Origin: an uncultured Candidatus Saccharibacteria bacterium
Lineage (GTDB): Bacteria > Patescibacteriota > Minisyncoccia > Phycocordibacterales > PALSA-1337
NCBI GenBank assembly: GCA_964406895.1
Contig: CAYOTK010000004.1
Span: 26,016-90,015, forward strand
Direction of reading: 5' to 3'
Length of the DNA stretch: 64,000 nucleotides
Shown here: positions 1 through 64,000 of the stretch, piece after piece
Layout of the letters: each line of letters opens with the position of its first letter
Numbering within the stretch: position 1 is the stretch's first letter
Position numbers and translations under genes: made by a program
The notes under the pieces: generated by a model
The model's input: the letters and a program-made list of their open reading frames with translations, nothing else
Told to the model about the DNA's origin: nothing
Database searches by the model: none

Positions 1-1236
1 CCCCATAGCGGGAAGACCGTCCTCATGGGTTTGCTTCGGGGCCTGTTGCCCCGGGACAAATTCATGGTTGCAGAGGCGGCACCTGATGGTGAAGGTATCA
101 CCGGATGGTCTGCCGAAGCGACGCAGGAGCTTGTCAAAGCGGTTCGCCGCAAGGGCAAGTTCCTGCCACAGTTCGTGGATTGGGTGTGCGCCTCGGTGCA
201 TAACTCCACGATGCCGATCACTCTCGTCGACTTGGGCGGAATGCTCTTGGACGATGAGGGAAAGTTCTCCGCCACGGGTGTCAGGCTGACAACGGAGAAT
301 GAACGAATCATGCGGGAATGCAGTCACTTGATCGTGATTGCGAACCCGAGCTACATGGAGTCGGCGGTGCCTACCTGGATCGCTGAAGCCAATCGTCTGG
401 GGGTCAAACCCTTGGCCATCCTCGAGTCGGTTCTTACGGGAGCTGATGATGAGATTGTAGCTGGGGGTGAACTCCCGATGCGAGCGCGTATCACGAAGCT
501 CGACCGGGAAAATCCTCCCCAATCCACAACCGCAAAGGTGGTCGTGGATTTGATCCTTTCACTCACAACAACGGAAGTCGTTGTGAAGGATGGTTCGGAA
601 GTCGCGGATGTGAATTTCCCGCGACTTGCCGAAACGCTCAACCTGCCGGTAAAAAACGGCGGGGCGGATCGCGACTGGCGACCTTCGGATCTTCCGAAAG
701 TACTGGCTGAAGCCAAAAAGCTTCTGGCCGGAAAATCGGAAGTGCGCCTTTGGGGAAACACTCCTCTCGGCGCACCGTACCATGTCCTCGCGGCAAATCT
801 GTCGCAGGAGGTTTGGTACGCTGATCCGAAAGTTCCGGGTGGCTATGTAGCTATTCCGGAAATGCCGGCCAGCACGGGAACACTCCTTGACTGGAAAGTC
901 GGGGAACGGGATGACAGCTCTCTCGTGGAGTTTGTCATTCCTGGGCAGGTGTTCAATGCGAACACTCTGCCCACACTCACCTTGCCGGAAGTGGACACTC
1001 GCAATGGTGTCGTAATTTCCGGCAAAGGACCACGTTGGCTCACCGGCGCAATCGCTCGGGCTTATGCTCGGGCAGGCGCCGCCTGGGTAGCGGTCTTTGA
1101 ACCGCGCGAGTCCAGCCGGATGCAGACTGACGGAAAGAAATGGTCGGAACACCATTCTGGCCAAGCTCCGGCAATTGTGGTCTACACGCGAGAGCGAGAC
1201 CACACCATCGGAACGATCATTCCGTTCAGTCTGTAA
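1..1236 (+). CDS. P-loop GTPase-like protein, paralog A (5' partial; continues upstream of window)
   Basis: Frame 1 is open from nt 1 and reads PHSGKTVLMG before the ATG at 25, so the Walker A/G1 lies at the window edge. ITLVDLGG is a G3-like DxxG motif. The N-terminus (PHSGK[ST]..L..LLP....FGAPDGE..W..EA.Q.LVK, hhhVDxGG) and the C-terminal block (GP.WL...IAR.YA.AGA.W.AVF.P.ES.R.Q...G.KWS..H) are homologous to ORF 7006..8715. Codon usage is GC-rich. Confidence 0.6.
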   Translation, partial: PHSGKTVLMGLLRGLLPRDKFMVAEAAPDGEGITGWSAEATQELVKAVRRKGKFLPQFVDWVCASVHNSTMPITLVDLGGMLLDDEGKFSATGVRLTTENERIMRECSHLIVIANPSYMESAVPTWIAEANRLGVKPLAILESVLTGADDEIVAGGELPMRARITKLDRENPPQSTTAKVVVDLILSLTTTEVVVKDGSEVADVNFPRLAETLNLPVKNGGADRDWRPSDLPKVLAEAKKLLAGKSEVRLWGNTPLGAPYHVLAANLSQEVWYADPKVPGGYVAIPEMPASTGTLLDWKVGERDDSSLVEFVIPGQVFNANTLPTLTLPEVDTRNGVVISGKGPRWLTGAIARAYARAGAAWVAVFEPRESSRMQTDGKKWSEHHSGQAPAIVVYTRERDHTIGTIIPFSL

Positions 1237-1370
1237 CAATTCAAAGGAATGGCAACTTCCTGATCCTTGATGGACAAATCGTTGCAGAAGCTTCGGAGAA
1301 GTGCTTCGGTTTTACTTCTCCACTTTATTCAACTCACGAATGGTTCGTGGGTTGACTGAGAAAGGTTTTC

Positions 1371-1871
1371 ATGAAAAAAGTTCTTGAGGCGATTGAGTTC
1401 GCTTTTTTGAAACACTTGGGCCAAGAGCGCCCAGGAGGTGAACCACAATTCGCACACGTGCTCCGAGTCGCCAAGTTGGCGGAGGAATGCGCGCAATGGC
1501 TGTCGCCAGAATCCGGTGAAGTTTTGGTCGTGTCGGAAATCCTCCACGATGTGTTGGAGGACACGCCGACGACGGACGCAGAAATCTGCAAGAAGTTCGG
1601 TGATGAGGTTGCCAAAATCGTCCGCGCTCTCTCGCATGAAAGCGAGGAGGAACCGGATGAGGTATATCTCCGCCGAGTAGCTCGGGGAGGTAAGATTGCA
1701 GTGTTAGCCAAACGGTTTGACCGACTGGACAACCTGCGATCGCTTGCCACAATGCCAGCGGAATTTCGCGAGCGAAAACTCGCGGAAGTTCGCTCGGCAC
1801 TTCCCATCTGGCGAGAGATCGATCCGGATGGAGCTTTGGAAATTGAGAAAGGAGTGGAGAGTTATGGATAA
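1371..1871 (+). CDS. Small HD-domain hydrolase, SpoT/Mesh1-like (small alarmone hydrolase-like)
   Basis: HLGQERPGGEPQFAHV...SEILHDVLEDTPTTDAEICKKFGDEVAKIV...VLAKRFDRLDNLRSL follows the RelA/SpoT hydrolase HD pattern block by block (H..Q.RKSGEPYI.HP / LLHDV(I/L)EDT / FG..VA.LV / KLADR.HNMR.L). It is 166 aa with no synthetase domain. Confidence 0.65.
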   Translation: MKKVLEAIEFAFLKHLGQERPGGEPQFAHVLRVAKLAEECAQWLSPESGEVLVVSEILHDVLEDTPTTDAEICKKFGDEVAKIVRALSHESEEEPDEVYLRRVARGGKIAVLAKRFDRLDNLRSLATMPAEFRERKLAEVRSALPIWREIDPDGALEIEKGVESYG

Positions 1872-2118
1872 CCGACCACTTTACGAACTCAAAATCAGAG
1901 CAACTTTTGTCCTTAGACTCCCCGAACCAGTTCGCGCTGAATTCGTGGAAATCGCGAGGGCAAAGTCTCCTTCGGCGAGTTTTGATCTCGCCCAGTTCGC
2001 CGCGCGAGCACGCGGAATTGTTAGTACGGAAGTCATTGCGATCGCAAAAGCTACGCGTTGGCTCTCAGTGATTCGCCGTGATCATGGCGATCAAGTGTTT
2101 GAACAGATTGTCGCTTAA
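1864..2118 (+). CDS. Ribbon-helix-helix (Arc/MetJ-like) DNA-binding protein
   Basis: The ATG at 1864 overlaps the HD gene stop (ATGGATAA), suggesting translational coupling. N-terminus MDNRPLYELKIRATFVLRLPEPVRAEFVEIARA matches the Arc-type beta-strand/helix signature (..R.P..L...L...A). It is 84 aa. Confidence 0.45.
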   Translation: MDNRPLYELKIRATFVLRLPEPVRAEFVEIARAKSPSASFDLAQFAARARGIVSTEVIAIAKATRWLSVIRRDHGDQVFEQIVA

Positions 2119-2136
2119 CGTGGTAACGGGGGTTTT

Positions 2137-2352
2137 ATGCCAAAGAAAAAAAAGATGCCCAACCGACGGATAAAGGTAAAAGGGTTCACATTGGAAGTAG
2201 TTTCTCCGAAATGTCCTTTTTCCGACGCTACGACGGAGGAGCGAGCAAAGGATCAGGCAGAAATGATTGCCAATGGAGGAATTCATCCTGCATGGTTCTC
2301 GGTTACAGCCGAAGACGTCCAACGCGAGTTAGATAAGGACAAGCTCAATTAG
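2137..2352 (+). CDS. Hypothetical small basic protein
   Basis: 71-aa ORF starting 19 nt after the RHH gene, same strand, with GC-rich codon usage. No recognisable motif. Confidence 0.3.
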   Translation: MPKKKKMPNRRIKVKGFTLEVVSPKCPFSDATTEERAKDQAEMIANGGIHPAWFSVTAEDVQRELDKDKLN

Positions 2353-2387
2353 GAGCACATCGCGCCACAACGCGAACAATTTCAATC

Positions 2388-2420
2388 GGCGAGTTTTTGT
2401 GGAAACTCGCCCACTTTTTT
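2388..2420 (+). terminator. Rho-independent terminator followed by an AT-rich promoter-like patch (to ~2470)
   Basis: GGCGAGUUU / AAACUCGCC stem followed by CACUUUUUU. Then cctataatatttgtttttttaaaattgtagg forms an AT-rich patch inside the otherwise GC-rich island, upstream of the MoxR gene. Confidence 0.45.
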
Positions 2421-2530
2421 GAGCCTATAATATTTGTTTTTTTAAAATTGTAGGCTCTTTGAGTAAACGCCACAAAAATGGCGACGGCTTCAAATAGGTG
2501 CGCCGGAATAAGCACCAGTGGAGAATCACA

Positions 2531-3742
2531 ATGAGTGATATCGTCCAATTGGGGATTGATCTCGCCCCCAAGGTGTCCGCTGTAATGACGGATGTCCTAA
2601 CGCGAAATCTCGGCCGTGAGGCAATTGTGCGGGCAACAATGCTCGCGCTCGTTTCGGGCAGACCGGCGTTTTTCCTGGGCAGTCCTGGGATCAACAAAAC
2701 CGGGACGGTGCAGGACATCGCCCGTCGGGTTGACGGTGCGGTGTTTTTTGACGCGCTCATGCCGACCATCGTGTCGGTTGAGCAACTGTTGGTGGAGAGC
2801 ACCTCCATCGTGGAGTCCCCGATAACTGATGGAGGTAAATCCATCAGCACCAGCGACAAGCTTGGGCGAGCAGCAAACGCGCACATTCTGTTCGCCGACG
2901 AGATTTGGAAAGCAGAACCTCGAGTTTTGCAGACCGTTTTGGACTTGGCGAAAGGCGACGGCGTTCGGCACGAGGGACGGATGATTAAAACCCCGCTTCT
3001 CGCTTTTGTGGCGGCCAGCAATGAGCTGCCGGATTCTGAAGGAAACCTCGGAGCACTGTGGTCACGAATGACCATTCGAGCCGAGGTGAAGTCCCTTGAC
3101 CGGGCCGGAAAAAAAAGCCTGGTCGCGACGCGATTGAACCGGCAACAGGCCGGCAAGTCAGCGCCGACAGGGGCGACTCTGACACTCGCTGAAGTGGAAA
3201 CGCTTCGCGAGGTTCGGCCGTTCGTGGAGGTTGGTGACGATATCGTCGAGATTGTACTCGACCTTTACCAATCGCTCCTTGACGGGGACAACGCCGGGTT
3301 CGCCTGGCTATGGGCCGACGACCGACGGTTCGGTCGTTGCATTGACGTTTTGCAGGCCAGTGCACTCCTTGACGGGAGAGCGCGAGTCGGCAAGCAGGAC
3401 CTTCGGGTTCTGGAGTTCTTGCTCTGGGACACCCCCGAGCAGATCCCCGTCGTCAAAAGCAAAATCGCCCCGCTCTGTCGGACACCACTGTCCGACGCGC
3501 AGGAGCTCGTAGACACACTCTTCGCTCCAGCGGGAGTGGTGGCGGAAGCGCTGGCTGGCGATCGGAACAAGATTGTTCCGGCCATCACCCAGTTTGAGGA
3601 GGCTGAGAAGGAACTCAGCCGGCTCGCGGGTGAGGCGAGTGGAACGGAAAAGGAGCAGATCGGCACGCTCCTCGCCAAAATTGCCGAGGAAAAACAGAAC
3701 GCGGTGGCGATCATACTTGGCGCCAAGCGTTGGAAAAAGTAG
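2531..3742 (+). CDS. MoxR-like AAA+ ATPase with atypical Walker A
   Basis: Start taken at the second ATG (MSDIVQLG), with GGAGA 8 nt upstream. Walker A is LGSPGINKTG (N replaces the conserved second G). Walker B is ILFADEIWKA. The MoxR sensor region DEI.KA.P.....LL....E......G......P..F..ASNELP parallels DEINRA...TQ.ALLEAM.E..V......-....F.VIATQNP. Confidence 0.7.
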   Translation: MSDIVQLGIDLAPKVSAVMTDVLTRNLGREAIVRATMLALVSGRPAFFLGSPGINKTGTVQDIARRVDGAVFFDALMPTIVSVEQLLVESTSIVESPITDGGKSISTSDKLGRAANAHILFADEIWKAEPRVLQTVLDLAKGDGVRHEGRMIKTPLLAFVAASNELPDSEGNLGALWSRMTIRAEVKSLDRAGKKSLVATRLNRQQAGKSAPTGATLTLAEVETLREVRPFVEVGDDIVEIVLDLYQSLLDGDNAGFAWLWADDRRFGRCIDVLQASALLDGRARVGKQDLRVLEFLLWDTPEQIPVVKSKIAPLCRTPLSDAQELVDTLFAPAGVVAEALAGDRNKIVPAITQFEEAEKELSRLAGEASGTEKEQIGTLLAKIAEEKQNAVAIILGAKRWKK

Positions 3743-3754
3743 AAAGGATCGGAA

Positions 3755-5491
3755 ATGCAAACGAAAGCCAGCCCGCTCATGCGGCAGGAGTTGCAGAAAC
3801 TCCTGGTCACGGATGCGGACGCTTTCACGGCGCTCCGCTTCCTGCGTCACCGCGAGCGCACCCCAGCGCTTTCGGAATTGGAAAACCAAGGAGGAAACGA
3901 GGTGCCCGGTTTTGCCGGAGCGCTTTGTGACCTCTACCACTCACTGTGGACGGAGACACCCAAGGTCAAGGAAGAAATTCCGGCTGACCGGCGGTTCTTC
4001 GCGGAGATTCTTCGGGGGGCGCTGGCATCGTCAGCGTTTGATGGTCTCCACGCGCAGACACAGTACTCAGACATCAAGTCGGTACTCGGCACCCTTTCCA
4101 TGGGTGATGCAGTGCTGGCAACGATGTCTCCGGAGGAAAAGAAAAATCTCCAAGACACTGCTAGTGCGCAGAAAACAGCGGATGAAGCCGAGGACGAGGC
4201 CAAACAGGCCGAGAACGAAGCTGATTCTGCTGAAGCACTCGCCCAGATGGTGGAGCAATCCGCCGGACAGGGCGAGAGCAGTGAGGGCGGACAAGAATCA
4301 TCCGGCGATCCTTCGGGAGAAGCCGAGGGTGGTTCTGGAGCGCCCAAATCAGGCAGTCCTTCAGGATCGCCAAGTGGTGGTTCACACGGAGCAGTTAGCG
4401 GAATGACGCCCGATGAAGCGCAGGCACTTGCGAACGAACTCGCTCGACAAGCGAGGGAGGCGCGTGCCAAAGCCAACTCGGCACGCGAAACTGCGAACAG
4501 CGCCAAAGAGGTCGCCGAATCCATCGCCAACCAACTTCTGGGGCAACCCGGAAGCGAGGAGGCGATGGAGAGAGCGAAAGATCTGGCGCGTCGTGGATTA
4601 GCCGCTGCTCAAAAGGCCCAAGCGAAGGTTGAGGAAGTATCCAAGACCATTGACTCGTGGGGGCTTGAGGAAGGCGAGCTCGTCCAGATGGGCATTCCGG
4701 AGGCCATGGGGCTTCTAGAAAAAATGCGCCAGAGCACGGCGCTCAAGAAGTTTGCTCAACTCCTGGGCCGAATCAAAAAGATTGCCGCTCGAAAAGCGGC
4801 GTCCGATGATAAAGCCGATGGAGTGCGAGTCACGAAGCCGGAAACGGGTCATGATATCAAAAGAGCGCTTCCGAGGGAGCTCACTGCTCTCTCGCACCCA
4901 TCGCTTCGTTTCGGCGCACTGACGCGCTGGAGCCGAGGAGAACTCGCTCTTCGGGGCGAGGAATCAAAGAGGAAATTGGGCGAGGGGCCGGTCGTGGTCT
5001 GCGAAGACTCGTCAGGCTCTATGGACGGGGTTAAGCAACAGTGGGCAAAGGCTGTAGTTTTAGCACTGGCCCATTACGCAAAGCTTCGTAACCGATCGTT
5101 CGCGTGGATCATGTTTGACACTGCTATCCAGCGGAGTCGCATTTACACTCGCGGGCGATTAACGCCCAAGGACCTTTTGGAAATCGCCGAGTCACGCTCA
5201 GGAGGTGGGACGAATTTTGAAATCCCCCTTCGCGAAGCCGTCAAAGTGATTCGTGGTGCTGGCCTTAAGAAAGCCGACATTGCGTTCATCACCGACGGGG
5301 ATTGCGCGATTTCGGACGAATTCGTTCGGGAGTTTGGTGGGGTCAAGAAGGCATTGGAAGTCAACGTGTTCGCAGTTCTCTGCGATGTTGGCCATACTGC
5401 CGAGGCGACCATTGCAAAATTCTCGGACAGAATTGAACAGGCTTCATCTTTCAACGAGGATGAAGCGGAACAATTTTTCCAAAAACTCTGA
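3755..5491 (+). CDS. von Willebrand factor A (vWA) domain protein with acidic/coiled-coil N-terminal region
   Basis: Starts 12 nt after MoxR, with AAAGGA upstream. The C-terminal vWA domain has a complete MIDAS: VVVCEDSSGSMDG (DxSxS), SRSGGGTNF (T) and AFITDGD (D). The N-terminal ~380 aa are Ala/Glu/Ser/Gly-rich low-complexity and coiled-coil. Confidence 0.75.
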   Translation: MQTKASPLMRQELQKLLVTDADAFTALRFLRHRERTPALSELENQGGNEVPGFAGALCDLYHSLWTETPKVKEEIPADRRFFAEILRGALASSAFDGLHAQTQYSDIKSVLGTLSMGDAVLATMSPEEKKNLQDTASAQKTADEAEDEAKQAENEADSAEALAQMVEQSAGQGESSEGGQESSGDPSGEAEGGSGAPKSGSPSGSPSGGSHGAVSGMTPDEAQALANELARQAREARAKANSARETANSAKEVAESIANQLLGQPGSEEAMERAKDLARRGLAAAQKAQAKVEEVSKTIDSWGLEEGELVQMGIPEAMGLLEKMRQSTALKKFAQLLGRIKKIAARKAASDDKADGVRVTKPETGHDIKRALPRELTALSHPSLRFGALTRWSRGELALRGEESKRKLGEGPVVVCEDSSGSMDGVKQQWAKAVVLALAHYAKLRNRSFAWIMFDTAIQRSRIYTRGRLTPKDLLEIAESRSGGGTNFEIPLREAVKVIRGAGLKKADIAFITDGDCAISDEFVREFGGVKKALEVNVFAVLCDVGHTAEATIAKFSDRIEQASSFNEDEAEQFFQKL

Positions 5492-5502
5492 AAGAGGAAA
5501 TT

Positions 5503-6156
5503 ATGGAAAATATCGTTGTAACGCTTCGAGCTGACCGGGGCAACAAGTTCGATGAAGACGGTCAGTGTATCGGGACCCATGAAAGGTCAATCGTCTTCAT
5601 GCCACGCGAGGTCAAGCCTGACCAAGTTGTCCGCGTCCGACTCATACCGATCATGGATCGAATGACGGGGAAAGAAAGAGTGGACAAAGGTGGCAGAGTT
5701 ATGTACCGCGCCGAACTCGCACCAGCGGAACTGCCGAGGAAATGCGAGGAAGACATTGCAAGGCAAGCAAAAGCCTTGCGGCAAGGCAAACCCTTTCCGA
5801 AGGATCAAGGCGAGGCACTCGCCAAATCCATATTTGGTAAGCGATTGGAACGTACTGACCACAAGTGGTACTACTTTTTCGCTGATGCCATCTTGGGGTC
5901 GCGGTTTTCACCCGCTGCCCTATTGATCTTAGAGGGGATGCCGATGTCTTCTGGTAGCTCATACGATGAGCTTATGGGGTGGTTGATCGGTAAAACTCGC
6001 TGGGGTTACAACTGGTACCACTTCCGAGAATCAGGAAAGATCGGAAAGGATGAGGTTCCGGAGTTTCCAGAAATAGAGCTCCGGACACTTATCGCGCGCC
6101 TTGAAAAAGGCGAATGGGTCATCGCAGACCTCTTGGTTAAGGAGGAACCGCGATGA
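5503..6156 (+). CDS. Hypothetical protein with TRAM-like (OB-fold) N-terminus; candidate vWA-MoxR-associated partner
   Basis: Starts 11 nt after the vWA gene. N-terminus VVTLRADRGNKFDEDGQCIGTHERSIVFMPREVKPDQVVRVRLIPI resembles the TRAM pattern (G.G.....g.vvFV....PGE.V.v.I). The rest is unassigned. Confidence 0.4.
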   Translation: MENIVVTLRADRGNKFDEDGQCIGTHERSIVFMPREVKPDQVVRVRLIPIMDRMTGKERVDKGGRVMYRAELAPAELPRKCEEDIARQAKALRQGKPFPKDQGEALAKSIFGKRLERTDHKWYYFFADAILGSRFSPAALLILEGMPMSSGSSYDELMGWLIGKTRWGYNWYHFRESGKIGKDEVPEFPEIELRTLIARLEKGEWVIADLLVKEEPR

Positions 6157-6191
6157 AAGGTTTTTGGTGCTGCAACACCAGTGGTTAAACC

Positions 6192-6235
6192 GGACGAATT
6201 TTTGCAGAAATTCGTCCACTTTATTCAATTCATAA
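6192..6235 (+). terminator. Hairpin after the TRAM-like gene (possible terminator)
   Basis: GGACGAAUUU / AAAUUCGUCC 10-bp stem, followed by ACUUUAUUCAAUUC, which is only moderately U-rich. Confidence 0.35.
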
Positions 6236-6327
6236 CTTCGGTTACGGATTGATAGAGTTTCAGCTCGAACCGCGTCCGCAGGCGCAACAATTTGCGGAAA
6301 AATTGCCCTTGAAAGGAGGGCTAACAG

Positions 6328-6774
6328 ATGAATTACAAAATCATCCCCGGATCCGTCGGGGTCCGGAAGTCGTTTCAGGTTACCTGCGGACTGCGCGTCG
6401 GGTACGACGCAGCCGCGGTGACTCACACCGGCGAGGAGGCCGTCGAGTCCGTCCTCGAACAATTGAAGTTCCGTGCGGCTGCGGGACTGCCGTACCTAAC
6501 CGGTACAATCACAACCGGAGAGGTCGTGTATGCATGGTCGGATGGGCCGGGCAAGGCCGGCGGCGGGCACGAGCCCGTCATCCGGTACGAGGGAGAAGTC
6601 AACCCCCTGTACAACAAGAATCTTCTCGAGAATCACGACGAGGTCGTCGCGATCTTGAACGAGCTCGGCATCGCCCTCGGAGCGGCGCTCGGGCAAACGC
6701 GGATCTACCTGGCCTACGACGGCCAGACGTGGATCCTCGAGGCGGAGAAGGCGGTTACCCCGACGGGTAACTAA
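6328..6774 (+). CDS. Hypothetical protein
   Basis: 148-aa ORF on the same strand within the island, with GGAGGG upstream. No recognisable motif. Confidence 0.35.
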   Translation: MNYKIIPGSVGVRKSFQVTCGLRVGYDAAAVTHTGEEAVESVLEQLKFRAAAGLPYLTGTITTGEVVYAWSDGPGKAGGGHEPVIRYEGEVNPLYNKNLLENHDEVVAILNELGIALGAALGQTRIYLAYDGQTWILEAEKAVTPTGN

Positions 6775-7005
6775 TTTCTCCAAAGGTTGTGTGAACCTTC
6801 AAAACATTCTGCGTCCCGCGTGGCGCAAAAAAATTTGGTTAACGGTGAGTGTATGCGGACACCCACAAAACTTTCAGCACCGGTCGGGTTGATCGGTGCT
6901 GGACTTTATTGAGTCCGTCCGCTTTTAGCGGGTTGATTCAAAAAGTTAAAGACAGCGACGAGAGTCGCCCGAGCCAGTCGGGTACTGGCATGAAAGGATA
7001 GCGGA

Positions 7006-8715
7006 ATGAAAAATATCCGCCGAGTAGTGGTTTGCGGACCCCCGCATTCGGGAAAGTCTGTGTTCCTAGCCAATCTCCAACGGCTATTGCCGGTTGAGCA
7101 TCACATGCTCATTTTCGGCGCTCCCGACGGTGAGTGGCATTGGAGCAACGAGGCCAACCAGAGCCTCGTCAAAAACCTGCGGGAAAAGAAAGGCTTCTCG
7201 CAGGACTGGTGCCGTCAAATCGTAACAGCGATCCAGAGTGCCGATCAGAAATTGGTACTCGTGGATACGGGTGGCAAGCGATTGCCACCGAACGATGAGA
7301 TCTTCTCGTCGTGCGATGGTTTCATCATTATTTCCTCATCGCCGGAGGAAATGATTGAGTGGCGGAAGTTCGGCGAGAGTTTCGGATGCCAGTGCTTGGC
7401 CGAGCTTGACTCGGTTTTGCATGGAACGTCAGAGCTCTATCCAGACCGCAAGGACGGCATCATCCGCGGTCAGATATGCGGTCTCGAGCGCGGGAAGACC
7501 ATTGAGTCGCCTGTGATGGACGCGGTGGCCAGTCGGCTTTGCGAAGTCATCAAAGCTAACGCTGAAATGACCAAGGCCGAACTTCTCGCCAACATCAATG
7601 GCGTGAAGTTGGTAGACCATCTGGGAATCACAGATCGCTCGGATCCGTATCTCGGAGTGAGGCCCTGGCACACGGCTCCTGCACTCAAACTCACGGCCGT
7701 GGCGCGCCGACTGGAAATCGTGCGAATCTGGAATGTCCGCACAAGTTTCCTGTCCTGCGCCTTCGCCTCGATGCTCCCAGGAAAAGTCCAGCTCTTCGGC
7801 GTGTCCGAGGGGTATGTGGAATTACCTGAAGTCGTTCCGGCTGGGAACGCTTCCGGCGATGGGGTGGAATGGGAAGTTACCGAACTGGCCGAGTATACCT
7901 TAGTGGAATTCCGCAAAACACGATTCTTCACTAAGGAACTGCTGGCGAGCGTGGTACCGCCCGTAGTCAATTCTCGCAAGGGGGTTGTGCTGTCTACGGA
8001 CGGTCCGCCCATCTGGCTAGACGCGACGATCGCAAGGTCGTATGCAAAAGCTGGCGCACCATGGATTGCTGTCTTCGTTCCGGTTGAGTCCGGACGAGTC
8101 CAGCCGTCTTTGGACGGCCAGAAATGGAGTGATGTGCACCCACCAGACGGACCGTGCGTGATAATTTACGGTCCGGAAAATCGGCTGGGAGAAATCATTC
8201 CCGTGCCGATTGCCCTGCTTAAATGGCAAGGGGGTGGACGTAAGTGGCGACTCGGGTCGGGCGAGCCAGTCGTGGATCGACAGAACAGCCACCTTGCCAC
8301 GCACGGCACGGTTTTGCCGTTCGTGGGTGAAGCCTTGCTCCAGATTCAATCCGGAGGACAAGACTTCATCGCCGAAGAAGTAGGTTTTGGCGAAGCCATC
8401 GGGCAGACGATTTGTGTCGCCACCCGCGAGGATGACGACATCGTTTTCGCCCAGCGGCCAAACCGAGCCGGACTCACACGGTTCGTGAAAGGTCGCGAGC
8501 CGGAGTCGTGCTCGACGGTTGTGGTTTGTCTAAAGCGAGCGCGGGAGGGCGGATACATCCTCCTTACTGCGTACATTGGTAGACGCACACCGGCCGAACC
8601 GTGGGACATGGAATGGGCAACGGATCAGTCCGTGCCTTTCTGGAATTCCCATGCTCTGATTTGGGGGCACGAATCAACAATACCAGGAACTGAAACGAAG
8701 GTTTGTTCTTGGTGA
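7006..8715 (+). CDS. P-loop GTPase-like protein, paralog B
   Basis: G1 is VVVCGPPHSGKS and G3-like is LVLVDTGGK. The N-terminal domain and a C-terminal block (GPPIWLDATIARSYAKAGAPWIAVFVPVESGRVQ...GQKWSDVH) are paralogous to ORF 1..1236. An additional ~170-aa C-terminal extension is present. Confidence 0.65.
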   Translation: MKNIRRVVVCGPPHSGKSVFLANLQRLLPVEHHMLIFGAPDGEWHWSNEANQSLVKNLREKKGFSQDWCRQIVTAIQSADQKLVLVDTGGKRLPPNDEIFSSCDGFIIISSSPEEMIEWRKFGESFGCQCLAELDSVLHGTSELYPDRKDGIIRGQICGLERGKTIESPVMDAVASRLCEVIKANAEMTKAELLANINGVKLVDHLGITDRSDPYLGVRPWHTAPALKLTAVARRLEIVRIWNVRTSFLSCAFASMLPGKVQLFGVSEGYVELPEVVPAGNASGDGVEWEVTELAEYTLVEFRKTRFFTKELLASVVPPVVNSRKGVVLSTDGPPIWLDATIARSYAKAGAPWIAVFVPVESGRVQPSLDGQKWSDVHPPDGPCVIIYGPENRLGEIIPVPIALLKWQGGGRKWRLGSGEPVVDRQNSHLATHGTVLPFVGEALLQIQSGGQDFIAEEVGFGEAIGQTICVATREDDDIVFAQRPNRAGLTRFVKGREPESCSTVVVCLKRAREGGYILLTAYIGRRTPAEPWDMEWATDQSVPFWNSHALIWGHESTIPGTETKVCSW

Positions 8716-9295
8716 AAAAAGTGTTAGAAAGTGCACCCAAAAAACTTTCCTCCGCTACAGAGCGTTGTGGCAAACATACGCATATGTAATTGTTCTTTTG
8801 GTCAACGGTAGTTCTGATGCGTCAGGGTTACCACAACAAAATTCCCAGCACCGCCTTGGTCGGTGGCGCTGGACTCAATTGAGTTCATGATTTTAGAGGA
8901 TCGTGAATTCATAGAGTATTACGCAGTGAAATAAGCATTAAAACAAAAAGAAGGCCCCATAAAGCTATAGGCCAGCATGACGGAATCAGATCAGGAAAAA
9001 GTGCGAGTGATTGCAAAATCTCTCTCCTCTAACCCTTCGACAAGCTCAGGATTATCCCGAGCAAAGTCGAGGGACAAACACGATTTCTTGGTTTGTCATC
9101 CAGTCGTTATGACCTGTAGCTTTATGGGGCTTTTTCATAATTCAAGACAATATACATTGCCACAATGTCAACATGGTTATTAGGTTGCTTAAAATATGGC
9201 TTATTATATAATTGATGCATGGTTCGAAACTCGATCCACCTTCACACTAGTGAATGGTAGGCCGAGACCATTTATTAGCATTAACAATAAATATA

Positions 9296-9568
9296 ATGAA
9301 CAAAGCAAGCATTGTAGAAGCAGTTCATGCAGTTCTCGGTGGAACAAAGGTTCAGGCCGAGCAAGCAGTAGAAGCAGTGATCAACAGTGTCATTGATTCT
9401 CTCAAGAAGGGTGAGGAGGTCTCAATCGCAGGTCTCGGCATCTTCTCGGTCAAACAGCGTGCAGCACGCGAGGCTCGTAACCCAAGGACAGGTGAATCCA
9501 TAAAGGTTCCTGCCATGAAGGTTCCTAAGTTCCGCGCCGCAAAGGCATTGAAGGATGCAGTAAAATAA
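9296..9568 (+). CDS. hup: HU family nucleoid DNA-binding protein
   Basis: MNKASIVEAVHAVLGGTKVQAEQAVEAVINSVIDSLKKGEEVSIAGLGIFSVKQRAAREARNPRTGESIKVPAMKVPKFRAAKALKDAV matches the HU/IHF signature (GFG.F.....R.GRNP.TGE...IPA...P.F.AGK.LKD). Start taken at the internal ATG (MNKAS). Confidence 0.85.
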   Translation: MNKASIVEAVHAVLGGTKVQAEQAVEAVINSVIDSLKKGEEVSIAGLGIFSVKQRAAREARNPRTGESIKVPAMKVPKFRAAKALKDAVK

Positions 9569-9598
9569 TACTTCAACTTCGTTTCTTACAGAAAAACA

Positions 9599-9635
9599 AG
9601 AACCACCCTGATTTTTAAGGGGTGGTTTTTGTTTT
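9599..9635 (+). terminator. Rho-independent terminator downstream of hup
   Basis: GAACCACCC / GGGUGGUU stem followed by UUUUGUUUUG. Confidence 0.5.
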
Positions 9636-9680
9636 GATAAAAAATTATGTACAGAGAGATGATATAATACGATCACAATC

Positions 9681-10433
9681 ATGGACATATCGCCAGACAG
9701 AAAACTTGTAACCAGTATGGAAATCGGCCCAGAAAGATTACCGAAAATCGAAGTCGACGTTTATAAAGACGCGGTAAATTACTGGGGTGCATGTAATCAT
9801 TCGATTCAATCTAAAGACTGGACGACTAGTATGGATCCCGATGTTGTTGAAAAAATTCGTGGCAAAACCAGAGAAGAGGCTGATAAGTTCCTCATCCCAT
9901 ATTTACAAGAAAAACATTTAGAAAAAACGCTCGAAATAGAGCGGTTTAAACAATTTGCACTCAAAGAGTTTAGCGAAAAATTTGAGACTGCATGTAATAA
10001 ACTTAAGCAGGTAATGTGTGGATATGAGATTTATAGAAATGATTTTACAATATTTATCACAACAATAAGTCGTCAACCCTACAACAAGGAAAACGGCTGG
10101 ATTTGGATGGGTATCAATAATACAGATCCGATACGCACATTTTTGCATGAATTATGTCATTTTCAATTTATTCATTATTGGCAAGAAAATACAGATTCGC
10201 CAGTAAGCAAACTTAGTCCTGAAGAATTCAATTATTTGAAAGAATCCTTAACAATGATTCTTGATGATGATTTCTTCCCTATTATACGAGCAGTAGACAG
10301 GGGCTATGAAGCACACCAAAGTTTTCGCGCCGTCTTAAAAGAATTCTGGTCAAAAAACAAAGATTTCAACGCGCTCGTTGATTATGCACTTAAAAGACTG
10401 CCGGAATTTATTTCAAAACCACAAAAAAATTAG
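9681..10433 (+). CDS. Hypothetical protein with HExxH motif (possible zinc metallopeptidase-like)
   Basis: 250-aa ORF with AT-rich codon usage. Contains FLHELCHFQF (HExxH). No further family assignment possible by eye. Confidence 0.5.
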   Translation: MDISPDRKLVTSMEIGPERLPKIEVDVYKDAVNYWGACNHSIQSKDWTTSMDPDVVEKIRGKTREEADKFLIPYLQEKHLEKTLEIERFKQFALKEFSEKFETACNKLKQVMCGYEIYRNDFTIFITTISRQPYNKENGWIWMGINNTDPIRTFLHELCHFQFIHYWQENTDSPVSKLSPEEFNYLKESLTMILDDDFFPIIRAVDRGYEAHQSFRAVLKEFWSKNKDFNALVDYALKRLPEFISKPQKN

Positions 10434-10454
10434 TATGTTCGTATTTTGTATACC

Positions 10455-11039
10455 CTATTTCCTCGCTACAAATTGAAACACATGCCCTGAGCGCACCTCA
10501 TGGTCTGCGTCTTTGTCATCATTCTCTTTCTCAACAAAATCCAAAATTTCTAAATCTTGCAATAATTTCTCGACCCTTTCCCTACTTGGATAAGTCTTAT
10601 CTAAACCACTATTACCAGCAGATTTGTCACGATTACCGAATAATTGACAGCAGAAAATACCGTCTTTCTTCAAACTATTCTTGATTTTCTCGAAAACCAT
10701 ATCGAAATTATTAGGGCTGCAAAAGTTCAAAGAAAACATTGCCGAAGCCAAGTCGTATTCATTTTCTGGAAATTGAAAATCCTCAAAAGATTCGATGACG
10801 GGGTGTAATTTATTATTGGCCAAACTGGTCGCCTCTTGAGCCAAAAGAGGACTATTATCAATAACCGTTACTTCGAAACCTTGTTTCAATAAATAAACAC
10901 AGTCTCTCAATGCCCCACCACCAATATCGATCGCCCTCCCTTTTGCTTTTACATACTTTTGAGCCTCAACAAGAAAAGAATATGGTGGCAAATTTCGAGT
11001 ATATTCATAATATTGAGACCAATCTGTTGTTTTTGCCAT
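10455..11039 (-). CDS. Class I SAM-dependent methyltransferase
   Basis: Motif I AIDIGGGALRD and a downstream acidic motif (VTVIDNSP). Overall TehB/UbiE-like fold pattern over 194 aa. Confidence 0.7.
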   Translation of the reverse strand: MAKTTDWSQYYEYTRNLPPYSFLVEAQKYVKAKGRAIDIGGGALRDCVYLLKQGFEVTVIDNSPLLAQEATSLANNKLHPVIESFEDFQFPENEYDLASAMFSLNFCSPNNFDMVFEKIKNSLKKDGIFCCQLFGNRDKSAGNSGLDKTYPSRERVEKLLQDLEILDFVEKENDDKDADHEVRSGHVFQFVARK

Positions 11040-11214
11040 AAGTTATATTTCTACTACTCACTTTTTCTACAAAATTTATTACAATACATTCATGACCTAA
11101 TAAATCTCTTATGAGAATGATCTGAAAAAATCTTAACACCGGAACAAATCAGTAGTGCCTGCACCGAGCGAGGAACAAACCCTCATCTTAGGCACAAACT
11201 TCAACGAATCGAGG

Positions 11215-11285
11215 TGCGGGCAGGGAGAATCGAACTCCCGTCTACACATTGGAAGTGTGTTATTCTACCACTAAACCATGCCCGC
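11215..11285 (-). tRNA. tRNA-Gly (anticodon UCC)
   Basis: The reverse complement reads GCGGGCAUGGUUUAGUGGUAGAAUAACACACUUCCAAUGUGUAGACGGGAGUUCGAUUCUCCCUGCCCGCA. It has a 7-bp acceptor, a GUUU/GAAU D-stem, an ACACA/UGUGU anticodon stem with loop CUUCCAA, and T-arm GGGAG-UUCGAUU-CUCCC. CC is encoded after the discriminator but the final A is not. Confidence 0.8.
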
Positions 11286-11363
11286 AATATTCAGTTATTT
11301 AAGAACAAAGTCAATACTAGCAATTATTTTTCGATATAACAAGACACTAATTTATCCAAAAAA

Positions 11364-11804
11364 TTATTTTTTATTTTCGTTTTCACTCTTTCCATCAACA
11401 ATCACCTCTTTGATCTCATCAATCTCCTTTTTCATCTCCTTGATTGTTGTTCTGATCTGCCCTATCTGCATTTCTTCCTCTTCTATTTCCTTCTCAGTTT
11501 TGTCCGTAACCTTCTTTTGCCCCTTCAAACCACTAATCAATATGGTGTCCCCTATAAAATAAGAAACAAACAATCCGGTAGCAAGCAAAACAATCAACAC
11601 CAAGATAAGACTTATAGGTTCATAGAATATGATGCCCCACCACCCTCCTTTGGCCTGAAGTATGTCGGCAGTATGCCAAACACCTCTCCAAAACAAAACA
11701 ATAGCCGTACCCCCTATCAACGTATAAAGAATAGGATAACGACTGAGGTGAACCCTGATCACATCCTCCAATTTATCAAAGAAATTTACTACTCTTTTTA
11801 TCAT
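11364..11804 (-). CDS. Hypothetical small membrane protein with Lys/Glu-rich C-terminus
   Basis: 146-aa ORF with two hydrophobic segments (LIGGTAIVLFW, ISLILVLIVLLATGLFV). AT-rich codon usage consistent with the host. Confidence 0.4.
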   Translation of the reverse strand: MIKRVVNFFDKLEDVIRVHLSRYPILYTLIGGTAIVLFWRGVWHTADILQAKGGWWGIIFYEPISLILVLIVLLATGLFVSYFIGDTILISGLKGQKKVTDKTEKEIEEEEMQIGQIRTTIKEMKKEIDEIKEVIVDGKSENENKK

Positions 11805-11831
11805 TTTTATGATTAATTTACTTAATATTCT

Positions 11832-11907
11832 TGGTCGGAGCGCCGGGATTCGAACCCGGAGTCACCTGTACCCAAAACAGGTATGTTAGCCGTTACACCA
11901 CGCTCCG
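11832..11907 (-). tRNA. tRNA-Pro (anticodon UGG), CCA encoded
   Basis: The reverse complement reads CGGAGCGUGGUGUAACGGCUAACAUACCUGUUUUGGGUACAGGUGACUCCGGGUUCGAAUCCCGGCGCUCCGACCA. Anticodon loop is UUUGGGU, T-arm is CCGGG-UUCGAAU-CCCGG, and the 3' CCA is genomically encoded. Confidence 0.8.
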
Positions 11908-11949
11908 TATGCAATGATATTAGCATAATATATCGAAATTGCACACGAA

Positions 11950-12348
11950 TCACAAAATAATATCCTGAATCCAATTGATATTCCCTGCCCTATTATCAGA
12001 ATCGATGTGAATTGCCAAAACGTGAAAATAAAATCTGATCTCATCACTTATTTTATTTTCATTCAAGTATGTTTCTATCATTCTGCGAATATGCTTCACC
12101 TTGAAACCATGAACATTCTCTTCCGGCCTATGGATGTCTGTTACATTTCCTATATTAAAAGTCGTGCTTTTTACCTCGAAGAAATGTATAGCACCATCCT
12201 TGAAACCAACAATATCTAATTCTCCCCATTTACGTTGGTAATTTCTAGCTATAATAGAAAAATTATTTTTCTTCAAGAAATCGCAAGCAATATCTTCTCC
12301 AATCTTTCCAAAGTATTTATTTTGTTTTTTGTTTGCATTATTTAACAT
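11950..12348 (-). CDS. YraN/UPF0102 family endonuclease-like protein
   Basis: 132-aa protein with GELDIVGFKDGAIHFFEVKS, matching the UPF0102 core (GE.DI.....L.FVEVK.R). Confidence 0.6.
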   Translation of the reverse strand: MLNNANKKQNKYFGKIGEDIACDFLKKNNFSIIARNYQRKWGELDIVGFKDGAIHFFEVKSTTFNIGNVTDIHRPEENVHGFKVKHIRRMIETYLNENKISDEIRFYFHVLAIHIDSDNRAGNINWIQDIIL

Positions 12349-12692
12349 AAATGTCCTGACTTTTAAACTTGAATAATAATAGTACGGCCCAAATTAGCCA
12401 CATTCACAGTATTCACAAATAATAGGACCAAAAAACACGAATATTAGCCATATTTCCTGTCTTTTATCACCACTATTAACAGACTTATCCACAGTTTGTC
12501 CTTTCAGCCCACGAATTTAAGCCGTATTTATCCGACTTATATGTGTATAAAGTACTGTCGTTTATACTTTACAATTCGTACTAATATTCCGCTCTAATAA
12601 AGCATTGTCTAACAAAAAACTACACACTTATTGTGCCTGCACCGAGCGAGGTGCTAAATCGAAATTATTTACTAATCACGAAAAAATTGAGG

Positions 12693-12763
12693 TGCGGGTA
12701 GGGAGAATCGAACTCCCACCTCGTCCTTGGCAAGGACGCGTCCTACCACTAAACGATACCCGC
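12693..12763 (-). tRNA. tRNA-Gly (anticodon GCC)
   Basis: The reverse complement reads GCGGGUAUCGUUUAGUGGUAGGACGCGUCCUUGCCAAGGACGAGGUGGGAGUUCGAUUCUCCCUACCCGCA. Anticodon loop is UUGCCAA. It is a paralog of the tRNA-Gly(UCC) and shares part of its 3' flank. Confidence 0.8.
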
Positions 12764-13001
12764 GGATTTCAACAAAAGGCATTATAGCCTATAATTTCAA
12801 AATTTGAAAGTTTTTACAAAACACTCTTGCTTCGCCAAAGGCTTCGCAAGACGAGTGCGTTTTTATAACTGTCCTACTACGCTCCTCACTCCGTTCGGAG
12901 CTTCGTAGGACTGCTTCGCGAAAGTGTATTATTGAGAATGCAATTAAACAAGTACTTGTACTGCGAAGCGACCCCAGCGATTAGCTGGGGTCGCGAAGCA
13001 G

Positions 13002-13075
13002 TACGCCCGGCAGGACTCGAACCTGCAACCCCTTGGTTCGAAGCCAAGTACTCTATCCAATTGAGCTACGGGCGC
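13002..13075 (-). tRNA. tRNA-Arg (anticodon UCG)
   Basis: The reverse complement reads GCGCCCGUAGCUCAAUUGGAUAGAGUACUUGGCUUCGAACCAAGGGGUUGCAGGUUCGAGUCCUGCCGGGCGUA. Anticodon loop is CUUCGAA, T-arm is GCAGG-UUCGAGU-CCUGC, with a G1-U72 wobble. CCA is not encoded. Confidence 0.7.
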
Positions 13076-13139
13076 GCATTGACATCATACCCTACTTGCA
13101 GTATTTGTGAAGTACTAAAATTAGTATATACTTGATTAC

Positions 13140-14609
13140 ATGATAATACCGAGTGAAATAAGCATAATCCTTGAAACGATCCGCAAATCCGGCCATGAAG
13201 CATATCTAGTCGGGGGTTGTGTTCGAGATATATTCCTCGGAAGAAAGCCAAAAGATTGGGACATAACAACGAATGCCAAGCCAGAAGAAATCCAGAAACT
13301 GTTTACAAAAACCGTGTATGAGAATATATACGGTACTGTAGCAGTAATAAACGAGGAAACTCTTGATGACACTCTAAGACAGGTAGAAATAACTCCCTAT
13401 CGACTAGAATCAATATATTCAGACAGCAGACACCCTGATCACGTAATATTTAGTGAGGAAATTGAAGATGATCTGAAAAGAAGAGACTTTACTATCAATT
13501 CCCTAGCTCTCAATGTCTCAGAAGATACAATAAAAGACACCATTGACCTTTTTGGCGGTTTAAAAGATATAAAAGACAAACTTATAAAGACAGTCGGCAA
13601 TCCAGACGATAGATTCACGGAAGATAGCCTTAGAATGATGCGTGCCATAAGACTGTCAGTTGAACTTGATTTCAAAATCGACATAGATACACTAAATTCT
13701 ATAAAGAAGCTAAACAAATCAATAAAACTGATAGCCATTGAGCGTGTAAGGGATGAATTCATAAAAATAATTATGTCTGACAGGCCTAAATTGGGCATTG
13801 AAATGCTGTATTCTACCGGATTATTGCAACATATAGTGCCAGAACTGATAAAAACAATCGGTGTTACACAAAACCAAGCTCATGCATATAATGTCTGGGA
13901 ACACCTGTTATTCAGTCTTCAACACGCTGCAGACAAGAAATGGCCTCTAGAAATAAGGCTTTCTGCCCTATTTCACGATATTTCAAAGCCACAAAAGAAG
14001 GGTCTTTCACGTGAAACAGGGATAATTACATTCTATGGACACGAATTGGCTGGTTCACGTGAAACACAAAAAATACTCGAAAGGCTCAAGTTTTCACGTG
14101 TAACTATAGACAAGATCGCCAAATTAGTGAGATGGCATATGTTCTTCTCGGATACCGAGATGATCACTCTATCGGCTGTTAGACGTATGATCGTTAACGT
14201 GGGACGCGAAAATATATGGGATTTAATGAATTTAAGAGTATGTGACAGAGTTGGCACCGGAAGACCTAAAGAAAATCCTTATAGGTTAAGAAAATACAAA
14301 GCAATGATCGAGGAGGCTCTGAGAGACCCAATCTCAGTTTCTATGCTGAAAATTGATGGAAACACTCTAATGAGTAAGTACAATCTCAAACCTGGTCCAA
14401 TCATAGGTAATATACTAAATGCACTTATGGAAGAGGTTCTAGAAGATCCAAAGCTAAATAATGAAGAATACCTGTTTTCACGTGTAAATGAACTAATATC
14501 TCTATCAGATAGTGAATTAAGAAAATTAGCAGATAAAGGCAAGGAAAAAAGAAATGAATTGGAAGAAAATGAAATAAAAGACATAAGAAATAAGCATCAC
14601 GTTGATTAG
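13140..14609 (+). CDS. cca: CCA-adding tRNA nucleotidyltransferase with C-terminal HD domain
   Basis: N-terminal nucleotidyltransferase motif YLVGGCVRD...DWDI, and an HD-domain region (HD at LFHDISKP). 489 aa. Confidence 0.85.
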   Translation: MIIPSEISIILETIRKSGHEAYLVGGCVRDIFLGRKPKDWDITTNAKPEEIQKLFTKTVYENIYGTVAVINEETLDDTLRQVEITPYRLESIYSDSRHPDHVIFSEEIEDDLKRRDFTINSLALNVSEDTIKDTIDLFGGLKDIKDKLIKTVGNPDDRFTEDSLRMMRAIRLSVELDFKIDIDTLNSIKKLNKSIKLIAIERVRDEFIKIIMSDRPKLGIEMLYSTGLLQHIVPELIKTIGVTQNQAHAYNVWEHLLFSLQHAADKKWPLEIRLSALFHDISKPQKKGLSRETGIITFYGHELAGSRETQKILERLKFSRVTIDKIAKLVRWHMFFSDTEMITLSAVRRMIVNVGRENIWDLMNLRVCDRVGTGRPKENPYRLRKYKAMIEEALRDPISVSMLKIDGNTLMSKYNLKPGPIIGNILNALMEEVLEDPKLNNEEYLFSRVNELISLSDSELRKLADKGKEKRNELEENEIKDIRNKHHVD

Positions 14610-14639
14610 TTTGTATAAAAGACAGAGTTATCCACAGTG

Positions 14640-15075
14640 TGTCCTTTACAGACATTCGTATAAGACATAAAATGTACACCAGATGGTTCGTCAACCGAGG
14701 AAAAAAGTTCAGAAAATATTTCCCATGAAATATCTGAACAAAAAGGACGAACACTGATCTTTGAAGTAAGGTGTGTTTGGGGTAAGGGTAGACCCCATCT
14801 AATTGATCAGTAACCATTAATATTTTTGTGTCGCTCTTTTGCTTGAGGAGCAATGAGAGTGCATGCTGTCATACAACAAAAATAGCCTCCCGACGGGAGA
14901 GCTCTTAAAAAAGACATGCGCACGCTCACCCAAGGAAAAGTCCTGACATCCATCCCTAGTAAGTGGTGTGAAAAGGGGATAAGGGTCTGTGGACCCATCG
15001 TGAGTTACTGACGCGCTTCGAGCCGCGTCCTTCGCATTCAATCTCTAGAGTGCCGACGCGGCTTCTTTTGTTATT
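14640..15075 (+). ncRNA. Candidate structured non-coding RNA in the 750-bp cca/TrmB-like gap (identity unresolved)
   Basis: About 50% GC in an AT-rich context with no credible ORF. Several hairpins (CUCCC-GAC-GGGAG, GGGUC-UGU-GGACCC, GACGCG...CGCGUC). An RNase P P4-like AGGAAAAGUCC motif is present, but its spacing to the following GUGAAAAGGGG element is not RNase-P-like. Ends with GCCG-ACG-CGGC plus UUCUUUUGUUAUUUG. Confidence 0.25.
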
Positions 15076-15361
15076 TGTAGAGTCTATTTTCAATTTAGTC
15101 CGCTCAGCAAAAACCCAGACATTTCACGCTACATTATTTGCATATAGACAAAAATTATTGTATTTCAAACTCGAGTTTTAGCAAAAATTCACAAGAATAC
15201 CGACATGATATGTAGTCAATAGTAAATTTCATTTAATGACGTCTATAAATTGAGTGAAAAAACGCCTAACGTTTTATTAATACGCTTATTTATGGCTGTA
15301 TAAAACAACCGTATTTTGAATTACTTTTTACTTCACCGTCAACCCTATAGGGCAATGATCA

Positions 15362-16129
15362 CTACCTATAAAAAACCTGATCCTTAGTTGTCTTCCACAT
15401 CACCTCAAAAAGCTCTTGATGCATCTTTATAGTACTTTTGTTTTCAATCACTATAGCCATAATCGGCATTTCTAACTGATGAATCAGAATCCTCTGTGGA
15501 GTTATAACCATATTTGTTGTTAATTTGGTCTCCGGCGGTAAAGCCCTGGCTTCCATGTTGAAATTCTTCTGAAATTGAAGGATCTTCTTACTTTCTTCAT
15601 TTTCCGGATCAGCAACTAAAATTCTGACACGGATTGGCAGTTTCGACCGCCTATCACGTAAGTCGTCGTAAAAAGCCTTGTCTAAGGCATAAGCCTTCTG
15701 CATACCAGCAATAATCATATAATCCTCTTTAGGCTTGATGTCAGTAAGTAAACTATTATAAACCGATCGAATTCCTTCCATGCCTTCATATATTCTTATT
15801 AAAGTCTCCCCGCCACCCTTATTGTATATATCCATAAAATCTCTTAAGCGGGTCTTCAGTTTGCTTTTCCTTTGTTCCAAAATAATTTCCAGCTTTTCTG
15901 GACTTTCGGCCGCAAATAAACTTTTAAAGCCTCTGAACTCAACTCTAACCAACCCTTTTTCTTTTAAAGCATCGATTACTGTGTATATGGTGGTTCTTTT
16001 TACTCCAGAAGCTCTAGAAATCTTCAAAACTGATGTAGGGCCAAGGGAAATCATGGCAAAATACACGGCCGACTCATGTTCGGATAGGCCAATGTCTTTC
16101 AGAATATCAAAATATTGATTCTTTTCCAT
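15362..16129 (-). CDS. TrmB-like HTH transcriptional regulator
   Basis: N-terminus MEKNQYFDILKDIGLSEHESAVYFAMISLGPTSVLKISRASGVKRTTIYTVIDALKEKGLV is a winged-helix TrmB-family pattern. 255 aa. Confidence 0.55.
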   Translation of the reverse strand: MEKNQYFDILKDIGLSEHESAVYFAMISLGPTSVLKISRASGVKRTTIYTVIDALKEKGLVRVEFRGFKSLFAAESPEKLEIILEQRKSKLKTRLRDFMDIYNKGGGETLIRIYEGMEGIRSVYNSLLTDIKPKEDYMIIAGMQKAYALDKAFYDDLRDRRSKLPIRVRILVADPENEESKKILQFQKNFNMEARALPPETKLTTNMVITPQRILIHQLEMPIMAIVIENKSTIKMHQELFEVMWKTTKDQVFYR

Positions 16130-16312
16130 TATTGTTTTAATAAAAGTGTCTAATAAATCGACAACATAAATACTAACATAATCAACAATATAATTAAACT
16201 TTCTTACGATATGACGACATTTTCGACTATTTTAGTGCTTAGTAATAAAATTTATCGAGAACGATTAAGCAATGTGCTTAATTGAAAAACGGTCTTAAAC
16301 ATAGGAGTCATT

Positions 16313-17059
16313 ATGTTGCAAGATAACAATAAGAAAATTCTCTGGTATCGTTTACGAGAAGCAGCGACAATAGGGAGCTCGTTGTTTCTTGTTTTTGGTC
16401 CCACTTTTCTATTTTGTGCAACCATAATTTATGGTTGTGAAAGGCGATATCCGATTGAATTATTCTCTGCCGCATCATGTGTCGTTGTGGCAATAGTAAT
16501 TGTCGGTTTTCTTTTGGCCCTTAGTGACAGTGTGCCGACAGGCAAATGGCTAATTGAAGTTCAGGGCGGAACAATTGTATTGGATAAGGAAACCAATAAA
16601 ATTGTGGAGGTACAGAATAAAAATGTGGTTCTAAGAAAGAGTCACCCAATCTTCAACGAAAAGTATCAATTTCTTACCATAAATCCCTCACAAGAAATTG
16701 GAATTACCATTCACCAATTGAAAGAAAAAAATGTAAACAATATTCATTGCAGGTTGACTCTGAAGATTAAGGAGGTGAATTGTCAAGGCTTTCAAGTCTT
16801 GTTTGACTTTCTAGTACGTAAAAAAATGTGGAAGGTTGACAGCGTTGATGGAGGAAAAACAGAGATCATTTGGCAGAGACCTGTTCGAGGCATGCTCTAT
16901 GATTTCTGCAACACGCATTCATTTCAACTGTCTGAGCTTTTCAACCCAATGAGAGAGGAGCAACAAGAACGGTTCGAAATCATTATGCACAGCTACTTTG
17001 ATCCACTTTTAGACGAATCCGGTATCGAAATCACTAGTTGCCGATTCTCAGTAAGCTGA
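16313..17059 (+). CDS. Hypothetical membrane protein (two N-terminal TM segments)
   Basis: 248-aa ORF with TM segments ATIGSSLFLVFGPTFLFCATIIYG and AASCVVVAIVIVGFLLAL. No known motif. Confidence 0.45.
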   Translation: MLQDNNKKILWYRLREAATIGSSLFLVFGPTFLFCATIIYGCERRYPIELFSAASCVVVAIVIVGFLLALSDSVPTGKWLIEVQGGTIVLDKETNKIVEVQNKNVVLRKSHPIFNEKYQFLTINPSQEIGITIHQLKEKNVNNIHCRLTLKIKEVNCQGFQVLFDFLVRKKMWKVDSVDGGKTEIIWQRPVRGMLYDFCNTHSFQLSELFNPMREEQQERFEIIMHSYFDPLLDESGIEITSCRFSVS

Positions 17060-17088
17060 AAAGCTATGTACCATTGATTCATTTTCAT

Positions 17089-17119
17089 CCCCCCGTCGAG
17101 TTTGCTCGTCGGGGGTTTT
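17089..17119. terminator. Bidirectional terminator between convergent ORF 16313..17059 and xth
   Basis: CCCCCGUCGAG / CUCGUCGGGGG stem with one U-U mismatch, followed by UUUUC on the + strand and an A-run on the other strand. Confidence 0.5.
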
Positions 17120-17148
17120 CATGAATTCAGAAAATATCACAAATAAAT

Positions 17149-17937
17149 TTACATTATCTCCAACCCTATCGGGCAATGATCTGAGCCCATAACATTGTCT
17201 AAAATTTCAGTTTTCTTAACTAAATCAATCAAACCTTGAGAAATAAAGAAATAATCAATACGCCACCCAACGTTACGATCTCGAGCAAAGGTTTTCATGT
17301 CCCAGTATGTATAAGCATCTTTCAAATCAGGGTGTTGATGGCGGAAAATATCGACATAACCAGATTCGATGACTTTGTCTATCCACGCGCGTTCAATAGG
17401 TAAGAAGCCTGTGTTTTCTTCATTTTCTTTTGGACGAGCAAGATCGATCTCAGTATGAGCAGTATTAACATCCCCACAAAAAATAACTTCGTAACCATTT
17501 TTTCTTTGCTTATTCACATATTTCAAGAATTCATCGTAGAATCTTAATTTGAAATCCAATCGATCAGGCCCACCACCACCGTTAGGGAAGTAGGTGTTGA
17601 TAATAACCAATTTATTCGGCATATTATTCAGGTCATGAAAAAATAGGGCAAGAAAACGACCTTCTTGATCAAGTTCCTCCTTACCAAGTCCATATTCAAC
17701 CTTATTGGGCTCAATTTTCGAATATATAGCGACACCACTATAGCCTTTGCGACCTTTTGAATGGTCGAAATATGCATAATAACCATTTGGATTTCTAACA
17801 CCTTCTTCCAGTTGATCGGGGTGAGCTTTTGTTTCCTGAATACAATAAACATCAGGAGATTCATTTATAAACCAATCAAAACCGCCTTTCTTAACATTTG
17901 CACGAAGGCCATTTAAGTTCCAAGAAATGATTCGCAT
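17149..17937 (-). CDS. xth: Exodeoxyribonuclease III (Xth/AP endonuclease family)
   Basis: MRIISWNLNGLRA start, with NTYFPNGG and GDVNTAHTEID, and the C-terminal SDHCPIGLEIM motif. True start taken at the internal ATG; the longer ORF to 18042 extends into the palindromic repeat. Confidence 0.85.
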   Translation of the reverse strand: MRIISWNLNGLRANVKKGGFDWFINESPDVYCIQETKAHPDQLEEGVRNPNGYYAYFDHSKGRKGYSGVAIYSKIEPNKVEYGLGKEELDQEGRFLALFFHDLNNMPNKLVIINTYFPNGGGGPDRLDFKLRFYDEFLKYVNKQRKNGYEVIFCGDVNTAHTEIDLARPKENEENTGFLPIERAWIDKVIESGYVDIFRHQHPDLKDAYTYWDMKTFARDRNVGWRIDYFFISQGLIDLVKKTEILDNVMGSDHCPIGLEIM

Positions 17938-17966
17938 GGGGAAATTATAACTTAATCCGGAAGGGG

Positions 17967-18134
17967 AAACAAAGCAGGTACAGCATGTACATACTAGTCG
18001 TTGCGAAAACTCACTCCTTAAATTTCTAAGAAAAAGCCTCACGAGGTCATCACGGTTCGGCTTTTTCTAAGAAATTTATAGTCGTTCAAACAGTTCGCAA
18101 CGACTAGTATGTACATGCTGTACCTGCTTTGTTT
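17967..18134. repeat. Palindromic element copy 1: perfect 41-bp inverted repeats flanking an 86-bp conserved core
   Basis: aaacaaagcaggtacagcatgtacatactagtcgttgcgaa at 17967-18007 is the exact reverse complement of 18094-18134. The core at 18008-18093 has its own internal inverted repeat (aaatttctaagaaaaagcc / ggctttttctaagaaattt) and is shared with 20813-20898 and, in reverse orientation, 62079-62167. Confidence 0.7.
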
Positions 18135-18261
18135 TCATCGAACACCACACCCTGCACATGAATTTTTGTGAGCAATCCAAATGAGGTGGTTACGCATGAC
18201 TATTGCATACGCACTTGTTTGCTCACAAAAATTCATGTGCAGGGTGTGGCGTGAAGAAAAA

Positions 18262-19209
18262 CTATTTCTTCTTATTATGAAACTTCTTATGAATATTCCT
18301 AAGCTCACTGTCTGTAACGTGAGTATAAATCTGAGTGGTTCCAATATTTGCATGACCAAGAAGCATTTGCACAGAACGCAAATCGGCACCATTTCTGAGT
18401 AAGTCAGTAGCGAAACTATGACGTATGACGTGTGGAGTAACTTTCTTCGAAATTCCAGCCTTAATAGCATAGTGTTTTATGATTCTTTCAACAGATCTTG
18501 TCGTCAACCTCGAAGCCTCCATATTGTTTTTCTTATTCGAAATCTGAACAAACAAAGCTTCTTCCATGTCATCTCTTTTGTCGAGATATTGCTTCAACCA
18601 TTTTTTGGCTTCATCAGAAAGAAAAACTACCCTTATCTTATCTCCTTTACCTCTGACAGAAAGCTCATCCAGCTTCATGTTGATTTCACGGGGCAGGGCA
18701 CAGAGCTCTGAAACACGCAAACCAGTCGAAAAAAGAAGTTCCATGATGGTTCGATCACGAAGGCCTCTCAATTTCGTTGTGTCGGGTGCATCCAATAATC
18801 GGCCTAATTCCTCGATTGTTATAAGATCCAGCGACCTTTCAGGAACTTTTGCCAATTCTATTCTCTCTGGCGGTAGTGATTTCACGCTCATTCTGGCAAG
18901 ATATTTGAGAAATGCTCTAAGAGCAATGAGATAGTAATTCTGAGTCTTCTTCTTCATGGTACCTGAAGCTAATCCTTTTGTTTTGCTTCCTTCTTGTCGA
19001 TTTAACCATAACCTAAACTCCCTAACCACATTATCTGTTATGTCATTTGGTGATTTCACCTTGGTAAATGATATGAAACGCGTCAAATATCGATCATAAT
19101 TTTCAACAGTCTTGAGTCCGCGACCTTTCTCTATCTCTATGTACTCCAAAAACTGTTGTTTCATGTCTTGAATATTGTGCGACATGAATACATTGTAGCA
19201 ATTATCCAC
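18262..19209 (-). CDS. xerC: Tyrosine site-specific recombinase, XerC/XerD family
   Basis: C-terminal catalytic motifs HVIRHSFATDLLRNGADLRSVQMLLGHANIGTTQIYTHV (R..H..R..LLGH...Y). N-terminal SAM-like domain (FLEYIEIEKGRGLKTVENYDRYL). Start could be any of the first three ATGs. Confidence 0.8.
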   Translation of the reverse strand: MDNCYNVFMSHNIQDMKQQFLEYIEIEKGRGLKTVENYDRYLTRFISFTKVKSPNDITDNVVREFRLWLNRQEGSKTKGLASGTMKKKTQNYYLIALRAFLKYLARMSVKSLPPERIELAKVPERSLDLITIEELGRLLDAPDTTKLRGLRDRTIMELLFSTGLRVSELCALPREINMKLDELSVRGKGDKIRVVFLSDEAKKWLKQYLDKRDDMEEALFVQISNKKNNMEASRLTTRSVERIIKHYAIKAGISKKVTPHVIRHSFATDLLRNGADLRSVQMLLGHANIGTTQIYTHVTDSELRNIHKKFHNKKK

Positions 19210-19249
19210 ATTTCAAACACACTTGACAAAAAAATGTGTGGTGGTAGTA

Positions 19250-19710
19250 TCTTACGTCAGATGACCTTTGGTAATGGTGAGGGCGCAGAACACACCACTC
19301 GTGGTGTGCAATACGCTTTGCATCGAAGGGTTGTCTGTGGCCTAACATCGAAAAAAAAGGCCACTATTGGAGGAAAGCCTATGAACAGTCCGCCCTGTGC
19401 GCTTCTCATGCGCACCAATGGAACGACCAAGAGTTCGGCGACATCCCGGGCGACCTGAAGCCCCGACCGGCCAACGGTACGCAGAACATCAACCAAAGAA
19501 AGGGGGTAGCGTGGAACGACTCGCAAAAATAGTCATCGCCCGAATGGTGGTGATTGAATGGCGGGCCAACACGGCCTTCACCTAACCAAACCTAGGGAAC
19601 CACAACAATTTCGCGGCCCTCCCTACCGCCCCGACCAGGCCGGTGAGCTAGTAAGAGCACGTACCCCACGTCGCTCGAGTTGGCTCACCGGCCGAATCTT
19701 TTTATATACC
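19250..19710 (+). ncRNA. GC-rich (~57%) candidate structured RNA (unidentified)
   Basis: A 460-nt non-coding GC island between the Xer gene and rpsO. It ends with an 11-bp stem (GGCCGGUGAGC...GCUCACCGGCC) followed by CGAAUCUUUUUAUAU. Contains a GAGGAAAGCC and a GUAAGAGCAC motif, and CGCAAAAAUAGUC resembling the tmRNA resume-codon context. No tRNA-like 3' domain was seen. ORFs in the track here are GC-biased and probably spurious. Confidence 0.3.
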
Positions 19711-19774
19711 TAGATAATGCAGATTTTAATACAGAAAGTTGCAAAAAAACCTCATTCATGCTATCATTTCCCAC

Positions 19775-20041
19775 ATGTTAACCACACGACAAAAGACAAA
19801 AGTAATCAAGGAAGTTGCTGTACATGACAAAGATACAGGCTCTTCTGAGGTTCAAATAGCTATTCTTACAAAGAGAATCACAGAATTAACCGACCATTTG
19901 AAGAAACACAAGAAAGACAATCACTCTCGACGTGGCCTTCTAGGCATGGTTGCAGACCGTCAAACACATTTGAATTATCTCAAACAATCTCATCCAAGAA
20001 GATACAGTACAGTAGTGAAGAAACTGGAGATTAAGAAATAA
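19775..20041 (+). CDS. rpsO: 30S ribosomal protein S15
   Basis: MLTTRQKTKVIKEVAVHDKDTGSSEVQIAILTKRITELTDHLKKHKKDNHSRRGLLGMVADRQTHLNYL is the S15 signature. Start taken at the second ATG. Confidence 0.85.
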   Translation: MLTTRQKTKVIKEVAVHDKDTGSSEVQIAILTKRITELTDHLKKHKKDNHSRRGLLGMVADRQTHLNYLKQSHPRRYSTVVKKLEIKK

Positions 20042-20081
20042 TGGTTCGACAAGCTCACCATAAATAATCAATAATCAAACA

Positions 20082-20135
20082 CCAATAACCAAGGACTAAC
20101 CTCGGTATGTTGGTTATTGGATCTTGGTTATTCTT
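20082..20135 (+). terminator. Hairpin downstream of rpsO (terminator/processing site)
   Basis: CCAAUAACCAA / UUGGUUAUUGG 11-bp stem with a 17-nt loop, followed by AUCUUGGUUAUUCUUCC. Confidence 0.4.
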
Positions 20136-20203
20136 CCATCACTGGTGTACAATACTGTATAGAGTCATTTTAATAATATTATTACTAATTTTTTCATAAA
20201 AAT

Positions 20204-20722
20204 ATGTCAGTCATAAAACACAAAGAACAGCGTGTTGGTATATTCATCGACGCTCAAAACCTATATCACAGCGGAAAGAATCTATATCATTCAAAGGTAA
20301 ATTTTGGTTCTATAGTCAAAGACGCTCTAGACGGCAGGAAACTAGTCCGTGCCGTGGCCTACGTTATTGCCACAGAATCTGGCGAAGAAAATAATTTCTT
20401 CGACGCCCTGACAAAAATGGGTATAGAAACCAAGGTCAAAGATTTACAAATATTCAGTTCTGGAGCCAAAAAAGCTGACTGGGACGTTGGTCTAGCTATT
20501 GATGCGGTGAAATTATCGCCAAAACTTGATGCTGTTATTCTTATTACCGGCGACGGAGACTTCGTGCCCCTTGTCGAGTATTTGCAGATGAATCAAGGTT
20601 GTCAGGTAGAAGTTGCCTCATTCGGCAAGTCAACCTCAGCTAAATTGATAGAATCAGCGGATCATTTCATGGATTTGGATGAAAACGCAGGTAAATATCT
20701 ATTGAGAGTAGGGAGGAAATAA
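20204..20722 (+). CDS. NYN/LabA-like (DUF88) domain protein
   Basis: VGIFIDAQNLYHS ... AVILITGDGDFVPLVEYLQ is the PIN-like NYN pattern (hhhD..N......GDGDF..L). 172 aa. Confidence 0.6.
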   Translation: MSVIKHKEQRVGIFIDAQNLYHSGKNLYHSKVNFGSIVKDALDGRKLVRAVAYVIATESGEENNFFDALTKMGIETKVKDLQIFSSGAKKADWDVGLAIDAVKLSPKLDAVILITGDGDFVPLVEYLQMNQGCQVEVASFGKSTSAKLIESADHFMDLDENAGKYLLRVGRK

Positions 20723-20774
20723 TATTTAAGCCCGCGTGAATTTATAAATCACCATTTTTAGTGTTGGGTGAATG

Positions 20775-20936
20775 TTTTTCAGCAGTACATGTGTGCTTTT
20801 GTTCGTTGCGAAAACTCACTCCTTAAATTTCTAAGAAAAAGCTTTACGAGGTCATCACGGTTCGGCTTTTTATAAGAAATTTATAGTCGTTCAAACAGTT
20901 CGCAACGAACAAAAGCACACATGTACTGCTGAAAAA
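20775..20936. repeat. Palindromic element copy 2: perfect 38-bp inverted repeats around the same 86-bp core
   Basis: tttttcagcagtacatgtgtgcttttgttcgttgcgaa at 20775-20812 is the exact reverse complement of 20899-20936. The core at 20813-20898 is ~95% identical to 18008-18093. The arm sequences differ from copy 1 but are again perfectly self-complementary. Confidence 0.7.
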
Positions 20937-21153
20937 CTCGTACCTTAGTAAGAAAGAATTTGATTCTCTGGAAAAAAATAAACTATCAATTTCTCCAGAA
21001 TCGTGTTAAATTACAAACATTAATATTAATAATTCGCCTGCAGATAGGCAGGTTTATCCTCCACAGCTTTTCCACATAAAAGCAAAAGAGGGAATCTGAA
21101 ATCTGAAGGCGAATAAGGTCGGACCTCTAAAAGGTCGGACCTCAAAGAAAAAA

Positions 21154-23289
21154 ATGAATAAAAAAGAATATACATTAGAATTGGGTGGCAAAACATTGAC
21201 CGCCGAATTCAACGATCTCGCAGACCAGACAAATGGTGCTGTGATGGTTAGATATGGAAATACCGTAATGCTTGCCACAGCAGTTATGGGAGATTATAAA
21301 GAAGGGGACTTTTTCCCACTTACAGTTGATTATGAGGAAAGGTTTTATGCAACAGGCAAAATTCTCGGTTCAAGATTCGTACGCAGAGAAGGAAGACCTT
21401 CTGAAGAAGCGATACTTTCTGGAAGAATAGTAGATAGAACGATCAGACCACTATTCAATCAAAAAATGAGAAATGAGGTTCAGGTTGTGCTAACAACAAT
21501 TGCCATCGATCAGGACGATCCTGATGTAGTGTCAGTCATTGCGGCTTCATTGGCACTCGGTGTATCAGATATACCTTGGAATGGACCAGTATCAGCTGTT
21601 CGTATAGGAAAGAATGGTGATTGGCTTATCAATCCAGACTTCAAGACAAGAGAAGATGAAAAAATAACCATCGACATGGTTGCTTGCGGAAAAGATGGAA
21701 TGATAAACATGATAGAAGTAGCAGGAAAAGAGGTCGATGAAAATACAGTCAATCAGGCTCTTAGTACAGCTTCTCTAGAAATCGAAAAAATACAAGCTTG
21801 GCAGAAGAAAATAATCGCTGAAATAGGCAAGCAAAAAACTGAAGTTAAGATAGAACAACCAACAGAGGGAACGAAAGAATTGTTTGATTCAGAAATATCA
21901 CCAATATTAGGTAAATTTGTTTTCAGTGGACCTGGGAAAAAGAAGCTTGCAGAGATAAATGAAAAGTGGATAAAACTTTTCACAGAGAAAATGCCTGAAG
22001 GAAATGTCGGCCAAGCACAAGAAGTGTTCGAAGAAGCTGTAAACGATCTACTACACAGCGAGGCGATCGATAATGATAAAAGACCTGACGGCAGAACAAT
22101 GGATGAAATCCGTCCACTTTTTGCAAAAGCAGGGGGTATTTCGTCAATACTGCACGGTACGGGAATATTCTTCCGCGGAGGCACACATGTTATGTCAGCA
22201 TTAACACTTGGATCACCTGGAGACGCTCTGGTTGTCGATGGGCTTATGGTTCAAGAAAACAAACGTTTCATGCATCACTATAACTTCCCACCATTTTCAA
22301 CAGGTGAGACAGGAAGGATGGGTGGAACAAACAGAAGAATGATTGGTCATGGAGCGCTTGCAGAAAAAGCCTTAGCGCCCATAATTCCTGCAAAAGAAAA
22401 ATTCCCTTATACAATTCGATTGGTATCAGAAGCTTTTGCTTCGAACGGTTCTACTTCTATGGGTTCAGTCTGCGCATCAACATTGGCACTTATGGACGGT
22501 GGAGTACCGATCAAAGCACCAGTTGCAGGAATTGCTTCTGGACTAATGATGCGAAATCAAAACGAATACAAAGTTCTTACAGATATTCAAGGTCCTGAAG
22601 ATCATCACGGGGACATGGATTTCAAGGTCGCCGGAACAAGAGAAGGAATAACAGCAGTACAAATGGATGTGAAAGTTGGGGGTATACCATTAAAAATCTT
22701 GACGGAAGCTTTCGTTAAGGCAAAAAATGCCCGCCTTCAAATTCTGGACCTAATCGAAAAGGAGATTTCACAACCTCGACAGACAATATCAGCCAATGCA
22801 CCTGAAATCATAATACTCAAGATAAAGCCTGATCAAATAGGTCTAGTTATTGGTACAGGAGGAAAAACTATAAACGAAATCAGGGACGTTACACACGTAG
22901 AAGACATAACCATTGAAGATGATGGAAGTGTTTTCATAACAGGAAAAGGGGGCACTGCAGAAAAAGCAAAAGAAATCATATATAACATGACCAGAGAATA
23001 TCTTCCTGGAGAAAAATTCGATGGGGAAGTTGTAAGAATGATGGACTTCGGTGCATTCGTGAAAATTGGCCCCAACGCAGAAGGACTAGTCCATGTATCT
23101 GAAATAGCTCCTTTCAGAGTTGAGAGAGTCGAAACTTACATCAAAGAAGGTGACAAAGTTCCTGTTGTGGTAAAAGAAATAGATGAAAAGGGAAGAATCA
23201 ATCTTTCTATTAAACAAGCGGATCCAAATTTCTTCACCAAGCGCGAGGAAACACCGAAGCCAAGACCAGCATTCAACAAGAGGCATTAG
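21154..23289 (+). CDS. pnp: Polyribonucleotide nucleotidyltransferase (PNPase)
   Basis: 711 aa with two RNase PH-like domains, KH (IGLVIGTGGKTINEI) and S1 (GEKFDGEVVRMMDFGAFVKI) domains. Typical N-terminus MNKKEYTLELGGKTL. Confidence 0.9.
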   Translation: MNKKEYTLELGGKTLTAEFNDLADQTNGAVMVRYGNTVMLATAVMGDYKEGDFFPLTVDYEERFYATGKILGSRFVRREGRPSEEAILSGRIVDRTIRPLFNQKMRNEVQVVLTTIAIDQDDPDVVSVIAASLALGVSDIPWNGPVSAVRIGKNGDWLINPDFKTREDEKITIDMVACGKDGMINMIEVAGKEVDENTVNQALSTASLEIEKIQAWQKKIIAEIGKQKTEVKIEQPTEGTKELFDSEISPILGKFVFSGPGKKKLAEINEKWIKLFTEKMPEGNVGQAQEVFEEAVNDLLHSEAIDNDKRPDGRTMDEIRPLFAKAGGISSILHGTGIFFRGGTHVMSALTLGSPGDALVVDGLMVQENKRFMHHYNFPPFSTGETGRMGGTNRRMIGHGALAEKALAPIIPAKEKFPYTIRLVSEAFASNGSTSMGSVCASTLALMDGGVPIKAPVAGIASGLMMRNQNEYKVLTDIQGPEDHHGDMDFKVAGTREGITAVQMDVKVGGIPLKILTEAFVKAKNARLQILDLIEKEISQPRQTISANAPEIIILKIKPDQIGLVIGTGGKTINEIRDVTHVEDITIEDDGSVFITGKGGTAEKAKEIIYNMTREYLPGEKFDGEVVRMMDFGAFVKIGPNAEGLVHVSEIAPFRVERVETYIKEGDKVPVVVKEIDEKGRINLSIKQADPNFFTKREETPKPRPAFNKRH

Positions 23290-23340
23290 AAATAAACTTA
23301 TCTTCTCGAATTATTTCATCATTCTAGGTATAATGAAGTC

Positions 23341-24906
23341 ATGAATGATGATAATAGTGATGCTCCACAACAATCCACAAAAGTCTTCGACATTTCATCA
23401 GACTTCGACATAAAACCTGCAAACGAAACAGATGAGTCAACGTCGTCTAGCAGTGATGTTGGTAAAATTTCTATTGTCAAAAAAAATCCCACAATATCTG
23501 CTACACCTACAAACAATACAACGAAACCAACAAACACCGATAATATTCCGGCTCAAACGCGAACTCCGTTTCCATCCAAACTAAATGTATTGAGTGCACA
23601 AGCAAATCTAGAGGTAAGAACTCCGCCTGTGGCAACACCACAACCAAAACCAATACCTACGATTACAAAGCCACTCACACAAACAACAGTGGTAAATCAG
23701 CCCGCACCAACGATACAAACGAATACTCCCGTAACGCCACCCCCAACGTCATCACCCGTCACACAAACGTCTCCAGCACCAACACTATCGACACCCACAA
23801 AAACCGCACAGACACCTTCATCTACTACTACTCCTGCAAATACGATATATCAAAGCCCAAACGTTAGGCCGATAAGAACCTATGAAGGCGATATGGCAGA
23901 AATCTTGGCACACAAGAGAACTTCTGTGGCAACAATTGCAATTGCTGAAAACAAAAAGAAGGAAGGCCAAGAGGTCATATCAAACAAAAAACCAGAACCG
24001 AAAGAAAGCTCTGGGTCTGGTCGCAAGATTTTATTATTCTTACTAAGTCTCATTTTGATAGGAGCGGGAATGATCGGAGCTTATTATCTATATACGAAGA
24101 GCCCTCTAGTAACAAGTAAACCAACATCTGTATACACGCCAAAGCCTGTTATAAAATCCATAATTCCTGCAGACACATATTATTCAATCAACATAGACAA
24201 CTCTACTCGAAATCAATTAAGGGAAAATCTTCTAGAAGAACTACATAAACAGCACGAGCCAAATACAGTCACTGATATTATAATTACAAGAACAATCAAT
24301 GGCGCGAAAACAAAAGTACCTCTAGCGGAGATGTTAAGTATTATGGATATAACCGCTCCTAGTATTCTCGTAAAATCATTCCTGCCTGATTGGATGTTGG
24401 GCATATACACTGACGAACAGGGAAACAATGACTTCTTTGTCACTGCGAATAGTGATTTCTTCCAGGATTCATTCGCAGGAATGTTAAATTGGGAAAAAGT
24501 AATGGCTGATGACATAAGGTCATACATAACTACTGAAAATATAAAAAACATAGTGAATGGACCACCACTACCACAAACAACTGTTGAAGTTAGAAAGCCA
24601 GAAACAAAAACTCAAACAAAAACAACGACCAAGAAAGTAACCAACACCAAAATTGCCACAACAAGCATAGAAACGGCCTCTACTACACCAGTCGCAGAAG
24701 AAGCTCCAGTGCCATTCCCAACACTGAGAGGACAATTCAGTGACAGAATCATAAAGAGTCGAGATGCCAGGGTATTCAAGACATCAGACGGAAAAACGTT
24801 ATTTATTTATTCCTTCATCAATGGAAAAACCCTTATTATTAGTGGCAGAGAGGCAACATTGTCAGAATTGATAACTCGCCTTGAAAAACAAGCCTACGTG
24901 CGCTAA
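23341..24906 (+). CDS. Hypothetical Pro/Thr-rich membrane-anchored protein
   Basis: 521-aa ORF. It has a long PT-rich low-complexity segment, a single TM segment (ILLFLLSLILIGAGMIGAYYLY) and an uncharacterised C-terminal domain. Confidence 0.5.
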   Translation: MNDDNSDAPQQSTKVFDISSDFDIKPANETDESTSSSSDVGKISIVKKNPTISATPTNNTTKPTNTDNIPAQTRTPFPSKLNVLSAQANLEVRTPPVATPQPKPIPTITKPLTQTTVVNQPAPTIQTNTPVTPPPTSSPVTQTSPAPTLSTPTKTAQTPSSTTTPANTIYQSPNVRPIRTYEGDMAEILAHKRTSVATIAIAENKKKEGQEVISNKKPEPKESSGSGRKILLFLLSLILIGAGMIGAYYLYTKSPLVTSKPTSVYTPKPVIKSIIPADTYYSINIDNSTRNQLRENLLEELHKQHEPNTVTDIIITRTINGAKTKVPLAEMLSIMDITAPSILVKSFLPDWMLGIYTDEQGNNDFFVTANSDFFQDSFAGMLNWEKVMADDIRSYITTENIKNIVNGPPLPQTTVEVRKPETKTQTKTTTKKVTNTKIATTSIETASTTPVAEEAPVPFPTLRGQFSDRIIKSRDARVFKTSDGKTLFIYSFINGKTLIISGREATLSELITRLEKQAYVR

Positions 24907-24915
24907 CATTAACTT

Positions 24916-25281
24916 ATGCAAGCAAAAGACTTAAAAAAATATAAAGAGCTATTACTAAAAGAAAAAGCTCGTTTGGAAGAGGACCTAAGCGGTATCGCAG
25001 AGAGAGATCCGAGTGCTTCCCGCGGTTGGGATGCCAAAACATCTGATATAGAGGTTGATTCTGCAGACGAAAATGAAGTTGCAGACAAATTCGAAGAACT
25101 CGAGGATAATGCGGGCATTGCTGATCAACTGGAAAATCAACTCCAAGAAGTTGATGCGGCATTACAAAGAATAGAAAGAGGTTCGTATGGCGTTTGTGAA
25201 AAATGCGGTAAACCAATAGAAAAAGACAGACTGGACGCAAACCCTTCTTCGAGAATATCTATCAAACACGATCACAAATAG
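24916..25281 (+). CDS. DksA/TraR-like protein (only one CxxC pair)
   Basis: Coiled-coil N-terminus and a C-terminal CEKCGKPIEKDRLDANPSSRISIKHDH. Resembles the DksA/TraR C4 finger but the second Cys pair is absent. Confidence 0.45.
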   Translation: MQAKDLKKYKELLLKEKARLEEDLSGIAERDPSASRGWDAKTSDIEVDSADENEVADKFEELEDNAGIADQLENQLQEVDAALQRIERGSYGVCEKCGKPIEKDRLDANPSSRISIKHDHK

Positions 25282-25343
25282 TCTCGAGCAAATCTTTAAT
25301 TAAAATTTAATAAATCTTTAACGTCGTACTGTATATTTGGCTA

Positions 25344-26879
25344 ATGAGCATAGCCAAAACCTTCAGTGCACAAACAATAGGATTAAAAACCGAAATAATA
25401 AGCGTTGAAATAGACATATCTAATGGTCTTAATTCCTTTTCTATTGTTGGAATGGGTGACAGGGCGGTTGCAGAAGCAAAAGACCGCATATCAGCAGCAA
25501 TCAAAAATTCTGGCTACACATCACCAAAACAAAAGAATCAAAAAGTCGTCATATCACTTGCTCCTGCCGATGTCAGGAAAGAAGGGCCGTCATTCGATCT
25601 TTCTATGGCAATCGGATATCTCAAGGCGTCAGGAGATGTTGATTTCGATACAGAAGGTAAATTATTTTTGGGAGAACTTTCATTATTGGGAGAAGTAAAA
25701 CAAATAAACGGCATATTGCCGATACTTTGTGCCGCGAAAAATATGGGCTTCAATCAAGCCTTTATTCCTGAAAAAAATAAAAAAGAGGCTTCTCTGGCTA
25801 AAAATATTGATATATATGCAGTTTCTTCACTGCAAGAATTGATAGAACATTTGTCCAACAAAAAACAAGCACCTAAAATACTTTTTGTCACACCACAGTC
25901 ACGCAGTTTCGTAGCAAAATACACAGACATGTCTTCTATACGTGGCAATGAAAACATAAAAAGAGGCCTAGAAATAGCCGCAGCAGGAGCTCATAACGTT
26001 ATCATGTGTGGCCCTCCTGGAACAGGCAAGACTATGCTTGCCCAAAGTTTTGTCACAATTCTGCCAGAACTTACGCAAGAACAATGCATTGAAGTTACTA
26101 GCATACATTCCATAGCAAAAATTCTAAAAGAAGAGCTGATAACAAATCCGCCGTTCCGTTCGCCACATCATACCGCCTCATATCCATCCATTGTCGGAGG
26201 CGGGAATATACCCAAACCTGGAGAAATTACCCTGGCACATAGAGGTGTGCTTTTTCTCGACGAACTACCAGAATTTGACCCGAAAGTATTAGAGGCTTTG
26301 AGACAACCCTTAGAAGAGAAAATTATTACAATATCTAGAGCGCGAGGATCTGTGGCATTCCCAGCACAATGCATTTTGATAGCCTCAATGAACCCGTGTC
26401 CATGTGGAAGAGGGGCTTCGAGAGGATGTGTTTGCCCCAATCACATTGTTGAGTCATACAAAAGAAGAATTTCTGGACCAATTACGGATAGGATTGATAT
26501 TTGGCTAAATGTTGAAAAAGTTGACTATGATAAACTTTCTGCGAGAAACCCTAGTGGAGAAAATTCTGCATCGATAGCCAATAGGGTAAAAGAAGCTAGA
26601 ATTTTACAAGAAGAAAGATTTTTAAAAATAAATAATAAAAATGATACACAAAAGTATTTCAACAGTGAAATGAACGCCGAAGACATAGATAAACTCATAG
26701 AAATGTCCGATGAATCGCGAAATACTCTTACTAAAACCTCACAAAAATTCCAATTATCAGGAAGATCTTTCCACAGATTAATAAAAGTCTCGAGAACTAT
26801 AGCGGATCTCTGCAAAAGCCCAATAATTCAAAACGAGCACGTTCTCGAAGCTATACAATATAGACAAAAAATATTTTAG
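25344..26879 (+). CDS. comM: YifB/ComM family Mg-chelatase-like AAA+ ATPase
   Basis: N-terminal Lon-like substrate-binding region (SIVGMGDRAVAEAKDRISAAI). Walker A is CGPPGTGKTMLA and Walker B is VLFLDELPEF. C-terminal ChlI-like region. 511 aa. Confidence 0.8.
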   Translation: MSIAKTFSAQTIGLKTEIISVEIDISNGLNSFSIVGMGDRAVAEAKDRISAAIKNSGYTSPKQKNQKVVISLAPADVRKEGPSFDLSMAIGYLKASGDVDFDTEGKLFLGELSLLGEVKQINGILPILCAAKNMGFNQAFIPEKNKKEASLAKNIDIYAVSSLQELIEHLSNKKQAPKILFVTPQSRSFVAKYTDMSSIRGNENIKRGLEIAAAGAHNVIMCGPPGTGKTMLAQSFVTILPELTQEQCIEVTSIHSIAKILKEELITNPPFRSPHHTASYPSIVGGGNIPKPGEITLAHRGVLFLDELPEFDPKVLEALRQPLEEKIITISRARGSVAFPAQCILIASMNPCPCGRGASRGCVCPNHIVESYKRRISGPITDRIDIWLNVEKVDYDKLSARNPSGENSASIANRVKEARILQEERFLKINNKNDTQKYFNSEMNAEDIDKLIEMSDESRNTLTKTSQKFQLSGRSFHRLIKVSRTIADLCKSPIIQNEHVLEAIQYRQKIF

Positions 26880-27928
26880 AACGGATTTCTGGCTCCACGA
26901 ATCTCAAAATGAAGGTGGGGGCCAGTCGATCTGCCTGTAGAACCAACATATCCAATTGTTTCACCTTGTTCTACTTTGGCCCCAACACGAGTTGCGCTCT
27001 TGATTATGTGAGCATAAAGGGTTTGTGTGCCGTTTGGATGCGAAACTACAATATAGTTTCCATATCCTCCATGCCAACCACCATCAGCAAGACTTATGAT
27101 AACTATTCCATCAGCTGACGCGCGTATAGGTGTGCCAATAGGAGCGGCCAAATCTACACCGTTGTGACCGTGTAGCCCCTGACTCCTATATCCTCCAATA
27201 ATAGGACGTATATAATAGCCGGAATATGCAGGCAAACCGGAGGAACTGCCACTAGAAATTTTGGATGCAACTGAAATTTCGGCATCTGGAATGATAATTG
27301 TCTGACCAGAAATAAGTTTGGTATTGATAGTAATATCGTTATATCTCAATACTTCTTCGATATCTGCTTTATATTTCTTTGTAATGGATGAAATTGTATC
27401 TCCCTTTGAAACTGTGTATTTAACACCAGAAACAGGCAAAATAATAAGAGTCTGACCGACCCTTAGGACTGATTTGCTACCACCTAGATCATTTGCCCAA
27501 ACAATTGTACTTATAGAAACATTAAACATCTTGGCAATACTGGACAAACTATCTCCTTCACGGACTATATATGTACTAATAGATGTATTATAGTCAGCTT
27601 CATCAATATTGGAACTCGATAATGCCTCTGCAGTAAGTACATTGCCTTGAATGGGTAGAGAATCAGCAGGTTTATTTGGATTTGGATCAAGATTCACGGC
27701 GGCCTGAAGTATGGGCATATTTTGTGAATTCATAACAACAGGTGGGTTAGATTTGGCAGAAGCAGACTCACCGCCAACCAATGAATTCACGAGTGAAACG
27801 ATGCTTGCATCAGCAGTTTTTGCTCCAAAAATAGTAGATGAAATAACCAGAACAGAAATTACAAATACAAAAAATATATTGCGGAATTCGAAAACATATT
27901 TAATTAATTTTTTATCAAATAATATCAT
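26876..27928 (-). CDS. LysM-domain M23 family metallopeptidase
   Basis: N-terminal TM/signal. Two LysM repeats (YIVREGDSLSSIAKMFNVSISTIVWANDL; YTVSKGDTISSITKKYKADIEEVLRYNDI). M23 motifs HNGVDLAAPIGTPIRA and YVGSTGRSTGPHLHFEIR. Confidence 0.8.
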   Translation of the reverse strand: MILFDKKLIKYVFEFRNIFFVFVISVLVISSTIFGAKTADASIVSLVNSLVGGESASAKSNPPVVMNSQNMPILQAAVNLDPNPNKPADSLPIQGNVLTAEALSSSNIDEADYNTSISTYIVREGDSLSSIAKMFNVSISTIVWANDLGGSKSVLRVGQTLIILPVSGVKYTVSKGDTISSITKKYKADIEEVLRYNDITINTKLISGQTIIIPDAEISVASKISSGSSSGLPAYSGYYIRPIIGGYRSQGLHGHNGVDLAAPIGTPIRASADGIVIISLADGGWHGGYGNYIVVSHPNGTQTLYAHIIKSATRVGAKVEQGETIGYVGSTGRSTGPHLHFEIRGARNPF

Positions 27929-28171
27929 AATACTTTTGAGAATCTTGCAATATTTTTATCGAGTCAATTCCGGAAATAAAACTTACTTCTATAATAAACA
28001 AATGGCTCTACAAAGCCATATAAGTAGTTTTTCTCGTTTGGGTATGTCTAAAGGGTATCAATCACAGAAATAAAGTCAACACTAAATATACACAGTCACA
28101 AATATCGTGGTTTTGTCAAATATTATGATTATATTTTTAGTTTTCTTATTGATCGTGTTAACATAGACCAA

Positions 28172-30103
28172 ATGAATCTAAACGAGGAACAGAAAAAAGC
28201 CGTCGAAACCACTGAGGGACCAGTTCTTATCGTGGCGGGAGCCGGATCAGGCAAAACAAAAGTCATAACTCACAGAATATTGAATCTTATGAAAAAGGGA
28301 ATTCCGGCATCTTCGATTCTGGCAATTACTTTCACCAACAAAGCTGCACGAGAAATGAAAGATCGTGTAGGCATACTTCTTTCTGAAGACAGAGAATTGA
28401 ATCGCCCGATTAGCTCCAACGAGAGACCATTCATAAGCACATTTCACGCATTAGGAGTTCATATAATTCGCGAGAATGCTTCAAAATTGGGTCTAAATAA
28501 ACATTTCAGCATATACGATAGGTCAGATTCCAAAAGAGCCATCAAAGAAGCAATGGAAAATTGCAATATTGATCCGAAAAAATTTGATCCCAATATGATT
28601 TTGAATCTAATTTCTAGGGCCAAGGGTGATGGCATGAATTATATTCAATATAGAGATACAGCCAAAGGATACATGGAGGAAGTAACAGCAGATATATGGG
28701 AAAAATATGACATCATAATGAATAAAGAAAAATCTTTAGACTTCGATGATCTATTGCTGAAAACCGCGCAACTTCTCGGTAATAACAGCGTTATAAGGGA
28801 GCATTACAATAATGTGTGGAAATATATTCACATTGATGAATATCAAGATACAAACAAAGTTCAATATCAGATTTCGCGATATTTGGCGGAAAAAAAACGA
28901 AACATTTGTGTAGTTGGCGATGCAGATCAAAATATATACACATGGCGAGGGGCAACAATCGAAAACATATTGAAATTTGAAAAAGATTATCCGGAATCTA
29001 CAGTCATTACTCTAGAAAAAAACTATCGATCAACAAAAACAATACTTTCAGCGGCAAATAGTGTAATTGAAAGAAATACTTTAAGAAAAAAGAAAAAACT
29101 ATATACTGACAATGAAGACGGAGAAAAAATATCACTTTTCGTCTCATATACAGAACAAGACGAAGCTAGAACAATTGCAGACACAACGAAAGAACTGATC
29201 AAATCAGGAGTTTCTCCTTCTCAAATAGCTGTACTATATAGAACTAACTTTCAATCAAGAGTCCTTGAAGAATTTTTCTTGAAAAAAAATCTTCCTTATC
29301 AATTACTGGGCACCAAATTCTTTGAAAGAAAAGAAATCAAAGATATTATTGCCTATATCAAAGCCTCACTTAACCGAGAAGGGTGGGGAGATATAGGTCG
29401 TTGTATAAATACTCCAACGAGAGGAATCGGCAAGGCCACTTTGGCCAAACTCGCCAGTGGACAAGAAAACTTGATAAACGAATCAACAAAAGTCAAAATC
29501 GCTGATTTCTGGAAACTTCTCGATGATATAAAAGAAGAAATTCATACAAAAAAACCTTCTGAGGTCATAAAATTTGTTCTAGAAAACACTGGTTTAGAAA
29601 GAAGCTTGCGTACGGGGGACAATGAGGATGAAGAGAGAATATTGAATGCAAGAGAGCTTGTTTCTGTAGCAAAACAATACGACCACCTAAGTTCCGACGT
29701 GGGTATGGAGACCTTCCTCACAAACGCCGCGCTTTCATCAGATCAAGATGAAATAAAAGAAAACAGTGAGGCGGTGAAACTCATGACTGTTCACGCCGCC
29801 AAAGGCCTAGAATTCGAACATGTTTTCGTTGCCGGCCTAGAAGAAAATCTTTTTCCATTGAAACATCTAGATGAGGGGGAAATAAGCAAATCCGAAGAAG
29901 AGGAAGAGCGCAGATTATTCTATGTCGCTATAACCAGAGCAAAAAAGAACCTGTATCTTAGCTATTCTATTGTTAGAACAATATACGGCTCCGAAAGAGT
30001 AAACGCCCCATCGGAATTCATAAATGACATAGAAAAGAAATTAATAGAAGAAAATACAGAACCCAAGCCAACGGGTGTTAAAGCAATTTTCATAGATTTC
30101 TGA
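28172..30103 (+). CDS. pcrA: ATP-dependent DNA helicase, UvrD/PcrA family
   Basis: Motif I AGAGSGKTKVITHRI, motif II VDEYQDTN, motif III GDADQNIY, motif V/VI (LMTVHAAKGLEF, VAITRA). 643 aa. Confidence 0.85.
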   Translation: MNLNEEQKKAVETTEGPVLIVAGAGSGKTKVITHRILNLMKKGIPASSILAITFTNKAAREMKDRVGILLSEDRELNRPISSNERPFISTFHALGVHIIRENASKLGLNKHFSIYDRSDSKRAIKEAMENCNIDPKKFDPNMILNLISRAKGDGMNYIQYRDTAKGYMEEVTADIWEKYDIIMNKEKSLDFDDLLLKTAQLLGNNSVIREHYNNVWKYIHIDEYQDTNKVQYQISRYLAEKKRNICVVGDADQNIYTWRGATIENILKFEKDYPESTVITLEKNYRSTKTILSAANSVIERNTLRKKKKLYTDNEDGEKISLFVSYTEQDEARTIADTTKELIKSGVSPSQIAVLYRTNFQSRVLEEFFLKKNLPYQLLGTKFFERKEIKDIIAYIKASLNREGWGDIGRCINTPTRGIGKATLAKLASGQENLINESTKVKIADFWKLLDDIKEEIHTKKPSEVIKFVLENTGLERSLRTGDNEDEERILNARELVSVAKQYDHLSSDVGMETFLTNAALSSDQDEIKENSEAVKLMTVHAAKGLEFEHVFVAGLEENLFPLKHLDEGEISKSEEEEERRLFYVAITRAKKNLYLSYSIVRTIYGSERVNAPSEFINDIEKKLIEENTEPKPTGVKAIFIDF

Positions 30104-30123
30104 ATATATGCTATTTTAAAGAT

Positions 30124-30918
30124 ATGCAAATCAGAGCAAAAAAATCATTAGGGCAACATTTCTTGAATTCAAAAAAGGCACTAGATCAAATAGTGCAAGC
30201 CTCTGGTCTATCAAAAAACGATATTGTGCTCGAAATAGGCCCTGGCACAGGAATATTAACAAAAGAAATACTATCTTCGGGGGCCAAAGTCATTGCTATA
30301 GAGAAAGATATCAGGGCCTTTGATTTGATAAAACAAAATTTCAAAAATGAAATAAAGTCAAACCAATTGCAAATCATTAACAAAGACATTCTAGAGATGG
30401 ACATGAATTCAATTGGCCTCCAGAATTCAAAATACGTCATTGTGGCAAATATTCCATATTATATAACTGGGACAATACTAGAAAAATTCCTAGAATATGA
30501 ACCGAGACCGCAAAAAATGGTTTTGCTGGTACAAAAAGAAGTCGCAGAAAGAATCATAACGAGAGACGGCAAGGAAAGCATATTATCAATATCTGTAAAG
30601 GCTTTTGGTAATCCCAAAATCATTGATACTGTGCCTCGCGGAGCCTTCGTGCCCCCACCAAACGTTGATTCTGCGATTTTACTCATAGATGAAATATCTG
30701 ATACGAAATTTTCAACACAAGGAATCAACATAAAACATTTTTTCAAAATAGTTAAAGCCGGTTTCGCACACAAAAGAAAATACCTGATAAGAAACATTGA
30801 GAGTGTTATTCCGAATCAAACAATCACAGAAATATGGTCAAAAAATAACATTGATCCTAAGATTCGCCCAGAAAATGTAAATATTTCAACATGGCTAAAT
30901 ATAGCCAAAGGTCAATAA
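30124..30918 (+). CDS. rsmA: 16S rRNA (adenine1518-N6/adenine1519-N6)-dimethyltransferase
   Basis: N-terminus KSLGQHFL, SAM motif LEIGPGTGILT, and NIPYYIT. Confidence 0.85.
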   Translation: MQIRAKKSLGQHFLNSKKALDQIVQASGLSKNDIVLEIGPGTGILTKEILSSGAKVIAIEKDIRAFDLIKQNFKNEIKSNQLQIINKDILEMDMNSIGLQNSKYVIVANIPYYITGTILEKFLEYEPRPQKMVLLVQKEVAERIITRDGKESILSISVKAFGNPKIIDTVPRGAFVPPPNVDSAILLIDEISDTKFSTQGINIKHFFKIVKAGFAHKRKYLIRNIESVIPNQTITEIWSKNNIDPKIRPENVNISTWLNIAKGQ

Positions 30919-30942
30919 ATATATCTGTGATATAATTATTTC

Positions 30943-31980
30943 ATGAAAAAAAATGTACTCAAATATACATTTATGTTGCTAGCTCTTTTTGTTATGTCTC
31001 GTGATGCATATGCACAGAACAACATTCCTCAGGACTTATTAAGTTCGGGTTTCAAATTTGAGAAAAACCTCAAGATGGGTGATTCTTCATATCCGGATGT
31101 CAATTATTTGCAATATTTCTTGAACAAAGATGACAGGACGATGGTTTCCAGAATCGGTGCAGGCTCAGACAAACAAACTACTTCATTTTTCGGGTCAAAA
31201 ACCAAGAAAGCTCTCAATAATTTCCAAAATATATACAAATTACCACAAGGAATATTCGGCCCAGAATCGAGAGCAAAAGCCAATCAAATACTGGATATTA
31301 TGAGAAGCGCCACCACGACTGCGAGCAAACAAGGCTCGAATAATTCATTTAGAGTAGATGATGAAAAAGTTATAAATCTAATGTCAGAGAAAATCGACAA
31401 ACAAACAAACAAAATCACCAGCAATTCGCAGAAAGAATCAATAAAAACCAACATTATAGCCAAACTCAAAGACGAAATACGTAGAGCAAGATTCCAATCA
31501 TATATCAACAAATCTGGTTTCCAAATGGTATATGACAGTGATAAAGAAGATCTGACATTCAAAAAAGATTCTCTAGGCCCTTCGGGTTGGGAAAAATTCT
31601 TAACATATGCAAAAAAAGCATTTTCAACAACAGTAGCGCATGCATACTCGAAATCTAGCTCCAATCAAAATCTCGCACTCGGTTTCGGTGGAGGGGGAGC
31701 AGAAACACCTTTTGGTGGAATGCACGTATTAGCTATACAATGCACTTGCGGACAAAATACTCTGCACTATATTCTGGATTATAGAACTAATAATCTTTTG
31801 GCTCTAATATATCAACCTGGAAGCTCAATTCTTTATTCGAACTATAACCTATATGGAACGTATGAGCTCGGAACATACGGCCAAGTCACACAAAGCTGCC
31901 AAATCGAAGCAGGCGAGGATTGTGTTGAACTACAATCAGACGGAGATTTGGGTCATTCACCTGGAACAGGAACATCATAA
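30943..31980 (+). CDS. Hypothetical secreted protein
   Basis: Signal peptide MKKNVLKYTFMLLALFVMSRDAYA. 345 aa with no recognisable catalytic motif. First gene of a block of secreted/membrane proteins leading to the VirB4 locus. Confidence 0.45.
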   Translation: MKKNVLKYTFMLLALFVMSRDAYAQNNIPQDLLSSGFKFEKNLKMGDSSYPDVNYLQYFLNKDDRTMVSRIGAGSDKQTTSFFGSKTKKALNNFQNIYKLPQGIFGPESRAKANQILDIMRSATTTASKQGSNNSFRVDDEKVINLMSEKIDKQTNKITSNSQKESIKTNIIAKLKDEIRRARFQSYINKSGFQMVYDSDKEDLTFKKDSLGPSGWEKFLTYAKKAFSTTVAHAYSKSSSNQNLALGFGGGGAETPFGGMHVLAIQCTCGQNTLHYILDYRTNNLLALIYQPGSSILYSNYNLYGTYELGTYGQVTQSCQIEAGEDCVELQSDGDLGHSPGTGTS

Positions 31981-32014
31981 AAAGACCGAGATGTTAACAT
32001 GTATTGGCGATTAA

Positions 32015-32914
32015 ATGCCTGATATAATTGAGTTTGGTATGTCTACCACCAAACTATTTCGTTTCAAAAATATTTTTGTATTGTTTATTTGCATATTGGC
32101 TGTATTCCTGACTCTTTTGTATACAAGAAACAAACAAAATGGTGGTAACACTGCCCAAAACAGCATTTCTGTTACAAATACAAAAACGCCTAACAAATTA
32201 CCTGAGAATTCTGAATGGAAAAAAGATTTTTTCACTGGTTCAGTGACAACAAACAAGGCAGATCAGAAAAGTTCAAAATCCACAAACGTCGAGAAACCAC
32301 TTACTTTGACTGACAAATTGGGCAGGGAATTCTTCACTAAATATGTTGAGTTGAAACAACAAAATTTGGCTGATGATCAAAAAACAGTCGCAAGCGCAAT
32401 GGAACAAACACTAGCAAACGCTCTAAGTGATATACCTCAAATAAAGAAATACACTCTAAATCAACTAAACATAACGAATACAAACGACAAAGAAAGCATA
32501 AAGAGTTATGCAAACTCTATTGGTCTTGTCTTCATAGAATTATGGCCAACAACAGATCCAGCACAAATTACGAACGAAGCATTTGAAAGCGGAAATGTGA
32601 AACTGTTGAAAAATATAGAGCCTCTCACTATTTCTTATGATAAAATAGTGAAAAGACTTCTTATTATCCCTGTGCCGAAAATTCTTGCTTCAGATCATCT
32701 CGACATTCTCAATTCCGCAAGTTCACTACTCAATATTTCCCAAGGATTAAGAAGTGTAGAAGCGGATCCAACAAAAGCAATTATTGCGTTAAATGACTAT
32801 CAAAATACCATGGACACATTGAAATACGCCCTCATAAATCTCAACACTTATTTCAAAAGTTATGGTTTGTATTTTGGGGATTCAGAGCCTGGAAATGTAT
32901 TTAGCACGATATAA
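32015..32914 (+). CDS. Hypothetical membrane-anchored protein
   Basis: N-terminal TM segment (IFVLFICILAVFLTLLY). 299 aa. Confidence 0.45.
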   Translation: MPDIIEFGMSTTKLFRFKNIFVLFICILAVFLTLLYTRNKQNGGNTAQNSISVTNTKTPNKLPENSEWKKDFFTGSVTTNKADQKSSKSTNVEKPLTLTDKLGREFFTKYVELKQQNLADDQKTVASAMEQTLANALSDIPQIKKYTLNQLNITNTNDKESIKSYANSIGLVFIELWPTTDPAQITNEAFESGNVKLLKNIEPLTISYDKIVKRLLIIPVPKILASDHLDILNSASSLLNISQGLRSVEADPTKAIIALNDYQNTMDTLKYALINLNTYFKSYGLYFGDSEPGNVFSTI

Positions 32915-32915
32915 A

Positions 32916-34700
32916 ATGAAATTTTATTTTACAAAAATTCAAAAAAGAATTCTGTTCATGAGCATGGTTGTAATCTTGCTCTTTGTATCGAATATTCAAA
33001 CAACAAAGGCCCAGCAAAGCCAGAATACCGTCCCTATAGGAACAGGATTTGATTTCCAGAGCATAATGAATTACAACAAGAATTTTAAATACGACAAAAT
33101 CGCCTATACAATTGCAAAGCAAATTCTTCACCAAATGACCGTTAGTGTAGTCAATTGGATCAATTCTGGTTTCAAGGGTAGTCCTGCATTCCTTACAAAT
33201 CCAGAAGGATTTTTCTTGGATGTTGGAGATCAACTCACGGGACAATTTATTTCAAATAGCGGACCGTTAGCCAGACTTTGTTCTCCGATCAATCTTGATC
33301 TACGACTTCAACTCGCACTCAATCAATCCGAATTCGTAGATCAGAGATATTCTTGTACCCTTAGCACGGTTATTGGCAATGTGAAGAGAGCACGAGTTCA
33401 AACTGGCATAGATATATCATCTCGACAGGGTGGAGCAACCATAGGAGATATGATTTCAGGAGATATTTTGACCAATCCGAATCAATTAAGTCTAGGTGCC
33501 GGTGGGACATCGCTGGATGCCGAAGGTCGTTTCTTATCTGGTAATTTCGATGAGGCGGGCTGGCAAGGATTCTTAGCATTAGCACTAGAACCACAAAACA
33601 ATTATTACGGAGCATACATGTTGGCCCAGAATGATCTGCAAACTCAAATAGCACAGAAACAGGCTGCTATAAATGCTGATTTGAATAGAGGTAACGGTTT
33701 CTTGTCTTGGCAAAAATGCGATGATGTTACAAGTCAGTTTTCTTTGTCTGCAAGCGATCCAAAAGGAGAAGGAGGGGCTGCCGGAAACTCATATGGATTA
33801 AATACCGATCAAATCAATCAGCTCAATGCGGGAGGTCCACAAGCAGTTAAGCTTCCTGCTGGCTCAAGCATACAAAAGAAAATCGATGTCAAAACTGGCA
33901 AAACAACATTTGAAAAATGTGAGACTGAAACCCCTGGCTCCGTCATATCTAATACACTTAAGAAGCAACTAGATGTTCCAGCCACAGAACTTGAGCTTGC
34001 GGATAACATAAATGCTGTTGTAAATGCTCTTGTAAGTCAGATGATAAGCAAAATGTTAGGCGGAGGTTTGCGCAGTTTGAGTCCTAATGGCTCTAGTAAT
34101 GGTGAGTCATTCACCAATCAAGTTATAAGAGAGGAAATCATTAATCCGCCGTATACAGGAGCACAAATTGCAAAATTAAATTCGGATATAGAAACAGCCA
34201 AAAAATCCGCTAATGATTACAAGTCCATATACGACCAATCGATAGGTTTGATGACTGATACCAAAACAAGATTTGAAACAGCCCAAGCATGTTTCGTAAC
34301 TCTGAATAATAATCCGATGGCTATATATACCATAAAGCAGAGAGCCGTAGATGGCATCGTAAATATAGAAAGTAAAATTAAAAATGTAATAGATCCAAAA
34401 CTGAAAGAATTAGCCTCTCAACAAAGGTACGCAAATTCCACAATAGACAAAATAAACCAGGTTCAGGCTGACGTTGCCGGACAAACAGCAAATAACAGCA
34501 CGAAACTGAGTGCTCAAGATTATTCAGAAACATATACGACTATAATAGAATCAACCATTAACTCTAACAATTCTGTGGCTACAGCCCAAAAGGCATTAGA
34601 CGAACTCAAGAAAACAATTACCGAATTAAACGCGGAAGCAAAGAGGTTACAAGATGAGTGTTACCAACTCAGTTATAATGCAGACAAACAAAATCGTTAA
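32916..34700 (+). CDS. Hypothetical secreted protein with coiled-coil C-terminus
   Basis: Start taken at MKFYFTK (signal peptide ILFMSMVVILLFVSNIQTTKA), 2 nt after the previous stop. About 595 aa. Confidence 0.45.
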   Translation: MKFYFTKIQKRILFMSMVVILLFVSNIQTTKAQQSQNTVPIGTGFDFQSIMNYNKNFKYDKIAYTIAKQILHQMTVSVVNWINSGFKGSPAFLTNPEGFFLDVGDQLTGQFISNSGPLARLCSPINLDLRLQLALNQSEFVDQRYSCTLSTVIGNVKRARVQTGIDISSRQGGATIGDMISGDILTNPNQLSLGAGGTSLDAEGRFLSGNFDEAGWQGFLALALEPQNNYYGAYMLAQNDLQTQIAQKQAAINADLNRGNGFLSWQKCDDVTSQFSLSASDPKGEGGAAGNSYGLNTDQINQLNAGGPQAVKLPAGSSIQKKIDVKTGKTTFEKCETETPGSVISNTLKKQLDVPATELELADNINAVVNALVSQMISKMLGGGLRSLSPNGSSNGESFTNQVIREEIINPPYTGAQIAKLNSDIETAKKSANDYKSIYDQSIGLMTDTKTRFETAQACFVTLNNNPMAIYTIKQRAVDGIVNIESKIKNVIDPKLKELASQQRYANSTIDKINQVQADVAGQTANNSTKLSAQDYSETYTTIIESTINSNNSVATAQKALDELKKTITELNAEAKRLQDECYQLSYNADKQNR

Positions 34701-34703
34701 AAC

Positions 34704-36614
34704 ATGAATAGAAATTATCAAAACAGAATATATAAAATACTTTCACTGATAATTGTCTTTGTTATTGTTGGTACCAATATCGTGCACGGTCAAGCAGCCG
34801 CATCTTCATTCACGTCTTTCCTTGGTGTTCCCGATATTTATGGCTTGGTAAATCAAGTACTTGGCTGGCTTGCCAACTATCTGCTCATGATAATGTCTTT
34901 GCTATTGAGCATGGCCGCTGCCGCGCTCAATACTTCAATAGTCATAACAATGCATATAAGGGAATTCGTTGATAGCACTCCTGTTATATATGAAGTCTGG
35001 AAAATAATAAGAGACATTTCAGGAATATTCTTCATATTCGTATTGCTTATTGCTGCAATCAAAATCATTCTTGGTCTTGATACGAAAATAAGCGAAGTTA
35101 TAAAAAACATAGTAATAGCCGGTGTTCTCATCAATTTCAGTTTCTTCATCGTTAGCGTCCTTATCGATGCTTCAAACATTGTTTCACAGACAATATACAA
35201 TGCCATGATACCCAATTCTCCAGCCGTAACTATGTCTGATTTTGGTCCTGCAGTTTCTGATGGTAAGGGTGGTTCGAACGGTGGCATCAAGGCATTGACT
35301 CAAAAATACTTCTCGAACACTCCTTCGAAGGGAAGTATAACCGACATATTCATGCAAAGTCTCAGTGTGCAGAGTTTGTACAACAAACAGCTCATGAATA
35401 ACAATCAATACAAAAATATTGATAATAATTCCAGTAGTGGCATCATGACAATGATCAAAATCATACTTATTGCAGTTGTTGGTTCAATAATCATGTTTAC
35501 ATCTGCTGTTAGTTTCATGATTGCCGCGGGAGCATTCATTGTAAGACTTGTAATATTATTGTTCTTATTGGCATTTTCACCGATATATTTTGCTGGAATG
35601 GTCATTCCTGGAATAAAAGAATACGTTGGCGACTTCAAAAATCAGCTCCAATCACAGCTTATATTCATGCCTGTATACTTACTGCTTATGTACGTGGCTC
35701 TAAGAGTTTTGAATGAAAGCAAAATATTAGGAACTGGCTATATGCAGTTATACCAGGGCAATCTGGGTAATTCATGGGCTATCGATCTTATAGCTCTTGG
35801 TGTTAACTTCGCACTAGTTATTGTCATTCTAAACATACCGCTTATAGGCGCCATGAAATTGGGCGGTTCTGCCACCAAGCTGTTCAGTAATTTGGCTTCG
35901 AAATATGGAGCGTCCAATGTGTGGAAAAATGTTGGCAGTTTCGCCGGAAGAAATACTATTGGTGTATCAGCTTCAATGCTTAATAACAGTCAGATTGCAA
36001 AAAGTATCTATGCATATACTCCTGGTCTAGGCAGAATCGTAAACAATAGACTATCCAAGATAAGCGGTTCTGGTTTCGGAGTTAAGGGTGGAAGCTATGA
36101 TCAAACCAGAAAAGAACACGTGGAGTCGGTCAGGAAATTCAGTGAGTCATTGGGGCATGATCCAAGCCTAACAAGCAAGGAGGCTATTGACAAGATAAAA
36201 GCAGACACGACACTTGAGTACAGTGGTCGTATTGTAGCAAAGGAATCTGCTGTGTCCATGGCTGAAAGAGCCATGATTGCAGAGACAGATCCAGTTCGCA
36301 AGGCATACAAAACTGAGGAGTACGATAAACTGAAGAGAGAGCTTGATGACATGCAGAAAAATAGAGAAACAAATATAAACAAACAATCGGAAGAAAAGAT
36401 AAATAAAATAAAAAATGAAAGAAAAAATAAAGTGGCAGATTACTATGAAAACGGGGTAAGGAATACTGTGCTGGGAGCTGTTGGTGTTAAACCAAAATTC
36501 AACATGGATATAGTTAGAGCTATTAAAAAAGAAAAAAAAGAAAGTGATGAAATAATGAATTTACTCAGAAAAATCGATGGCAAAGCAGGAAGTTCAGGTG
36601 ATTCAAAAAAATAA
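34704..36614 (+). CDS. Polytopic membrane protein, VirB6/TrbL-like candidate
   Basis: 636 aa, with at least 8 hydrophobic segments over the first ~400 aa and a hydrophilic Lys/Glu-rich coiled-coil tail. Lies 4 kb upstream of a VirB4-type ATPase. Confidence 0.4.
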   Translation: MNRNYQNRIYKILSLIIVFVIVGTNIVHGQAAASSFTSFLGVPDIYGLVNQVLGWLANYLLMIMSLLLSMAAAALNTSIVITMHIREFVDSTPVIYEVWKIIRDISGIFFIFVLLIAAIKIILGLDTKISEVIKNIVIAGVLINFSFFIVSVLIDASNIVSQTIYNAMIPNSPAVTMSDFGPAVSDGKGGSNGGIKALTQKYFSNTPSKGSITDIFMQSLSVQSLYNKQLMNNNQYKNIDNNSSSGIMTMIKIILIAVVGSIIMFTSAVSFMIAAGAFIVRLVILLFLLAFSPIYFAGMVIPGIKEYVGDFKNQLQSQLIFMPVYLLLMYVALRVLNESKILGTGYMQLYQGNLGNSWAIDLIALGVNFALVIVILNIPLIGAMKLGGSATKLFSNLASKYGASNVWKNVGSFAGRNTIGVSASMLNNSQIAKSIYAYTPGLGRIVNNRLSKISGSGFGVKGGSYDQTRKEHVESVRKFSESLGHDPSLTSKEAIDKIKADTTLEYSGRIVAKESAVSMAERAMIAETDPVRKAYKTEEYDKLKRELDDMQKNRETNINKQSEEKINKIKNERKNKVADYYENGVRNTVLGAVGVKPKFNMDIVRAIKKEKKESDEIMNLLRKIDGKAGSSGDSKK

Positions 36615-36617
36615 TAT

Positions 36618-37238
36618 ATGAATAATCAAATAAACATAGAGCAAGCAATAGAAGAGAAATACTCGAAATTACCAGAACCTTTGAAAAGGGCCATAAACAG
36701 TCCTGACCTGATGACAAAAGTCATAGCAATTGGCAAACAAAACGATTTGATGATAGACCAAATAGGACAACTACGAACAAATGTGTTGCTAACGATGCTA
36801 GGATTACAACCATCATCAACATTCACTGATATTTTGAAGGGGGACATGGGTGTACCGGAAATAAAAGCAAATAAAATCGCGACTGAAATCAACACTGCAG
36901 TTTTCCAGTCAATAAAAACTTATTTAGCCGAATTCGAGGAAGAAAACGAGACCGAAGAAGAAGCACCGGCTACAAATTCAGATCCACGCATCTCTTCCGT
37001 AGAAAAAGTAGGTGGATTCACAGTAGAGAAGCACGGTGATATACCAAAATTTGAAAAACCCGCCCCAACAGAGAAGGCAAATCCAGCACAAGGCAATACT
37101 CATGTAGAAGCTATTGTTGAAAACCTACTAACAACACCAAACATTCAACACGAACAGATAATCAATAAATCTGCCAGTGTAAATAATGCAGGCGTAAGCA
37201 TAAATCCGAGCACAGATCCTTACAGAGAAGAGTTCTAG
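36618..37238 (+). CDS. Hypothetical protein
   Basis: 206-aa ORF, 3 nt after the previous gene. No motif. Confidence 0.4.
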   Translation: MNNQINIEQAIEEKYSKLPEPLKRAINSPDLMTKVIAIGKQNDLMIDQIGQLRTNVLLTMLGLQPSSTFTDILKGDMGVPEIKANKIATEINTAVFQSIKTYLAEFEEENETEEEAPATNSDPRISSVEKVGGFTVEKHGDIPKFEKPAPTEKANPAQGNTHVEAIVENLLTTPNIQHEQIINKSASVNNAGVSINPSTDPYREEF

Positions 37239-37275
37239 GCTTTGGTAACTGCTTTTTGTACGTTATAATACTGTC

Positions 37276-37710
37276 ATGCGTTTACAAGTTCCTCAATTTA
37301 TTGAAGTCGAAGATAAGATATTCAATCAGCTAACACTCAAGCAATTCATATATTTGGCTGGTGGGGGAGGCTTATCATTCATGGTATATGCTTTCTTGGG
37401 CAATTTCCTCCTAGCACTTATACCTATAGCAATAATCATGGGGATATCTTCAACATTTGCCTTCTACAAAATCAACAACAAGCCTTTCATAAATGTTGTT
37501 GAGGCGGCATTCAAATATTATTTTGGTAACAAATTGTATATTTGGAGAAAAGAAGACAAGCCAAAACAGAATACAGAAGCAAATAACATAGCACAAGCCA
37601 AAAATTACGCATCAATAATGGTCCCCAAGATATCAGATAGTAAACTGAAAGATCTAACCTGGAGCCTAGATATCAAAGAAAGCATGTATTCAAATCGCAA
37701 TCAACAATAA
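37276..37710 (+). CDS. Small two-TM protein, PrgI/VirB3-like candidate
   Basis: 144 aa with two adjacent TM segments (FIYLAGGGGLSFMVYAFLG; LLALIPIAIIMGISSTFAFY). It sits immediately upstream of the VirB4-like ORFs, as VirB3/PrgI does. Confidence 0.4.
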   Translation: MRLQVPQFIEVEDKIFNQLTLKQFIYLAGGGGLSFMVYAFLGNFLLALIPIAIIMGISSTFAFYKINNKPFINVVEAAFKYYFGNKLYIWRKEDKPKQNTEANNIAQAKNYASIMVPKISDSKLKDLTWSLDIKESMYSNRNQQ

Positions 37711-37711
37711 T

Positions 37712-38350
37712 ATGGCCAACTCACAAACAACTCAAAATTTCGTACCAATCCAAGAAATAAGAGACGGTATTGTTATCCTGAAAGACGGAGGAATGAGATC
37801 TATTGTACTTGCATCTTCACTCAATTTTGCACTCAAATCCGCTGATGAACAAAATTCCATAATGCTTCAGTTCCAAAATTTCCTCAACTCTTTGGATTTT
37901 TCTGTTCAAATTTTCGTACAATCCAAGAAACTAGACATCCGACCATACATAGCGCTTCTAGAAGAGAGGTATAAAGAACAAGTAACAGATCTAATGAAGA
38001 TTCAGGTACGTGAATATATTGAGTTCATAAAAGCATTCGTCGAGAATACAAACATAATGTCGAAAAGTTTCTTCGTAGTCATACCGTATGATCCCGCACT
38101 GATTAATACAGGAGGGAATCCGCTATCAAAGGTCCTACCAGGCAAAAAAACTAGCACAGAAACATCCGACGCACAGAATGAGCAATTCCAAGAATACAGA
38201 AGTCAACTAGAGCAAAGAGTTGCAGTGGTTGAACAAGGATTAGTTAGATGTGGAATAAGAGCAGCAGAACTCGGAACCGAAGAAGTGGTAGAATTGTTCT
38301 ACAAGATATTCAATCCTGGAGAAACAGAAAAGCCAATTCAAATATCATAA
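37712..38350 (+). CDS. VirB4 N-terminal-domain-like protein (possible split or frameshifted VirB4)
   Basis: IQEIRDGIVILKDGGMRSIVLASSLNFALKSADEQNSIMLQFQNFLNSLDFSVQIFV resembles the VirB4/TraC N-terminal domain. Its stop is 1 nt before the ATG of the ATPase ORF, which is in a different frame. Confidence 0.4.
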   Translation: MANSQTTQNFVPIQEIRDGIVILKDGGMRSIVLASSLNFALKSADEQNSIMLQFQNFLNSLDFSVQIFVQSKKLDIRPYIALLEERYKEQVTDLMKIQVREYIEFIKAFVENTNIMSKSFFVVIPYDPALINTGGNPLSKVLPGKKTSTETSDAQNEQFQEYRSQLEQRVAVVEQGLVRCGIRAAELGTEEVVELFYKIFNPGETEKPIQIS

Positions 38351-38351
38351 T

Positions 38352-40166
38352 ATGTCATTATTTAGCAAATTATTTGGGAAAAAAGAAGAATCACCGCTGG
38401 TGTCCATATTGCCAGAGGAAATTTATCAAGCAGGCGTTCTAGAACTAAAAGACGTCATTGCTCCATCAGCGCTCAAAATAAGCCCGAAGGAAATGAATCT
38501 GGGTGAGAAAATAGGTCGTACTTTGTTCGTTATTTCATATCCTAGATTCCTAGACGAGAATTGGTTCGCGCCCATCATAAACCTAGACAAGGTTTTCAAT
38601 GTTTCAATATTCATACATCCTGTGGATACAGCAAAAATACTACGACACTTCCAGAAAAAAGTCGCCGAGGTTCAAAGCCAAATACAAATAAGAGAGCGCA
38701 AGGGTCTAGTTAGGGATCCTCAGCTCGACACAGCGTATCAGGATCTAGAAGCCTTGAGAGATCAACTCATGCAAGCACAAGAACACCTTTTCGATGTTGG
38801 TGTATATATAAACATCTTTGCCGACAATGAAAATGAGTTGGACAAACTAGAATCAGAAATAAAATCTATACTAGAATCAAAGCTCGTCTATGTTAAACCC
38901 GCTCTATTCCAGCAAGAACAGGGGTTCAAGAGTGTTATTCCAATAGCTGACGACTCTTTGGCGGTACACTCCAAACTCAACTCTTCACCATTGTCGAGCT
39001 TATTCCCATTCGTTTCTTTCGATCTAACATCTGACAAGGGCATACTTTATGGTATTAACAGACACAATTCTTCACTCGTTCTTTTCGATCGTTTTTCTCT
39101 CAACAATTACAATTCTGTAACATTTGCCGTTGCTGGTTCTGGTAAATCCTACTGTACGAAACTTGAGATTCTGAGAACACTCATGTTCGACACAGATGTC
39201 ATAGTTATAGATCCGGAAAAAGAATATGAGTATATGGCAGAAGCAACAGGAGGTAAGTATTTCAATATATCACTCAATTCTGAACACCATATCAATCCAT
39301 TTGATCTGCCAATACCGAGAGAAGACGAGGCTGCTTCGGACGTATTGCGTTCAAACATTGTTAACCTGGTCGGTCTATTCAGGATCATGTTGGGTGGATT
39401 GACCCAAGAAGAAGACGCCATCATAGATAGAGCCATAACAGAAACATATGCCTTGAAGGATATAACGGCTGATTCTAATTTCAAAAACGTTGAACCGCCA
39501 CTATTGTCTGATTTTGAATTAGTCTTGGCAGGAATGGAGGGCACTGACTCTCTCGTCCAGAGACTTACCAAATATACAAAAGGCACATGGGCCGGATTCA
39601 TCAATCGCCCATCGAACGTAGATATAAATAAGCGCTTCGTTGTATTCTCATTGCGAGACATGGAAGACGAATTGAAGCCTGTTGCCATGTATATAGTTAC
39701 ACATTATATATGGAACGCTATTCGCAAGAATTTGAAAAAGCGCTTATTGGTTATTGATGAGGCTTGGTGGATGATGAAATCAGAAGACACGGCATCATTC
39801 CTATTTGGTCTGGCCAAAAGAGGTCGTAAATATTTCTTGGGATTGTCTACTATTACTCAGGACGTGGACGACTTCTTACGATCTCCATATGGATTACCCA
39901 TAGTTACGAACTCTTCTATACAGATATTGCTCAAACAATCTCCTGCGGTCATCGATAATATTCAAAAAACCTTCAATCTCACAGATGAGGAAAAATACTT
40001 ACTTCTAGAGTCTGATGTGGGGGAGGGCATATTCTTCGTTGGACTAAAACACGTCGCCATAAAGATTGTTGGTTCATATACTGAAGATCAAATAATAACC
40101 ACAAATCCGGCACAGATATTACAGATAGAAAGATCGAAGAAAGAACTAGAACAGGCAAGCCGCTAA
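38352..40166 (+). CDS. virB4: Type IV secretion VirB4/TraC-family ATPase
   Basis: Walker A VTFAVAGSGKSYCTK and Walker B RLLVIDEAWWMM, plus a C-terminal RGRKYFLGLSTITQ sensor region. 604 aa. Confidence 0.75.
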   Translation: MSLFSKLFGKKEESPLVSILPEEIYQAGVLELKDVIAPSALKISPKEMNLGEKIGRTLFVISYPRFLDENWFAPIINLDKVFNVSIFIHPVDTAKILRHFQKKVAEVQSQIQIRERKGLVRDPQLDTAYQDLEALRDQLMQAQEHLFDVGVYINIFADNENELDKLESEIKSILESKLVYVKPALFQQEQGFKSVIPIADDSLAVHSKLNSSPLSSLFPFVSFDLTSDKGILYGINRHNSSLVLFDRFSLNNYNSVTFAVAGSGKSYCTKLEILRTLMFDTDVIVIDPEKEYEYMAEATGGKYFNISLNSEHHINPFDLPIPREDEAASDVLRSNIVNLVGLFRIMLGGLTQEEDAIIDRAITETYALKDITADSNFKNVEPPLLSDFELVLAGMEGTDSLVQRLTKYTKGTWAGFINRPSNVDINKRFVVFSLRDMEDELKPVAMYIVTHYIWNAIRKNLKKRLLVIDEAWWMMKSEDTASFLFGLAKRGRKYFLGLSTITQDVDDFLRSPYGLPIVTNSSIQILLKQSPAVIDNIQKTFNLTDEEKYLLLESDVGEGIFFVGLKHVAIKIVGSYTEDQIITTNPAQILQIERSKKELEQASR

Positions 40167-40170
40167 ATTC

Positions 40171-40620
40171 ATGAAAAAAGTAAATAAAAACACTTGGACA
40201 AAGTTATATGTCACAGCGGGTATTATAGATATCGTTCAATTAATCATTGATTTAACCGGCGTTGGTGTTGCCATAAACACTTTTGCCGATCCTGTAATTG
40301 GGATTGGATTTATTGCGTATCTGAATCACATTGGGGTAAGTGTGTTTAAGCATCCTTCTAGATTTGCATCAATGGTTGGTGTGGGTTTATTAGAAAATTT
40401 CACAGGTGGAATTGCACCAGCATGGATAGCTGATATATTCTACATTCATCATTCATACAAGAAAGAACTTGCTCAATATGAAGAAGATGAAAAAATAACA
40501 CAGTTAACATCAAATACTCGACCCACCATGTACGACGGGGGAATGAGGAATCCAGAAAGTTCAAACACAAATCAAAACGAACCCTTGGTCAATAACGGGT
40601 ACAGAAGGCCACAAAGATAA
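40171..40620 (+). CDS. Hypothetical small membrane protein
   Basis: 149 aa with hydrophobic segments. Immediately downstream of virB4. Confidence 0.4.
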   Translation: MKKVNKNTWTKLYVTAGIIDIVQLIIDLTGVGVAINTFADPVIGIGFIAYLNHIGVSVFKHPSRFASMVGVGLLENFTGGIAPAWIADIFYIHHSYKKELAQYEEDEKITQLTSNTRPTMYDGGMRNPESSNTNQNEPLVNNGYRRPQR

Positions 40621-40678
40621 ATATAAATTCAGCTAGCTGTGAATTGATGATATGTGACGTTCACGATACAATATAGTC

Positions 40679-41740
40679 ATGATTTCTCTCTTTTCGCAAA
40701 AAAATAAAATAATAAAGGAATATATCGGTATTTCTATTTTTGCTCTGTTATTTTTCAGTATTTTTTACACAGCACGAGCACAAGGTTTACCATCAGTAAT
40801 TGGCGGACTTGAGCTTACACCATCAACGTCTAGTCCCGCCCCAGGACAAACAGTAACAATTACCGCTCAAAGCTTCAGTTCAAACATAAATTCCGCTAAA
40901 ACAACATGGTCAGTGGGTGGCAAAGTATTACAATCAGGCACAGGACTTACAAAACTCGACATCGTTGCACCTGTTTTGGGTCAAAAAAAGACAGTTTTAT
41001 TGACAATAGTCACTAGCGAAGGGCAGACAATATCAAAAAGCATAGACATAATTCCTGGGTCCATAGATATGATCGTAGAAACGAATGGCTACAAACCGCC
41101 GTTATTTCTAGGCAAACTATCTCCCGTATATCAAAACGAAGTCAAAATAATCGCAATACCCCACATTGCCATCAATACAAAAGAAGAATTAGACCCCAAC
41201 AAATTGGTGTATCAATGGAAGAAGAATGATCAAGTACTACAGAGTCAATCTGGTTTCGGTAAGAATTTCGTCACCGTTTCTGGAGACATAATACCGAGGC
41301 CTTATATCGTAACTGTTACAGCAAGCACACAGGATGGTAGATATTCTTCGACCGGAGCAGTAAATATTGCAGAATCAGACCCACAAATATCTTTCTACAT
41401 TAACGATCCTTTATATGGGATTCTTTTTAACAAAATAGCAGACAGCAACATAAGGATTGATACAAACAGGAGAGTGAACGTTCTTTCAGTGCCTTATGGT
41501 TTCAATCCGAACACGGATCTTAGCAACATTGTTCTTGATTGGATAATAAACGGTGAATCTCATCAAGAATTAGCCAAGAGCACATCAGTTGTTTTGCGCG
41601 CACCTGAAGGCAAGGCAGGATACTCGAACATACAATTACAAATTAGCAATTCAGAGAAATTACTACAAAGAGCGTCTTCTGGTTTTTCGACCACTTTTAC
41701 AGCGAATAAAAGTTCAGCAGATAATAATGTGACATTTTGA
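40679..41740 (+). CDS. Hypothetical secreted protein
   Basis: Signal/TM IGISIFALLFFSIFYTARA. 353 aa, beta-rich composition. Confidence 0.45.
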   Translation: MISLFSQKNKIIKEYIGISIFALLFFSIFYTARAQGLPSVIGGLELTPSTSSPAPGQTVTITAQSFSSNINSAKTTWSVGGKVLQSGTGLTKLDIVAPVLGQKKTVLLTIVTSEGQTISKSIDIIPGSIDMIVETNGYKPPLFLGKLSPVYQNEVKIIAIPHIAINTKEELDPNKLVYQWKKNDQVLQSQSGFGKNFVTVSGDIIPRPYIVTVTASTQDGRYSSTGAVNIAESDPQISFYINDPLYGILFNKIADSNIRIDTNRRVNVLSVPYGFNPNTDLSNIVLDWIINGESHQELAKSTSVVLRAPEGKAGYSNIQLQISNSEKLLQRASSGFSTTFTANKSSADNNVTF

Positions 41741-43047
41741 TAAACATGAAAATAAATACAAAAAAAACAATTAGTGCATACATTTTGGCGATATTAATAT
41801 TGAGTTCATTTTCATATTCAGTATCAGCAATCACAAATACGAGAACCGCAAAAGCTGCGAGTGATGGGGAATATACACTTCTCGAACCCTTGCCTTGTAT
41901 TCCTGGGTCAGGTGTAACATGTCCTTCATCAATGAAAACGACAATTGATTTCAGGAATTACATGCAGTATGCGTTCAATCTTTTGATTGGCCTAGCCGCT
42001 GCTGCCGCCGTATTCATGATGGTTTGGGGTGGTTTCAAATACATGAGCACTGATTCTTGGTCAGATAAGTCTGAAGGTTTGGACATATTCAAACACGCAA
42101 TTTATGGATTGCTACTCGTCTTGTCTTCATATCTTATATTGAAAACCATCGATCCTCGCCTCGTTGAAATACCGAGCAATATTGTGCCAACGATTACGTT
42201 GAAAAAGAGTCTGGAAGCACCAATGGATGACTTTTTTGTTCAAATGATAAATGAGGCATCAAAATATCAAGAGCAAGGGCAAGGACTTGTTGAAAAAGCT
42301 AAAAAATCAAAAGCGGATGTTAGTGTACTTGAATCACAAAAACAAGACATAATCAAACAAATAAACGATTTAAAGAATCCAGATGAAATTACCCCTCTTG
42401 AGCAAGGACTAAATGAATCAGATCCAAAAATACAAGAACTTAGAGCAAAAATTGAAAATATTGACAATGAAATAAACAGAATAAAGGCTGAAATTTCAAT
42501 TGACGTTGGTTTGTCTACCATGACAAATGGGGTTGTTTCTCAAACGCTAAATGACTTGGCATTAAACAAGATTCGCCAAGACAGTGTGTTTAGAGAATTT
42601 TATACAGGAAATAAAAACATAAACAAAAGCACAATAGATGCAATTTTTGCTGAATCAAACATAGCTGTAGAAAAGATTGTTGCACAAAGGACCAGACAAC
42701 TTGAGGAATTGGGCAGTCAAGATAAAATAGGGCTTATTCAAGAAAAAGCACGAGAAGTTTATCTTACCTTAGATATAGCAAAGGTTAACGCAATAATTCA
42801 AAACACAAAAAGCCAAAATGATGTAAACGGAGCATTTGGAAATTTTGTATCTCGTAGTGACACAGAAACAGCATATGTCGGCAGCGAAAAAATGGGCACA
42901 AAGCAGGAACTAAGAAACAAACTTCAAACAGACATAAACAATATTTCAACTAAAATTAATAGCGTGAATAATCAAGATTCGAAAGCAGATCTCCAAAAAA
43001 AACTGAACGACACAAAAAATTTATTGATTGAAAAATTCGGCCATTAA
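41737..43047 (+). CDS. Membrane protein with pilin-like hydrophobic hairpin and long coiled-coil
   Basis: Signal peptide, then FNLLIGLAAAAAVFMMVWGGFKYM...IYGLLLVLSSYLIL (TrbC/VirB2-like two-helix hairpin), then a ~280-aa coiled-coil. Overlaps the previous gene by 4 nt. Confidence 0.4.
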   Translation: MINMKINTKKTISAYILAILILSSFSYSVSAITNTRTAKAASDGEYTLLEPLPCIPGSGVTCPSSMKTTIDFRNYMQYAFNLLIGLAAAAAVFMMVWGGFKYMSTDSWSDKSEGLDIFKHAIYGLLLVLSSYLILKTIDPRLVEIPSNIVPTITLKKSLEAPMDDFFVQMINEASKYQEQGQGLVEKAKKSKADVSVLESQKQDIIKQINDLKNPDEITPLEQGLNESDPKIQELRAKIENIDNEINRIKAEISIDVGLSTMTNGVVSQTLNDLALNKIRQDSVFREFYTGNKNINKSTIDAIFAESNIAVEKIVAQRTRQLEELGSQDKIGLIQEKAREVYLTLDIAKVNAIIQNTKSQNDVNGAFGNFVSRSDTETAYVGSEKMGTKQELRNKLQTDINNISTKINSVNNQDSKADLQKKLNDTKNLLIEKFGH

Positions 43048-43048
43048 A

Positions 43049-44356
43049 ATGACAAAAAAAACACTTATATTATTCATAGGATTGATAATACTTGCGGGAA
43101 TTGCTGGGGGAGCATATTGGTATTTCCTTATGCGCACGCCCGATGTGGGCCCAATAAATAGGAACAACAACCCAAGCAATAACTCAGGGGGATTTTCGCC
43201 CATATCAAGACCAGTTTCACAAAACAATTCTACAAGCACAGATATCACGGAGCCAGAAGTAAGCCCAACCCCAACTCAGACGAGCACAAGGAATACGCCT
43301 GACATATTGAGACTTATAAGCGAAACACCAGTGGGCGGTTATGGCATGCTGACAACAGCAACGACCACAATAATAAGATGGGTAGACAGGGGCAGAGGAA
43401 ACGTATATGAAACAACAGGGGAGAGTAACGAGATATCGACATTGTCGAACACTATTTTACCTAGAATATACAACAGCTTATGGAACAAAAACATCACTTC
43501 TTTCATAGGCAACATGATAGACAGTGAAGGAAATGATTATTCAACAATATTTGCCGAATTGAAACTTAGACCAGCAGAAAAAAGCGCAACAACATCAACG
43601 AGCACGGCAATAAGCACAGTTACAAAATACGAATTGAAAGGCAAGGAATTGCCCCAAAACATAATAACCATTGCAGTATCGCCCAAAAAAGACAAAATAT
43701 TTTTCGTAGTTGTAGGATCAGAAAAGGGAACAGGCTATGTTTCAACATTCGACGGTAAAAATATAGTGAAAATATTCGACACCCCCGTTACAGAAATAAC
43801 AGCCGACTGGCCAACAGAAGACTCCATAACCATAAACACGAAGGCGGCATCTGACATGTTCGGATTCATGTACAAAGTAGACCCCAAAACAGGAAAATGG
43901 AAAAAGCTTGTTAGTGGTTTGCCTGGAATGCAAACAAAAATGAGTCACGATGGTAAATACGTCATAATATCGGCATCAGGGAGCAATAGGGATGTGGTTA
44001 CAAGCATATACAATGTGCAGAAAAACACCGGCACAAGCATGCTAGTCAAAACAATGGCTGATAAGTGTGTTTGGGGCAATCAATACAAAAACGTTGTATA
44101 TTGTGCCGTACCATCTCAATTACCATCTGCTACATATCCTGACGATTGGTATGTGGGCAACGTGGTAACATCAGATAAAATCTGGCAAATAAACGCCGAT
44201 ACAGGAGAATTGCACTTGGTATCTTCAATTGTAGACAAAGCCAACAGACAAATAGACGCATACAACCTCATACTCGATGAAAAAGATAACTACTTATTAT
44301 TCACAAACAAAAGAGACCTCTCTCTTTGGTCTTTAGACCTGACTGCAACCAACTAG
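43049..44356 (+). CDS. Hypothetical secreted protein
   Basis: Start taken at MTKKTLILFIGLIILAGIAGG, 2 nt after the previous stop. 435 aa. Confidence 0.45.
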   Translation: MTKKTLILFIGLIILAGIAGGAYWYFLMRTPDVGPINRNNNPSNNSGGFSPISRPVSQNNSTSTDITEPEVSPTPTQTSTRNTPDILRLISETPVGGYGMLTTATTTIIRWVDRGRGNVYETTGESNEISTLSNTILPRIYNSLWNKNITSFIGNMIDSEGNDYSTIFAELKLRPAEKSATTSTSTAISTVTKYELKGKELPQNIITIAVSPKKDKIFFVVVGSEKGTGYVSTFDGKNIVKIFDTPVTEITADWPTEDSITINTKAASDMFGFMYKVDPKTGKWKKLVSGLPGMQTKMSHDGKYVIISASGSNRDVVTSIYNVQKNTGTSMLVKTMADKCVWGNQYKNVVYCAVPSQLPSATYPDDWYVGNVVTSDKIWQINADTGELHLVSSIVDKANRQIDAYNLILDEKDNYLLFTNKRDLSLWSLDLTATN

Positions 44357-44358
44357 AA

Positions 44359-45099
44359 TTATTTCTTCAGGAATTTCTTGCTAATATAAAGCTCCTGACA
44401 AAGTGTAAATAGGGAAGTAACAGACCAATAAATAGCAATTACCGCAGCTGCTCCAGGGAAACTCTTGGGGATGATCCAATATGTAGAAACAAAGGCGATT
44501 ATAGGAAAAACGTATTTCATTTGTGCGTTCATAGAATAAGCCACTTGAGCAGAAATATCTGATGTGTTGTTTGGTTTGGCAAGGCCTTTTTGTTGCCTAG
44601 AAGCGATACTAAAATACAATTGCAAGAATTGGGCCACAGCTGTTATGAGAGCCAAAACGAAACTTTTATGGGTTAGATCCAAACCCAGCAAGGAAGCCTT
44701 GATATGTGGAACACTAACAAAAGAATAAAGGAATTCTGGTCTGACTTCAGGAATAATCTTATAAAAAACTGATATTATACCGATAAGTATTGGTATCTGA
44801 ATCAAAAGCAACCAAACACTAGCAAAAGGTTTAATCTTCTTGTCTTTGTATAATTGCATGATCTTCAGGGCCTGAGTTTGTTTGTCGTTTGAATATTTTG
44901 ATTTTATTTCATTGGTCTCTGGTTCAACTTCTTTCATTCTTGCCTGCGTCAATAGTGCGCTTTTGGAAAGAGGGAAAAGAATAAATCTAACCACTATAGT
45001 AAAAAGGATAACAGCAACGCCGACATCAATTCCTGGTACAGAATTCATGATTAAGACAAGACCATTATAAAGCGGACGGAAAATTAATTCGTGATACAT
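44359..45099 (-). CDS. yidC: Membrane protein insertase YidC (short form)
   Basis: 246 aa with 5 TM segments in a YidC/Oxa1 arrangement. Gene order rpmH-rnpA-yidC. Confidence 0.8.
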   Translation of the reverse strand: MYHELIFRPLYNGLVLIMNSVPGIDVGVAVILFTIVVRFILFPLSKSALLTQARMKEVEPETNEIKSKYSNDKQTQALKIMQLYKDKKIKPFASVWLLLIQIPILIGIISVFYKIIPEVRPEFLYSFVSVPHIKASLLGLDLTHKSFVLALITAVAQFLQLYFSIASRQQKGLAKPNNTSDISAQVAYSMNAQMKYVFPIIAFVSTYWIIPKSFPGAAAVIAIYWSVTSLFTLCQELYISKKFLKK

Positions 45100-45113
45100 A
45101 TAATTGTATTATT

Positions 45114-45452
45114 CTACTTCAAAAACCCCAATTTAACAAAGATTTGTCTAACACCTTCATCAAGACTCTTATAGTCTGCTTTTATAACACCCGCTTTTGC
45201 CAAAAATATACCTTGAATAGGAATGGGTGTATTACCGATCACCCTTTCTATTGAACCATATATTCTTCTGCGTATTTTGTTTCTTTCAACGGCTGTTTTT
45301 GAAATCTTCTTAGGCGCAACAGAAACCAGCCCCATGGATTCAGCTTTATTCAAAGAATATACGAAAGTAAAAAAAGGGCTATGTATGGCCTTGCCCTGTG
45401 ACATTATTGAATCAAACTGCTTCTTTGAGAGTCTGTGCTTTTTTTGTAGCAT
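45114..45452 (-). CDS. rnpA: Ribonuclease P protein component
   Basis: 112-aa basic protein (KHRLSKKQFDSIM...RNKIRRRIYG). Sits between rpmH and yidC. Confidence 0.75.
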   Translation of the reverse strand: MLQKKHRLSKKQFDSIMSQGKAIHSPFFTFVYSLNKAESMGLVSVAPKKISKTAVERNKIRRRIYGSIERVIGNTPIPIQGIFLAKAGVIKADYKSLDEGVRQIFVKLGFLK

Positions 45453-45453
45453 A

Positions 45454-45588
45454 TCAAACCGCTATTCTATGGCGGCCCTTACTGCGTCTCTTGGCCAAAA
45501 CCTTTCGACCAGAAGTCTTCTTCATGCGGACTCTGAAACCATGACTCTTGGCGCGCTTTCTTTTTTTGGGATTATAAGTGAATGACAT
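45454..45588 (-). CDS. rpmH: 50S ribosomal protein L34
   Basis: Not in the ORF track (44 aa). The reverse complement translates to [44 protein letters not shown]. Confidence 0.85.
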
Positions 45589-45747
45589 GTCGATACTATA
45601 ATCTATACACGAACAAAAAGCAAATTTGATTTTTTATGAAAATTTATCAAAAAAGTTTTGAAAATTATCTTATGCACAACTTATCAACATATTTTGGAGT
45701 TCTCCACAAGTTTTCAGATTTATAAACAGGTATATACTTATAACACC
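45589..45747. promoter_or_regulatory. oriC-type region upstream of dnaA with DnaA-box cluster
   Basis: TTATGCACA (45670-45678), TTATCAACA (45681-45689) and TTCTCCACA (45700-45708) are each one mismatch from TTATCCACA. They lie in the AT-rich divergent rpmH/dnaA intergenic region. Confidence 0.5.
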
Positions 45748-47094
45748 ATGAACGATTATTCAAAAATTTGGCAATCAGCTTTGGTCGAAATAGAGACCAG
45801 CGTATCACAAGCCAACTTTTCTACATGGTTCAAAGACACAAGGATAGTAAAAGAGTCTGACGGAACGGTTTATCTGGGTGTACCAAACTCTTTCACACAA
45901 GAATGGCTATTCAAAAAGTTCCACAACTCCATTTTGAGAATATTAAGACAAATGAATGAGCAGGTGAGGGCACTGGAATACATTGTAGAGTCAGAAAATA
46001 GCCGTTCTAAGGATGATTCACGCAGAAAAGGCTCTGTTGCCCCAACAATGTCCATGCCTTTGCAGGATTTCTATATAAACAAAGAAGACAATCTCAATCC
46101 GCGTTACACATTCGAGAATTTTGTAGTCGGCCCTTTCAACGAAATAGCTCATGCCGCATCAAAAACCATAGTCAAAACCCCCGGACAAACATACAACCCG
46201 CTGTTTATATATGGTGACCCAGGAAGAGGAAAGACCCATCTCATACAAGCAGTCGGCAATCAGATCAAAAAAGACCATCCCAACAAAAAAGTCTATTATT
46301 TAACATCAGAATCTTTCTGTTCAGAGTTTTTAAGCGCACTCCAAGAAAGTCGCGCTCAAGTATTCAAGGAAAAATATCGTAAATATGACGTTGTTATCAT
46401 GGATGACGTTCAGTTCTTCTCAAACAAAGAGAAATTCCAGGAAGAACTTTTCCATCTTTTCAACACATTCAAGGATACGGGCAGACAATTGGTATTTTCT
46501 TCAGATAGAAATCCGAATATTATTCCTGGGCTGGAAGATCGTATAAGAAGCCGTTTTAGTGCAGGAATGATCGTAGATATACCAGAACCAGACAAAGAGT
46601 CTCGTGCAGAAATAGTGAAGATCAAATGCGCTGTTCACAACATAAGCTTACAAGACGAAATCATAGAGCTTTTGACCAATTCAGTTGAAGGCAACATAAG
46701 AGAAATAGAGGGTATAGTCAATATAATAGCCTGCCAAATACAAGTCAAAAACAGACCATTATCACTCAACGAAGTTAAAAACATACTCAAAAACAATTCC
46801 CGACCGAAGAAAAACCTTTCTGTGAAGGACGTTGTTAAGATAGTTTCTGATTTCTACAACATTAGCGAGGAAAGCATATATAACAAGACTCGTCGAAAAG
46901 AAGTTGTGAGGCCGAGACAAGTCGTTATGTACCTTTTGAGAGAGGATTTCAACGTGTCTTTTCCTTCAATTGGAGAAAAGATGGGTGGAAGAGATCATAC
47001 TACAGCCATTCACTCTTATGAGAAGGTAAAAGAAGAGTTGAAAACCGATCAGCTTTTGTTGCAGGAAATAGGTCAGATCCGTTCGATGTTGTAA
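45748..47094 (+). CDS. dnaA: Chromosomal replication initiator protein DnaA
   Basis: Start at MNDYSKIWQSAL. Walker A GDPGRGKTHL, Walker B VVIMDDVQF, and DnaA box-binding domain IV (RPRQVVMYLLRE...HTTAIHSYEK). Confidence 0.9.
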   Translation: MNDYSKIWQSALVEIETSVSQANFSTWFKDTRIVKESDGTVYLGVPNSFTQEWLFKKFHNSILRILRQMNEQVRALEYIVESENSRSKDDSRRKGSVAPTMSMPLQDFYINKEDNLNPRYTFENFVVGPFNEIAHAASKTIVKTPGQTYNPLFIYGDPGRGKTHLIQAVGNQIKKDHPNKKVYYLTSESFCSEFLSALQESRAQVFKEKYRKYDVVIMDDVQFFSNKEKFQEELFHLFNTFKDTGRQLVFSSDRNPNIIPGLEDRIRSRFSAGMIVDIPEPDKESRAEIVKIKCAVHNISLQDEIIELLTNSVEGNIREIEGIVNIIACQIQVKNRPLSLNEVKNILKNNSRPKKNLSVKDVVKIVSDFYNISEESIYNKTRRKEVVRPRQVVMYLLREDFNVSFPSIGEKMGGRDHTTAIHSYEKVKEELKTDQLLLQEIGQIRSML

Positions 47095-47320
47095 TGTGAA
47101 TAAGTTGTGATTAGTAAGTTAATAAAAACGTAATAAGTTGTTAATCAAGTATGAAGAGGTGTGAGGTGAGAGAGTTATTCAAACAATATTATTGAGAAAT
47201 CAACAGTTTATCCAATATTATCCAAGAAAAATACGGCTCAAAATATAAATAAAAAAAGTTAACCACATATCAACAGCCCTAATAATAACAATAAATTTTT
47301 AAAAAATAATTAATACTATT
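47095..47320. promoter_or_regulatory. dnaA-dnaN intergenic region with DnaA-box-like repeats and AT-rich stretch (DUE candidate)
   Basis: Tandem TTATCCAAT (47208-47216) and TTATCCAAG (47218-47226), followed by ~90 nt that is more than 85% AT. Confidence 0.4.
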
Positions 47321-48427
47321 ATGAACATAGAAGTCAGCGCCGAAAAATTCAAAGAAGCTATCCATTTGATCGAGAGAATTGCTGGTAAGCATCCAACACT
47401 TCCTGTTCTATCTTGTATTTTGATAGAAAGCACAAAAAACGCAGTTATTTTGAGAGCTACCAATCTTGATGTCGGAATGGAAATTTCAATACCAGCCAAA
47501 ACTGATTCAGAAACACGTATTGCGGTCCCTGCAAATATCCTATCTTCATTTATTGGCCAAATATCAGAACAAAACCAGACTATCAAGCTATCCGAAAGTT
47601 CAGGAAATGTAACAATTTCATCTCAAAAAACAAAAAGCATACTCAAAACACTTCCAAATGAAGATTTTCCGAGTGTTCCAAGAGTAAGCCAAGGAGAAAA
47701 GCTCGTTATAAATTCAGGTCTTGTATCAAAAGGCTTAAGTTCTGTTAGTTATAGTTCATCTATTTCGAGTGTTAAACCCGAATTATCAAGCGTTTATGTA
47801 TATTCTGAGTCAAATCAACTAGTTTTTGCGGCAACAGATTCATTTAGGCTTGCGGAGAAAAGAATCAGACTAACAAATCAAATTTCAAAATGTGATATTT
47901 TGATACCGTTCAAAAATACACCAGATATTATTCGTTTCCTAGAATATGTGAACAAAGACGTTGATATCAAATACAACAAAAACTTGATTTCGTTTGAAAC
48001 TAACGACGTTTATTTGGTTTCCAGAGTTATTGATGGTGTTTTCCCTGACTATAAACAGATAATTCCGAAATCTTTTGCTTCTGAAGCGGTGGTATTGAAA
48101 CAAGATTTTTGGAATGCAATAAAAATATCCAACATATTCTCTGATAAATTCAATCAAATTCATTTTTACATTGACCCCGCCAAGAAATTATTCGAAATCC
48201 AAACGAAAAATAGCGACATAGGTGAGAATAAAACCTCGATAGACGCCGCTCTTACAGGGGAGAGTGTAGAGATCAATTTCAATTACAAATACATATCAGA
48301 TTGTTTCCAGTCAATTGATTCAGATAGTTTGTCTTTACAACTTTCAGGTACAAATAAACCCATGGTTATAAGACCAATTGCGGGAGATCAGAATTTCATG
48401 TATCTAGTAATGCCTATGAATAGATAA
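47321..48427 (+). CDS. dnaN: DNA polymerase III beta subunit (sliding clamp)
   Basis: 368 aa with a three-domain beta-clamp pattern, directly downstream of dnaA. Confidence 0.85.
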   Translation: MNIEVSAEKFKEAIHLIERIAGKHPTLPVLSCILIESTKNAVILRATNLDVGMEISIPAKTDSETRIAVPANILSSFIGQISEQNQTIKLSESSGNVTISSQKTKSILKTLPNEDFPSVPRVSQGEKLVINSGLVSKGLSSVSYSSSISSVKPELSSVYVYSESNQLVFAATDSFRLAEKRIRLTNQISKCDILIPFKNTPDIIRFLEYVNKDVDIKYNKNLISFETNDVYLVSRVIDGVFPDYKQIIPKSFASEAVVLKQDFWNAIKISNIFSDKFNQIHFYIDPAKKLFEIQTKNSDIGENKTSIDAALTGESVEINFNYKYISDCFQSIDSDSLSLQLSGTNKPMVIRPIAGDQNFMYLVMPMNR

Positions 48428-48428
48428 T

Positions 48429-48686
48429 ATGTTCAATATCGGTCAATACATATCGAAACTGAACAATAAGAGGCTCAATCATATAACGAAAATCAACAAC
48501 ATCTCTGTTGTTATAAACAAAATAAGTGGTTTGAATGTTGGTGTGAATGACATTAAGATTCGAAATGGTGTTTTGTATATAGACAAAGTAAACAGCGTTG
48601 GAAGAAATGAAATTTTTATCAAAAAAAGTCTTCTTATAAAAGAAATTAATAATATTTGCGGAGAAAGTATCTCCGATATTAGATAA
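48429..48686 (+). CDS. Hypothetical small protein (possibly DUF721-like)
   Basis: 85 aa, 1 nt after dnaN. Pattern V..NG.L.I...NS....E.......L...IN. Confidence 0.3.
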   Translation: MFNIGQYISKLNNKRLNHITKINNISVVINKISGLNVGVNDIKIRNGVLYIDKVNSVGRNEIFIKKSLLIKEINNICGESISDIR

Positions 48687-51233
48687 TTACTGACTTTTGA
48701 AATTAATCGACGCCAGGCCTTTGTTATACGCTTGGTCGTAGACTGTGATGGACAAAGTGTTTTCTGTGTCTAGATCGGTCAAATCTGAAGGAATAAAGGA
48801 TATATTCAACGGGTCAGTGGTTGAAGTTAATATGTATTTATTATTTATATAAACTTCTGTTTTGATAATACTTCTACCATCCGCAATTTTTATCTGTAGA
48901 TTCAAAAGTTTTTGAGGATCAATAACTGTTCCGGAAACAGGGGAAAATATACTAACAACAGGACCTTTCCCCGCGAGGTGAACATCGTCTGTTTGGGTCG
49001 GTATTGTGAAAGATGTAGCTTCTTTGAATTCAGGATGTAATTTTTGCCAATTGTCGAACCATTGTCTAACGCCATACTCCCAATATTCATATTGTGAATC
49101 ATTTTTTGGATCTGCTGGCGCTGGACCACGAGGATCGTCTTTGTTTAACCATTGTAATATCGTATGAACACCATTTGATATTACGTCCTTCTGGGTTTCG
49201 ATCGGTGTTAGATCCGTTGCAACCTTTCCGGAAATTTTGTCGACTCGATAATACTGTCCACCAGACCAAACACCTCTAAGCACAGGTTTGCCGTCTAATA
49301 GTGGTTCTGGTGGGCTTTTGAAATTCTCAACAGGCAAAGATTTCACCGCTTGAGACATGAAGGCGCCCCAAAGAGGAGATATTATTAGTCCGGCGACATT
49401 GTGTTGCATGGGAACATTGTCACTATTTCCCGCCCAAGCCCCTACTACCAGGTTAGGTGTATATCCTATTGTCCAAACGTCACGGTAGTCATTTGTAGTA
49501 CCTGTTTTTATCGCTACTTGTCTTCCGACTCCATCCGCTATTGGTTTCAAGCTGTTCATTCTGACGGAGTTATCAGATAGTATGCTTGATATTTGTCTTG
49601 CTATTTCTGGTTGCAAGGCTTGGAAAGGAGAAACGGTTGCTTCCTCAATAACATTTCCCTTAGTGTCTTCTATTCTTAAGACTTCTCTTACAGGATTCCT
49701 CACGCCATCATTTGCGAAAACTCCATATGCGCTGGTTATATCGAGAAGTCGGACTTCACCACCACCTAGCACTAGTGTAAGGCCGTATCGATTTGGATCA
49801 GTTAAGGTTGTTATACCCATATCTCTTGCTGTGTTGATCGCATTTGCTATGCCGGCCAAGTAAAGTGTTTTGACTGCTGGTATGTTTCTCGATTGGGCAA
49901 GAGCTTTCCTCATAGGCATTGGGCCATCGAATATTTCATCATATTCATTTGGTGAATAACAAACTTTGGTGGGATCGTCGTTTGGATTCTTAGGTTTTCC
50001 TTCCACCGTACATTTGGTCGAGAATTCCGTTCTGACATCGAAAAGCATTGTTTCTGGCGTATAACCTTTCTTGAAAGCTGTTGCATATACGAATGGTTTG
50101 AATGTTGAGCCTGGTTGTCTCAAGGCAAGAGCCACATTGTAATTTCCAGCTATTGATGCGTCGAAATAATCTTTTGAACCAACCATTGCTAATATGTCTC
50201 CAGTTTTTGGATCTATAGCTACCATGGCCGTGTTGCTAGCGTTGAAGTTTGATGCGAGGGTGGGGGAGAATTTCTTGATTACCGACTCTGCTTTTTGTTG
50301 CATATCATAATCTAGCGTCGTTATTACTCTCAATCCTCCTGACGACACTCTCTCCTCGCCATATTTTTGTGTTAAATAGTCTTTGACCATCATGACGAAA
50401 TGTGGAGCCCTGATGCTGCCGTCATTTTTTGCAAGAAACTGTACTTTTTCCGCTGAGGCTTTCTTGAATTCGGCATCAGTTATGAAGCCCACAGATTTCA
50501 TTCTTTGTAATACAAGTTTTTGTCTGGCATCAAGTTCTGCCTTATGTGTACCGTAGGGCGAGAATCTTGACGGTGCTTGTGGTATTGCAGCCAAATATGC
50601 TGCTTCCGCCAATGTCACGTCCATCGATGTTTTCCCGAAGAATGACCTGCTGGCTTCTTCGACTCCATATATCGTGCCACCATACGATGTTTCATTCAGG
50701 TATGTTTCTAAGATTTTATTCTTAGGCATGATTTTTGTGAGTTTGATAGCCAAAACCCATTCTTTGATCTTTCTTGTTATGGTTTTGTCTTGAGTTAGAA
50801 GAGTGTTCTTAACGACCTGTTGGGTTATGGTTGATGCTCCTTGTCCATATCCGCCCGAAACAAGGTTCGCAATCACAGCCCTTATGATAGATGTCGGTTC
50901 TATACCAATGTTGTTATAGAAATTGGCATCCTCAATAGCTACTGTGGCTTTTTGTATATATGTTGAAACGTCGTCTATAGAAACATCGGTTCTTCGGACA
51001 TTGACACCAGAATCATAAAGCAGGATTTTCCCGGTCTTGTCATAGAATTTTGTGGACTCGATTATTTGCCTAGAATTGAACGAGGCCAGATCTGGCATTC
51101 TGAGCGTGGCTACCCACAAAGAAGCTGCTCCTGCCAGAATAAGGACGGCTGAAATGAACAGCAGAACTAACGATCTCAAGTGGTGGGTCGCCTTGCGACG
51201 CCTGTGTTTCATATGAGGGATATTATACAACAA
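48687..51233 (-). CDS. Bifunctional penicillin-binding protein 1A (transglycosylase/transpeptidase)
   Basis: GT51 motifs (EDANFYNNIGIE, GASTITQQ, RKIKE). Transpeptidase motifs SxxK (GSTFKP), SxN and KTG (KTGTTND). C-terminal extension. 848 aa. Confidence 0.85.
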   Translation of the reverse strand: MLYNIPHMKHRRRKATHHLRSLVLLFISAVLILAGAASLWVATLRMPDLASFNSRQIIESTKFYDKTGKILLYDSGVNVRRTDVSIDDVSTYIQKATVAIEDANFYNNIGIEPTSIIRAVIANLVSGGYGQGASTITQQVVKNTLLTQDKTITRKIKEWVLAIKLTKIMPKNKILETYLNETSYGGTIYGVEEASRSFFGKTSMDVTLAEAAYLAAIPQAPSRFSPYGTHKAELDARQKLVLQRMKSVGFITDAEFKKASAEKVQFLAKNDGSIRAPHFVMMVKDYLTQKYGEERVSSGGLRVITTLDYDMQQKAESVIKKFSPTLASNFNASNTAMVAIDPKTGDILAMVGSKDYFDASIAGNYNVALALRQPGSTFKPFVYATAFKKGYTPETMLFDVRTEFSTKCTVEGKPKNPNDDPTKVCYSPNEYDEIFDGPMPMRKALAQSRNIPAVKTLYLAGIANAINTARDMGITTLTDPNRYGLTLVLGGGEVRLLDITSAYGVFANDGVRNPVREVLRIEDTKGNVIEEATVSPFQALQPEIARQISSILSDNSVRMNSLKPIADGVGRQVAIKTGTTNDYRDVWTIGYTPNLVVGAWAGNSDNVPMQHNVAGLIISPLWGAFMSQAVKSLPVENFKSPPEPLLDGKPVLRGVWSGGQYYRVDKISGKVATDLTPIETQKDVISNGVHTILQWLNKDDPRGPAPADPKNDSQYEYWEYGVRQWFDNWQKLHPEFKEATSFTIPTQTDDVHLAGKGPVVSIFSPVSGTVIDPQKLLNLQIKIADGRSIIKTEVYINNKYILTSTTDPLNISFIPSDLTDLDTENTLSITVYDQAYNKGLASINFKSQ

Positions 51234-51252
51234 TAGTTGTTTGAGAAGAAAT

Positions 51253-51531
51253 CTATTGCTCCCATTTATCGCCGAAAGGATCTATTTCTTCATCGTCTGG
51301 ACTGAATGAATCGTCTTCTTCTTCAGGCAACAGAATATCACCGTCAGTTTTTTCATCTACTTCTGTAACGGTATCCACCTCATCAATTTCGATTGCTGTT
51401 ATGATTTTCTTTGGTTCAATCTCTGTTTCTTCAGATTCTTCTACGGGTGTTGCGACTTTTTTGATTTCTTTTTTGTCCGACTTCTCGGCTTTTATTGTTT
51501 TTTTGCTTTTGGATTTTTTTTGCTTTTTCAT
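51253..51531 (-). CDS. Hypothetical acidic protein
   Basis: 92-aa ORF with a Lys-rich N-terminus and an Asp/Glu-rich remainder. Confidence 0.35.
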   Translation of the reverse strand: MKKQKKSKSKKTIKAEKSDKKEIKKVATPVEESEETEIEPKKIITAIEIDEVDTVTEVDEKTDGDILLPEEEDDSFSPDDEEIDPFGDKWEQ

Positions 51532-51583
51532 AAATAATGTCTCCAGACTATTAATATTTATATGACATTATTATCAGACCGTA

Positions 51584-52111
51584 TTATTTTTTGCAATAAA
51601 GCCTTCCTGTGGATAATCTTGTGAGAGCAACAGCGATGGCGTCGTATTCATCGTCGAGAGCTTTTTTGTTTTTGATTTCTATCAATAGTTCTAGCATTTT
51701 TTTGATTCTTGCCTTATCGCTCGAACCGTCTCCCGTGATTGCCATTTTGATTTCCATTGGGCTGAATTCATATATGTCCATATTGTTTTTCATGGCTTCA
51801 TTTATGATTATTCCGCGCACCTCAGAAACGCGCATGGCAGTTTTTTGGTTTTTTGTAATAAACAAAGTTTCTATTGCCAGCGAATCGGGCTCATATTCTT
51901 TTATTATTTTTGTGACGAACTTACTTATCTCAAACATTCTTGTATATATGTTTGATTTCGATGATGTTTGTAAACAGTGTGAATACAGCAATTCTTCTTT
52001 GTTGTTAGGGTCTTTCTTGATAATACAAATACCCAAACGATCATAGCCTGGATCTATGCCGAGAACCACCTCGCTTGCTTTCACTGTTTTGATCAAATTA
52101 TTATTCCGCAT
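51584..52111 (-). CDS. ruvC: Crossover junction endodeoxyribonuclease RuvC
   Basis: VVLGIDPGYDRLGICII (first catalytic Asp), and later motifs (AIETLF, DAIAVAL). Start taken at MRNNNL to avoid overlapping yebC. Confidence 0.75.
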   Translation of the reverse strand: MRNNNLIKTVKASEVVLGIDPGYDRLGICIIKKDPNNKEELLYSHCLQTSSKSNIYTRMFEISKFVTKIIKEYEPDSLAIETLFITKNQKTAMRVSEVRGIIINEAMKNNMDIYEFSPMEIKMAITGDGSSDKARIKKMLELLIEIKNKKALDDEYDAIAVALTRLSTGRLYCKK

Positions 52112-52631
52112 TAGTGAAAACTTCTTGGACATCATCATTGTTCTCCAAGTCTTCAACTAATTTACCCAATAATTCAATATCCGAATCTTCAAGGGGCATT
52201 GTCGATGTTGCGGTCCAAATATTATCTTGCTTTTGGAATGCCCACGACGCACTCCCTGGAGAGGCGAGAGCAATGCCGTGTTGAGACAGTATGTGTTTGA
52301 TCTCTTGGGAAGACTTGTTTCGATTGTCTGTAAGAGCTTCTATGAGCATTGCTACTCCTCCTGGACCGTAGGCTTCGTATATTATTGTTTCCATCTCAGC
52401 GCTGTTATCAGTCATGGCCTTCTTCACAGCCCTGTCGATAGTATCGTTCGGCATGTTTTCTTTCTTCGCCTTCTCTATGGCTGTTGCAAGTCCTGGGGAT
52501 GAAAGATTGCCCTTGGCTTTTTTGGCCTCAACGGTTATTAGTCTGACTAATTTGCCAAAAGCTTTGCTTTTTTGAGCGTCATTTTTGGCTTTTAAATGTT
52601 TTATTTTGGAAAATTTATTATGTCCAGACAT
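52101..52631 (-). CDS. yebC: YebC/PmpR family DNA-binding regulator (short)
   Basis: MSGHNKFSKIKHLKAKNDAQKSKAFGKLVRLITVEAKKAKGNLSSPGLATAIEKAKKENMPNDTIDRAVKKAM is the YebC N-terminal signature. 176 aa is shorter than typical. Confidence 0.7.
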   Translation of the reverse strand: MSGHNKFSKIKHLKAKNDAQKSKAFGKLVRLITVEAKKAKGNLSSPGLATAIEKAKKENMPNDTIDRAVKKAMTDNSAEMETIIYEAYGPGGVAMLIEALTDNRNKSSQEIKHILSQHGIALASPGSASWAFQKQDNIWTATSTMPLEDSDIELLGKLVEDLENNDDVQEVFTNAE

Positions 52632-52656
52632 TTTGTTTATTATTATTGGTAATTAT

Positions 52657-53670
52657 TTACAAACTGAGTTTGTGTGGGCCTTTTTCACCCAAATGTGTAT
52701 AGGCTTTATCAGTAGCTATCCTACCTCGCGGGGTGCGCTCGAGCAAGCCGAGTTGTATGAGATATGGTTCATAGACTTCTTCGATCGTGGCTTGTTCTTC
52801 GGATAATGCGGCCGCAATAGTGTTGAGTCCCACTGGCCCGCCGTTAAATTTGTTGATTATGCTCCGCAGAATCTCTCTGTCTGCGTGATTGAGACCCAAG
52901 CGATCAACACCCAACATTGCCAGAGCTTTTTCTACAACTTCTTTTGTTAGATTTTTCTTTTCTATTTGGGCAAGATCTCTACATCTTTTCAAGTGATAAT
53001 TCGCTGTTCGTGGCGTGAATCTTGAACGAATAGCTATTTCTTTGATGGCGTCTTCTTCTATGCTCATGTCTAATATTTTCGAAGACCTTCTCACGATATC
53101 TGCTATTTCTTCATTGCTATAAAATTCGAGTTTGAATACTCCGCCCGAGAAACGTGAGCGCAACGGGGAAGATATCATTGCTATTCTCGTCGTGGCCGCA
53201 ATGAGAGTGAATGGTGGGAGGTCGAGTTGAATTGTTCTTGCAGAAGGTCCTTTGCCGATGATGATGTCTAGTTTGCCAGATTCCATAGCGGGGTAGAGGA
53301 CTTCTTCTATGGCTTTATTTAGTCTGTGTATTTCGTCTATGAACAATATATCTCCAGCCGAAAGATTGGTGACAATAGATGCCAGATCTCCAACCTTGAG
53401 AATTGCTGGGCCGGATGTGATCTTCATCTGTGCGCCAGTTTCTTTTGCTATAAGATGAGCTAGGGTTGTCTTGCCCAATCCTGGAGGACCGTAAAAAAGC
53501 ATGTGTTCAGGCGGGTGATTGCGTTCTTTTGCTGCCGTTAGAAGTATGTGAAGATTGTCTTTTATGTTTTTTTGACCAATGTATTCATGCCATCTTGATG
53601 GTCTCAGTGTTTGGTCTAGAAAACCCGTATCTTTGTCTCCAGTATTTGTATTGTTTTTCTTGCTTGACAT
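52657..53670 (-). CDS. ruvB: Holliday junction branch migration ATPase RuvB
   Basis: LRPSRWHEYIGQ, Walker A FYGPPGLGKTTLA, Walker B ILFIDEIHRL. Confidence 0.9.
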   Translation of the reverse strand: MSSKKNNTNTGDKDTGFLDQTLRPSRWHEYIGQKNIKDNLHILLTAAKERNHPPEHMLFYGPPGLGKTTLAHLIAKETGAQMKITSGPAILKVGDLASIVTNLSAGDILFIDEIHRLNKAIEEVLYPAMESGKLDIIIGKGPSARTIQLDLPPFTLIAATTRIAMISSPLRSRFSGGVFKLEFYSNEEIADIVRRSSKILDMSIEEDAIKEIAIRSRFTPRTANYHLKRCRDLAQIEKKNLTKEVVEKALAMLGVDRLGLNHADREILRSIINKFNGGPVGLNTIAAALSEEQATIEEVYEPYLIQLGLLERTPRGRIATDKAYTHLGEKGPHKLSL

Positions 53671-53999
53671 TTGAGTTTGAGTATGATAGTATACTTACGT
53701 AAAAGATTTTTATACAGTTCGTACCGGAAATGACAGAGAAATGCTGTTGTTTTATTTTTTCCTTGTAAATTGAGCTCGCAAACCTCTAAGCAATGGCCTT
53801 CCGAAGGTTTGGGTATAGTGCTAAGGACATTTTGGTTGAAAAGCTTGTCTTTTTTTTACTGAAATTATCCTCGGGACTTTACCTCGCTTAACGCATCACG
53901 CGATAAGATATTGCTTAGAGATTTACGCGCTTAATCTCTATTCACATACTACCTCTACGTCTATAGAAAAATCAATTGACACAGCTGTGGATTGCTGTT

Positions 54000-54320
54000 T
54001 TATCTCAACCCTACACCTGCATCATGTATTGTTTTTTGGAATGATTGCTGGGTTTTCGTGAGTTCTGTTGATTGGTCTCTTATTTTTTTCTCTGCAATAA
54101 CAACGTCGTTTTTCAATTGAGTGACTTTTCTCTCCGTGCCGACGAGGTTGGCTTTTTTTGTATCCAATTGTCTTTGTAGATTCGTTATGTCTTGTTTTGC
54201 AGACACTAAATTTGCTTCGGATTTTTGTAATTCGAGTTTTTTCGTCTGCAATTCACGACTTTCTTTTTCGATCTGTGTTCTAAGGGCGTTGACGAGCTGT
54301 GATAGATTCTGGTTTTGCAT
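54000..54320 (-). CDS. Hypothetical coiled-coil protein
   Basis: 106 aa, entirely heptad-like. Upstream of pilB on the same strand. Confidence 0.35.
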   Translation of the reverse strand: MQNQNLSQLVNALRTQIEKESRELQTKKLELQKSEANLVSAKQDITNLQRQLDTKKANLVGTERKVTQLKNDVVIAEKKIRDQSTELTKTQQSFQKTIHDAGVGLR

Positions 54321-54329
54321 GATTGTTTA

Positions 54330-56003
54330 TTAATCTTGTAAAGAAATGACTCTTTCTAACTCTTCCATAGAGGTCATTCCTTGAAGAATTTTCAATATAC
54401 CATCTTGTTTCATGGTTAGTATTCCTTGGCCTTTTGCTGCTTGCCAAATTTCTCTTTCGCTAGGGTTGAGCTCTACGGCATTTTCTATTTTGTCATCTGT
54501 AAGTATTGCTTCATATATACCTGTTCTGCCTTTGTATCCAATCTGGTTGCATTTGTCACAACCTACGGGAGTGTATATTTTTGTCGTATTTGCAGGAATG
54601 TAATTCTTGTCTTCTATCTCTGATAATGTTTGATCGATTTTGTTTTTTGTTTCTCCCTCGGCCAATACTTCTTTCTTGCAGAATTGACATAGTTTCCTAA
54701 CCAGTCTCTGTGCCATTGCTATTCGAAGTGCAGAAGTTATAACTTTTGAGTTTATTCCTAGATCAATAAGTCTTGGAAATGTGCCTGCCGCATCGTTCGT
54801 GTGTAGGGTAGAGAATACAAGGTGTCCTGTAAGAGCTGAGTTTATGGCTATACTTGCTGTTTCATTGTCTCGTATTTCACCTATCATGATAATGTCGGGA
54901 TCTTGTCTAACTGTTGCTCTCAATCCTTCTGCGAAGTTGTAGCCTTTCTCGTTTGTTTGTGTCTGTACGATTCCTGGAAGATGATATTCTATCGGGTCTT
55001 CTATTGTTACTATCTTGATTCCGGGGGTTTGAACTCTCTTTAGGAATGCGTATAGAGTGGTGGTTTTTCCTGATCCTGTTGGGCCTGTGGTCAGTATCAT
55101 GCCGTCAGGTCTGTCCATCTCTCTTTTCAATATATTAAGAAGTTTTTCGTTTATGCCCAAATCTTCCAATGGAACATTGATTGACTTTGGGTTAAGGATT
55201 CTCATAACGACTGATTCGTTGTACGCTCCAGGCAATATGGAAACACGAACCTCTACTTCTCCTGACGGTAGTCTTATGCTGAATCTACCATCCTGAGAAT
55301 CTTTCTTTATGTTTAATTTCATTCCTGAAATAAGCTTTATTCGTGAAAGAAGTAGGTTGTATGTTTCGGTGTCGAGTTTGGTTACTTCTGTTAATACTCC
55401 ATCCAATCTGTATCTGAGTTCGACATATGTTTCTTCCGGTTCCATATGAATATCAGAAGCGTCTATAGACAATGCTCCCGCTACTAATGTTTCTAGTATT
55501 CTAGATACTCTGTATGCTTTTTTTCCTGAAACCGAGGAATTCAGTATGTCGACTATTGCGGGTAGGTTTTTGGCTTGTTCTATGATTGTAGCCACTTCTT
55601 CATTTGATATTTCGAGAGATCCTGCTCGGCTTTCGTATGCAAAAGAAAGATCGTTATACATTTTCCATGCTTTCTCAAGGCTCTGTGTTGAGGCTATGTT
55701 GATTTCGATAATATAACCTTTCTCTTCGAGACCCTTCACCACCTCTAGTGTTTTTTCATCGTCTGGATTGCGTGCTGCTATTTTGAGTTTTTTGTCAGAA
55801 ATCGCATATGCTGCCATGAGTCTTTCTCTGGCTGTTTTCTCTTCTATAAGTCTCAGTGCGTCTGTGTTTATCGATATCGCTAGTAGGTTGACGTAATTCA
55901 CGCCGTATTTCGATGATAAAATTTGCACCAAGTCTTCTTCTTCGCGATGCAGAAGATCGTCTATTTTTCTTTTTTGCTTATCTTCGTCGAATTGAACTGT
56001 CAT
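54330..56003 (-). CDS. pilB: Type IV pilus / type II secretion assembly ATPase PilB/GspE
   Basis: Walker A TGPTGSGKTTTLYA, Asp box, Walker B MIGEIRD, His box, and tetracysteine CQFC...CDKC. N-terminal GspE_N-like domain. 557 aa. Confidence 0.85.
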   Translation of the reverse strand: MTVQFDEDKQKRKIDDLLHREEEDLVQILSSKYGVNYVNLLAISINTDALRLIEEKTARERLMAAYAISDKKLKIAARNPDDEKTLEVVKGLEEKGYIIEINIASTQSLEKAWKMYNDLSFAYESRAGSLEISNEEVATIIEQAKNLPAIVDILNSSVSGKKAYRVSRILETLVAGALSIDASDIHMEPEETYVELRYRLDGVLTEVTKLDTETYNLLLSRIKLISGMKLNIKKDSQDGRFSIRLPSGEVEVRVSILPGAYNESVVMRILNPKSINVPLEDLGINEKLLNILKREMDRPDGMILTTGPTGSGKTTTLYAFLKRVQTPGIKIVTIEDPIEYHLPGIVQTQTNEKGYNFAEGLRATVRQDPDIIMIGEIRDNETASIAINSALTGHLVFSTLHTNDAAGTFPRLIDLGINSKVITSALRIAMAQRLVRKLCQFCKKEVLAEGETKNKIDQTLSEIEDKNYIPANTTKIYTPVGCDKCNQIGYKGRTGIYEAILTDDKIENAVELNPSEREIWQAAKGQGILTMKQDGILKILQGMTSMEELERVISLQD

Positions 56004-56096
56004 ATGACTATGATTATAACAAGAAAGAATTGTCTGCGCATGTTGCTGTGTGATTTATCAAAAGCAGTCACACGCAATTTTGGACATGTTTTGATA

Positions 56097-56225
56097 ACAA
56101 AGAGGGGTTTTGTGTGCTTTGGGACATGCGGGAAATTTTCTGCAGAAAATTTCCCTTATCCTCGGCATTTTTCTGCTGAAAAATGCCTCCGGACATGTCC
56201 CAAAGCACACAAAACCCCTCTTTGT
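56097..56225. repeat. Nested perfect palindrome in the pilB/tsaE divergent region
   Basis: 56097-56128 is the exact reverse complement of 56194-56225 (32 bp). The inner segment contains a 26-bp perfect palindrome GGGAAATTTTCTGCAGAAAATTTCCC and a near-palindrome GGCATTTTTCTGCTGAAAAATGCC. Confidence 0.6.
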
Positions 56226-56269
56226 GGTGCAAACATGGCATTATTTCTCAATTGTATTATCATTAAGTC

Positions 56270-56755
56270 ATGAAAACTCACGTTACTAATTCACTGGAAG
56301 AAACTGAATCCTTGGCTCGTCTTTGGCTCGAGAATGTTTCGGCGAAATATGCTGGTATTGATAGCGCTCTTGTTGTGACTCTTTCTGGTCATATCGGAGC
56401 GGGCAAGACCGCTTTCGTGAATATGGTTGCCAAGATTTGTGGCGTTGAGGAGTCTGTGACAAGTCCAACTTTCGTTATCATGAAAATATATGAGTTGAAA
56501 GGTGGGGTGCGAAAGAGCGGGGAAGCGCCGGAAGTTCCAAATAATTGGAAGCGCCTGGTTCATATAGATGCATATCGCCTAGAAAAAGCCGAAGAATTCG
56601 AAATTGTTGGTTTGGAACAGCTGGTCGCGGACAAAAATAATTTGATTATGATCGAATGGCCAGAGAATGTTGCGGAGGCGCTCGCAGGTATTGAGCCTTT
56701 GGAAAAGATCAATTTCACTGTGATGGGTGAAAAGTCTAGGAGTGTGGAGTTTTAG
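56270..56755 (+). CDS. tsaE: tRNA threonylcarbamoyladenosine biosynthesis protein TsaE (YjeE ATPase)
   Basis: P-loop LSGHIGAGKTAFV and SPTFVIM motif. 161 aa. Confidence 0.75.
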   Translation: MKTHVTNSLEETESLARLWLENVSAKYAGIDSALVVTLSGHIGAGKTAFVNMVAKICGVEESVTSPTFVIMKIYELKGGVRKSGEAPEVPNNWKRLVHIDAYRLEKAEEFEIVGLEQLVADKNNLIMIEWPENVAEALAGIEPLEKINFTVMGEKSRSVEF

Positions 56756-56899
56756 AATATCACATTCATTTGACAATCACGCAATTATTATTGTAGTCTG
56801 ATTTCAGACCACCCCTGATTGCACCTGACCCTGTTTCTTGGCCCTGCAAATGAGAGGGTAAGAGAAATATGGACGGCACCATGACGGCGTGGAAGACAT

Positions 56900-57307
56900 A
56901 TGAATAGAAACGATCAATTCGGCCCCATCTTTGCCTTGGCGGCCCGGTTCGCCTCCGAAATCGCTGGCATGAATCTGCCCACTGAGGTAATTCAGAAAGC
57001 GAAAGAGCAAAAGAATCACCCTCTCTGGACGGCGGTAAACAGAGCGTTGTCGCCGGATGGTAACCCCAATCCGATCAGCGATGAGACCTCCCTGGTCCTG
57101 TCGAGACGCTTCACTCTTTTCATCGATTTTTTGGGATTGCCTGAAGAGGTGGCCGTGGCTGCGACAAAAAATGATCACCCGCTCTGGGGCGCCGTGAGAA
57201 AGGCGCTGTTGCCCGAAGAGATGTCGATGTCACCGGGTCTTGCCCTTAAGGAAAAGGGTGGAGACAAAAAGGTCGGGCGCTTCATTGTTTTGGATAATTT
57301 GTGGTGA
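56900..57307 (+). CDS. Hypothetical protein with internal tandem repeat (GC-rich ORF)
   Basis: 135 aa. Internal duplication KNHPLWTAVNRALSPD / KNDHPLWGAVRKALLPEE. It lies in a ~600-bp ~52% GC patch within AT-rich DNA. Confidence 0.35.
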   Translation: MNRNDQFGPIFALAARFASEIAGMNLPTEVIQKAKEQKNHPLWTAVNRALSPDGNPNPISDETSLVLSRRFTLFIDFLGLPEEVAVAATKNDHPLWGAVRKALLPEEMSMSPGLALKEKGGDKKVGRFIVLDNLW

Positions 57308-57380
57308 ACACGGGCAAAAGTGCACCTGTGAAGATCTGTCGTATCGGTCAGACCTTTTTGTTCTTTTGTCCTTTTTTCAT

Positions 57381-57418
57381 CCCTCCGCCTGTTTGCAGGC
57401 GGAGGGGTTTTCTTTTTG
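57381..57418 (+). terminator. Strong rho-independent terminator
   Basis: CCCUCCGCCUG-UUUG-CAGGCGGAGGG (11-bp GC-rich stem) followed by GUUUUCUUUUUG, immediately before the polA start. Confidence 0.65.
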
Positions 57419-57431
57419 CTACAATATACCC

Positions 57432-59885
57432 ATGCCCAAGCCTGAAAATAACAAGAAAAGACTCGTATTACTAGATGCGCACGCAATACTGCACCGTGCA
57501 TATCACGCTCTGCCCGATTTTCATACCAAGAAAGGCGAGCCAACGGGGGCATTATACGGCCTATCGGCAATGCTTATAAAGATAATAGAAGACTTGAAGC
57601 CAGACTATCTCGTGGCGTGTTACGACGTGCACGCGCCAACTATGAGGCATGAAATATACAAGGATTACAAGGCGGGTAGGAAAAAAGCCGAAGACGATTT
57701 GATATCGCAGATCAAGCGTTCAAGAGATGTTTTCGAAGCACTCAATGTTCCCATATATGAAAAGGCGGGTTACGAAGCGGATGACATTCTTGGGACAATC
57801 GTTTTAGAGGTCGGACTTCGAGGAGGTCGGACCTCTAAAAGGTCGGACCTCGAAATCATAATTGCTTCAGGAGATATGGATACGATGCAACTCATTTCTG
57901 GCGAAGATGTGAAAGTCTACACATTGAAAAAGGGGATTAAAGACACAATCATGTACGACGAGGAAGCTGTGAAAGAAAGATTTGGTTTTGGCCCGAAACT
58001 AATTCCTGACTACAAGGGTCTTTCTGGTGATCCGTCGGACAATATTGTGGGCGTGAAGGGTATAGGTGAGAAGACAGCGACGACACTCATCACAACTTTC
58101 GGCACCGTAGAAAAAATTTACCAAGAATTAGAAGCTGGTCACGAGAAGTCTTTCGAAAAGGCCGGAATAAAACCGCGAATCATTCAACTTTTGAAGGATA
58201 ATAAGGAAGAGGCAGAGTTCAGTAAAATGTTAGCGACTATAAGAACGGACGCGCCGATTGATTTCAAATTACCGGAAAAAACATTCAAGGAAACGCTCGA
58301 CGTCAAAAAAGCAAAATCATTCTGGACAGAGCTTGAATTCAGGACTTTGGGACAGAGATTGGAGCAAGTTATTTCAGGCGATAATAAAATCGTTACAAAA
58401 GGCGAGAATGTGACCAAGGAAGAAGTAGTGCAAAATGAAGAGGGATTATTTGGTTCAGAACAAAACAAAAAGACGCTCGAGAATATTCCGGCCGAAAGAC
58501 TAGAGAAGGTGGCTTTGGCTCTGTGGGTCGTTGATTCCAATATAACTAACCCGACTCTGGAAGACATTTTGAATTTCTCCAATACAGACAGCTTTGAAAC
58601 TGCTGAGAAAGCTATTTTCGATGAGCTAGAAAAGAGAGGCTTGAAGAAAGTCTATGAAGAAATAGAGTTGCCACTTATACCGATCATCAAAAAGATGGAA
58701 ACTCGCGGCGTGAAGATAGATCGTGCCACTCTCAAGGATCTTGCCACAAAATATCACACTGAAGCTGAGCGGTTGGAGAAGGAAATATGGCAGTTGGCAG
58801 GTGTAGAATTTAATATAAGTTCACCGAAACAGTTGGGAGAAGTTTTGTTCGACAAGCTTCAGCTCACCGCCAAGAATATGAAGAAAACTAGTGGTGGTGC
58901 TCGTTCAACCCGAGAATCAGAGCTGGAGAAATTGAGAGATCTTCACCCAATAGTTCCTCTCATATTCAGTCATCGCGAGCTTAGCAAACTCCTTTCGACT
59001 TACATAGACGCTATACCACCACTTCTTGATTGGAATGATCGTCTGCATACACATTTCATATCAACAGGCGCAACTACAGGCAGAATGGCGTCACAGAATC
59101 CAAATCTTCAGAATATTCCTATAAAAACAGAACTCGGTCGTGCCATAAGAAAAGCTTTTGTTGCAGAAAAAGATTTTGTTTTGGCTAGCTTCGATTATTC
59201 TCAAGTAGAATTGCGCATCGCCGCTTTTCTTTCTCACGATGAGAAGCTTATAGAGATTTTCAGGAAAGGGGAAGACGTGCATACTTCTGTGGCCTCATCG
59301 GTTTTCAAGGTTCCGTTTAATGAAGTTAGTGCAGAAATGCGCAGACGAGCTAAGGTTATAAATTTCGGCATCATATATGGCATGGGTGTTTTGGCCTTGA
59401 AGGACAATCTAGGCACGAGTAGAGATGAAGCGCAGAAATTCATGAATGATTATTTTGAAACATTTTCGACTTTGGCTAATTATCTCGACAAAATAAAAGT
59501 TGAGACCAATAAGAAAGGTTATACAGAAACTTTTTTCGGGCGTCGCAGGTATTTCGAGGGTATAAAGTCTAAAATTCCATATATTAGGGCACAGGCCGAG
59601 AGAATGGCTATCAATGCTCCTATTCAAGGAACGGGTGCAGATATCGTGAAAATTTCAATGAAAAATATCGATCGTTTCATTCAGGAAAAAGGTCTTGAAG
59701 GTTCTGTTTTTCCACTTCTCCAGGTTCACGATGAATTGATATATGAAATTCGTGCAGACGTTGCCGATAAGGTCTCGGCACAAATCAGAGAAATAATGGA
59801 GAAAGTGATTGATCCAAAAGAAATAGAGGGCATAATTTTGAAATCCAGTTGCTCACTCGGCAAGAATTGGGGGGAATTGAAGTGA
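57432..59885 (+). CDS. polA: DNA polymerase I
   Basis: Start at MPKPENNKKRLVLLDAHA. 5'-nuclease motifs (LLDAHAILHRAYHA, GYEADD). Polymerase motif A (ASFDYSQVELRI), motif B (RRRAKVINFGIIYG) and motif C (LQVHDELI). 817 aa. Contains an in-frame GC-rich tandem repeat at 57811-57856. Confidence 0.9.
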   Translation: MPKPENNKKRLVLLDAHAILHRAYHALPDFHTKKGEPTGALYGLSAMLIKIIEDLKPDYLVACYDVHAPTMRHEIYKDYKAGRKKAEDDLISQIKRSRDVFEALNVPIYEKAGYEADDILGTIVLEVGLRGGRTSKRSDLEIIIASGDMDTMQLISGEDVKVYTLKKGIKDTIMYDEEAVKERFGFGPKLIPDYKGLSGDPSDNIVGVKGIGEKTATTLITTFGTVEKIYQELEAGHEKSFEKAGIKPRIIQLLKDNKEEAEFSKMLATIRTDAPIDFKLPEKTFKETLDVKKAKSFWTELEFRTLGQRLEQVISGDNKIVTKGENVTKEEVVQNEEGLFGSEQNKKTLENIPAERLEKVALALWVVDSNITNPTLEDILNFSNTDSFETAEKAIFDELEKRGLKKVYEEIELPLIPIIKKMETRGVKIDRATLKDLATKYHTEAERLEKEIWQLAGVEFNISSPKQLGEVLFDKLQLTAKNMKKTSGGARSTRESELEKLRDLHPIVPLIFSHRELSKLLSTYIDAIPPLLDWNDRLHTHFISTGATTGRMASQNPNLQNIPIKTELGRAIRKAFVAEKDFVLASFDYSQVELRIAAFLSHDEKLIEIFRKGEDVHTSVASSVFKVPFNEVSAEMRRRAKVINFGIIYGMGVLALKDNLGTSRDEAQKFMNDYFETFSTLANYLDKIKVETNKKGYTETFFGRRRYFEGIKSKIPYIRAQAERMAINAPIQGTGADIVKISMKNIDRFIQEKGLEGSVFPLLQVHDELIYEIRADVADKVSAQIREIMEKVIDPKEIEGIILKSSCSLGKNWGELK

Positions 59886-59902
59886 TTTGTTATACTGCCA
59901 CT

Positions 59903-60631
59903 ATGCTATACGTAATTCATGGCCCAGATAAAAAAATAGCCACAGATAAAGCTCTTTCTTTGGTGCATTCTCTGCAAAGCAAAAAGCCAGATGCAACACT
60001 GGTAAAAATCGATGGTGATAATTGGAATTCTGCGATCATTCAGGAAAATTTCGGTGGTCAGGGACTTTTCTCGAACAAATATATAGTTTTTTTGAATCGT
60101 GTTTGCGAGAACGCTTCCGCAAAAGAAAAGATTCTGGATTTCGTTTCTGCCATGAAAGAATCAACAAATATTTTTATTATTCTCGAAGGAACCTTGAATG
60201 CAGAGCTGAAAAAATCATTCGAAAAATCCGCAGAGAAAATGGTTTTGTGCGAAGAAAAGACCGCCGTCAAAAAGGGTTTTGGTGATTTCAATATTTTTGC
60301 GCTTGGTGACGCACTAGGAGAAAAGAAATTCATGAATGCATGGGTACTATATAGGAAGGCCTTGGAGAAGGGTTTGGAAGTAGAAAGTATATTGGGCACC
60401 ATATTCTGGCAGATGAAATCTATATTACTCGCTTCTCGCTCAAGTTCCGCGTCCGAGGCAGGTCTCAGCCCCTTTGTTTTCAATAATTGCAAAAGGTTTG
60501 CGAAAAATTATTGTACCGAGGAATTAGAAAACACTTTGAGAAAATTAATTACTATTTATCACGATGGTCATAGGGGATTGGTCGATATGGAGGTTGAGGT
60601 GGAGGGGTGGGTGGTGAGGGGGTTAGATTAG
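59903..60631 (+). CDS. holA: DNA polymerase III delta subunit-like (HolA) protein
   Basis: Start taken at MLYVIHGPDKK (the delta N-terminus typically reads vyllyGee). Length 243 aa, consistent with a reduced delta. Confidence 0.45.
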   Translation: MLYVIHGPDKKIATDKALSLVHSLQSKKPDATLVKIDGDNWNSAIIQENFGGQGLFSNKYIVFLNRVCENASAKEKILDFVSAMKESTNIFIILEGTLNAELKKSFEKSAEKMVLCEEKTAVKKGFGDFNIFALGDALGEKKFMNAWVLYRKALEKGLEVESILGTIFWQMKSILLASRSSSASEAGLSPFVFNNCKRFAKNYCTEELENTLRKLITIYHDGHRGLVDMEVEVEGWVVRGLD

Positions 60632-60862
60632 TCTTTTTCTTGTAAAAGCAAAACCAGAACCTTGTTTCAGGTATTTTTCAAAAGAAAGACTTTTAACTTT
60701 ATTTTCAAAACAACAATACCAAATAATTTTGACTGGTCTTCTGTTTGATGTGCTTTGAACTGAACCTTTATTGTGATAGTTAATACGGTTTTTTAAATTG
60801 TTGGATGAGCCAACATAATATGAATTATCAGAACATTTAAGAATGTAAACATAATAAGGCAT
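60623..60862 (-). CDS. GIY-YIG nuclease-domain protein (YhbQ/UPF0213-like)
   Basis: MPYYVYILKCSDNSYYVGSSNNLKNRINYHNKG...RRPVKIIWY carries the GIY-YIG motifs. The longer track ORF (to 60994) runs into the repeat region and is not supported. Confidence 0.65.
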   Translation of the reverse strand: MPYYVYILKCSDNSYYVGSSNNLKNRINYHNKGSVQSTSNRRPVKIIWYCCFENKVKSLSFEKYLKQGSGFAFTRKRLI

Positions 60863-61024
60863 GAATAAAATTATAGCAGAATAGTGTCTTACTACGCTCG
60901 CTACGCGAGCTTCGTAGGACTGCTTTCCTGCTCCGCCAAAGGCTACGCAGGACAAGCGCGTTTTATGCATTATTGTGCCTGCACTGCGAAGCAACCCCAG
61001 CGATTAGCTGGGGTTGCGAGGCAG

Positions 61025-61098
61025 TGCGCCCAGTTGGATTCGAACCAACGACCCACTCCTTAAAAGGGAGTTGCTCTACCAGGCTGAGCTATGGGCGC
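61025..61098 (-). tRNA. tRNA-Lys (anticodon UUU)
   Basis: The reverse complement reads GCGCCCAUAGCUCAGCCUGGUAGAGCAACUCCCUUUUAAGGAGUGGGUCGUUGGUUCGAAUCCAACUGGGCGCA. Anticodon stem is ACUCC/GGAGU with loop CUUUUAA. CCA is not encoded. Confidence 0.8.
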
Positions 61099-61104
61099 GC
61101 GGAT

Positions 61105-61467
61105 TTATAGTGGCATATCGAAGGCAAAAAATCCAGCACCTGTAAGAGCTAGAGATACCGCCAATATAAAAAGTATTAAATAATAATTTACACCATCTGT
61201 AAGTAGCGCTCGTGATTTGGCCTTGTCGAAAAGCCTTATAAACATATCGATCGCTATTACAATTGCTGCTAATTGTGTCCAAAGTCCAATCAAAATAAGG
61301 ATTGCTGATAGTGATTCTACAACAGAAATGGCTTTTTCTTTGGGGGTGGCGTGAGGCTGTTTGAAAGTCTTGTATCTTAGAAATATAAGAGTAATTCCCA
61401 AGCATAATCTAATCAAAAAAGGAGAAAGTTGATTCCATGAAAGCAGACTAGGGAATAAAGATAGCAT
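61105..61467 (-). CDS. DoxX-like small membrane protein
   Basis: 120 aa with 3-4 TM segments (LIRLCLGITLIFLRY...; ILILIGLWTQLAAIVIAIDMFI; YYLILFILAVSLALTGAGFFAF). Confidence 0.45.
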   Translation of the reverse strand: MLSLFPSLLSWNQLSPFLIRLCLGITLIFLRYKTFKQPHATPKEKAISVVESLSAILILIGLWTQLAAIVIAIDMFIRLFDKAKSRALLTDGVNYYLILFILAVSLALTGAGFFAFDMPL

Positions 61468-61508
61468 AATAGTTAATTGTTATGTTAATGTGCATATTAT
61501 AAACCAAT

Positions 61509-62030
61509 ATGCGAACGAAACCAAATTCAAAGCACAACATAAGGACGCGTAGGTCTTTCGAAAAAACAATTCTTCTTGATAATATCAGAAGCGTTCACAA
61601 TGTTGGTTCAATATTCCGTACAGCAGAGACAATAGGTATAAGCAAAATATTTTGTTGTGGCACCACACCTGCTCCTGTAGACAGATTCGGCAGGAAGAGG
61701 GAAGATTTTGCTAAGGTCGCTTTGTGTGCCGAAAATGCAATCAGCTGGTCTTACGCGCCATCTTCCGAATCACTCTTGAAAAGTTTGAAGAAAAAAAATA
61801 AAAAATTGATAATAATTAGTCTTGAACAAGATAAGAACTCTGTTGATTATAAGAAAATAAAAATTAATTCTGATTGTCTCATTATTTTGGGTAATGAAGT
61901 GGAAGGTGTTTCTAAAAAACTATTGAAATTGTCTGATATTATTGCCGAAATACCAATGCGAGGCAAAAAAGAGTCCTTGAATGTTTCAGTGGCGGCCGGC
62001 ATTTTCCTTTTTAGGATTTTCGATAGGTAA
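61509..62030 (+). CDS. SpoU/TrmH family RNA 2'-O-methyltransferase
   Basis: LLDNIRSVHNVGSIFRTAETIG (motif 1), LGNEVEGVS (motif 2) and IPMRGKKESLNVSVAAGIFLF (motif 3). Confidence 0.75.
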   Translation: MRTKPNSKHNIRTRRSFEKTILLDNIRSVHNVGSIFRTAETIGISKIFCCGTTPAPVDRFGRKREDFAKVALCAENAISWSYAPSSESLLKSLKKKNKKLIIISLEQDKNSVDYKKIKINSDCLIILGNEVEGVSKKLLKLSDIIAEIPMRGKKESLNVSVAAGIFLFRIFDR

Positions 62031-62078
62031 TGTGTTGGTGGTGGGGAGGGGTGATGCACAAGATGTTGTATTTTTGTA

Positions 62079-62167
62079 TGCAGAGCAACTGTTTGAGCGA
62101 GTATAAATTTCTTGGAAAAAGCCGAACCGTGATGACCTCGTGAGGCTTTTTCCTAGAAATTTAACGA
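62079..62167. repeat. Palindromic element core, copy 3 (reverse orientation, without perfect outer arms)
   Basis: ctgtttgagcgagtataaatttcttggaaaaagccgaaccgtgatgacctcgtgaggctttttcctagaaatttaacgagcgagtt is ~85% identical to the reverse complement of 18008-18093. Confidence 0.6.
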
Positions 62168-62417
62168 GCGAGTTTTGTCGAGGACGATAATACATCATGC
62201 CTAGGGTTTCTTTTAATAAAGCTCCCGCCGGTTTTGGCCGGCGGGGTGAGGGTTCTTTCAAGACCTCCATGGACGCACTGGTCTCGATGCCCTTTTTTTC
62301 GCTCGTCTGATTTGAACTAGAAGCGCTTTAAGGGCTTTGAACTCTACTTTGATTCGTATGGGCATCAAATCCTCCTTGTTGAATTTATAACATCTTACAT
62401 CAAAAACAAAAAAACAC

Positions 62418-63332
62418 CTATTTTTGATGCAATGGACAAAAATGCGTACCACGACCAGCAACAACGATGCGTGCAATTATCCCACCGCAACCTTTTTTCA
62501 GGCATTTGAGGCCTTTCCTGCGATAAACACAATGCTTTTCTTGGAAACCACCTTTCTCGCCATGAATATTTCTATAATCAGACATAGAATCACCGCCAAG
62601 CTCTATGCCGTGCGCCAGTGTCTGCCTTATCGCCGTATATAATTTGCGTTTCGAGGAAGTGCTTAAACTTCTTACTAGAGTTTTTGGGTGAATATTTGCA
62701 CGCCAGAGGGATTCATCGGCGTAAATGTTGCCAATGCCGGCAATAACAGTTTGATCGAGCAGTGTCTGTTTGATTTTCCAATTATTTTTTGCAGTGATCT
62801 TCTCAGAAAAAATTTTGAAAGTAAATTTGTCATCCAAGGGTTCTGGACCAAGATCTTTTGTATGTATTGAGCTTTGTAATTCTGATGATTTGATGAGAGT
62901 AACCTTCGCGAATCTTCTCATATCAGAAAGGGCAATGAATTTTCCATTACTCATGCTGAGAACGAATCTGACTCTTCTGTTGAAGGGATCTTTGAGCCCA
63001 GAAGGGGATATTGGCTCCCATGGGTCCGATTTAATTCTAGGATTAAATTTGTATAGACCGTAGAGAAGATGGCCAGTCATTTTCATATGGACTAGAATAG
63101 TGTTTCCATTTTCGAGATTGATGAGAACATTCTTGGCTCTTCTTTTCACAGAAATAATTTTGCTACCAGTAACAGCCTTTTTGAATTTGGTAAAATAGGC
63201 GGTGTCTTTTATTGTTTCGGAGCCTTTGAAATATGAACTATTGTAATTCGACCAGACGTCGCGAATGACCAAGCCAACAATGTGCTCGTTTAAACCCGTT
63301 ACAGTTGTTTGAACTTCTGGTAATTCTGGCAT
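62418..63332 (-). CDS. mutM: Formamidopyrimidine-DNA glycosylase (Fpg/MutM)
   Basis: Start at MPELPEV (catalytic Pro2/Glu3). C-terminal zinc finger CxxC...CxxC (CLKKGCGGII...CPLHQ). H2TH region. Confidence 0.8.
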   Translation of the reverse strand: MPELPEVQTTVTGLNEHIVGLVIRDVWSNYNSSYFKGSETIKDTAYFTKFKKAVTGSKIISVKRRAKNVLINLENGNTILVHMKMTGHLLYGLYKFNPRIKSDPWEPISPSGLKDPFNRRVRFVLSMSNGKFIALSDMRRFAKVTLIKSSELQSSIHTKDLGPEPLDDKFTFKIFSEKITAKNNWKIKQTLLDQTVIAGIGNIYADESLWRANIHPKTLVRSLSTSSKRKLYTAIRQTLAHGIELGGDSMSDYRNIHGEKGGFQEKHCVYRRKGLKCLKKGCGGIIARIVVAGRGTHFCPLHQK

Positions 63333-63407
63333 AATCACACTATACAAGTCTTTTGAGATATTAAGCAAGATTGAAAAAAGACTGTTCGTGTTATAATTAT
63401 TTTCATT

Positions 63408-64000
63408 ATGAGATATTTCGTTGCTCTCGCAATAGTCATGGGTATATTTGTTTTGCCGTGGCTATATGTTAATTATCCAACGAAGATCAATTACGTACTC
63501 AATTCTATCGGTAGTGCAGGGGAACAAATTGCCGCTGTTATTTTGTCTCATAAGCCCAAAACCATAGATGAACTCAAATCAAAATACAATGTTGCACAGG
63601 ATTCCAACAATATCAAAGTTAAGATACTGATCGTTCCTGGACATGAACCGAGTTACGGTGGAGCTGAATATGGCAATATAAAAGAAAGAGAAATGACGGT
63701 AGAATTGGCCAATTATCTAGCTGATTTCCTGAAGAATAATAATAGGTATAGAGTCTATATGACTCGCGATAACAATTCTTGGAGTTCAGAATTCAATACG
63801 TATTTCACGAATAATTGGAACAACATAGAGGAGTGGAGGAAGGCTCACAAAGAAGAAGTTGCAGAACTCATTCGTGTTGGGAGTTTCCGTCCAGTCAATC
63901 CAGAGGTTTATCACAACAATGCTCCGACCGATGTTGCTATAAGATTGGCGGGTATCAACAAGTGGGCAGACGATAATGATATAGACATGGTCATTCATGT
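63408..64000 (+). CDS. N-acetylmuramoyl-L-alanine amidase (Amidase_3 family), 3' partial at window edge
   Basis: Not in the ORF track (no stop in window). Translation reads MRYFVALAIVMGIFVLP...ILIVPGHEPSYGGAEYGNIKEREMTVELANYLADFLKNNNRYRVYMTRDNN...DIDMVIH, following the Amidase_3 pattern (DAGHGG..GA...E......la..l...g..V..TR..D.....adlfiSiH). Confidence 0.6.
   Translation, partial: MRYFVALAIVMGIFVLPWLYVNYPTKINYVLNSIGSAGEQIAAVILSHKPKTIDELKSKYNVAQDSNNIKVKILIVPGHEPSYGGAEYGNIKEREMTVELANYLADFLKNNNRYRVYMTRDNNSWSSEFNTYFTNNWNNIEEWRKAHKEEVAELIRVGSFRPVNPEVYHNNAPTDVAIRLAGINKWADDNDIDMVIH

Follow-up and report, generated by a model that had tools for sequence, protein, structure and literature searches.

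A 13-base GC-rich palindrome, repeated with a 16-base period, just upstream of pnp and in frame within polA

GC-rich palindromes can colonise AT-rich compact genomes, as is the case for the GC clusters of yeast mitochondria. The SDRs of Nostoc are said to be 21-27 nt long, to look mobile and to share a hairpin, and reportedly have no transposase of their own. Coding palindromes of Nematomorpha are organellar and lie in coding sequence without breaking the frame (PMC6649704). In bacteria, hairpin-forming REP doublets have been put forward as the unit of replication (PMC3116915), and intragenic REPs are concentrated in genes of replication and repair, including uvrA, dnaE, recB and ligase (PMC3733652). 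The CGTC class of REPs has no dedicated transposase and is spread over several phyla, where it includes RPE-4 and RPE-6 of Rickettsia and dRS3 of Neisseria; it is defined by a CGTC or TGTC tag, a stem of 8-9 bp starting with A/T, a loop of 4-5 nt and a CCA tail (PMC3733652). RPEs insert in frame into Rickettsia genes where the protein fold allows it, and decayed copies are present in related species (PMC10969869). The genomes of Patescibacteria are very small and streamlined, and selfish repeated DNA has hardly been described in them. A literature search with the sequence of the repeat reported here returned primers and unrelated matches only, and a search of the literature on CPR taxa for REP or palindromic repeats found nothing relevant, and no REP family of Patescibacteria or Omnitrophota. 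The REP/RPE-like family of small hairpin repeats that we find in many ultra-small bacterial genomes is, apparently, undescribed.

We analysed a 64-kb stretch of DNA (the window), which has a GC content of ~37-38% apart from its first 9 kb. A 13-base GC-rich palindrome, GAGGTCGGACCTC, is repeated with a 16-base period at two places in it, just 5' of pnp and in frame in polA. The core, GAGGTC-G-GACCTC, is a 6-1-6 quasi-palindrome, and the repeat unit is 16 nt long. The two genes and their arrays are:

pnp, 21154..23289, + strand: polynucleotide phosphorylase (PNPase), 711 aa, with PF01138, PF00013 and PF00575
pnp array, 21116..21147, + strand: two units, AGGTCGGACCTCTAAA (21116-21131) and AGGTCGGACCTCAAAG (21132-21147)
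polA, 57432..59885, + strand: DNA polymerase I (PolI), 817 aa, start most likely at 57432 (MPKPENNKK)
polA unit 1, 57808..57823, + strand: AGGTCGGACTTCGAGG, degenerate (ACTTC), read together with the G ahead of it as E126 V G L R G
polA unit 2, 57824..57839, + strand: AGGTCGGACCTCTAAA, read in the second frame as G R T S K
polA unit 3, 57840..57855, + strand: AGGTCGGACCTCGAAA, read in the third frame as R S D L E

The array upstream of pnp reads gaataAGGTCGGACCTCTAAAAGGTCGGACCTCaaagaaaaaaATG and that of polA reads ttagAGGTCGGACTTCGAGGAGGTCGGACCTCTAAAAGGTCGGACCTCGAAAtc. Direct reading of both sites shows that the 28-mer AGGTCGGACCTCTAAAAGGTCGGACCTC is identical at 21116-21143 and 57824-57851, 36.7 kb apart. 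The original prediction had recognised this identity, but placed the two copies at 21119-21146 and 57829-57856, which is 3-5 nt too high. Its description of two units before pnp and three in-frame units in polA was confirmed by direct reading; the degenerate third unit that it saw ahead of the 28-mer in polA is indeed present at 57808-57823, and the peptide EVGLRGGRTSKRSDLEI that it assigned to the 5'-nuclease domain corresponds to E126-I142 of the PolI starting at 57432.

The 11-mer GGTCGGACCTC is found exactly at 21117, 21133, 57825 and 57841 and, with one mismatch, at 57809. Six matches to it with no more than one mismatch were found in the window (one of them a reverse-strand overlap) against 0.32 expected, a count that was matched by none of 100 dinucleotide shuffles. 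Similarly, the 16-mer unit with up to three mismatches gave five matches in the 64-kb window against 0.25 expected, and a repeat finder placed the pnp and polA copies in one family. No further convincing copy was found within the 64 kb besides the pnp and polA arrays, and the core was not found elsewhere in ~150 kb of relatives' sequence. A candidate third copy, GAAGTCGGACTTC at 49745, lies in a PBP1A-type gene, where it encodes GGGEVRLLD, and is most likely due to chance.

The core is free of stop codons in all six frames (EVGP, RSDL and GRTS on one strand; EVRP, RSDL and GPTS on the other). Since the three 16-nt units of polA add up to 48 nt, the reading frame is restored after the array, and, as each of the three units is read in a frame of its own, the repetition exists on the level of DNA and not of the peptide. 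The spacer of polA unit 3 is GAAA and not TAAA, which would create an in-frame stop after CTC. An imperfect inverted repeat, GTTTTAGAGGTC ... GACCTCGAAATC, encloses the whole polA array. Direct repeats were not seen on the flanks of either window array, and the element is essentially one palindrome.

We scanned other genomes, one per species, for two cores within 20 nt of each other and obtained at least 117 loci, the window itself not being among them. Tandem repeats in high-GC genomes and the GGGGTCGGACCTC-type repeats of Gammaproteobacteria were set aside from the family. Among the matches listed, 39 loci are of low GC content, where ~0.01 would be expected by chance (a rough estimate). These come from at least 24 genomes, 16 of them of Patescibacteria/Paceibacterota/Saccharibacteria, two of Omnitrophota and two of Flavobacteriales; the remaining low-GC carriers among the matches listed are one archaeon, three unclassified genomes and JALOBW01. 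The sharing of the core across phyla is the result of this one pattern scan, run without a control pattern. The loci of the family were selected for two exact 11-mers, a selection that does not bear on the flanking positions, the statistics of the centre or the additional single copies. A metagenome collection, evidently without the sister-strain contigs, gave three matches to the 16-nt-period pattern, and none to the 20-mer with the TAAA spacer.

Outside the search pattern, A stands at position -1 in 125 of 131 copies and G at position -2 in 106 of 131 (among the matches listed), so that the conserved positions complete the palindrome to GAGGTC-S-GACCTC. The centre of AGGT-N3-ACCT among the matches listed is CGG in 77 cases, CCG in 62, CAG in 11 and CTG in 7, with nearly nothing else. 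A palindromic extension of at least 3 nt is present in 32% of the copies among the matches listed, against 1.6% expected. Copies differ in their flanks beyond the 13-mer, even if they are from one genome, but the two flanks of a copy remain complementary, indicating hairpins that have the core at their apex and vary in their stems; inside single genomes, there are several sub-families in which the one core is surrounded by different stems. The commonest spacings of direct doublets are 16, 17 and 26 nt, and inverted doublets spaced by 14-15 nt (nine cases among the matches listed) form perfect long hairpins.

Residence inside genes is a property of the core family: by a crude gene call, 30 of 64 clusters among the matches listed lie within long ORFs. 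Ten of the ORF hosts were checked with Pfam, and the confirmed hosts include UvrA, UvrD/PcrA, GatA, a Mur ligase (MurC), a class-V aminotransferase and two surface proteins. DprA carries two copies within one gene, each outside the domains, an ADP-forming acetyl-CoA synthetase carries two clusters, and a pyruvate:ferredoxin oxidoreductase (PFOR) has two sites. As judged by alignment to solved structures, the repeat-encoded stretches in GatA and UvrA are variable linkers, with net gains of +1 and +5 residues, respectively. With an approximate query, phmmer found no match to an IS200/RAYT-like ORF among 6,061 ORFs (~1.3 Mb of loci in fragments of 2-22 kb, plus the window). A candidate composite transposon in one carrier (L092), formed by 7 kb between 109-nt inverted repeats with core doublets, encodes no transposase; the segment contains RodA, PBP2, MreBCD and AroA-like housekeeping genes. 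A phage origin was also rejected, as a scan of viral contigs gave one match only.

Within polA, the array falls into a variable part of the protein. PF02739 and PF01367 are found in the PolI homologues, and the nearest named relatives of both the PolI and the PNPase of the window are Candidatus Paceibacterota and Taylorbacteria, which places the host among the Patescibacteria (CPR) of the Paceibacteria type. In an AlphaFold2 model (50 homologues; mean pLDDT 81, below 50 at 131-136), the repeat-encoded residues 126-141 are predicted to form the end of a helix (116-127), a loop (128-139) and the start of a strand (140-146). The repeat segment can be aligned to the PolI of Taq and Mycobacterium, and the excess of 8 residues over these two proteins falls exactly there. 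Between G(F/Y)EADD and GDMD the homologues usually have 30-32 residues, and up to 68, and the window has 38. The loop is thus 6-8 residues longer than in most orthologs and equal in length to the repeat-free loop of an 87% ortholog (L121). A gain of only 6-8 residues implies that part of the native PolI loop was replaced or lost. The insertion in polA proposed in the original prediction was, therefore, seen in the alignment as extra residues, and not as a clean insertion of 16 residues. The codons GAC CTC GAA of unit 3 fall on the D-L-E that most orthologs have ahead of IIIASGDMD, and the reading frame of polA is intact.

Palindromes are also present in the corresponding PolI loop of more distant genomes. 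L134 (PolI 69% at the amino-acid level) has a perfect 17-nt variant palindrome, CCAAGGTCCGACCTTGG, encoding PRSDLG, and L135 has a decayed core, GAGGTCAGGCCTC. In two other Paceibacteria the loop contains a large in-frame GC-rich palindrome, which folds at -69 kcal/mol in L140 (59% GC in a locus of 41%) and at -76 kcal/mol in L139 (66% GC in a locus of 46%).

The state of both sites in relatives of the window is as follows:

polA array, L122-124 (Logan runs; PolI 98%): GAGGTCGGACCTCGAGGAGGTCGGACCTCTAAAAAGTCGGACCTC, with unit 1 intact and unit 3 mutated
polA array, L118-120 (ENA assemblies; PolI 90%): four units, heavily mutated, AEVGPRRDRASKRSNLETDLE
polA, L121 (PolI 87%): array absent; an unrelated AT-rich loop of equal length
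pnp array, L126-129 (JGI and Logan; PNPase ~100%): doublet present, spacer TAAGA
pnp array, L130/131 (PNPase 96%): decayed, AAGGTTAGACCTTTTACAGGCCGGACCTC
pnp, L132 (PNPase 84%): nothing comparable

The sister-strain contigs are Logan SRR23702505/460/459 for polA, and JGI 3300045347/50/56 plus Logan SRR23702459 for pnp. Unit 1 of polA in L122-L124 is the intact core GAGGTCGGACCTC, encoding EVGP. The repeat-free loop of L121 was rejected as a homologue of the array, as the two are ~35% identical when compared codon by codon (by hand), about the level of unrelated sequence. Among 120 homologues of polA, most do not have the array. As decayed versions are present in the lineage at 90% (PolA) and 96% (PNPase), both arrays predate that split and were inherited vertically thereafter. 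The closest polA orthologs share the array, which makes it an old inherited trait of a small clade and not a recent strain-specific insertion. The original prediction had named polA orthologs with the same peptide as evidence against an insertion; the 98% and 90% orthologs do have the peptide, in the same or a decayed form, and the distant ones lack it.

The arrays are not conserved for their sequence and diverge faster than their flanks. Between the window and the 90% lineage, the polA array is 61% identical when a 12-nt gap is included and ~75% ungapped, against 84.5% for the 300-nt flanks; between the window and the 96% lineage, the pnp array is 79% identical and its flanks are 89-90%. Eight of 12 substitutions in the polA array are from G/C to A/T, and both substitutions that separate it from the 98% strain are non-synonymous (L/P and R/K). 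In another distant genome, L133 (PNPase 80% at the amino-acid level), a perfect single core is present 12 nt before the pnp ATG. Given the fast decay in the clade of the window, the perfect copies in L133 and L134 are unlikely to be ancient relics, and suggest independent arrivals filtered by tolerance of the site. No pair of filled and empty alleles with clean junctions or target-site duplications was found among the compared loci. No mobility event was observed directly, and in the clade of the window both arrays are orthologous and inherited.

Taken together, we think it probable that the two arrays go back to a selfish palindromic mini-element, non-autonomous and with the core GAGGTC-S-GACCTC, of which they are old, inherited copies in slow decay. 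The mobile mini-insertion put forward in the original prediction is favoured by the dispersal of the core in many unrelated low-GC genomes, between genes as well as in frame inside ORFs, and by its absence from the more distant orthologs of polA and pnp, but not as a recent strain-specific or clean insertion; nothing was found in support of the recombination hotspot that it had also proposed.

A genome-specific version of the core with the TAAA spacer would have been copied to both the polA and pnp sites, and the arrays could then lengthen or shorten in 16-nt steps via slipped-strand or hairpin-mediated misalignment. Within genes, the survivors would be only those copies that keep the frame and lie in tolerant surface loops. 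In polA, the RSDL frame may recreate the native D-L ahead of EIIIASGDMD, and the spacer there is GAAA, where TAAA would give a stop. Before pnp, the doublet is predicted simply to place one more stable hairpin after the conserved leader stem and ahead of the A-rich start region, and its effect on expression would be modest at most. The element may spread by copy-over (short-patch conversion or microhomology-guided template switching) at least as much as by cut-and-paste insertion. PolI, GatA and UvrA have changed little in net length, which, together with the overlap with native codons, hints at copy-over.

Several observations count against parts of this reading. The net length change of just +6-8 aa in PolI, +1 in GatA and +5 in UvrA speaks against simple insertion. 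The low copy number, with two sites in 64 kb, counts against a selfish element, and the recurrence of the core directly before pnp in two distant lineages could mean function.

Alternatively, the palindrome could have arisen in place, by template switching on codons such as GAC CTC GAA, and have been amplified by slippage, the two sites having become alike through ectopic gene conversion or convergence. Such an origin would agree with the right end of the polA array coinciding with native D-L-E codons, with the imperfect inverted repeat that bounds this array, with the small net length changes, and with the 16-nt tandem structure, which is typical of slippage. It leaves unexplained, however, why the same 13-nt core with its conserved extra positions is found in at least 24 low-GC genomes of several phyla, why an identical TAAA spacer is present at two unrelated sites, and why sub-families of different stems surround one core in a single genome. 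We therefore consider an origin in place fairly unlikely, and as a mere local minisatellite it was rejected, given the 28-mer at two loci and the core in at least 24 other low-GC genomes.

The pnp copy might also be the functional one, acting as a cis-regulatory leader hairpin (PNPase/RNase III-type autoregulation, mRNA stabilisation or masking of the start), with the polA copy as a by-product. The pnp array ends 6 nt before the ATG, and its last core 10 nt before it. It is preceded by a further structure:

Long structured leader hairpin, 21032..21114, + strand: directly 5' of the pnp array; context only, not part of the element

The leader (21030-21175) is predicted to fold at -49.7 kcal/mol (z = -7.1), in the order leader hairpin, doublet hairpin, A-rich stretch, AUG. 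As RNA or single-stranded DNA, the doublet forms a single hairpin, which has 10 base pairs and a G.G mismatch (21116-21142; -16.1 kcal/mol, z = -4.7). A stable hairpin between a conserved structured leader hairpin and the AUG would agree with regulation, and a loop substitution in the sister strain strengthens it to -18.6 kcal/mol. Of the six L130 substitutions, four are at unpaired positions and one keeps a wobble pair, and the perfect core before the pnp ATG of the distant L133 would also fit. In the same 96% lineage (L130), however, the doublet hairpin reaches only -7.2 kcal/mol, the level of shuffled sequence, though the architecture of the adjoining leader stem is kept. Furthermore, the array is absent from the 84% lineage and diverges faster than the flanking intergenic DNA, and in many genomes the core is found in coding regions and beside unrelated genes. 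Rfam offers no match: at gathering score it identified only tRNAs in the whole window, and a permissive scan of 20700-21200 (E up to 10) gave nothing meaningful over 21116-21147. A regulatory role of the pnp hairpin is thus unlikely. A specific role in binding, as suggested in the original prediction, or in regulation finds no support, given arrays that decay faster than their flanks and a hairpin that is largely lost in the 96% lineage.

Two more familiar kinds of signal were also rejected for the pnp array. There is no T-run on the + strand that would make it an intrinsic terminator, and a terminator scan was empty there. Core copies that resemble terminators are present in other genomes (L065, L098 and L114). 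For a Shine-Dalgarno/anti-SD pair (GGAGGT...ACCTCC), G would be expected at -3, where it is present in just 38 of 131 copies; the core is ~20 nt from the pnp ATG, too distant for this role, and the centre TCSGA, which SD pairing does not need, is also conserved.

In Neisseria, the dRS3 repeats serve as recombination sites. By analogy with dRS3, one of the CGTC repeats (PMC3733652), the core could be kept as the putative site of a conserved DNA-binding protein, be it an operator, an uptake sequence or a recombinase site. A 6-1-6 inverted repeat has the typical shape of a site for a dimer, and the core is conserved across phyla. Yet many copies lie inside ORFs, the arrays decay quickly and a consistent neighbour gene was not seen, which makes such a site very unlikely. 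A DNA uptake sequence in particular was rejected, two sites in 64 kb being a density far below that of uptake sequences.

It is hardly credible that the polA segment is an adaptive insertion at the protein level, a basic loop that aids DNA binding by the 5'-nuclease. The peptide is basic and hydrophilic (RGGRTSKRS) and is located on the nuclease domain, but with three units in three frames there is no repeat in the peptide, both substitutions against the 98% strain change the protein, and the peptide is heavily altered in the 90% lineage; in addition, homologues differ extremely in the length and the sequence of this loop, for which the confidence of the model is low. Finally, although short GC-rich palindromes can provoke assembly errors, the chance that either copy is an artefact of assembly or sequencing, as the original prediction had allowed, is practically nil, since both arrays are found position-matched, with single-base differences, in contigs of independent samples and assemblers, decayed versions are present in ENA assemblies of a second lineage, and the frame of polA is intact.

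The selfish palindromic mini-element, the reading that we prefer, could be taken a step further. There is some chance, minor but real, that GAGGTC-S-GACCTC is the recognition core of an undescribed 'nano-element' of ~13-25 nt, which spreads horizontally by copy-over in Patescibacteria, Omnitrophota and some Bacteroidota. Copy-over or a dedicated enzyme would then overwrite tolerant linkers of essential genes instead of simply inserting into them, and variable complementary stems would be built round the constant apex. If this were true, the nano-element would be smaller than any characterised mobile DNA, and the loop of the polA 5'-nuclease would be a recurrent landing pad for palindromes in ultra-small genomes.

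A tiny palindromic element lives in essential genes, in PolI here and in UvrA, UvrD, DprA, GatA and MurC elsewhere, and a single surface loop of the PolI 5'-nuclease has repeatedly become the home of different palindromes. In practical terms, repeat segments of this kind give rise to peptides of low complexity and to spurious extensions at the N-terminus when MAGs are annotated, and they probably cause assemblies to break.

Among known systems, the core family resembles REP/REPIN sequences in several respects. It, too, consists of short GC-rich hairpin repeats, imperfect, multi-copy and mostly extragenic, the doublets of which fold into one hairpin that resembles the spreading unit. Like REPs, the copies are arranged as singletons, dimers and tandem clusters, mostly just 3' of genes, with some inside genes. 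In contrast to REPs, which are united by a basal tag, the core family conserves the apex of the hairpin, and the base of the stem varies. Indeed, the unpaired GTAG (GTRG) tag is absent from both flanks of the 131 copies (among the matches listed) and from the window copies; the flanks of the 131 copies show just GA at -2/-1, itself part of the palindrome. The core is, in addition, just 13 nt long, and its hosts are Patescibacteria and Omnitrophota.

With the CGTC class, the family shares its palindromic nature, its presence in several phyla with very similar sequence, its small AT-rich host genomes and its residence inside genes (PMC3733652). The core, GAGGTCSGACCTC, nevertheless has a different sequence, and lacks the terminal tag, the 8-9 bp stem starting with A/T, the loop of 4-5 nt and the CCA tail. 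One of the core carriers, JALOBW01 (L007), also has TGTC-ATTCCC...GGGAAT repeats of the CGTC type. Nostoc SDRs are reportedly often nested or embedded in tandem repeats, as the core arrays are; they are said to be confined to one cyanobacterial subgroup and to differ in sequence, and have not been described as common in frame within housekeeping genes.

As with RPEs, we are dealing with selfish palindromic DNA that lies in frame within essential genes and is decayed in relatives. RPEs, however, are ~100-150 bp long and encode a peptide conserved in one frame, whereas the units here measure 13-16 nt and the arrays 32-48 nt, any frame is used, and net length changes are small. By sequence, the core family thus belongs neither to the GTAG nor to the CGTC REPs, and by size it does not belong to the RPEs. 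The GC palindromes of organelles are alike in occupying AT-rich compact genomes and in keeping the frame, and differ in being organellar, in having other sequences and in being usually longer. A 13-nt core common to several phyla offers a handle on the spread of REP-like repeats that have no RAYT, such as those of the CGTC class.

An element of about 95-106 nt, built around a perfect internal hairpin of 19-20 bp (TAAATTTCTAAGAAAAAGCC / GGCTTTTTCTAAGAAATTTA), is present in the window in three copies:

17967-18134, hairpin element, copy 1
20775-20940, hairpin element, copy 2
62087-62176, minus strand, hairpin element, copy 3

Two copies are enclosed by perfect outer stems of 33-41 bp, which are not alike in sequence between the two copies, self-complementarity being kept in each; the third copy is without outer stems. 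For the copy adjoining pnp the folding energy is -80 kcal/mol (z = -15.5), and the arms of the element show compensatory changes between the window and the lineage with 96% PNPase identity. The search of Rfam returned no match for the element, only weak generic matches to plant miRNA-precursor hairpins. Possible identities for the element are a MITE and a structured RNA.

Copy 1 adjoins a second long inverted repeat (18142-18252; arms of 34 nt, 97% complementary), which lies between an Exo_endo_phos gene and a XerC/D-like integrase gene. In the corresponding region the sister-strain contig (L126) lacks about 200 nt relative to the window. L126 appears to be rearranged at this site, with part of the hairpin element reversed in orientation. 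The difference reflects either a true polymorphism or palindromes collapsed in assembly.

We also found in-frame palindromes in the polA loci of other Paceibacteria (L139 and L140). These are GC-rich, about 120-140 nt long, fold at -69 to -76 kcal/mol, and sit at exactly the same 5'-nuclease loop of PolI as the window repeat. Across 120 homologues the loop is between 30 and 68 residues long. It seems to serve palindromic DNA as a general landing pad. The interval between tsaE and polA (window 56756-57431) is variable between lineages as well: in the window and the sister strain it holds a GC-richer segment of ~650 nt, which includes an ORF of 135 aa without any match in Pfam, in the 90% lineage polA abuts tsaE directly, and in the 87% lineage a different ORF of 290 aa lies between the two genes. 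Within the window segment, just upstream of polA, the minor core variant, GGTCAGACC, is followed by a T-run.

Similarity was also detected between the flanks of two tRNA genes, one of which adjoins a nuclease gene:

13001-13075, tRNA-Arg
60623-60994, minus strand, small stand-alone GIY-YIG nuclease gene, adjoining tRNA-Lys
61024-61098, tRNA-Lys

The flanks of tRNA-Arg and tRNA-Lys have in common a 126-nt stretch of 75% similarity and carry an identical 19-mer, GAGCTTCGTAGGACTGCTT (12898-12916 and 60907-60925).

The start of the window (1-~9000) differs in GC content (55%, versus 37-38% across the rest of the genome) and encodes two Csx3-domain proteins, an HD-domain protein, a MoxR-type AAA ATPase and a VWA protein. 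This block looks like a defence-type island gained horizontally, or else like a chimera from binning or assembly.

Repeats were also seen in other core-bearing genomes. In the Omnitrophota locus L092 (JACRLT010000025.1), inverted repeats at 493-656 and 7562-7714, one of 109 nt with 95% complementarity and one of 45 nt with 100%, which include a core doublet, flank a 7-kb block of genes for cell shape and cell wall (RodA, PBP2, MreD, MreC, MreB) and AroA; perhaps this block can invert, or it may be an artefact of assembly. Several further families of GC-rich hairpin repeats crowd intergenic DNA in L007 1-900 (JALOBW010000003.1). Among them are TGTC-ATTCCC...GGGAAT units, which belong to the CGTC-REP type that Rickettsia and Neisseria are known to carry, and a composite element about 62 nt long, with one GAGGTCGGACCTC core at each end, which recurs five times in the JALOBW01 genome.

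The pnp leader itself contains a long conserved hairpin (21032-21114), which the 96% lineage retains and which has no Rfam match; folding of 21030-21175 gives -49.7 kcal/mol (z = -7.1). In E. coli, pnp carries an autoregulatory stem processed by RNase III, of which the leader hairpin is reminiscent.

What the first reader, a model, noticed from the sequence alone, without database searches (positions are those of the whole stretch)
30943..44356. 13-kb block of secreted/polytopic proteins around a VirB4-type ATPase: type IV secretion-like/pilus locus
Twelve consecutive + strand genes carry signal peptides or TM segments. They include a VirB6/TrbL-like polytopic protein, a two-TM PrgI/VirB3-like protein directly before VirB4, a VirB4 ATPase with clear Walker motifs, and a protein with a pilin-like hydrophobic hairpin plus long coiled coil. 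No relaxase or coupling protein is present, so a conjugation role is not indicated; it may instead mediate cell-cell attachment or uptake, as proposed for episymbiotic small-genome bacteria.
Basis: partly seen in the sequence, partly recalled or inferred. Interest (0 to 1): 0.6.

Follow-up and report, generated by a model that had tools for sequence, protein, structure and literature searches.

The report
Chromosomal type IV secretion locus, Patescibacteria
This is a real type IV secretion gene cluster of the kind already described in ultra-small symbiotic bacteria (Patescibacteria): it is a fixed part of the chromosome next to the replication origin, lacks the conjugation genes, and its job (probably exchange of large molecules with a host cell) is still unknown.

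Summary

No relaxase or coupling protein lies in the 64-kb window. The order uvrD-rsmA-[cluster]-yidC-rnpA-rpmH/dnaA-dnaN recurs in the related Paceibacterota (Parcubacteria) genomes with enough flank, so this is a vertically inherited chromosomal system, not a mobile element.

This is the 'Patescibacteria-clade T4SS' of Quinonero-Coronel et al. 2025. The homologous cluster is essential for epibiotic growth in the saccharibacterium Southlakia (Wang et al. 2023).

Corrections: only 9 of 12 proteins have a signal peptide or TM segment, and PrgI precedes TrsD, not VirB4.

Seven conserved partner proteins stay unassigned. The pilin usually carries a long C-terminal extension. No VirB8 homologue was recognised; no VirB1 lies in the cluster.

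The function is inferred: a coupling-protein-independent pilus or conduit to the host, direction unknown.

The parts
30943..31980 (+). g1: secreted protein (signal peptide) with a weak peptidoglycan-binding-like module (aa ~34-135) and a Cys-rich C-terminal module (aa ~246-345). Loosely attached member of the cluster.
   Evidence: PG_binding_1 E 0.0027, below the gathering score. N-terminal signal sequence read. Both modules recur between rsmA and g2 in relatives, on either strand, as one or two genes.
32015..32914 (+). g2: bitopic membrane protein (one N-terminal TM) with an ectodomain of about 260 aa. Unassigned.
   Evidence: TM at aa 12-40. Syntenic orthologues in 51 loci at 17-35% identity. 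No Pfam, NCBIfam or PDB match. No match to PrgL, TrsH or PrgD.
32916..34700 (+). g3: secreted protein with a Cys-rich conserved N-domain and a C-terminal bundle of three long helices. Unassigned, patescibacterial family. The mechanical ORF starts at 32862; the likely start is the ATG at 32916.
   Evidence: Signal peptide. 226 homologues, all hypothetical, only one with a precomputed Pfam entry (PF13605). 16 invariant columns including 5 Cys. AF2 model pLDDT 72, helices 415-593 confident. Foldseek finds only generic helix bundles, E > 0.04.
34704..36614 (+). g4: VirB6-like polytopic channel protein ('extended' type) with a hydrophilic, charged C-terminal region of about 200 aa.
36618..37238 (+). 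g5: cytoplasmic protein with no TM, an acidic linker and an invariant C-terminal D-P-Y-R-E motif. Unassigned.
   Evidence: No hydrophobic segment. Syntenic in 50 loci. D200, Y202 and E204 invariant.
37276..37710 (+). g6: PrgI/VirB3-like two-TM hairpin protein.
   Evidence: Pfam PrgI 38.3 bits, gathering score 27. TM hairpin at aa 31-66. 40-77% identity in 77 loci.
37712..38350 (+). g7: TrsD-like protein, the VirB4 N-terminal domain encoded as a separate gene.
   Evidence: NCBIfam VirB4_plasma N-terminal region E 4e-11, conju_CD1110 positions 1-116 E 4e-6, TrsD/TraD E 8e-6. Public call PF26593 TraC-like. Separate ORF in 79/79 loci. Stop TAA at 38348-38350, next ATG at 38352 in another frame.
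38352..40166 (+). g8: VirB4 ATPase (C-terminal two thirds, P-loop). Walker A at 39126-39149, Walker B at 39744-39761.
   Evidence: conju_CD1110 375 bits (cut-off 325). Pfam P-loop_TraG 93 bits. PDB 4ag5 VirB4 E 5e-38, TrwK E 8e-6. PrgJ 7e-50 and TrsE 3e-40. Motifs invariant.
40171..40620 (+). g9: small membrane protein with 2-3 hydrophobic segments. Conserved by position, poorly conserved in sequence.
   Evidence: Of 68 loci examined, 49 have an ORF in the same slot; in 45 of those 49 it has 2-3 hydrophobic segments (110-339 aa across all 49). No family match.
40679..41740 (+). g10: secreted protein, probably made of Ig-like domains.
   Evidence: Signal peptide. Weak Ig-type hits in the orthologue set: BiPBP_C in 6, Ig_3 in 4, plus TIG, Big_2 and MG4. 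All are below curated thresholds, so the domain type is inferred.
41737..43047 (+). g11: VirB2-like T4SS pilin (signal peptide plus a two-helix hydrophobic hairpin at aa 76-135) fused to a charged, coiled-coil-type extension of about 300 aa.
   Evidence: Pfam T4SS_pilin 32.8 bits, gathering score 26.6.. C-terminal region is 36% E/K/Q/R/D. 49 of 60 orthologues carry an extension of at least 147 aa.
43028..44356 (+). g12: bitopic membrane protein with a low-complexity linker and a C-terminal domain that may be a TolB-like beta-propeller. Public gene calls start at the ATG at 43049.
   Evidence: TM at aa 8-35. The top four profile-vs-PDB hits are all TolB, but at E 0.05-0.14. Single weak DUF5050 and DPPIV_N hits. 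53 syntenic orthologues.
26876..27928 (-). LysM + M23 peptidase, 3 kb upstream. A possible cell-wall-opening (VirB1-like) helper. Its membership of the system is not established.
   Evidence: Pfam Peptidase_M23 1.5e-31, LysM 3e-21. PMC12102498 reports M23/LysM-containing VirB1-type hits near virB4 in Paceibacteria.

Best explanation
The locus is a member of the chromosomal 'Patescibacteria-clade' type IV secretion system, in the arrangement typical of Paceibacteria (Parcubacteria). That system descends from the conjugation machinery of single-membrane bacteria (the MPF-FATA class).

Shown here:
- A membrane motor and channel set: the VirB4 ATPase, its separately encoded TrsD-like N-domain, the PrgI/VirB3 membrane anchor and a VirB6-fold polytopic protein.
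- A Sec-exported VirB2-like pilin.
- Seven lineage-conserved partners. Six are membrane or secreted proteins and one (g5) is cytoplasmic.
- No relaxase and no coupling ATPase in 64 kb.
- A fixed position between uvrD-rsmA and yidC-rnpA-rpmH/dnaA-dnaN.

Inferred mechanism:
- VirB4, docked on PrgI and VirB6, uses ATP to extract pilin from the membrane and build a pilus or tube through the cell wall.
- The secreted and anchored partners (g2, g3, g10, g12, and the coiled-coil extension of the pilin) form the extracellular part that meets the host cell.
- Transfer does not use the conjugative coupling-protein route.

Direction and cargo are not known. My split is:
- uptake of host nucleic acid or other macromolecules: about 0.4
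- export of effector proteins: about 0.3
- attachment pilus only: about 0.2

The confidence figure refers to the identity and to the non-conjugative, coupling-protein-independent design, not to the direction.
For: Component calls:
- VirB4 above the curated cut-off, and PDB VirB4 matches.
- PrgI and T4SS_pilin above Pfam gathering scores.
- TrsD-like N-domain, a separate gene in 79/79 loci.

Chromosomal, vertically inherited:
- At least 586 relatives in species genomes. The best 80 carry patescibacterial or unclassified ('bacterium') labels; none is labelled with another phylum.
- The whole gene order, including the housekeeping flanks, is conserved in the loci with enough flank.
- GC content equals that of the flanks.
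- VirB4 is 77-92% identical in the same genome pairs where DnaA is 55-76%.

Non-conjugative:
- No relaxase or T4CP in the window ORFs scanned.

Literature:
- The same component set, the lack of a relaxase and the dnaA/dnaN/rnpA/ksgA neighbourhood in Paceibacteria are described in PMC12102498.
- The homologous cluster is essential for epibiotic growth of Southlakia, while comEC is dispensable (PMC10633639; PMC12857230).
- A 2026 preprint reports tubular structures at a parasite-host interface that may be T4SS pili.
Against: - No functional data exist for this organism or for any member of Paceibacteria.
- Only 64 kb was seen, so a coupling protein or relaxase could lie elsewhere in the genome. 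PMC12102498 finds VirD4-like hits far from virB4 in many genomes.
- No VirB8-like protein was recognised. No VirB1-like hydrolase lies inside the cluster, though a LysM+M23 peptidase 3 kb upstream is a possible analogue.
- Seven of the twelve proteins have no assignment.
- The pilin's ~300-aa extension might be incompatible with a VirB2-type helical pilus.
- The AF2 models are of medium confidence (pLDDT 72-75), and Foldseek alone did not give a significant VirB6 match.
Confidence: 0.85

Rival explanations
1. An integrated conjugative element (ICE) or plasmid-derived transfer region that still moves DNA between cells.
For: VirB4 belongs to the CD1110 family of Gram-positive conjugative elements. 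The PrgI-TrsD-VirB4 order mirrors trsC-trsD-trsE of plasmid pSK41. A tyrosine recombinase lies at 18262-19209.
Against: - No relaxase or coupling ATPase in 64 kb.
- GC content equals that of the surrounding chromosome.
- The flanks are housekeeping genes in the same order in the related species genomes with enough flank.
- The recombinase is 12 kb away, separated by housekeeping genes such as PNPase, and looks like an ordinary Xer-type enzyme.
- VirB4 trees follow class-level taxonomy (PMC12102498).
Confidence: 0.03
2. A DNA (or RNA) uptake machine analogous to H. pylori ComB or the archaeal Ced system. VirB4 would power import of host nucleic acids as a nucleotide source.
For: - Like ComB and Ced, the locus has VirB4 without a relaxase or T4CP.
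- There is a partial weak match to the CedB model (E 4e-8, 32 bits).
- Patescibacteria lack nucleotide synthesis, and in Southlakia ComEC is dispensable while the T4SS is essential.
- A 2026 preprint links host RNA feeding and a monophyletic VirB4.
Against: - No homologues of ComB7-10 or of CedA/A1/A2 turned up in the general family scans; no CedA- or ComB-specific comparison was run.
- The CedB score is far below its cut-off of 700.
- No nuclease or nucleic-acid-binding protein is recognisable in the cluster.
- There is no experiment on transfer direction in any patescibacterium.
Confidence: 0.4
3. An effector-export system that delivers proteins into or onto the host cell to manipulate it.
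For: This is the most common role of non-conjugative T4SSs. It was proposed for Saccharibacteria (PMC10633639; PMC11665869). Bordetella Ptl and Brucella VirB work without a coupling protein (PMC12102498).
Against: Ptl- and Brucella-type export relies on a periplasmic intermediate and an outer-membrane core, which a single-membrane cell lacks. No candidate effector or chaperone gene is recognisable in the cluster. In other monoderms the only reported effector-translocating T4SS depends on VirD4.
Confidence: 0.3
4. A pilus-only device: the T4SS parts survive solely to assemble a VirB2-type adhesive filament for attachment to the host.
For: Pilus assembly in model T4SSs needs VirB4 but not the coupling protein (established knowledge of VirB/Trw systems). 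The pilin is present and carries a large surface-exposed extension in 49 of 60 orthologues. Several secreted Ig-like or propeller-like partners could be adhesins.
Against: These genomes already encode type IV pili for attachment; a PilB-type ATPase lies at 54330-56003. Adhesion alone does not require the extreme conservation of VirB4 or the retention of a VirB6 channel protein.
Confidence: 0.2
5. Not a T4SS at all: an FtsK/HerA-type ATPase with unrelated membrane proteins.
For: A weak DUF87/HerA central-domain hit (29 bits), which is shared by all P-loop ATPases of this superfamily.
Against: - The best and above-threshold matches are VirB4 families, and the PDB matches are VirB4 and TrwK.
- Three further T4SS components are adjacent.
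Confidence: 0.01

Closest known systems
Patescibacteria-clade T4SS (Quinonero-Coronel et al. 2025, PMC12102498; Southlakia epibionticum SEML1_0006-0019, Wang et al. 2023, PMC10633639)
   Same: - The same component set: VirB4, a separate TrsD, PrgI/VirB3, VirB6 and a VirB2-like pilin.
- No relaxase and no adjacent coupling protein.
- Chromosomal, next to dnaA, dnaN, rnpA, rpmH and ksgA/rsmA, as reported for Paceibacteria.
- VirB8 not detectable.
   Different: - This locus has a single pilin gene with a ~300-aa coiled-coil-type extension, not an array of short divergent pilins as in Saccharimonadia and Microgenomatia.
- No peptidase or lysozyme lies directly downstream of virB4, as it does in Southlakia.
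- The seven partner proteins are a conserved set within the related Paceibacteria genomes examined here. I did not test whether they occur in Saccharibacteria.
pSK41/pGO1 Trs conjugation system of Staphylococcus (MPF-FATA subclass)
   Same: - The order trsC (VirB3-like) - trsD - trsE (VirB4) matches g6-g7-g8.
- TrsD is a separate gene.
- TrsL is a TrbL/VirB6 protein.
- TrsB is annotated as a CagC (VirB2-like) protein.
- The window VirB4 family profile matches TrsE at 3e-40.
   Different: - pSK41 is a plasmid with a relaxase, a VirD4-like TrsK, a CHAP hydrolase (TrsG), topoisomerase III and SSB. None of these is in the window.
- Only VirB4 is confidently alignable. The other pairs are weak (P 0.0015-0.013).
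pCF10 Prg/Pcf conjugation system of Enterococcus
   Same: - The order prgH (VirB6) - prgI (VirB3) - prgJ (VirB4) is shared.
- VirB4 is of the same NCBIfam family, CD1110.
- The family profile matches PrgJ at 7e-50.
   Different: - PrgJ is a single full-length VirB4.
- pCF10 has PrgK (hydrolase), PrgL (VirB8-like), PcfC (VirD4-like), a relaxase and the surface adhesins PrgA/B/C, and no pilin.
R388 Trw / Agrobacterium VirB (Gram-negative minimal T4SS) and Legionella Dot/Icm DotA
   Same: - A VirB2-type pilin is present.
- The VirB4 P-loop matches TrwK.
   Different: - No VirB5, VirB7, VirB9, VirB10 or VirB11, so no outer-membrane core.
- Sequence identity to TrwI is only 8%.
DNA-uptake T4SS relatives: H. 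pylori ComB and the archaeal Ced system
   Same: VirB4-type ATPase working without a relaxase or coupling protein. Small membrane proteins accompany a polytopic one.
   Different: Only a partial weak match to CedB (32 bits, cut-off 700). No ComB7-10 or CedA homologues turned up in the general family scans. An uptake function is not shown.

Membership tests
Patescibacteria-clade T4SS | VirB4 of the monophyletic Patescibacteria clade nested in MPF-FATA | tested here: inconclusive
   No tree was built. By proxy: the best family is the MPF-FATA-type conju_CD1110 (375 bits > 325). The 80 closest genome hits (77-92% identity) carry patescibacterial or unclassified labels, none from another phylum.
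Patescibacteria-clade T4SS | TrsD-like VirB4 N-domain encoded by a separate gene next to virB4 | tested here: met
   37712-38350 matches the N-terminal regions of VirB4 models and TrsD. Separate ORF in 79/79 loci.
Patescibacteria-clade T4SS | PrgI/VirB3 homologue near virB4 | tested here: met
   Pfam PrgI 38.3 bits, gathering score 27.
Patescibacteria-clade T4SS | VirB6 homologue near virB4 | tested here: met
   [not shown]
Patescibacteria-clade T4SS | VirB2-like pilin (PF18895 or PF04956) near virB4 | tested here: met
   T4SS_pilin 32.8 bits, gathering score 26.6.
Patescibacteria-clade T4SS | No relaxase with the cluster; coupling protein not adjacent | tested here: met
   None among the scanned ORFs of the 64-kb window. 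The rest of the genome was not seen.
Patescibacteria-clade T4SS | Chromosomal position beside dnaA, dnaN, rnpA, rpmH and ksgA (Paceibacteria arrangement) | tested here: met
   rsmA at 30124-30918 upstream. yidC, rnpA, rpmH (45454-45588), dnaA and dnaN downstream. The same order holds in the related loci with enough flank.
Patescibacteria-clade T4SS | Required for host-dependent (epibiotic) growth | not testable with these tools
   Shown only for Southlakia by Tn-seq (PMC10633639).
Conjugative MPF-FATA T4SS (pCF10, pSK41, ICE types) | VirB4 of the family | tested here: met
Conjugative MPF-FATA T4SS (pCF10, pSK41, ICE types) | Coupling ATPase (VirD4 or TcpA type) | tested here: not met
   No match in the window.
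Conjugative MPF-FATA T4SS (pCF10, pSK41, ICE types) | Relaxase (MOB family) and origin of transfer | tested here: not met
   No relaxase domain in the window ORFs scanned (same calls). oriT was not searched for.
Conjugative MPF-FATA T4SS (pCF10, pSK41, ICE types) | VirB8-like (PrgL/TraM/TcpC) and VirB1-like hydrolase in the cluster | tested here: not met
   No family, PDB or hhalign match for g2 or g9. g10 and g12 give only weak Ig-like and TolB-type hints, and g3 gives no fold match. Only an M23/LysM gene 3 kb upstream on the other strand is a possible hydrolase. No structure models were made for g2, g10 or g12.
DNA-uptake T4SS (ComB / Ced) | CedB- or ComB4-type ATPase with CedA or ComB partner proteins | tested here: not met
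   CedB model 32 bits against a cut-off of 700. No partner homologues turned up in the general Pfam and NCBIfam scans; no CedA- or ComB-specific comparison was run.
FtsK/HerA ATPases | Best match to FtsK/HerA models | tested here: not met
   Only a secondary DUF87 hit (29 bits). VirB4 models score far higher.
Type IV pilus (T4P) system | PilB/PilT ATPase, PilC platform, type IV prepilins | tested here: not met
   None in 30943-44356. A PilB-type ATPase lies elsewhere, at 54330-56003.

The most novel reading that the evidence does not exclude
In Paceibacteria the ancestral monoderm T4SS core has been joined to a lineage-specific extracellular module. That module comprises a pilin with a ~150-460-aa coiled-coil extension, a Cys-rich secreted protein with a three-helix bundle (g3), an Ig-like secreted protein (g10), a membrane-anchored propeller-like protein (g12) and a bitopic helical protein (g2). 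None of these has a recognisable counterpart in any described T4SS. Together they would form a new kind of host-contacting 'feeding tube' that imports host RNA or DNA without a coupling protein.
Probability: 0.15. Interest if true: 0.8.

Novelty: already known. Interest (0 to 1): 0.3.

Why it matters
Patescibacteria make up a large share of bacterial diversity. They cannot make nucleotides, lipids or most amino acids, so they must take them from host cells. How they do so is an open question.

This T4SS is the leading candidate machine. It is present in about 80% of their genomes, it is essential in the one species tested, and here its motor is conserved more strongly than the replication initiator.

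The window adds nothing fundamentally new to that picture. It does give a clean, complete example of the Paceibacteria arrangement. It also gives a concrete list of seven conserved unassigned partner proteins, plus an unusually extended pilin, that structural or genetic work could target.

Tried and rejected
- Profile-against-PDB sequence searches for the g2, g3 and g4 families gave only coiled-coil noise. The g10 and g12 families gave only sub-threshold Ig-like and TolB hints.
- The AF2 model of g3 (pLDDT 72, pTM 0.43) with Foldseek against PDB gave only generic three-helix bundles, so no assignment. I considered a VirB5-like reading (three-helix bundle plus globular part). I do not claim it, because nothing specific supports it.
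- Family HMMs searched against all ORFs of pCF10 and pSK41 recovered only VirB4. hhalign of family profiles against single Prg/Trs proteins gave weak but correctly directed signals for VirB6, PrgI and TrsD. It gave nothing for g2 or g9. A first all-against-all run timed out.
- The precomputed PF19590 flag on three g4 homologues was not reproduced by a fresh Pfam scan.
- The promoter and terminator scan found no more sites than shuffled sequence, so operon boundaries are inferred from gene spacing only.
- The count of DnaA-box matches over the window is not above chance. Only the local triplet upstream of dnaA is suggestive.
- The ICE/conjugation reading and the FtsK reading were rejected (see rivals).
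- The VirB4 split was considered as a frameshift or pseudogene. This was rejected because the split is present in 79/79 loci and matches the known TrsD/TrsE arrangement.

Full report
**1. Observation**

The region 30943-44356 holds twelve consecutive + strand ORFs. Gaps or overlaps between them run from -20 to +58 nt. The last gene ends 2 nt from the convergent yidC.

A hydrophobicity scan, together with the N-terminal sequences, shows a signal peptide or TM segments in nine of the twelve:
- g1 30943-31980
- g2 32015-32914
- g3 32916-34700
- g4 34704-36614
- g6 37276-37710
- g9 40171-40620
- g10 40679-41740
- g11 41737-43047
- g12 43028-44356

Three have none: g5 (36618-37238), g7 (37712-38350) and the ATPase g8 (38352-40166). 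The statement that all twelve carry such segments is therefore only partly right.

**2. Identified components**

*VirB4 (g8).*
- It matches NCBIfam conju_CD1110 (VirB4-like conjugal transfer ATPase) at 375 bits, against a cut-off of 325.
- It also matches other VirB4/TraC models and Pfam P-loop_TraG at 93 bits.
- In PDB it matches the VirB4 C-terminal domain 4ag5 at E 5e-38 and R388 TrwK at E 8e-6.
- Walker A (aa 259-266) and Walker B (aa 465-470) are present. Their key residues are invariant in 81/81 sequences.

*The VirB4 split (g7).*
- g7 (212 aa) matches the N-terminal regions of VirB4 models: VirB4_plasma at E 4e-11 and CD1110 positions 1-116.
- It also matches the TrsD/TraD family.
- It ends with TAA one base before the ATG of g8, which is in another frame.
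- It is a separate ORF in 79 of 79 related loci.
- The split VirB4 is therefore a conserved two-gene arrangement, as in trsD-trsE of pSK41, not an error.

*PrgI/VirB3 and the pilin.*
- g6 passes the Pfam PrgI gathering score (38.3 against 27).
- g11 passes the T4SS_pilin gathering score (32.8 against 26.6).
- g11 has a signal peptide and a two-helix hairpin at aa 76-135.
- It then carries about 300 residues of charged, coiled-coil-type sequence.

*VirB6 (g4).* The window protein itself gives only weak sequence hits to Gram-positive and mollicute conjugation membrane proteins. The wider evidence is stronger:
- 5 of 46 orthologues hit Pfam TrbL/VirB6 (best 6e-5), and 5 of 46 hit the CD3337/EF1877 mobilome membrane family.
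- An AlphaFold2 model of aa 1-433 has pLDDT 74.9 and pTM 0.70.
- Foldseek ranked TrwI chains 2nd, 4th and 9th, but without significance.
- Profile-to-sequence hhalign gives P 0.0015 to TrsL and 0.0031 to PrgH. Control pairs give 0.16-0.58.

I accept g4 as a VirB6-type protein of the 'extended' kind.

**3. What is absent**

Pfam scans of 46 larger window ORFs (>=104 aa) found no relaxase, no VirD4/TcpA-type coupling ATPase and no VirB11. They also found no VirB8 or VirB1 inside the cluster. A LysM+M23 peptidase lies 3 kb upstream on the other strand. It is the type of protein that the literature counts as a possible VirB1 analogue in Paceibacteria.

**4. Context and relatives**

- Upstream lie a UvrD/PcrA helicase (28172-30103) and RsmA/KsgA (30124-30918).
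- Downstream, on the - strand, lie yidC, rnpA and rpmH (45454-45588).
- These are followed, divergently, by dnaA and dnaN.
- This is the classical origin-region arrangement. Three DnaA-box-like sites sit within 40 bp just upstream of the dnaA ATG.

A scan of one genome per GTDB species with VirB4 found at least 586 relatives. The best 80 (77-92% identity) carry patescibacterial or unclassified labels, and the informative ones name Paceibacterota/Parcubacteria lineages. tblastn of 18 window proteins against those loci shows the whole order uvrD-rsmA-[g2...g12]-yidC-rnpA-dnaA-dnaN in nearly every locus with enough flank.

Identity in the same genome pairs ranks as follows:

| Protein(s) | Identity |
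|---|---|
| VirB4 | 77-92% |
| TrsD-like | 54-80% |
| DnaA | 55-76% |
| PrgI | 40-77% |
| DnaN | 40-66% |
| YidC | 35-68% |
| g2, g3, g4, g5, g10, g11, g12 | about 20-50% |

The GC content equals that of the flanks. The cluster is therefore a vertically inherited chromosomal system under strong constraint, not a mobile element.

**5. The unassigned partners**

- **g3** belongs to a family of at least 226 proteins, all hypothetical and all but one without a Pfam domain. It has 16 invariant columns, including five cysteines. Its model shows a medium-confidence N-domain and a confident bundle of three long helices. No fold match was informative.
- **g10** orthologues give repeated weak Ig-type hits.
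- **g12** gives TolB beta-propeller chains as its top four PDB profile hits, but at E 0.05-0.14.
- **g5** is cytoplasmic and has an invariant C-terminal DPYRE motif.
- **g9** sits in a slot examined in 68 relatives. 49 of them have an ORF there, and 45 of those 49 have 2-3 hydrophobic segments.
- **g1** consists of two modules. In relatives these occur on either strand or as two genes.
- **g2** has no match of any kind.

Also, 49 of 60 pilin orthologues carry a C-terminal extension of at least 147 aa.

**6. Comparison with the literature**

The system is published. Quinonero-Coronel et al. 2025 (PMC12102498) report:
- VirB4 in 2,417 of 3,035 patescibacterial genomes.
- These form a monophyletic clade nested in MPF-FATA.
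- TrsD, PrgI/VirB3, VirB6 and VirB2-like pilins lie nearby.
- A relaxase is almost never present.
- VirB8 is almost undetectable.
- In Paceibacteria and Microgenomatia the neighbourhood holds dnaA, dnaN, rnpA, ksgA and rpmH.

Other sources:
- Wang et al. 2023 (PMC10633639) showed by Tn-seq that the homologous cluster of Southlakia epibionticum is essential for epibiotic growth. It contains essential pilins and lacks a recognisable coupling protein and relaxase.
- A 2025 review repeats the point that the ComEC competence channel is dispensable there.
- That review and a perspective state that the function is unknown. Effector delivery or nucleic-acid import are the main ideas.
- A 2026 preprint reports tubular structures at a parasite-host interface that may be T4SS pili.

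The window locus meets every sequence-level feature of this family that I could test. The formal tree placement was not done.

**7. Mechanism**

Shown: the parts list, the conserved split of VirB4, the intact ATPase motifs, the lack of conjugation functions in the window, and the chromosomal synteny.

Inferred from established T4SS biology:
- VirB4 hexamers dock on VirB3 and VirB6 at the membrane.
- They drive pilin extraction and pilus growth.
- The secreted and anchored partners form the extracellular, host-facing part.

The absence of a coupling protein argues against the conjugative substrate route. The direction is open. I put uptake at about 0.4, effector export at about 0.3 and an adhesion-only pilus at about 0.2.

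**8. Verdict**

- The system is already known, so interest is low to moderate.
- What remains of value is the conserved set of unassigned partners and the extended pilin of the Paceibacteria-type cluster.

Noticed in passing
window 1-8800: GC content is 0.55-0.59 here against 0.31-0.42 in the rest of the window, with a sharp drop at about 8700-9100. The ORFs here carry Csx3 domains (25-1236 and 7006-8715), a MoxR-type AAA ATPase (2498-3742) and a VWA protein (3755-5491). This is either a recently acquired foreign island beside a cluster of four tRNA genes (11213-13075) or a chimeric join in the assembly.
   Followed up: partly
window 38352-40166 compared with 45658-47094; loci L001-L080: VirB4 is 77-92% identical to its orthologues, while DnaA (55-76%), DnaN, YidC and UvrD of the same genomes are less conserved. 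Caveat: the loci were selected by VirB4 similarity.
   Followed up: partly
window 44356-44359 and 45454-45749: The T4SS operon runs towards yidC and the rpmH-dnaA intergenic region, and its stop codon is 2 nt from the yidC stop. If oriC lies beside dnaA, the whole operon is transcribed head-on to the replication fork. That sits oddly with the published idea that the position serves high expression. The oriC position was not established.
   Followed up: no
window 37215-37238 (g5 C-terminus): D200, Y202 and E204 of the C-terminal D-P-Y-R-E motif are invariant (R203 in >=90% of orthologues). The motif sits after a variable acidic linker in a cytoplasmic protein encoded between VirB6 and PrgI. It could be a docking peptide.
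   Followed up: no
window 42150-43047; orthologues in L001-L080: The VirB2-like pilin carries a long charged coiled-coil-type extension. 49 of 60 orthologues have at least 147 extra residues and 7 are bare pilins. I did not find this feature mentioned in the papers I read.
   Followed up: partly
window 12394-12550: Three DnaA-box-like 9-mers (one perfect TTATCCACA at 12485) lie within 160 bp in the tRNA gene region. The overall box count in the window is not above chance.
   Followed up: no
window 54330-56003 (- strand): A PilB-type T2SSE ATPase (395 bits). This marks a separate type IV pilus system in the same window.
   Followed up: no
window 23341-24906: A 521-aa ORF between PNPase and a ComM/Mg-chelatase-like gene has no Pfam match at all.
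   Followed up: no
loci L001-L080 (record titles): Many of the closest genomes are labelled 'uncultured Candidatus Saccharibacteria'. Others with the same locus at the same identity are labelled Paceibacterota, Parcubacteria or Taylorbacteria. The Saccharibacteria labels look like generic or wrong taxonomy in those submissions.
   Followed up: no
window 37242-37269 and 40644-40672: Sigma-70-like hexamer pairs fall exactly in two of the larger intergenic gaps of the cluster, before prgI and before g10. They could be internal promoters, but the scan as a whole is at chance level.
   Followed up: no

Follow-up and report, generated by a model that had tools for sequence, protein, structure and literature searches.

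The palindrome at positions 56097-56225 of the 64,000-nt stretch of DNA analysed here (GCA_964406895.1, CAYOTK010000004.1:26016-90015; hereafter the window) is real and is one copy of an apparently undescribed family of elements in Paceibacteria-type Patescibacteria (CPR), which we call T-hairpins or family A. Its copies share a three-helix structure in which every helix covaries, pairing follows Watson-Crick rules on both strands, the core is under selection, and the arms diverge between lineages in mirrored fashion. The reading that we prefer, at a probability of roughly 0.45, is that these structured intergenic DNA elements act as folded DNA; the element would be REP/BIME-like structured DNA, its core a fold recognised by a protein, and its arms homogenised at the DNA level.

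Structure and genomic setting of the palindrome

The 32-nt arms of the palindrome are 100% complementary, and complementarity reaches 44 nt at 91% when the outer extensions are included (56085-56128 / 56194-56237). Between them come first a perfect 26-bp palindrome, which lacks a spacer and has CTGCAG at its centre, and then a second hairpin, whose perfect 10-bp stem carries the loop TGCT. The predicted fold of either strand is a T-shaped three-way junction (Table 1). DNA folding energies of the two strands were -59.2 and -60.3 kcal/mol (z = -15 to -17; equalled by no shuffle), and RNA parameters returned the same T-shaped structure as DNA parameters. The nested architecture given in the preliminary description, comprising the 32-nt arms, the 26-bp inner palindrome, and the second hairpin, was recovered in full from its coordinates, and its placement between the divergent genes pilB and tsaE was correct. 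The recurrent motif mentioned there corresponds to GGACATG, which occurs four times within 56082-56200, at 56082, 56122, and 56191 on the + strand and at 56194 on the - strand; these are 4 of the 12 copies in the 64-kb window, in the whole of which 6.4 would be expected, and two of the four are mirror images made by the arms.

Perfect inverted repeats with a spacer of up to 160 nt were compared between the window and 30 dinucleotide shuffles of it. The longest repeat in a shuffle had arms of 12-17 nt, against arms of 41, 39, 32, and 31 nt for the longest repeats of the window. Independent support for the arms comes from a separate assembly, in which two short-read contigs (L001, L003) have arms identical to those of the window and end exactly at them.

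Table 1. Parts of the T-hairpin between pilB and tsaE and of its surroundings, with positions in the window
Feature	Position	Strand	Remarks
PilB-type ATPase (PF00437)	54330-56003	-	flanks palindrome
Predicted extended -10 of pilB, TGTTATAAT	56013-56021	-	ends 9 nt before ATG at 56003; outside element
Outer left-arm extension, imperfect	56085-56096		8/12 positions complementary to 56226-56237
P1 left arm, 32 nt	56097-56128		perfect complement of 56194-56225; lineage-specific sequence (W allele)
Conserved 65-nt family core	56129-56193	+	+ is the orientation of model R1
P2, 26-bp perfect palindrome, GGGAAATTTTCTGCAGAAAATTTCCC	56130-56155		11-13-bp stem, covarying across family; self-complementary loop TGCA at 56141-56144
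Junction J2/3, TTATCCTC	56156-56163	+	family consensus CTAATCCTC
P3a	56159-56161 / 56191-56193		TCC pairs with GGA
P3b hairpin, GGCATTTTTC-TGCT-GAAAAATGCC	56164-56187	+	highest sequence conservation among family helices
3' junction TCCGGA, conserved	56188-56193	+	family consensus TGCGGA; includes 3' half of P3a
P1 right arm, 32 nt	56194-56225		perfect complement of left arm; W-right allele, also in L002, L004/L005
Outer right-arm extension, imperfect	56226-56237		abuts predicted tsaE -35
Predicted tsaE promoter	56235-56263	+	-35 ATGGCA, 17-nt spacer, -10 TATCAT; consensus match only; outside element
TsaE (PF02367)	56270-56755	+	flanks palindrome; divergent from pilB

Here and in relatives, the start codons of both pilB and tsaE are preceded at a distance of 6-9 nt by a -10-like box, that of pilB recurring 6-9 nt before the ATG in L023, L034, L049, L059, and L018. 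This position suggests that both mRNAs are probably leaderless or nearly so and that the element lies upstream of both promoters, in which case neither mRNA should contain it. A relative whose TsaE is 83% identical (L018) has an intergenic region of 104 nt that lacks the element and keeps the same proximal promoter sequences. In the preferred reading, the element would be dispensable for the pilB and tsaE promoters.

An operator or other cis-regulatory site through which a dimeric regulator would control the divergent pilB and tsaE promoters, one of the possibilities raised in the preliminary description, would suit a location between two promoters with the right end against the predicted tsaE -35 box, as well as the fact that 3 of ~10 independent loci of the family lie in type IV pilus clusters. 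We consider it very improbable because the stems covary freely, so that complementarity alone is kept rather than a half-site sequence, because the same core also stands beside unrelated genes (ligA, folD, msrA, recA, trxB), and because the promoters of L018 are the same without the element. A transcription terminator or insulator hairpin, the former also suggested earlier, or an invertible, phase-variable promoter segment is scarcely credible. The stem is very stable and some copies lie shortly after a stop codon, and perfect inverted repeats around a short segment beside a pilus gene do recall invertons, but both flanking genes point away from the element, no consistent T-run exists in the family, and a terminator scan at the locus gave one weak internal match only; likewise, the orientation of the core relative to pilB is fixed, the spacer, at 62-89 nt, is below the length that site-specific inversion needs and contains no promoter, and no recombinase gene was found adjoining the element. 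Among the options listed at the outset, a foldback element or a cruciform/hairpin structure comes closest.

Distribution of the family

The preliminary description overlooked that the inner 65 nt, as the comparisons indicate, are a conserved and widely distributed module, so that the sequence is not unique to the locus. A core of ~65 nt recurs in Paceibacteria/Taylorbacteria-like genomes, including upstream of pilB in several lineages, where related GTDB genomes hold two copies (L023, L026) and two diverged forms (L034, L059), all four with unrelated arms and with diverged, structurally equivalent cores. A pattern made of P3 and the junction, TCCTCNGNANTTTTNTGCTNAAAANTNC, matched 11 metagenome contigs (10 distinct), every one of them T-shaped, with a near-identical core and unrelated arms having perfect runs of 19-32 nt. 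These copies lie after ligA, after folD, in the gap between msrA and an unknown gene, upstream of recA and of trxB, and in pilC/pilin-like clusters, and the recA-linked contig is also Paceibacterota/Taylorbacteria-like. The exact core 24-mer GGAAATTTTCTGCAGAAAATTTCC gave no match in the genome contigs because the P2 stem is variable. A covariance model (R1) recovered all copies at 87-114 bits.

Every copy is intergenic, some lie 16-64 nt past a stop codon, and orientation relative to the neighbouring genes is mixed. The P1 arms of each copy are 28-40 bp long and near-perfect, are separated by a spacer of 62-89 nt, and are unrelated in sequence between loci; the innermost 3-9 bp are common to subsets of copies, and the remaining 25-35 bp per arm are unique. 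In the 70-nt flanks of 15 copies we found no shared promoter, terminator, or T-run and no target-site duplication, and one 58-nt tract of flank and outer arm had no second copy among the compared loci. At the gathering thresholds of Rfam 15, only tRNAs passed in the window, and the E-value mode added no more than generic hairpin resemblances to models of miRNA precursors, which scored far under the threshold. Searches of viral, phage, and plasmid collections with the family A P3 pattern, the 26-mer of the family B core (see below), and the whole element returned no matches, nor did exact 20-22-mers in IMG/VR, a weak negative for arms as spacer-like guides, one segment each having been taken from the window arm and two family B arms.

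Copy number in this analysis amounts to one clear copy in 64 kb and to the 11 contigs of the strict-pattern metagenome scan. A filter-free search of the window with model R1 gave two marginal extras, 6168-6265 and 18229-18326. The first, a ~23-bit match in a G+C-rich island, has an intact P2-like hairpin (CGGACGAATTTTTGCAGAAATTCGTCC) much like that of L069 and no clear P3 or P1, and it may be a decayed copy of a T-element. The type IV pilus clusters in which copies occur (pilB; pilC, pilin-like) are L067:7755-11158, L070:5198-8015, and window 54330-56003, a possible enrichment with p ~0.01 if such genes make up ~5% of neighbours, by a rough post hoc estimate. At L033:7053-7147, a perfect inverted repeat of 33 nt around a 29-nt spacer contains in its arm CATGTCCCTC, which likewise adjoins the core in L023, L067, L069, and the window.

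Covariation and pairing

The structure of the element is under selection. In a covariation test over 17 distinct sequences and 40 pairs (677 pair cells), 95.4% of cells held standard pairs, 29 of the 40 pairs had double-sided changes, and compensated cells numbered 161, against 44 +/- 6 in shuffles, none of 500 of which reached that value; in slid controls, the paired cells dropped to 37-54%. Covariation is present in P1, P2, and P3, in the last of these at the closing pair and two inner pairs of P3b. Sequence varies freely in P1 and P2, and what is conserved consists of P3, the loops TGCA and TGCT, and the two junctions. The P2 loop TGCA is itself self-complementary, which makes P2 a palindrome without a spacer.

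The pair cells comprise 640 Watson-Crick pairs, 6 G·T, 12 A·C, and 19 others. Wobble pairs thus occupy ~1-2% of cells, do not exceed mismatches in frequency, and lack strand asymmetry, the difference between 12 A·C and 6 G·T not being significant. Pairing by Watson-Crick rules only is expected if both strands must pair, as in a DNA hairpin or cruciform or in transcripts of two strands, or if each arm is a template for the other; the lack of a wobble excess is unlike an RNA folded from one strand. This pattern indicates that the constraint acts at the DNA level or on both strands.

The main rival to folded DNA is a structured non-coding RNA or a read-through RNA element, in which P1 would be a processing or stabilising stalk (for instance an RNase III substrate) and P2-P3 the protein-binding part. 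Very strong covariation in all three helices together with conserved loops and junctions is a classic signature of structured RNA too, the core is under purifying selection in place, all copies are intergenic, and A·C, which is G·U on the - strand, lies slightly though not significantly above G·T; furthermore, an RNA folding from either strand would likewise be restricted to Watson-Crick pairs. Beyond covariation, the generic marks of structured RNAs were not seen: wobble pairs are rare and show no G·U strand asymmetry, the flanks hold no conserved promoter or terminator of the element's own, gene-relative orientation is mixed, no Rfam family corresponds, and at pilB-tsaE the element stands upstream of both predicted leaderless promoters. 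We therefore regard an RNA as possible though doubtful. Two further points weigh on the folded-DNA reading itself, namely that a 65-nt spacer makes classical cruciform extrusion kinetically unfavourable and that the apparent copy number is low.

Orthologous loci and evolution of the arms

The PilB relatives in GTDB belong to MAGs of Candidatus Taylorbacteria, Paceibacterota, or Parcubacteria at an identity of at most 77%, and the contigs reached through TsaE homologues share the synteny ruvB-orf-pilB<>tsaE-polA. Three allelic arm types, each self-complementary, occur at this locus: W in the window (32/32 paired), X in L072, L073, L075, L079, and L080 (27-28 perfect, 36/37 overall), and K in L008-L017 (36/38 paired). 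They differ from one another at ~22-33% of positions, and the changes are always mirrored on both arms, whereas the core at 56129-56193 is identical in the three lineages except for a loop SNP (TGCT to TACT) in the X contigs L072 and L079. Core orientation relative to pilB is constant in W, X, K, the L002/L004 hybrids, L023, and L026, and by inspection in L034 and L059. Short-read contigs of the locus terminate exactly at the arms.

Hybrid contigs have mismatched arms, X-left/W-right in L002 and K-left/W-right in L004/L005, and stem either from recombination with its breakpoint inside the core or from chimeric assembly through this shared sequence. In L002:878-1105 and L004:2122-2349, the two arm allele types meet at an identical core, and the pilB and tsaE of L004 come from different lineages, with 4-fold divergences of 0.11 to K and 0.17 to W. 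An alignment of the empty site of L018 with filled sites, bearing on a possible origin of the arms as inverted duplicates of the target flank, placed only ~8 nt (TTTTGAG) in common with the outer left arm, at a neutral-site divergence of ~50% that leaves the comparison ambiguous. Which hairpin lies upstream of pilB varies by lineage, namely a T-element, a rod-like family C element (see below), or a plain palindrome, the last exemplified by the 40-bp perfect palindrome at L047:2868-2907.

The core is under purifying selection in situ. Between W and K, the 4-fold sites of pilB and tsaE differ by 45% and the pilB third positions beside the element are just 56% identical, yet the core is identical at 65/65 positions, which implies strong selection in place and none of the decay of a dead insertion. 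Between W and X, where 4-fold divergence is only 6-12%, the arms are ~30% different. In comparisons of the window with L002 and with L072, the differences concentrate in arm tracts immediately flanking the unchanged core, 56000-56099 containing 47 of them and the genes 0-9 per 100 nt. Apart from a tract at ~56040-56128 that ends at the core, the window and L002 are ~98-99% identical, and this tract turns the left arm of the window into the exact complement of the right arm that the two share. The tract looks like the product of an arm-to-arm conversion, with the qualification that 22-nt and 16-nt insertions lying further left would be left unexplained by a single arm-copying event and that L002 is possibly chimeric, as the hybrid contigs L004/L005 could also be.

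In bacteria, imperfect inverted repeats are preferentially corrected to perfect ones by template switching (PMC5941160), a perfecting process documented as well in two further papers (PMC7202029, PMC8604942). Repeats homogenised in this way should stay self-complementary while diverging, as these arms do, at 22-33% between lineages and with mirrored changes, and quasipalindrome correction by template switching would explain the Watson-Crick-only pairing, the mirrored substitutions, and the re-perfected hybrid arms. Such homogenisation is described mainly for short repeats as a mutational process, whereas the present case has arms of 30-40 bp, a selected core, and several families. A DGR-like, adenine-specific mutagenesis of the arms was rejected on the mixed types of the W-vs-X substitutions.

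As the arms diverge by ~30% at a 4-fold divergence of 6-12% around an unchanged core, the data are also compatible with a variable paired stem that is the functional payload, with the T-core as a protein handle and both arms rewritten together. Hairpin transcripts would then be processed into ~30-bp duplex guide small RNAs (shRNA-like) with a sequence particular to each locus, or the fold would be the recognition site of a hairpin-specific nuclease, recombinase, or primase peculiar to CPR bacteria; we hold this to be distinctly improbable.

A selfish, non-autonomous mobile element (MITE- or REPIN-like), whose folded core would be read by an enzyme acting in trans and would enter hairpin loops or gain its arms later, fits the dispersal and the presence/absence pattern. 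The core lies at ~10 unrelated loci, the pilB-tsaE site is both filled and, in L018, empty, the element is present or absent among equally distant relatives, and the window core is nearer to a copy at another locus (L061) than to the pilB-locus copies L023 and L026. In the same vein, the site upstream of pilB has different hairpin families across lineages, family B cores that are 97% identical stand on unrelated arms, and an arm in L067 overlaps the end of a gene, coinciding with a C-terminal extension of 4 aa relative to the L070 homologue. Against mobility stand terminal repeats conserved over only 3-9 bp, the lack of target-site duplications, the low apparent copy number, the absence of a transposase among the 29 window ORFs scanned and of matches in the viral, phage, and plasmid collections, and orthologous copies that are undecayed, with 65/65 core identity at 45% neutral divergence and the structure kept in distant orthologues. 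A selfish mobile origin alone leaves the conservation in situ unexplained, and as a full account we judge it improbable.

Other hairpin families and window features

The likeness to the palindromes at 17967 and 20775 that had been noted earlier is one of design, the core sequences being unrelated. Those two copies of family B (17967-18134 and 20774-20937) agree at 97% over a core of 106 nt, and their perfect arms, 41 nt in the first and 39 nt in the second, are mutually unrelated; in a third copy (62087-62176, - strand), the core aligns over 90 nt at 90-93% and the arms are degenerate. Family C consists of L049:2791-2966, upstream of pilB, and L070:161-319, with a common 55-nt apex and unrelated arms. 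The suggestion of a general process maintaining long perfect hairpins is consistent with these data, at least three unrelated core families sharing a conserved apex and locus-specific, near-perfect arms. In 533 kb of related DNA there are 59 perfect inverted repeats of at least 18 nt, mostly of the family A, B, and C kinds, near-identical contigs not being collapsed in this count, and a survey of 118,019 genomes found the highest densities of perfect inverted repeats in parcubacterial phyla (PMC13155455).

The genomes with T-elements seem generally rich in palindromic repeats. Further families occur on the contigs bearing T-elements at L061:451-647 and 7237-7400, L067:1151-1242, 3846-4017, and 9857-10020, and L071:7849-7948, example arms being CCCCCTTTTTCAAAGGGGG and TTGTCATTCCCGCGAAGGCGGGAATCCAG. 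The L049 element resembles the P3 stem of family A (GGCATTTTC/GAAAATGCC) with another hairpin replacing the loop. A separate long hairpin at 18142-18252, with 34-nt arms at 97% and a 43-nt spacer, abuts both family B copy 1 and the stop of a gene for an XerC/D-like tyrosine recombinase (18262-19209, - strand).

The first ~9 kb of the window have 55% G+C, against ~38% elsewhere. This G+C-rich part (1-8900) encodes a Csx3-domain protein, an HD protein, a MoxR-like AAA ATPase, and four ORFs without a Pfam match, and it looks like an acquired island of the defence type. At its boundary (~8949-9135) lies a 190-nt imperfect hairpin, followed by a T-run and an HU gene (9254-9565). Five tRNA genes are located in 11213-13075 and at 61024-61098 (Gly-TCC, Pro-TGG, Gly-GCC, Arg-TCG, and Lys-TTT), four of them clustered on the - strand.

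Comparison with known systems

REP/BIME elements and REPINs resemble the T-hairpins in being short, intergenic, hairpin-forming, present at many loci, and long-lived, with mixed orientation and with compensatory changes by which a hairpin in ssDNA or RNA is kept (PMC3116915). Membership among the REPINs was rejected on organisation, which is the reverse of that described (PMC3116915): in REPINs the outer REP arms are conserved and the paired spacer between them varies, and in T-hairpins the apex is conserved and the arms are locus-specific and unrelated between copies. They also lack a GTAG/CGTC tag, and their copy number looks much lower; a Pfam search found no RAYT (Y1 HUH transposase) among 29 window ORFs, about half of those in the 64-kb window. 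MITEs and foldback repeats (Correia, ERIC/IRU, RUP, BOX) are similar in length (~100-170 bp), long hairpins, intergenic position, and presence/absence between relatives, but MITEs share terminal inverted repeats and direct target duplications. The T-hairpins share 3-9 bp beside the core, with no terminal repeats common to all copies and no direct repeats at any of 15 copies, so a classical MITE was rejected.

The inverted terminal repeat (ITR) of AAV-type parvoviruses, in which two small internal palindromes cap a long stem, measures ~130-145 nt and can fold from either strand. The geometry of the T-hairpin matches this T-shaped ITR, a structural analogy only; unlike the ITR, which ends a linear ssDNA genome, the element is internal to a bacterial chromosome, has a fixed orientation, and comes with no Rep/HUH gene, flip/flop variants, or sequence similarity. 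Integron attC sites are, like T-hairpins, defined by a folded single strand instead of by sequence and have variable stems, but they carry conserved outer R/L boxes (GTTRRRY) and extrahelical bases where the T-hairpin has a conserved apex and perfect stems. An attC site was rejected in that the arm ends (ACAAAG.../...CTTTGT, and those of other copies) have no RYYYAAC / GTTRRRY and neither an integron integrase nor a cassette array turned up. TIGR-Tas arrays are organised in tandem; they were rejected as a match since the T-hairpin is single and its variable parts are paired.

Discussion

In the folded-DNA reading, a T-hairpin would form as a hairpin on single-stranded DNA or as a cruciform, and its core would be the recognition module for a putative protein. 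The arms would be kept perfect by arm-to-arm copying, through template switching or through gene conversion within the palindrome, as their pattern of change suggests, so that a change in one arm would be either erased or mirrored onto the other. At pilB-tsaE, the element would be an old resident between two divergent, apparently leaderless promoters. The data are compatible both with a domesticated element and with a persistent selfish one.

A non-coding module that remains unchanged at ~45% 4-fold divergence in the tiny, gene-dense genomes of CPR bacteria is probably functional. Its arms are a clear natural case of concerted evolution in which sequence is free and complementarity near-perfect, and homogenisation of arms at the DNA level can thus be tested in population metagenomes. 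T-hairpins break short-read assemblies exactly at the arms, and the shared core may be a portable homology through which diverged strains recombine, or are chimerically assembled, at pilB. The covariance model, the search pattern, and the more than 15 instances make up a resource for the family, and the T-hairpins suggest that CPR bacteria, on which hardly any experimental genetics exists, have a structure-specific function that is as yet undescribed.
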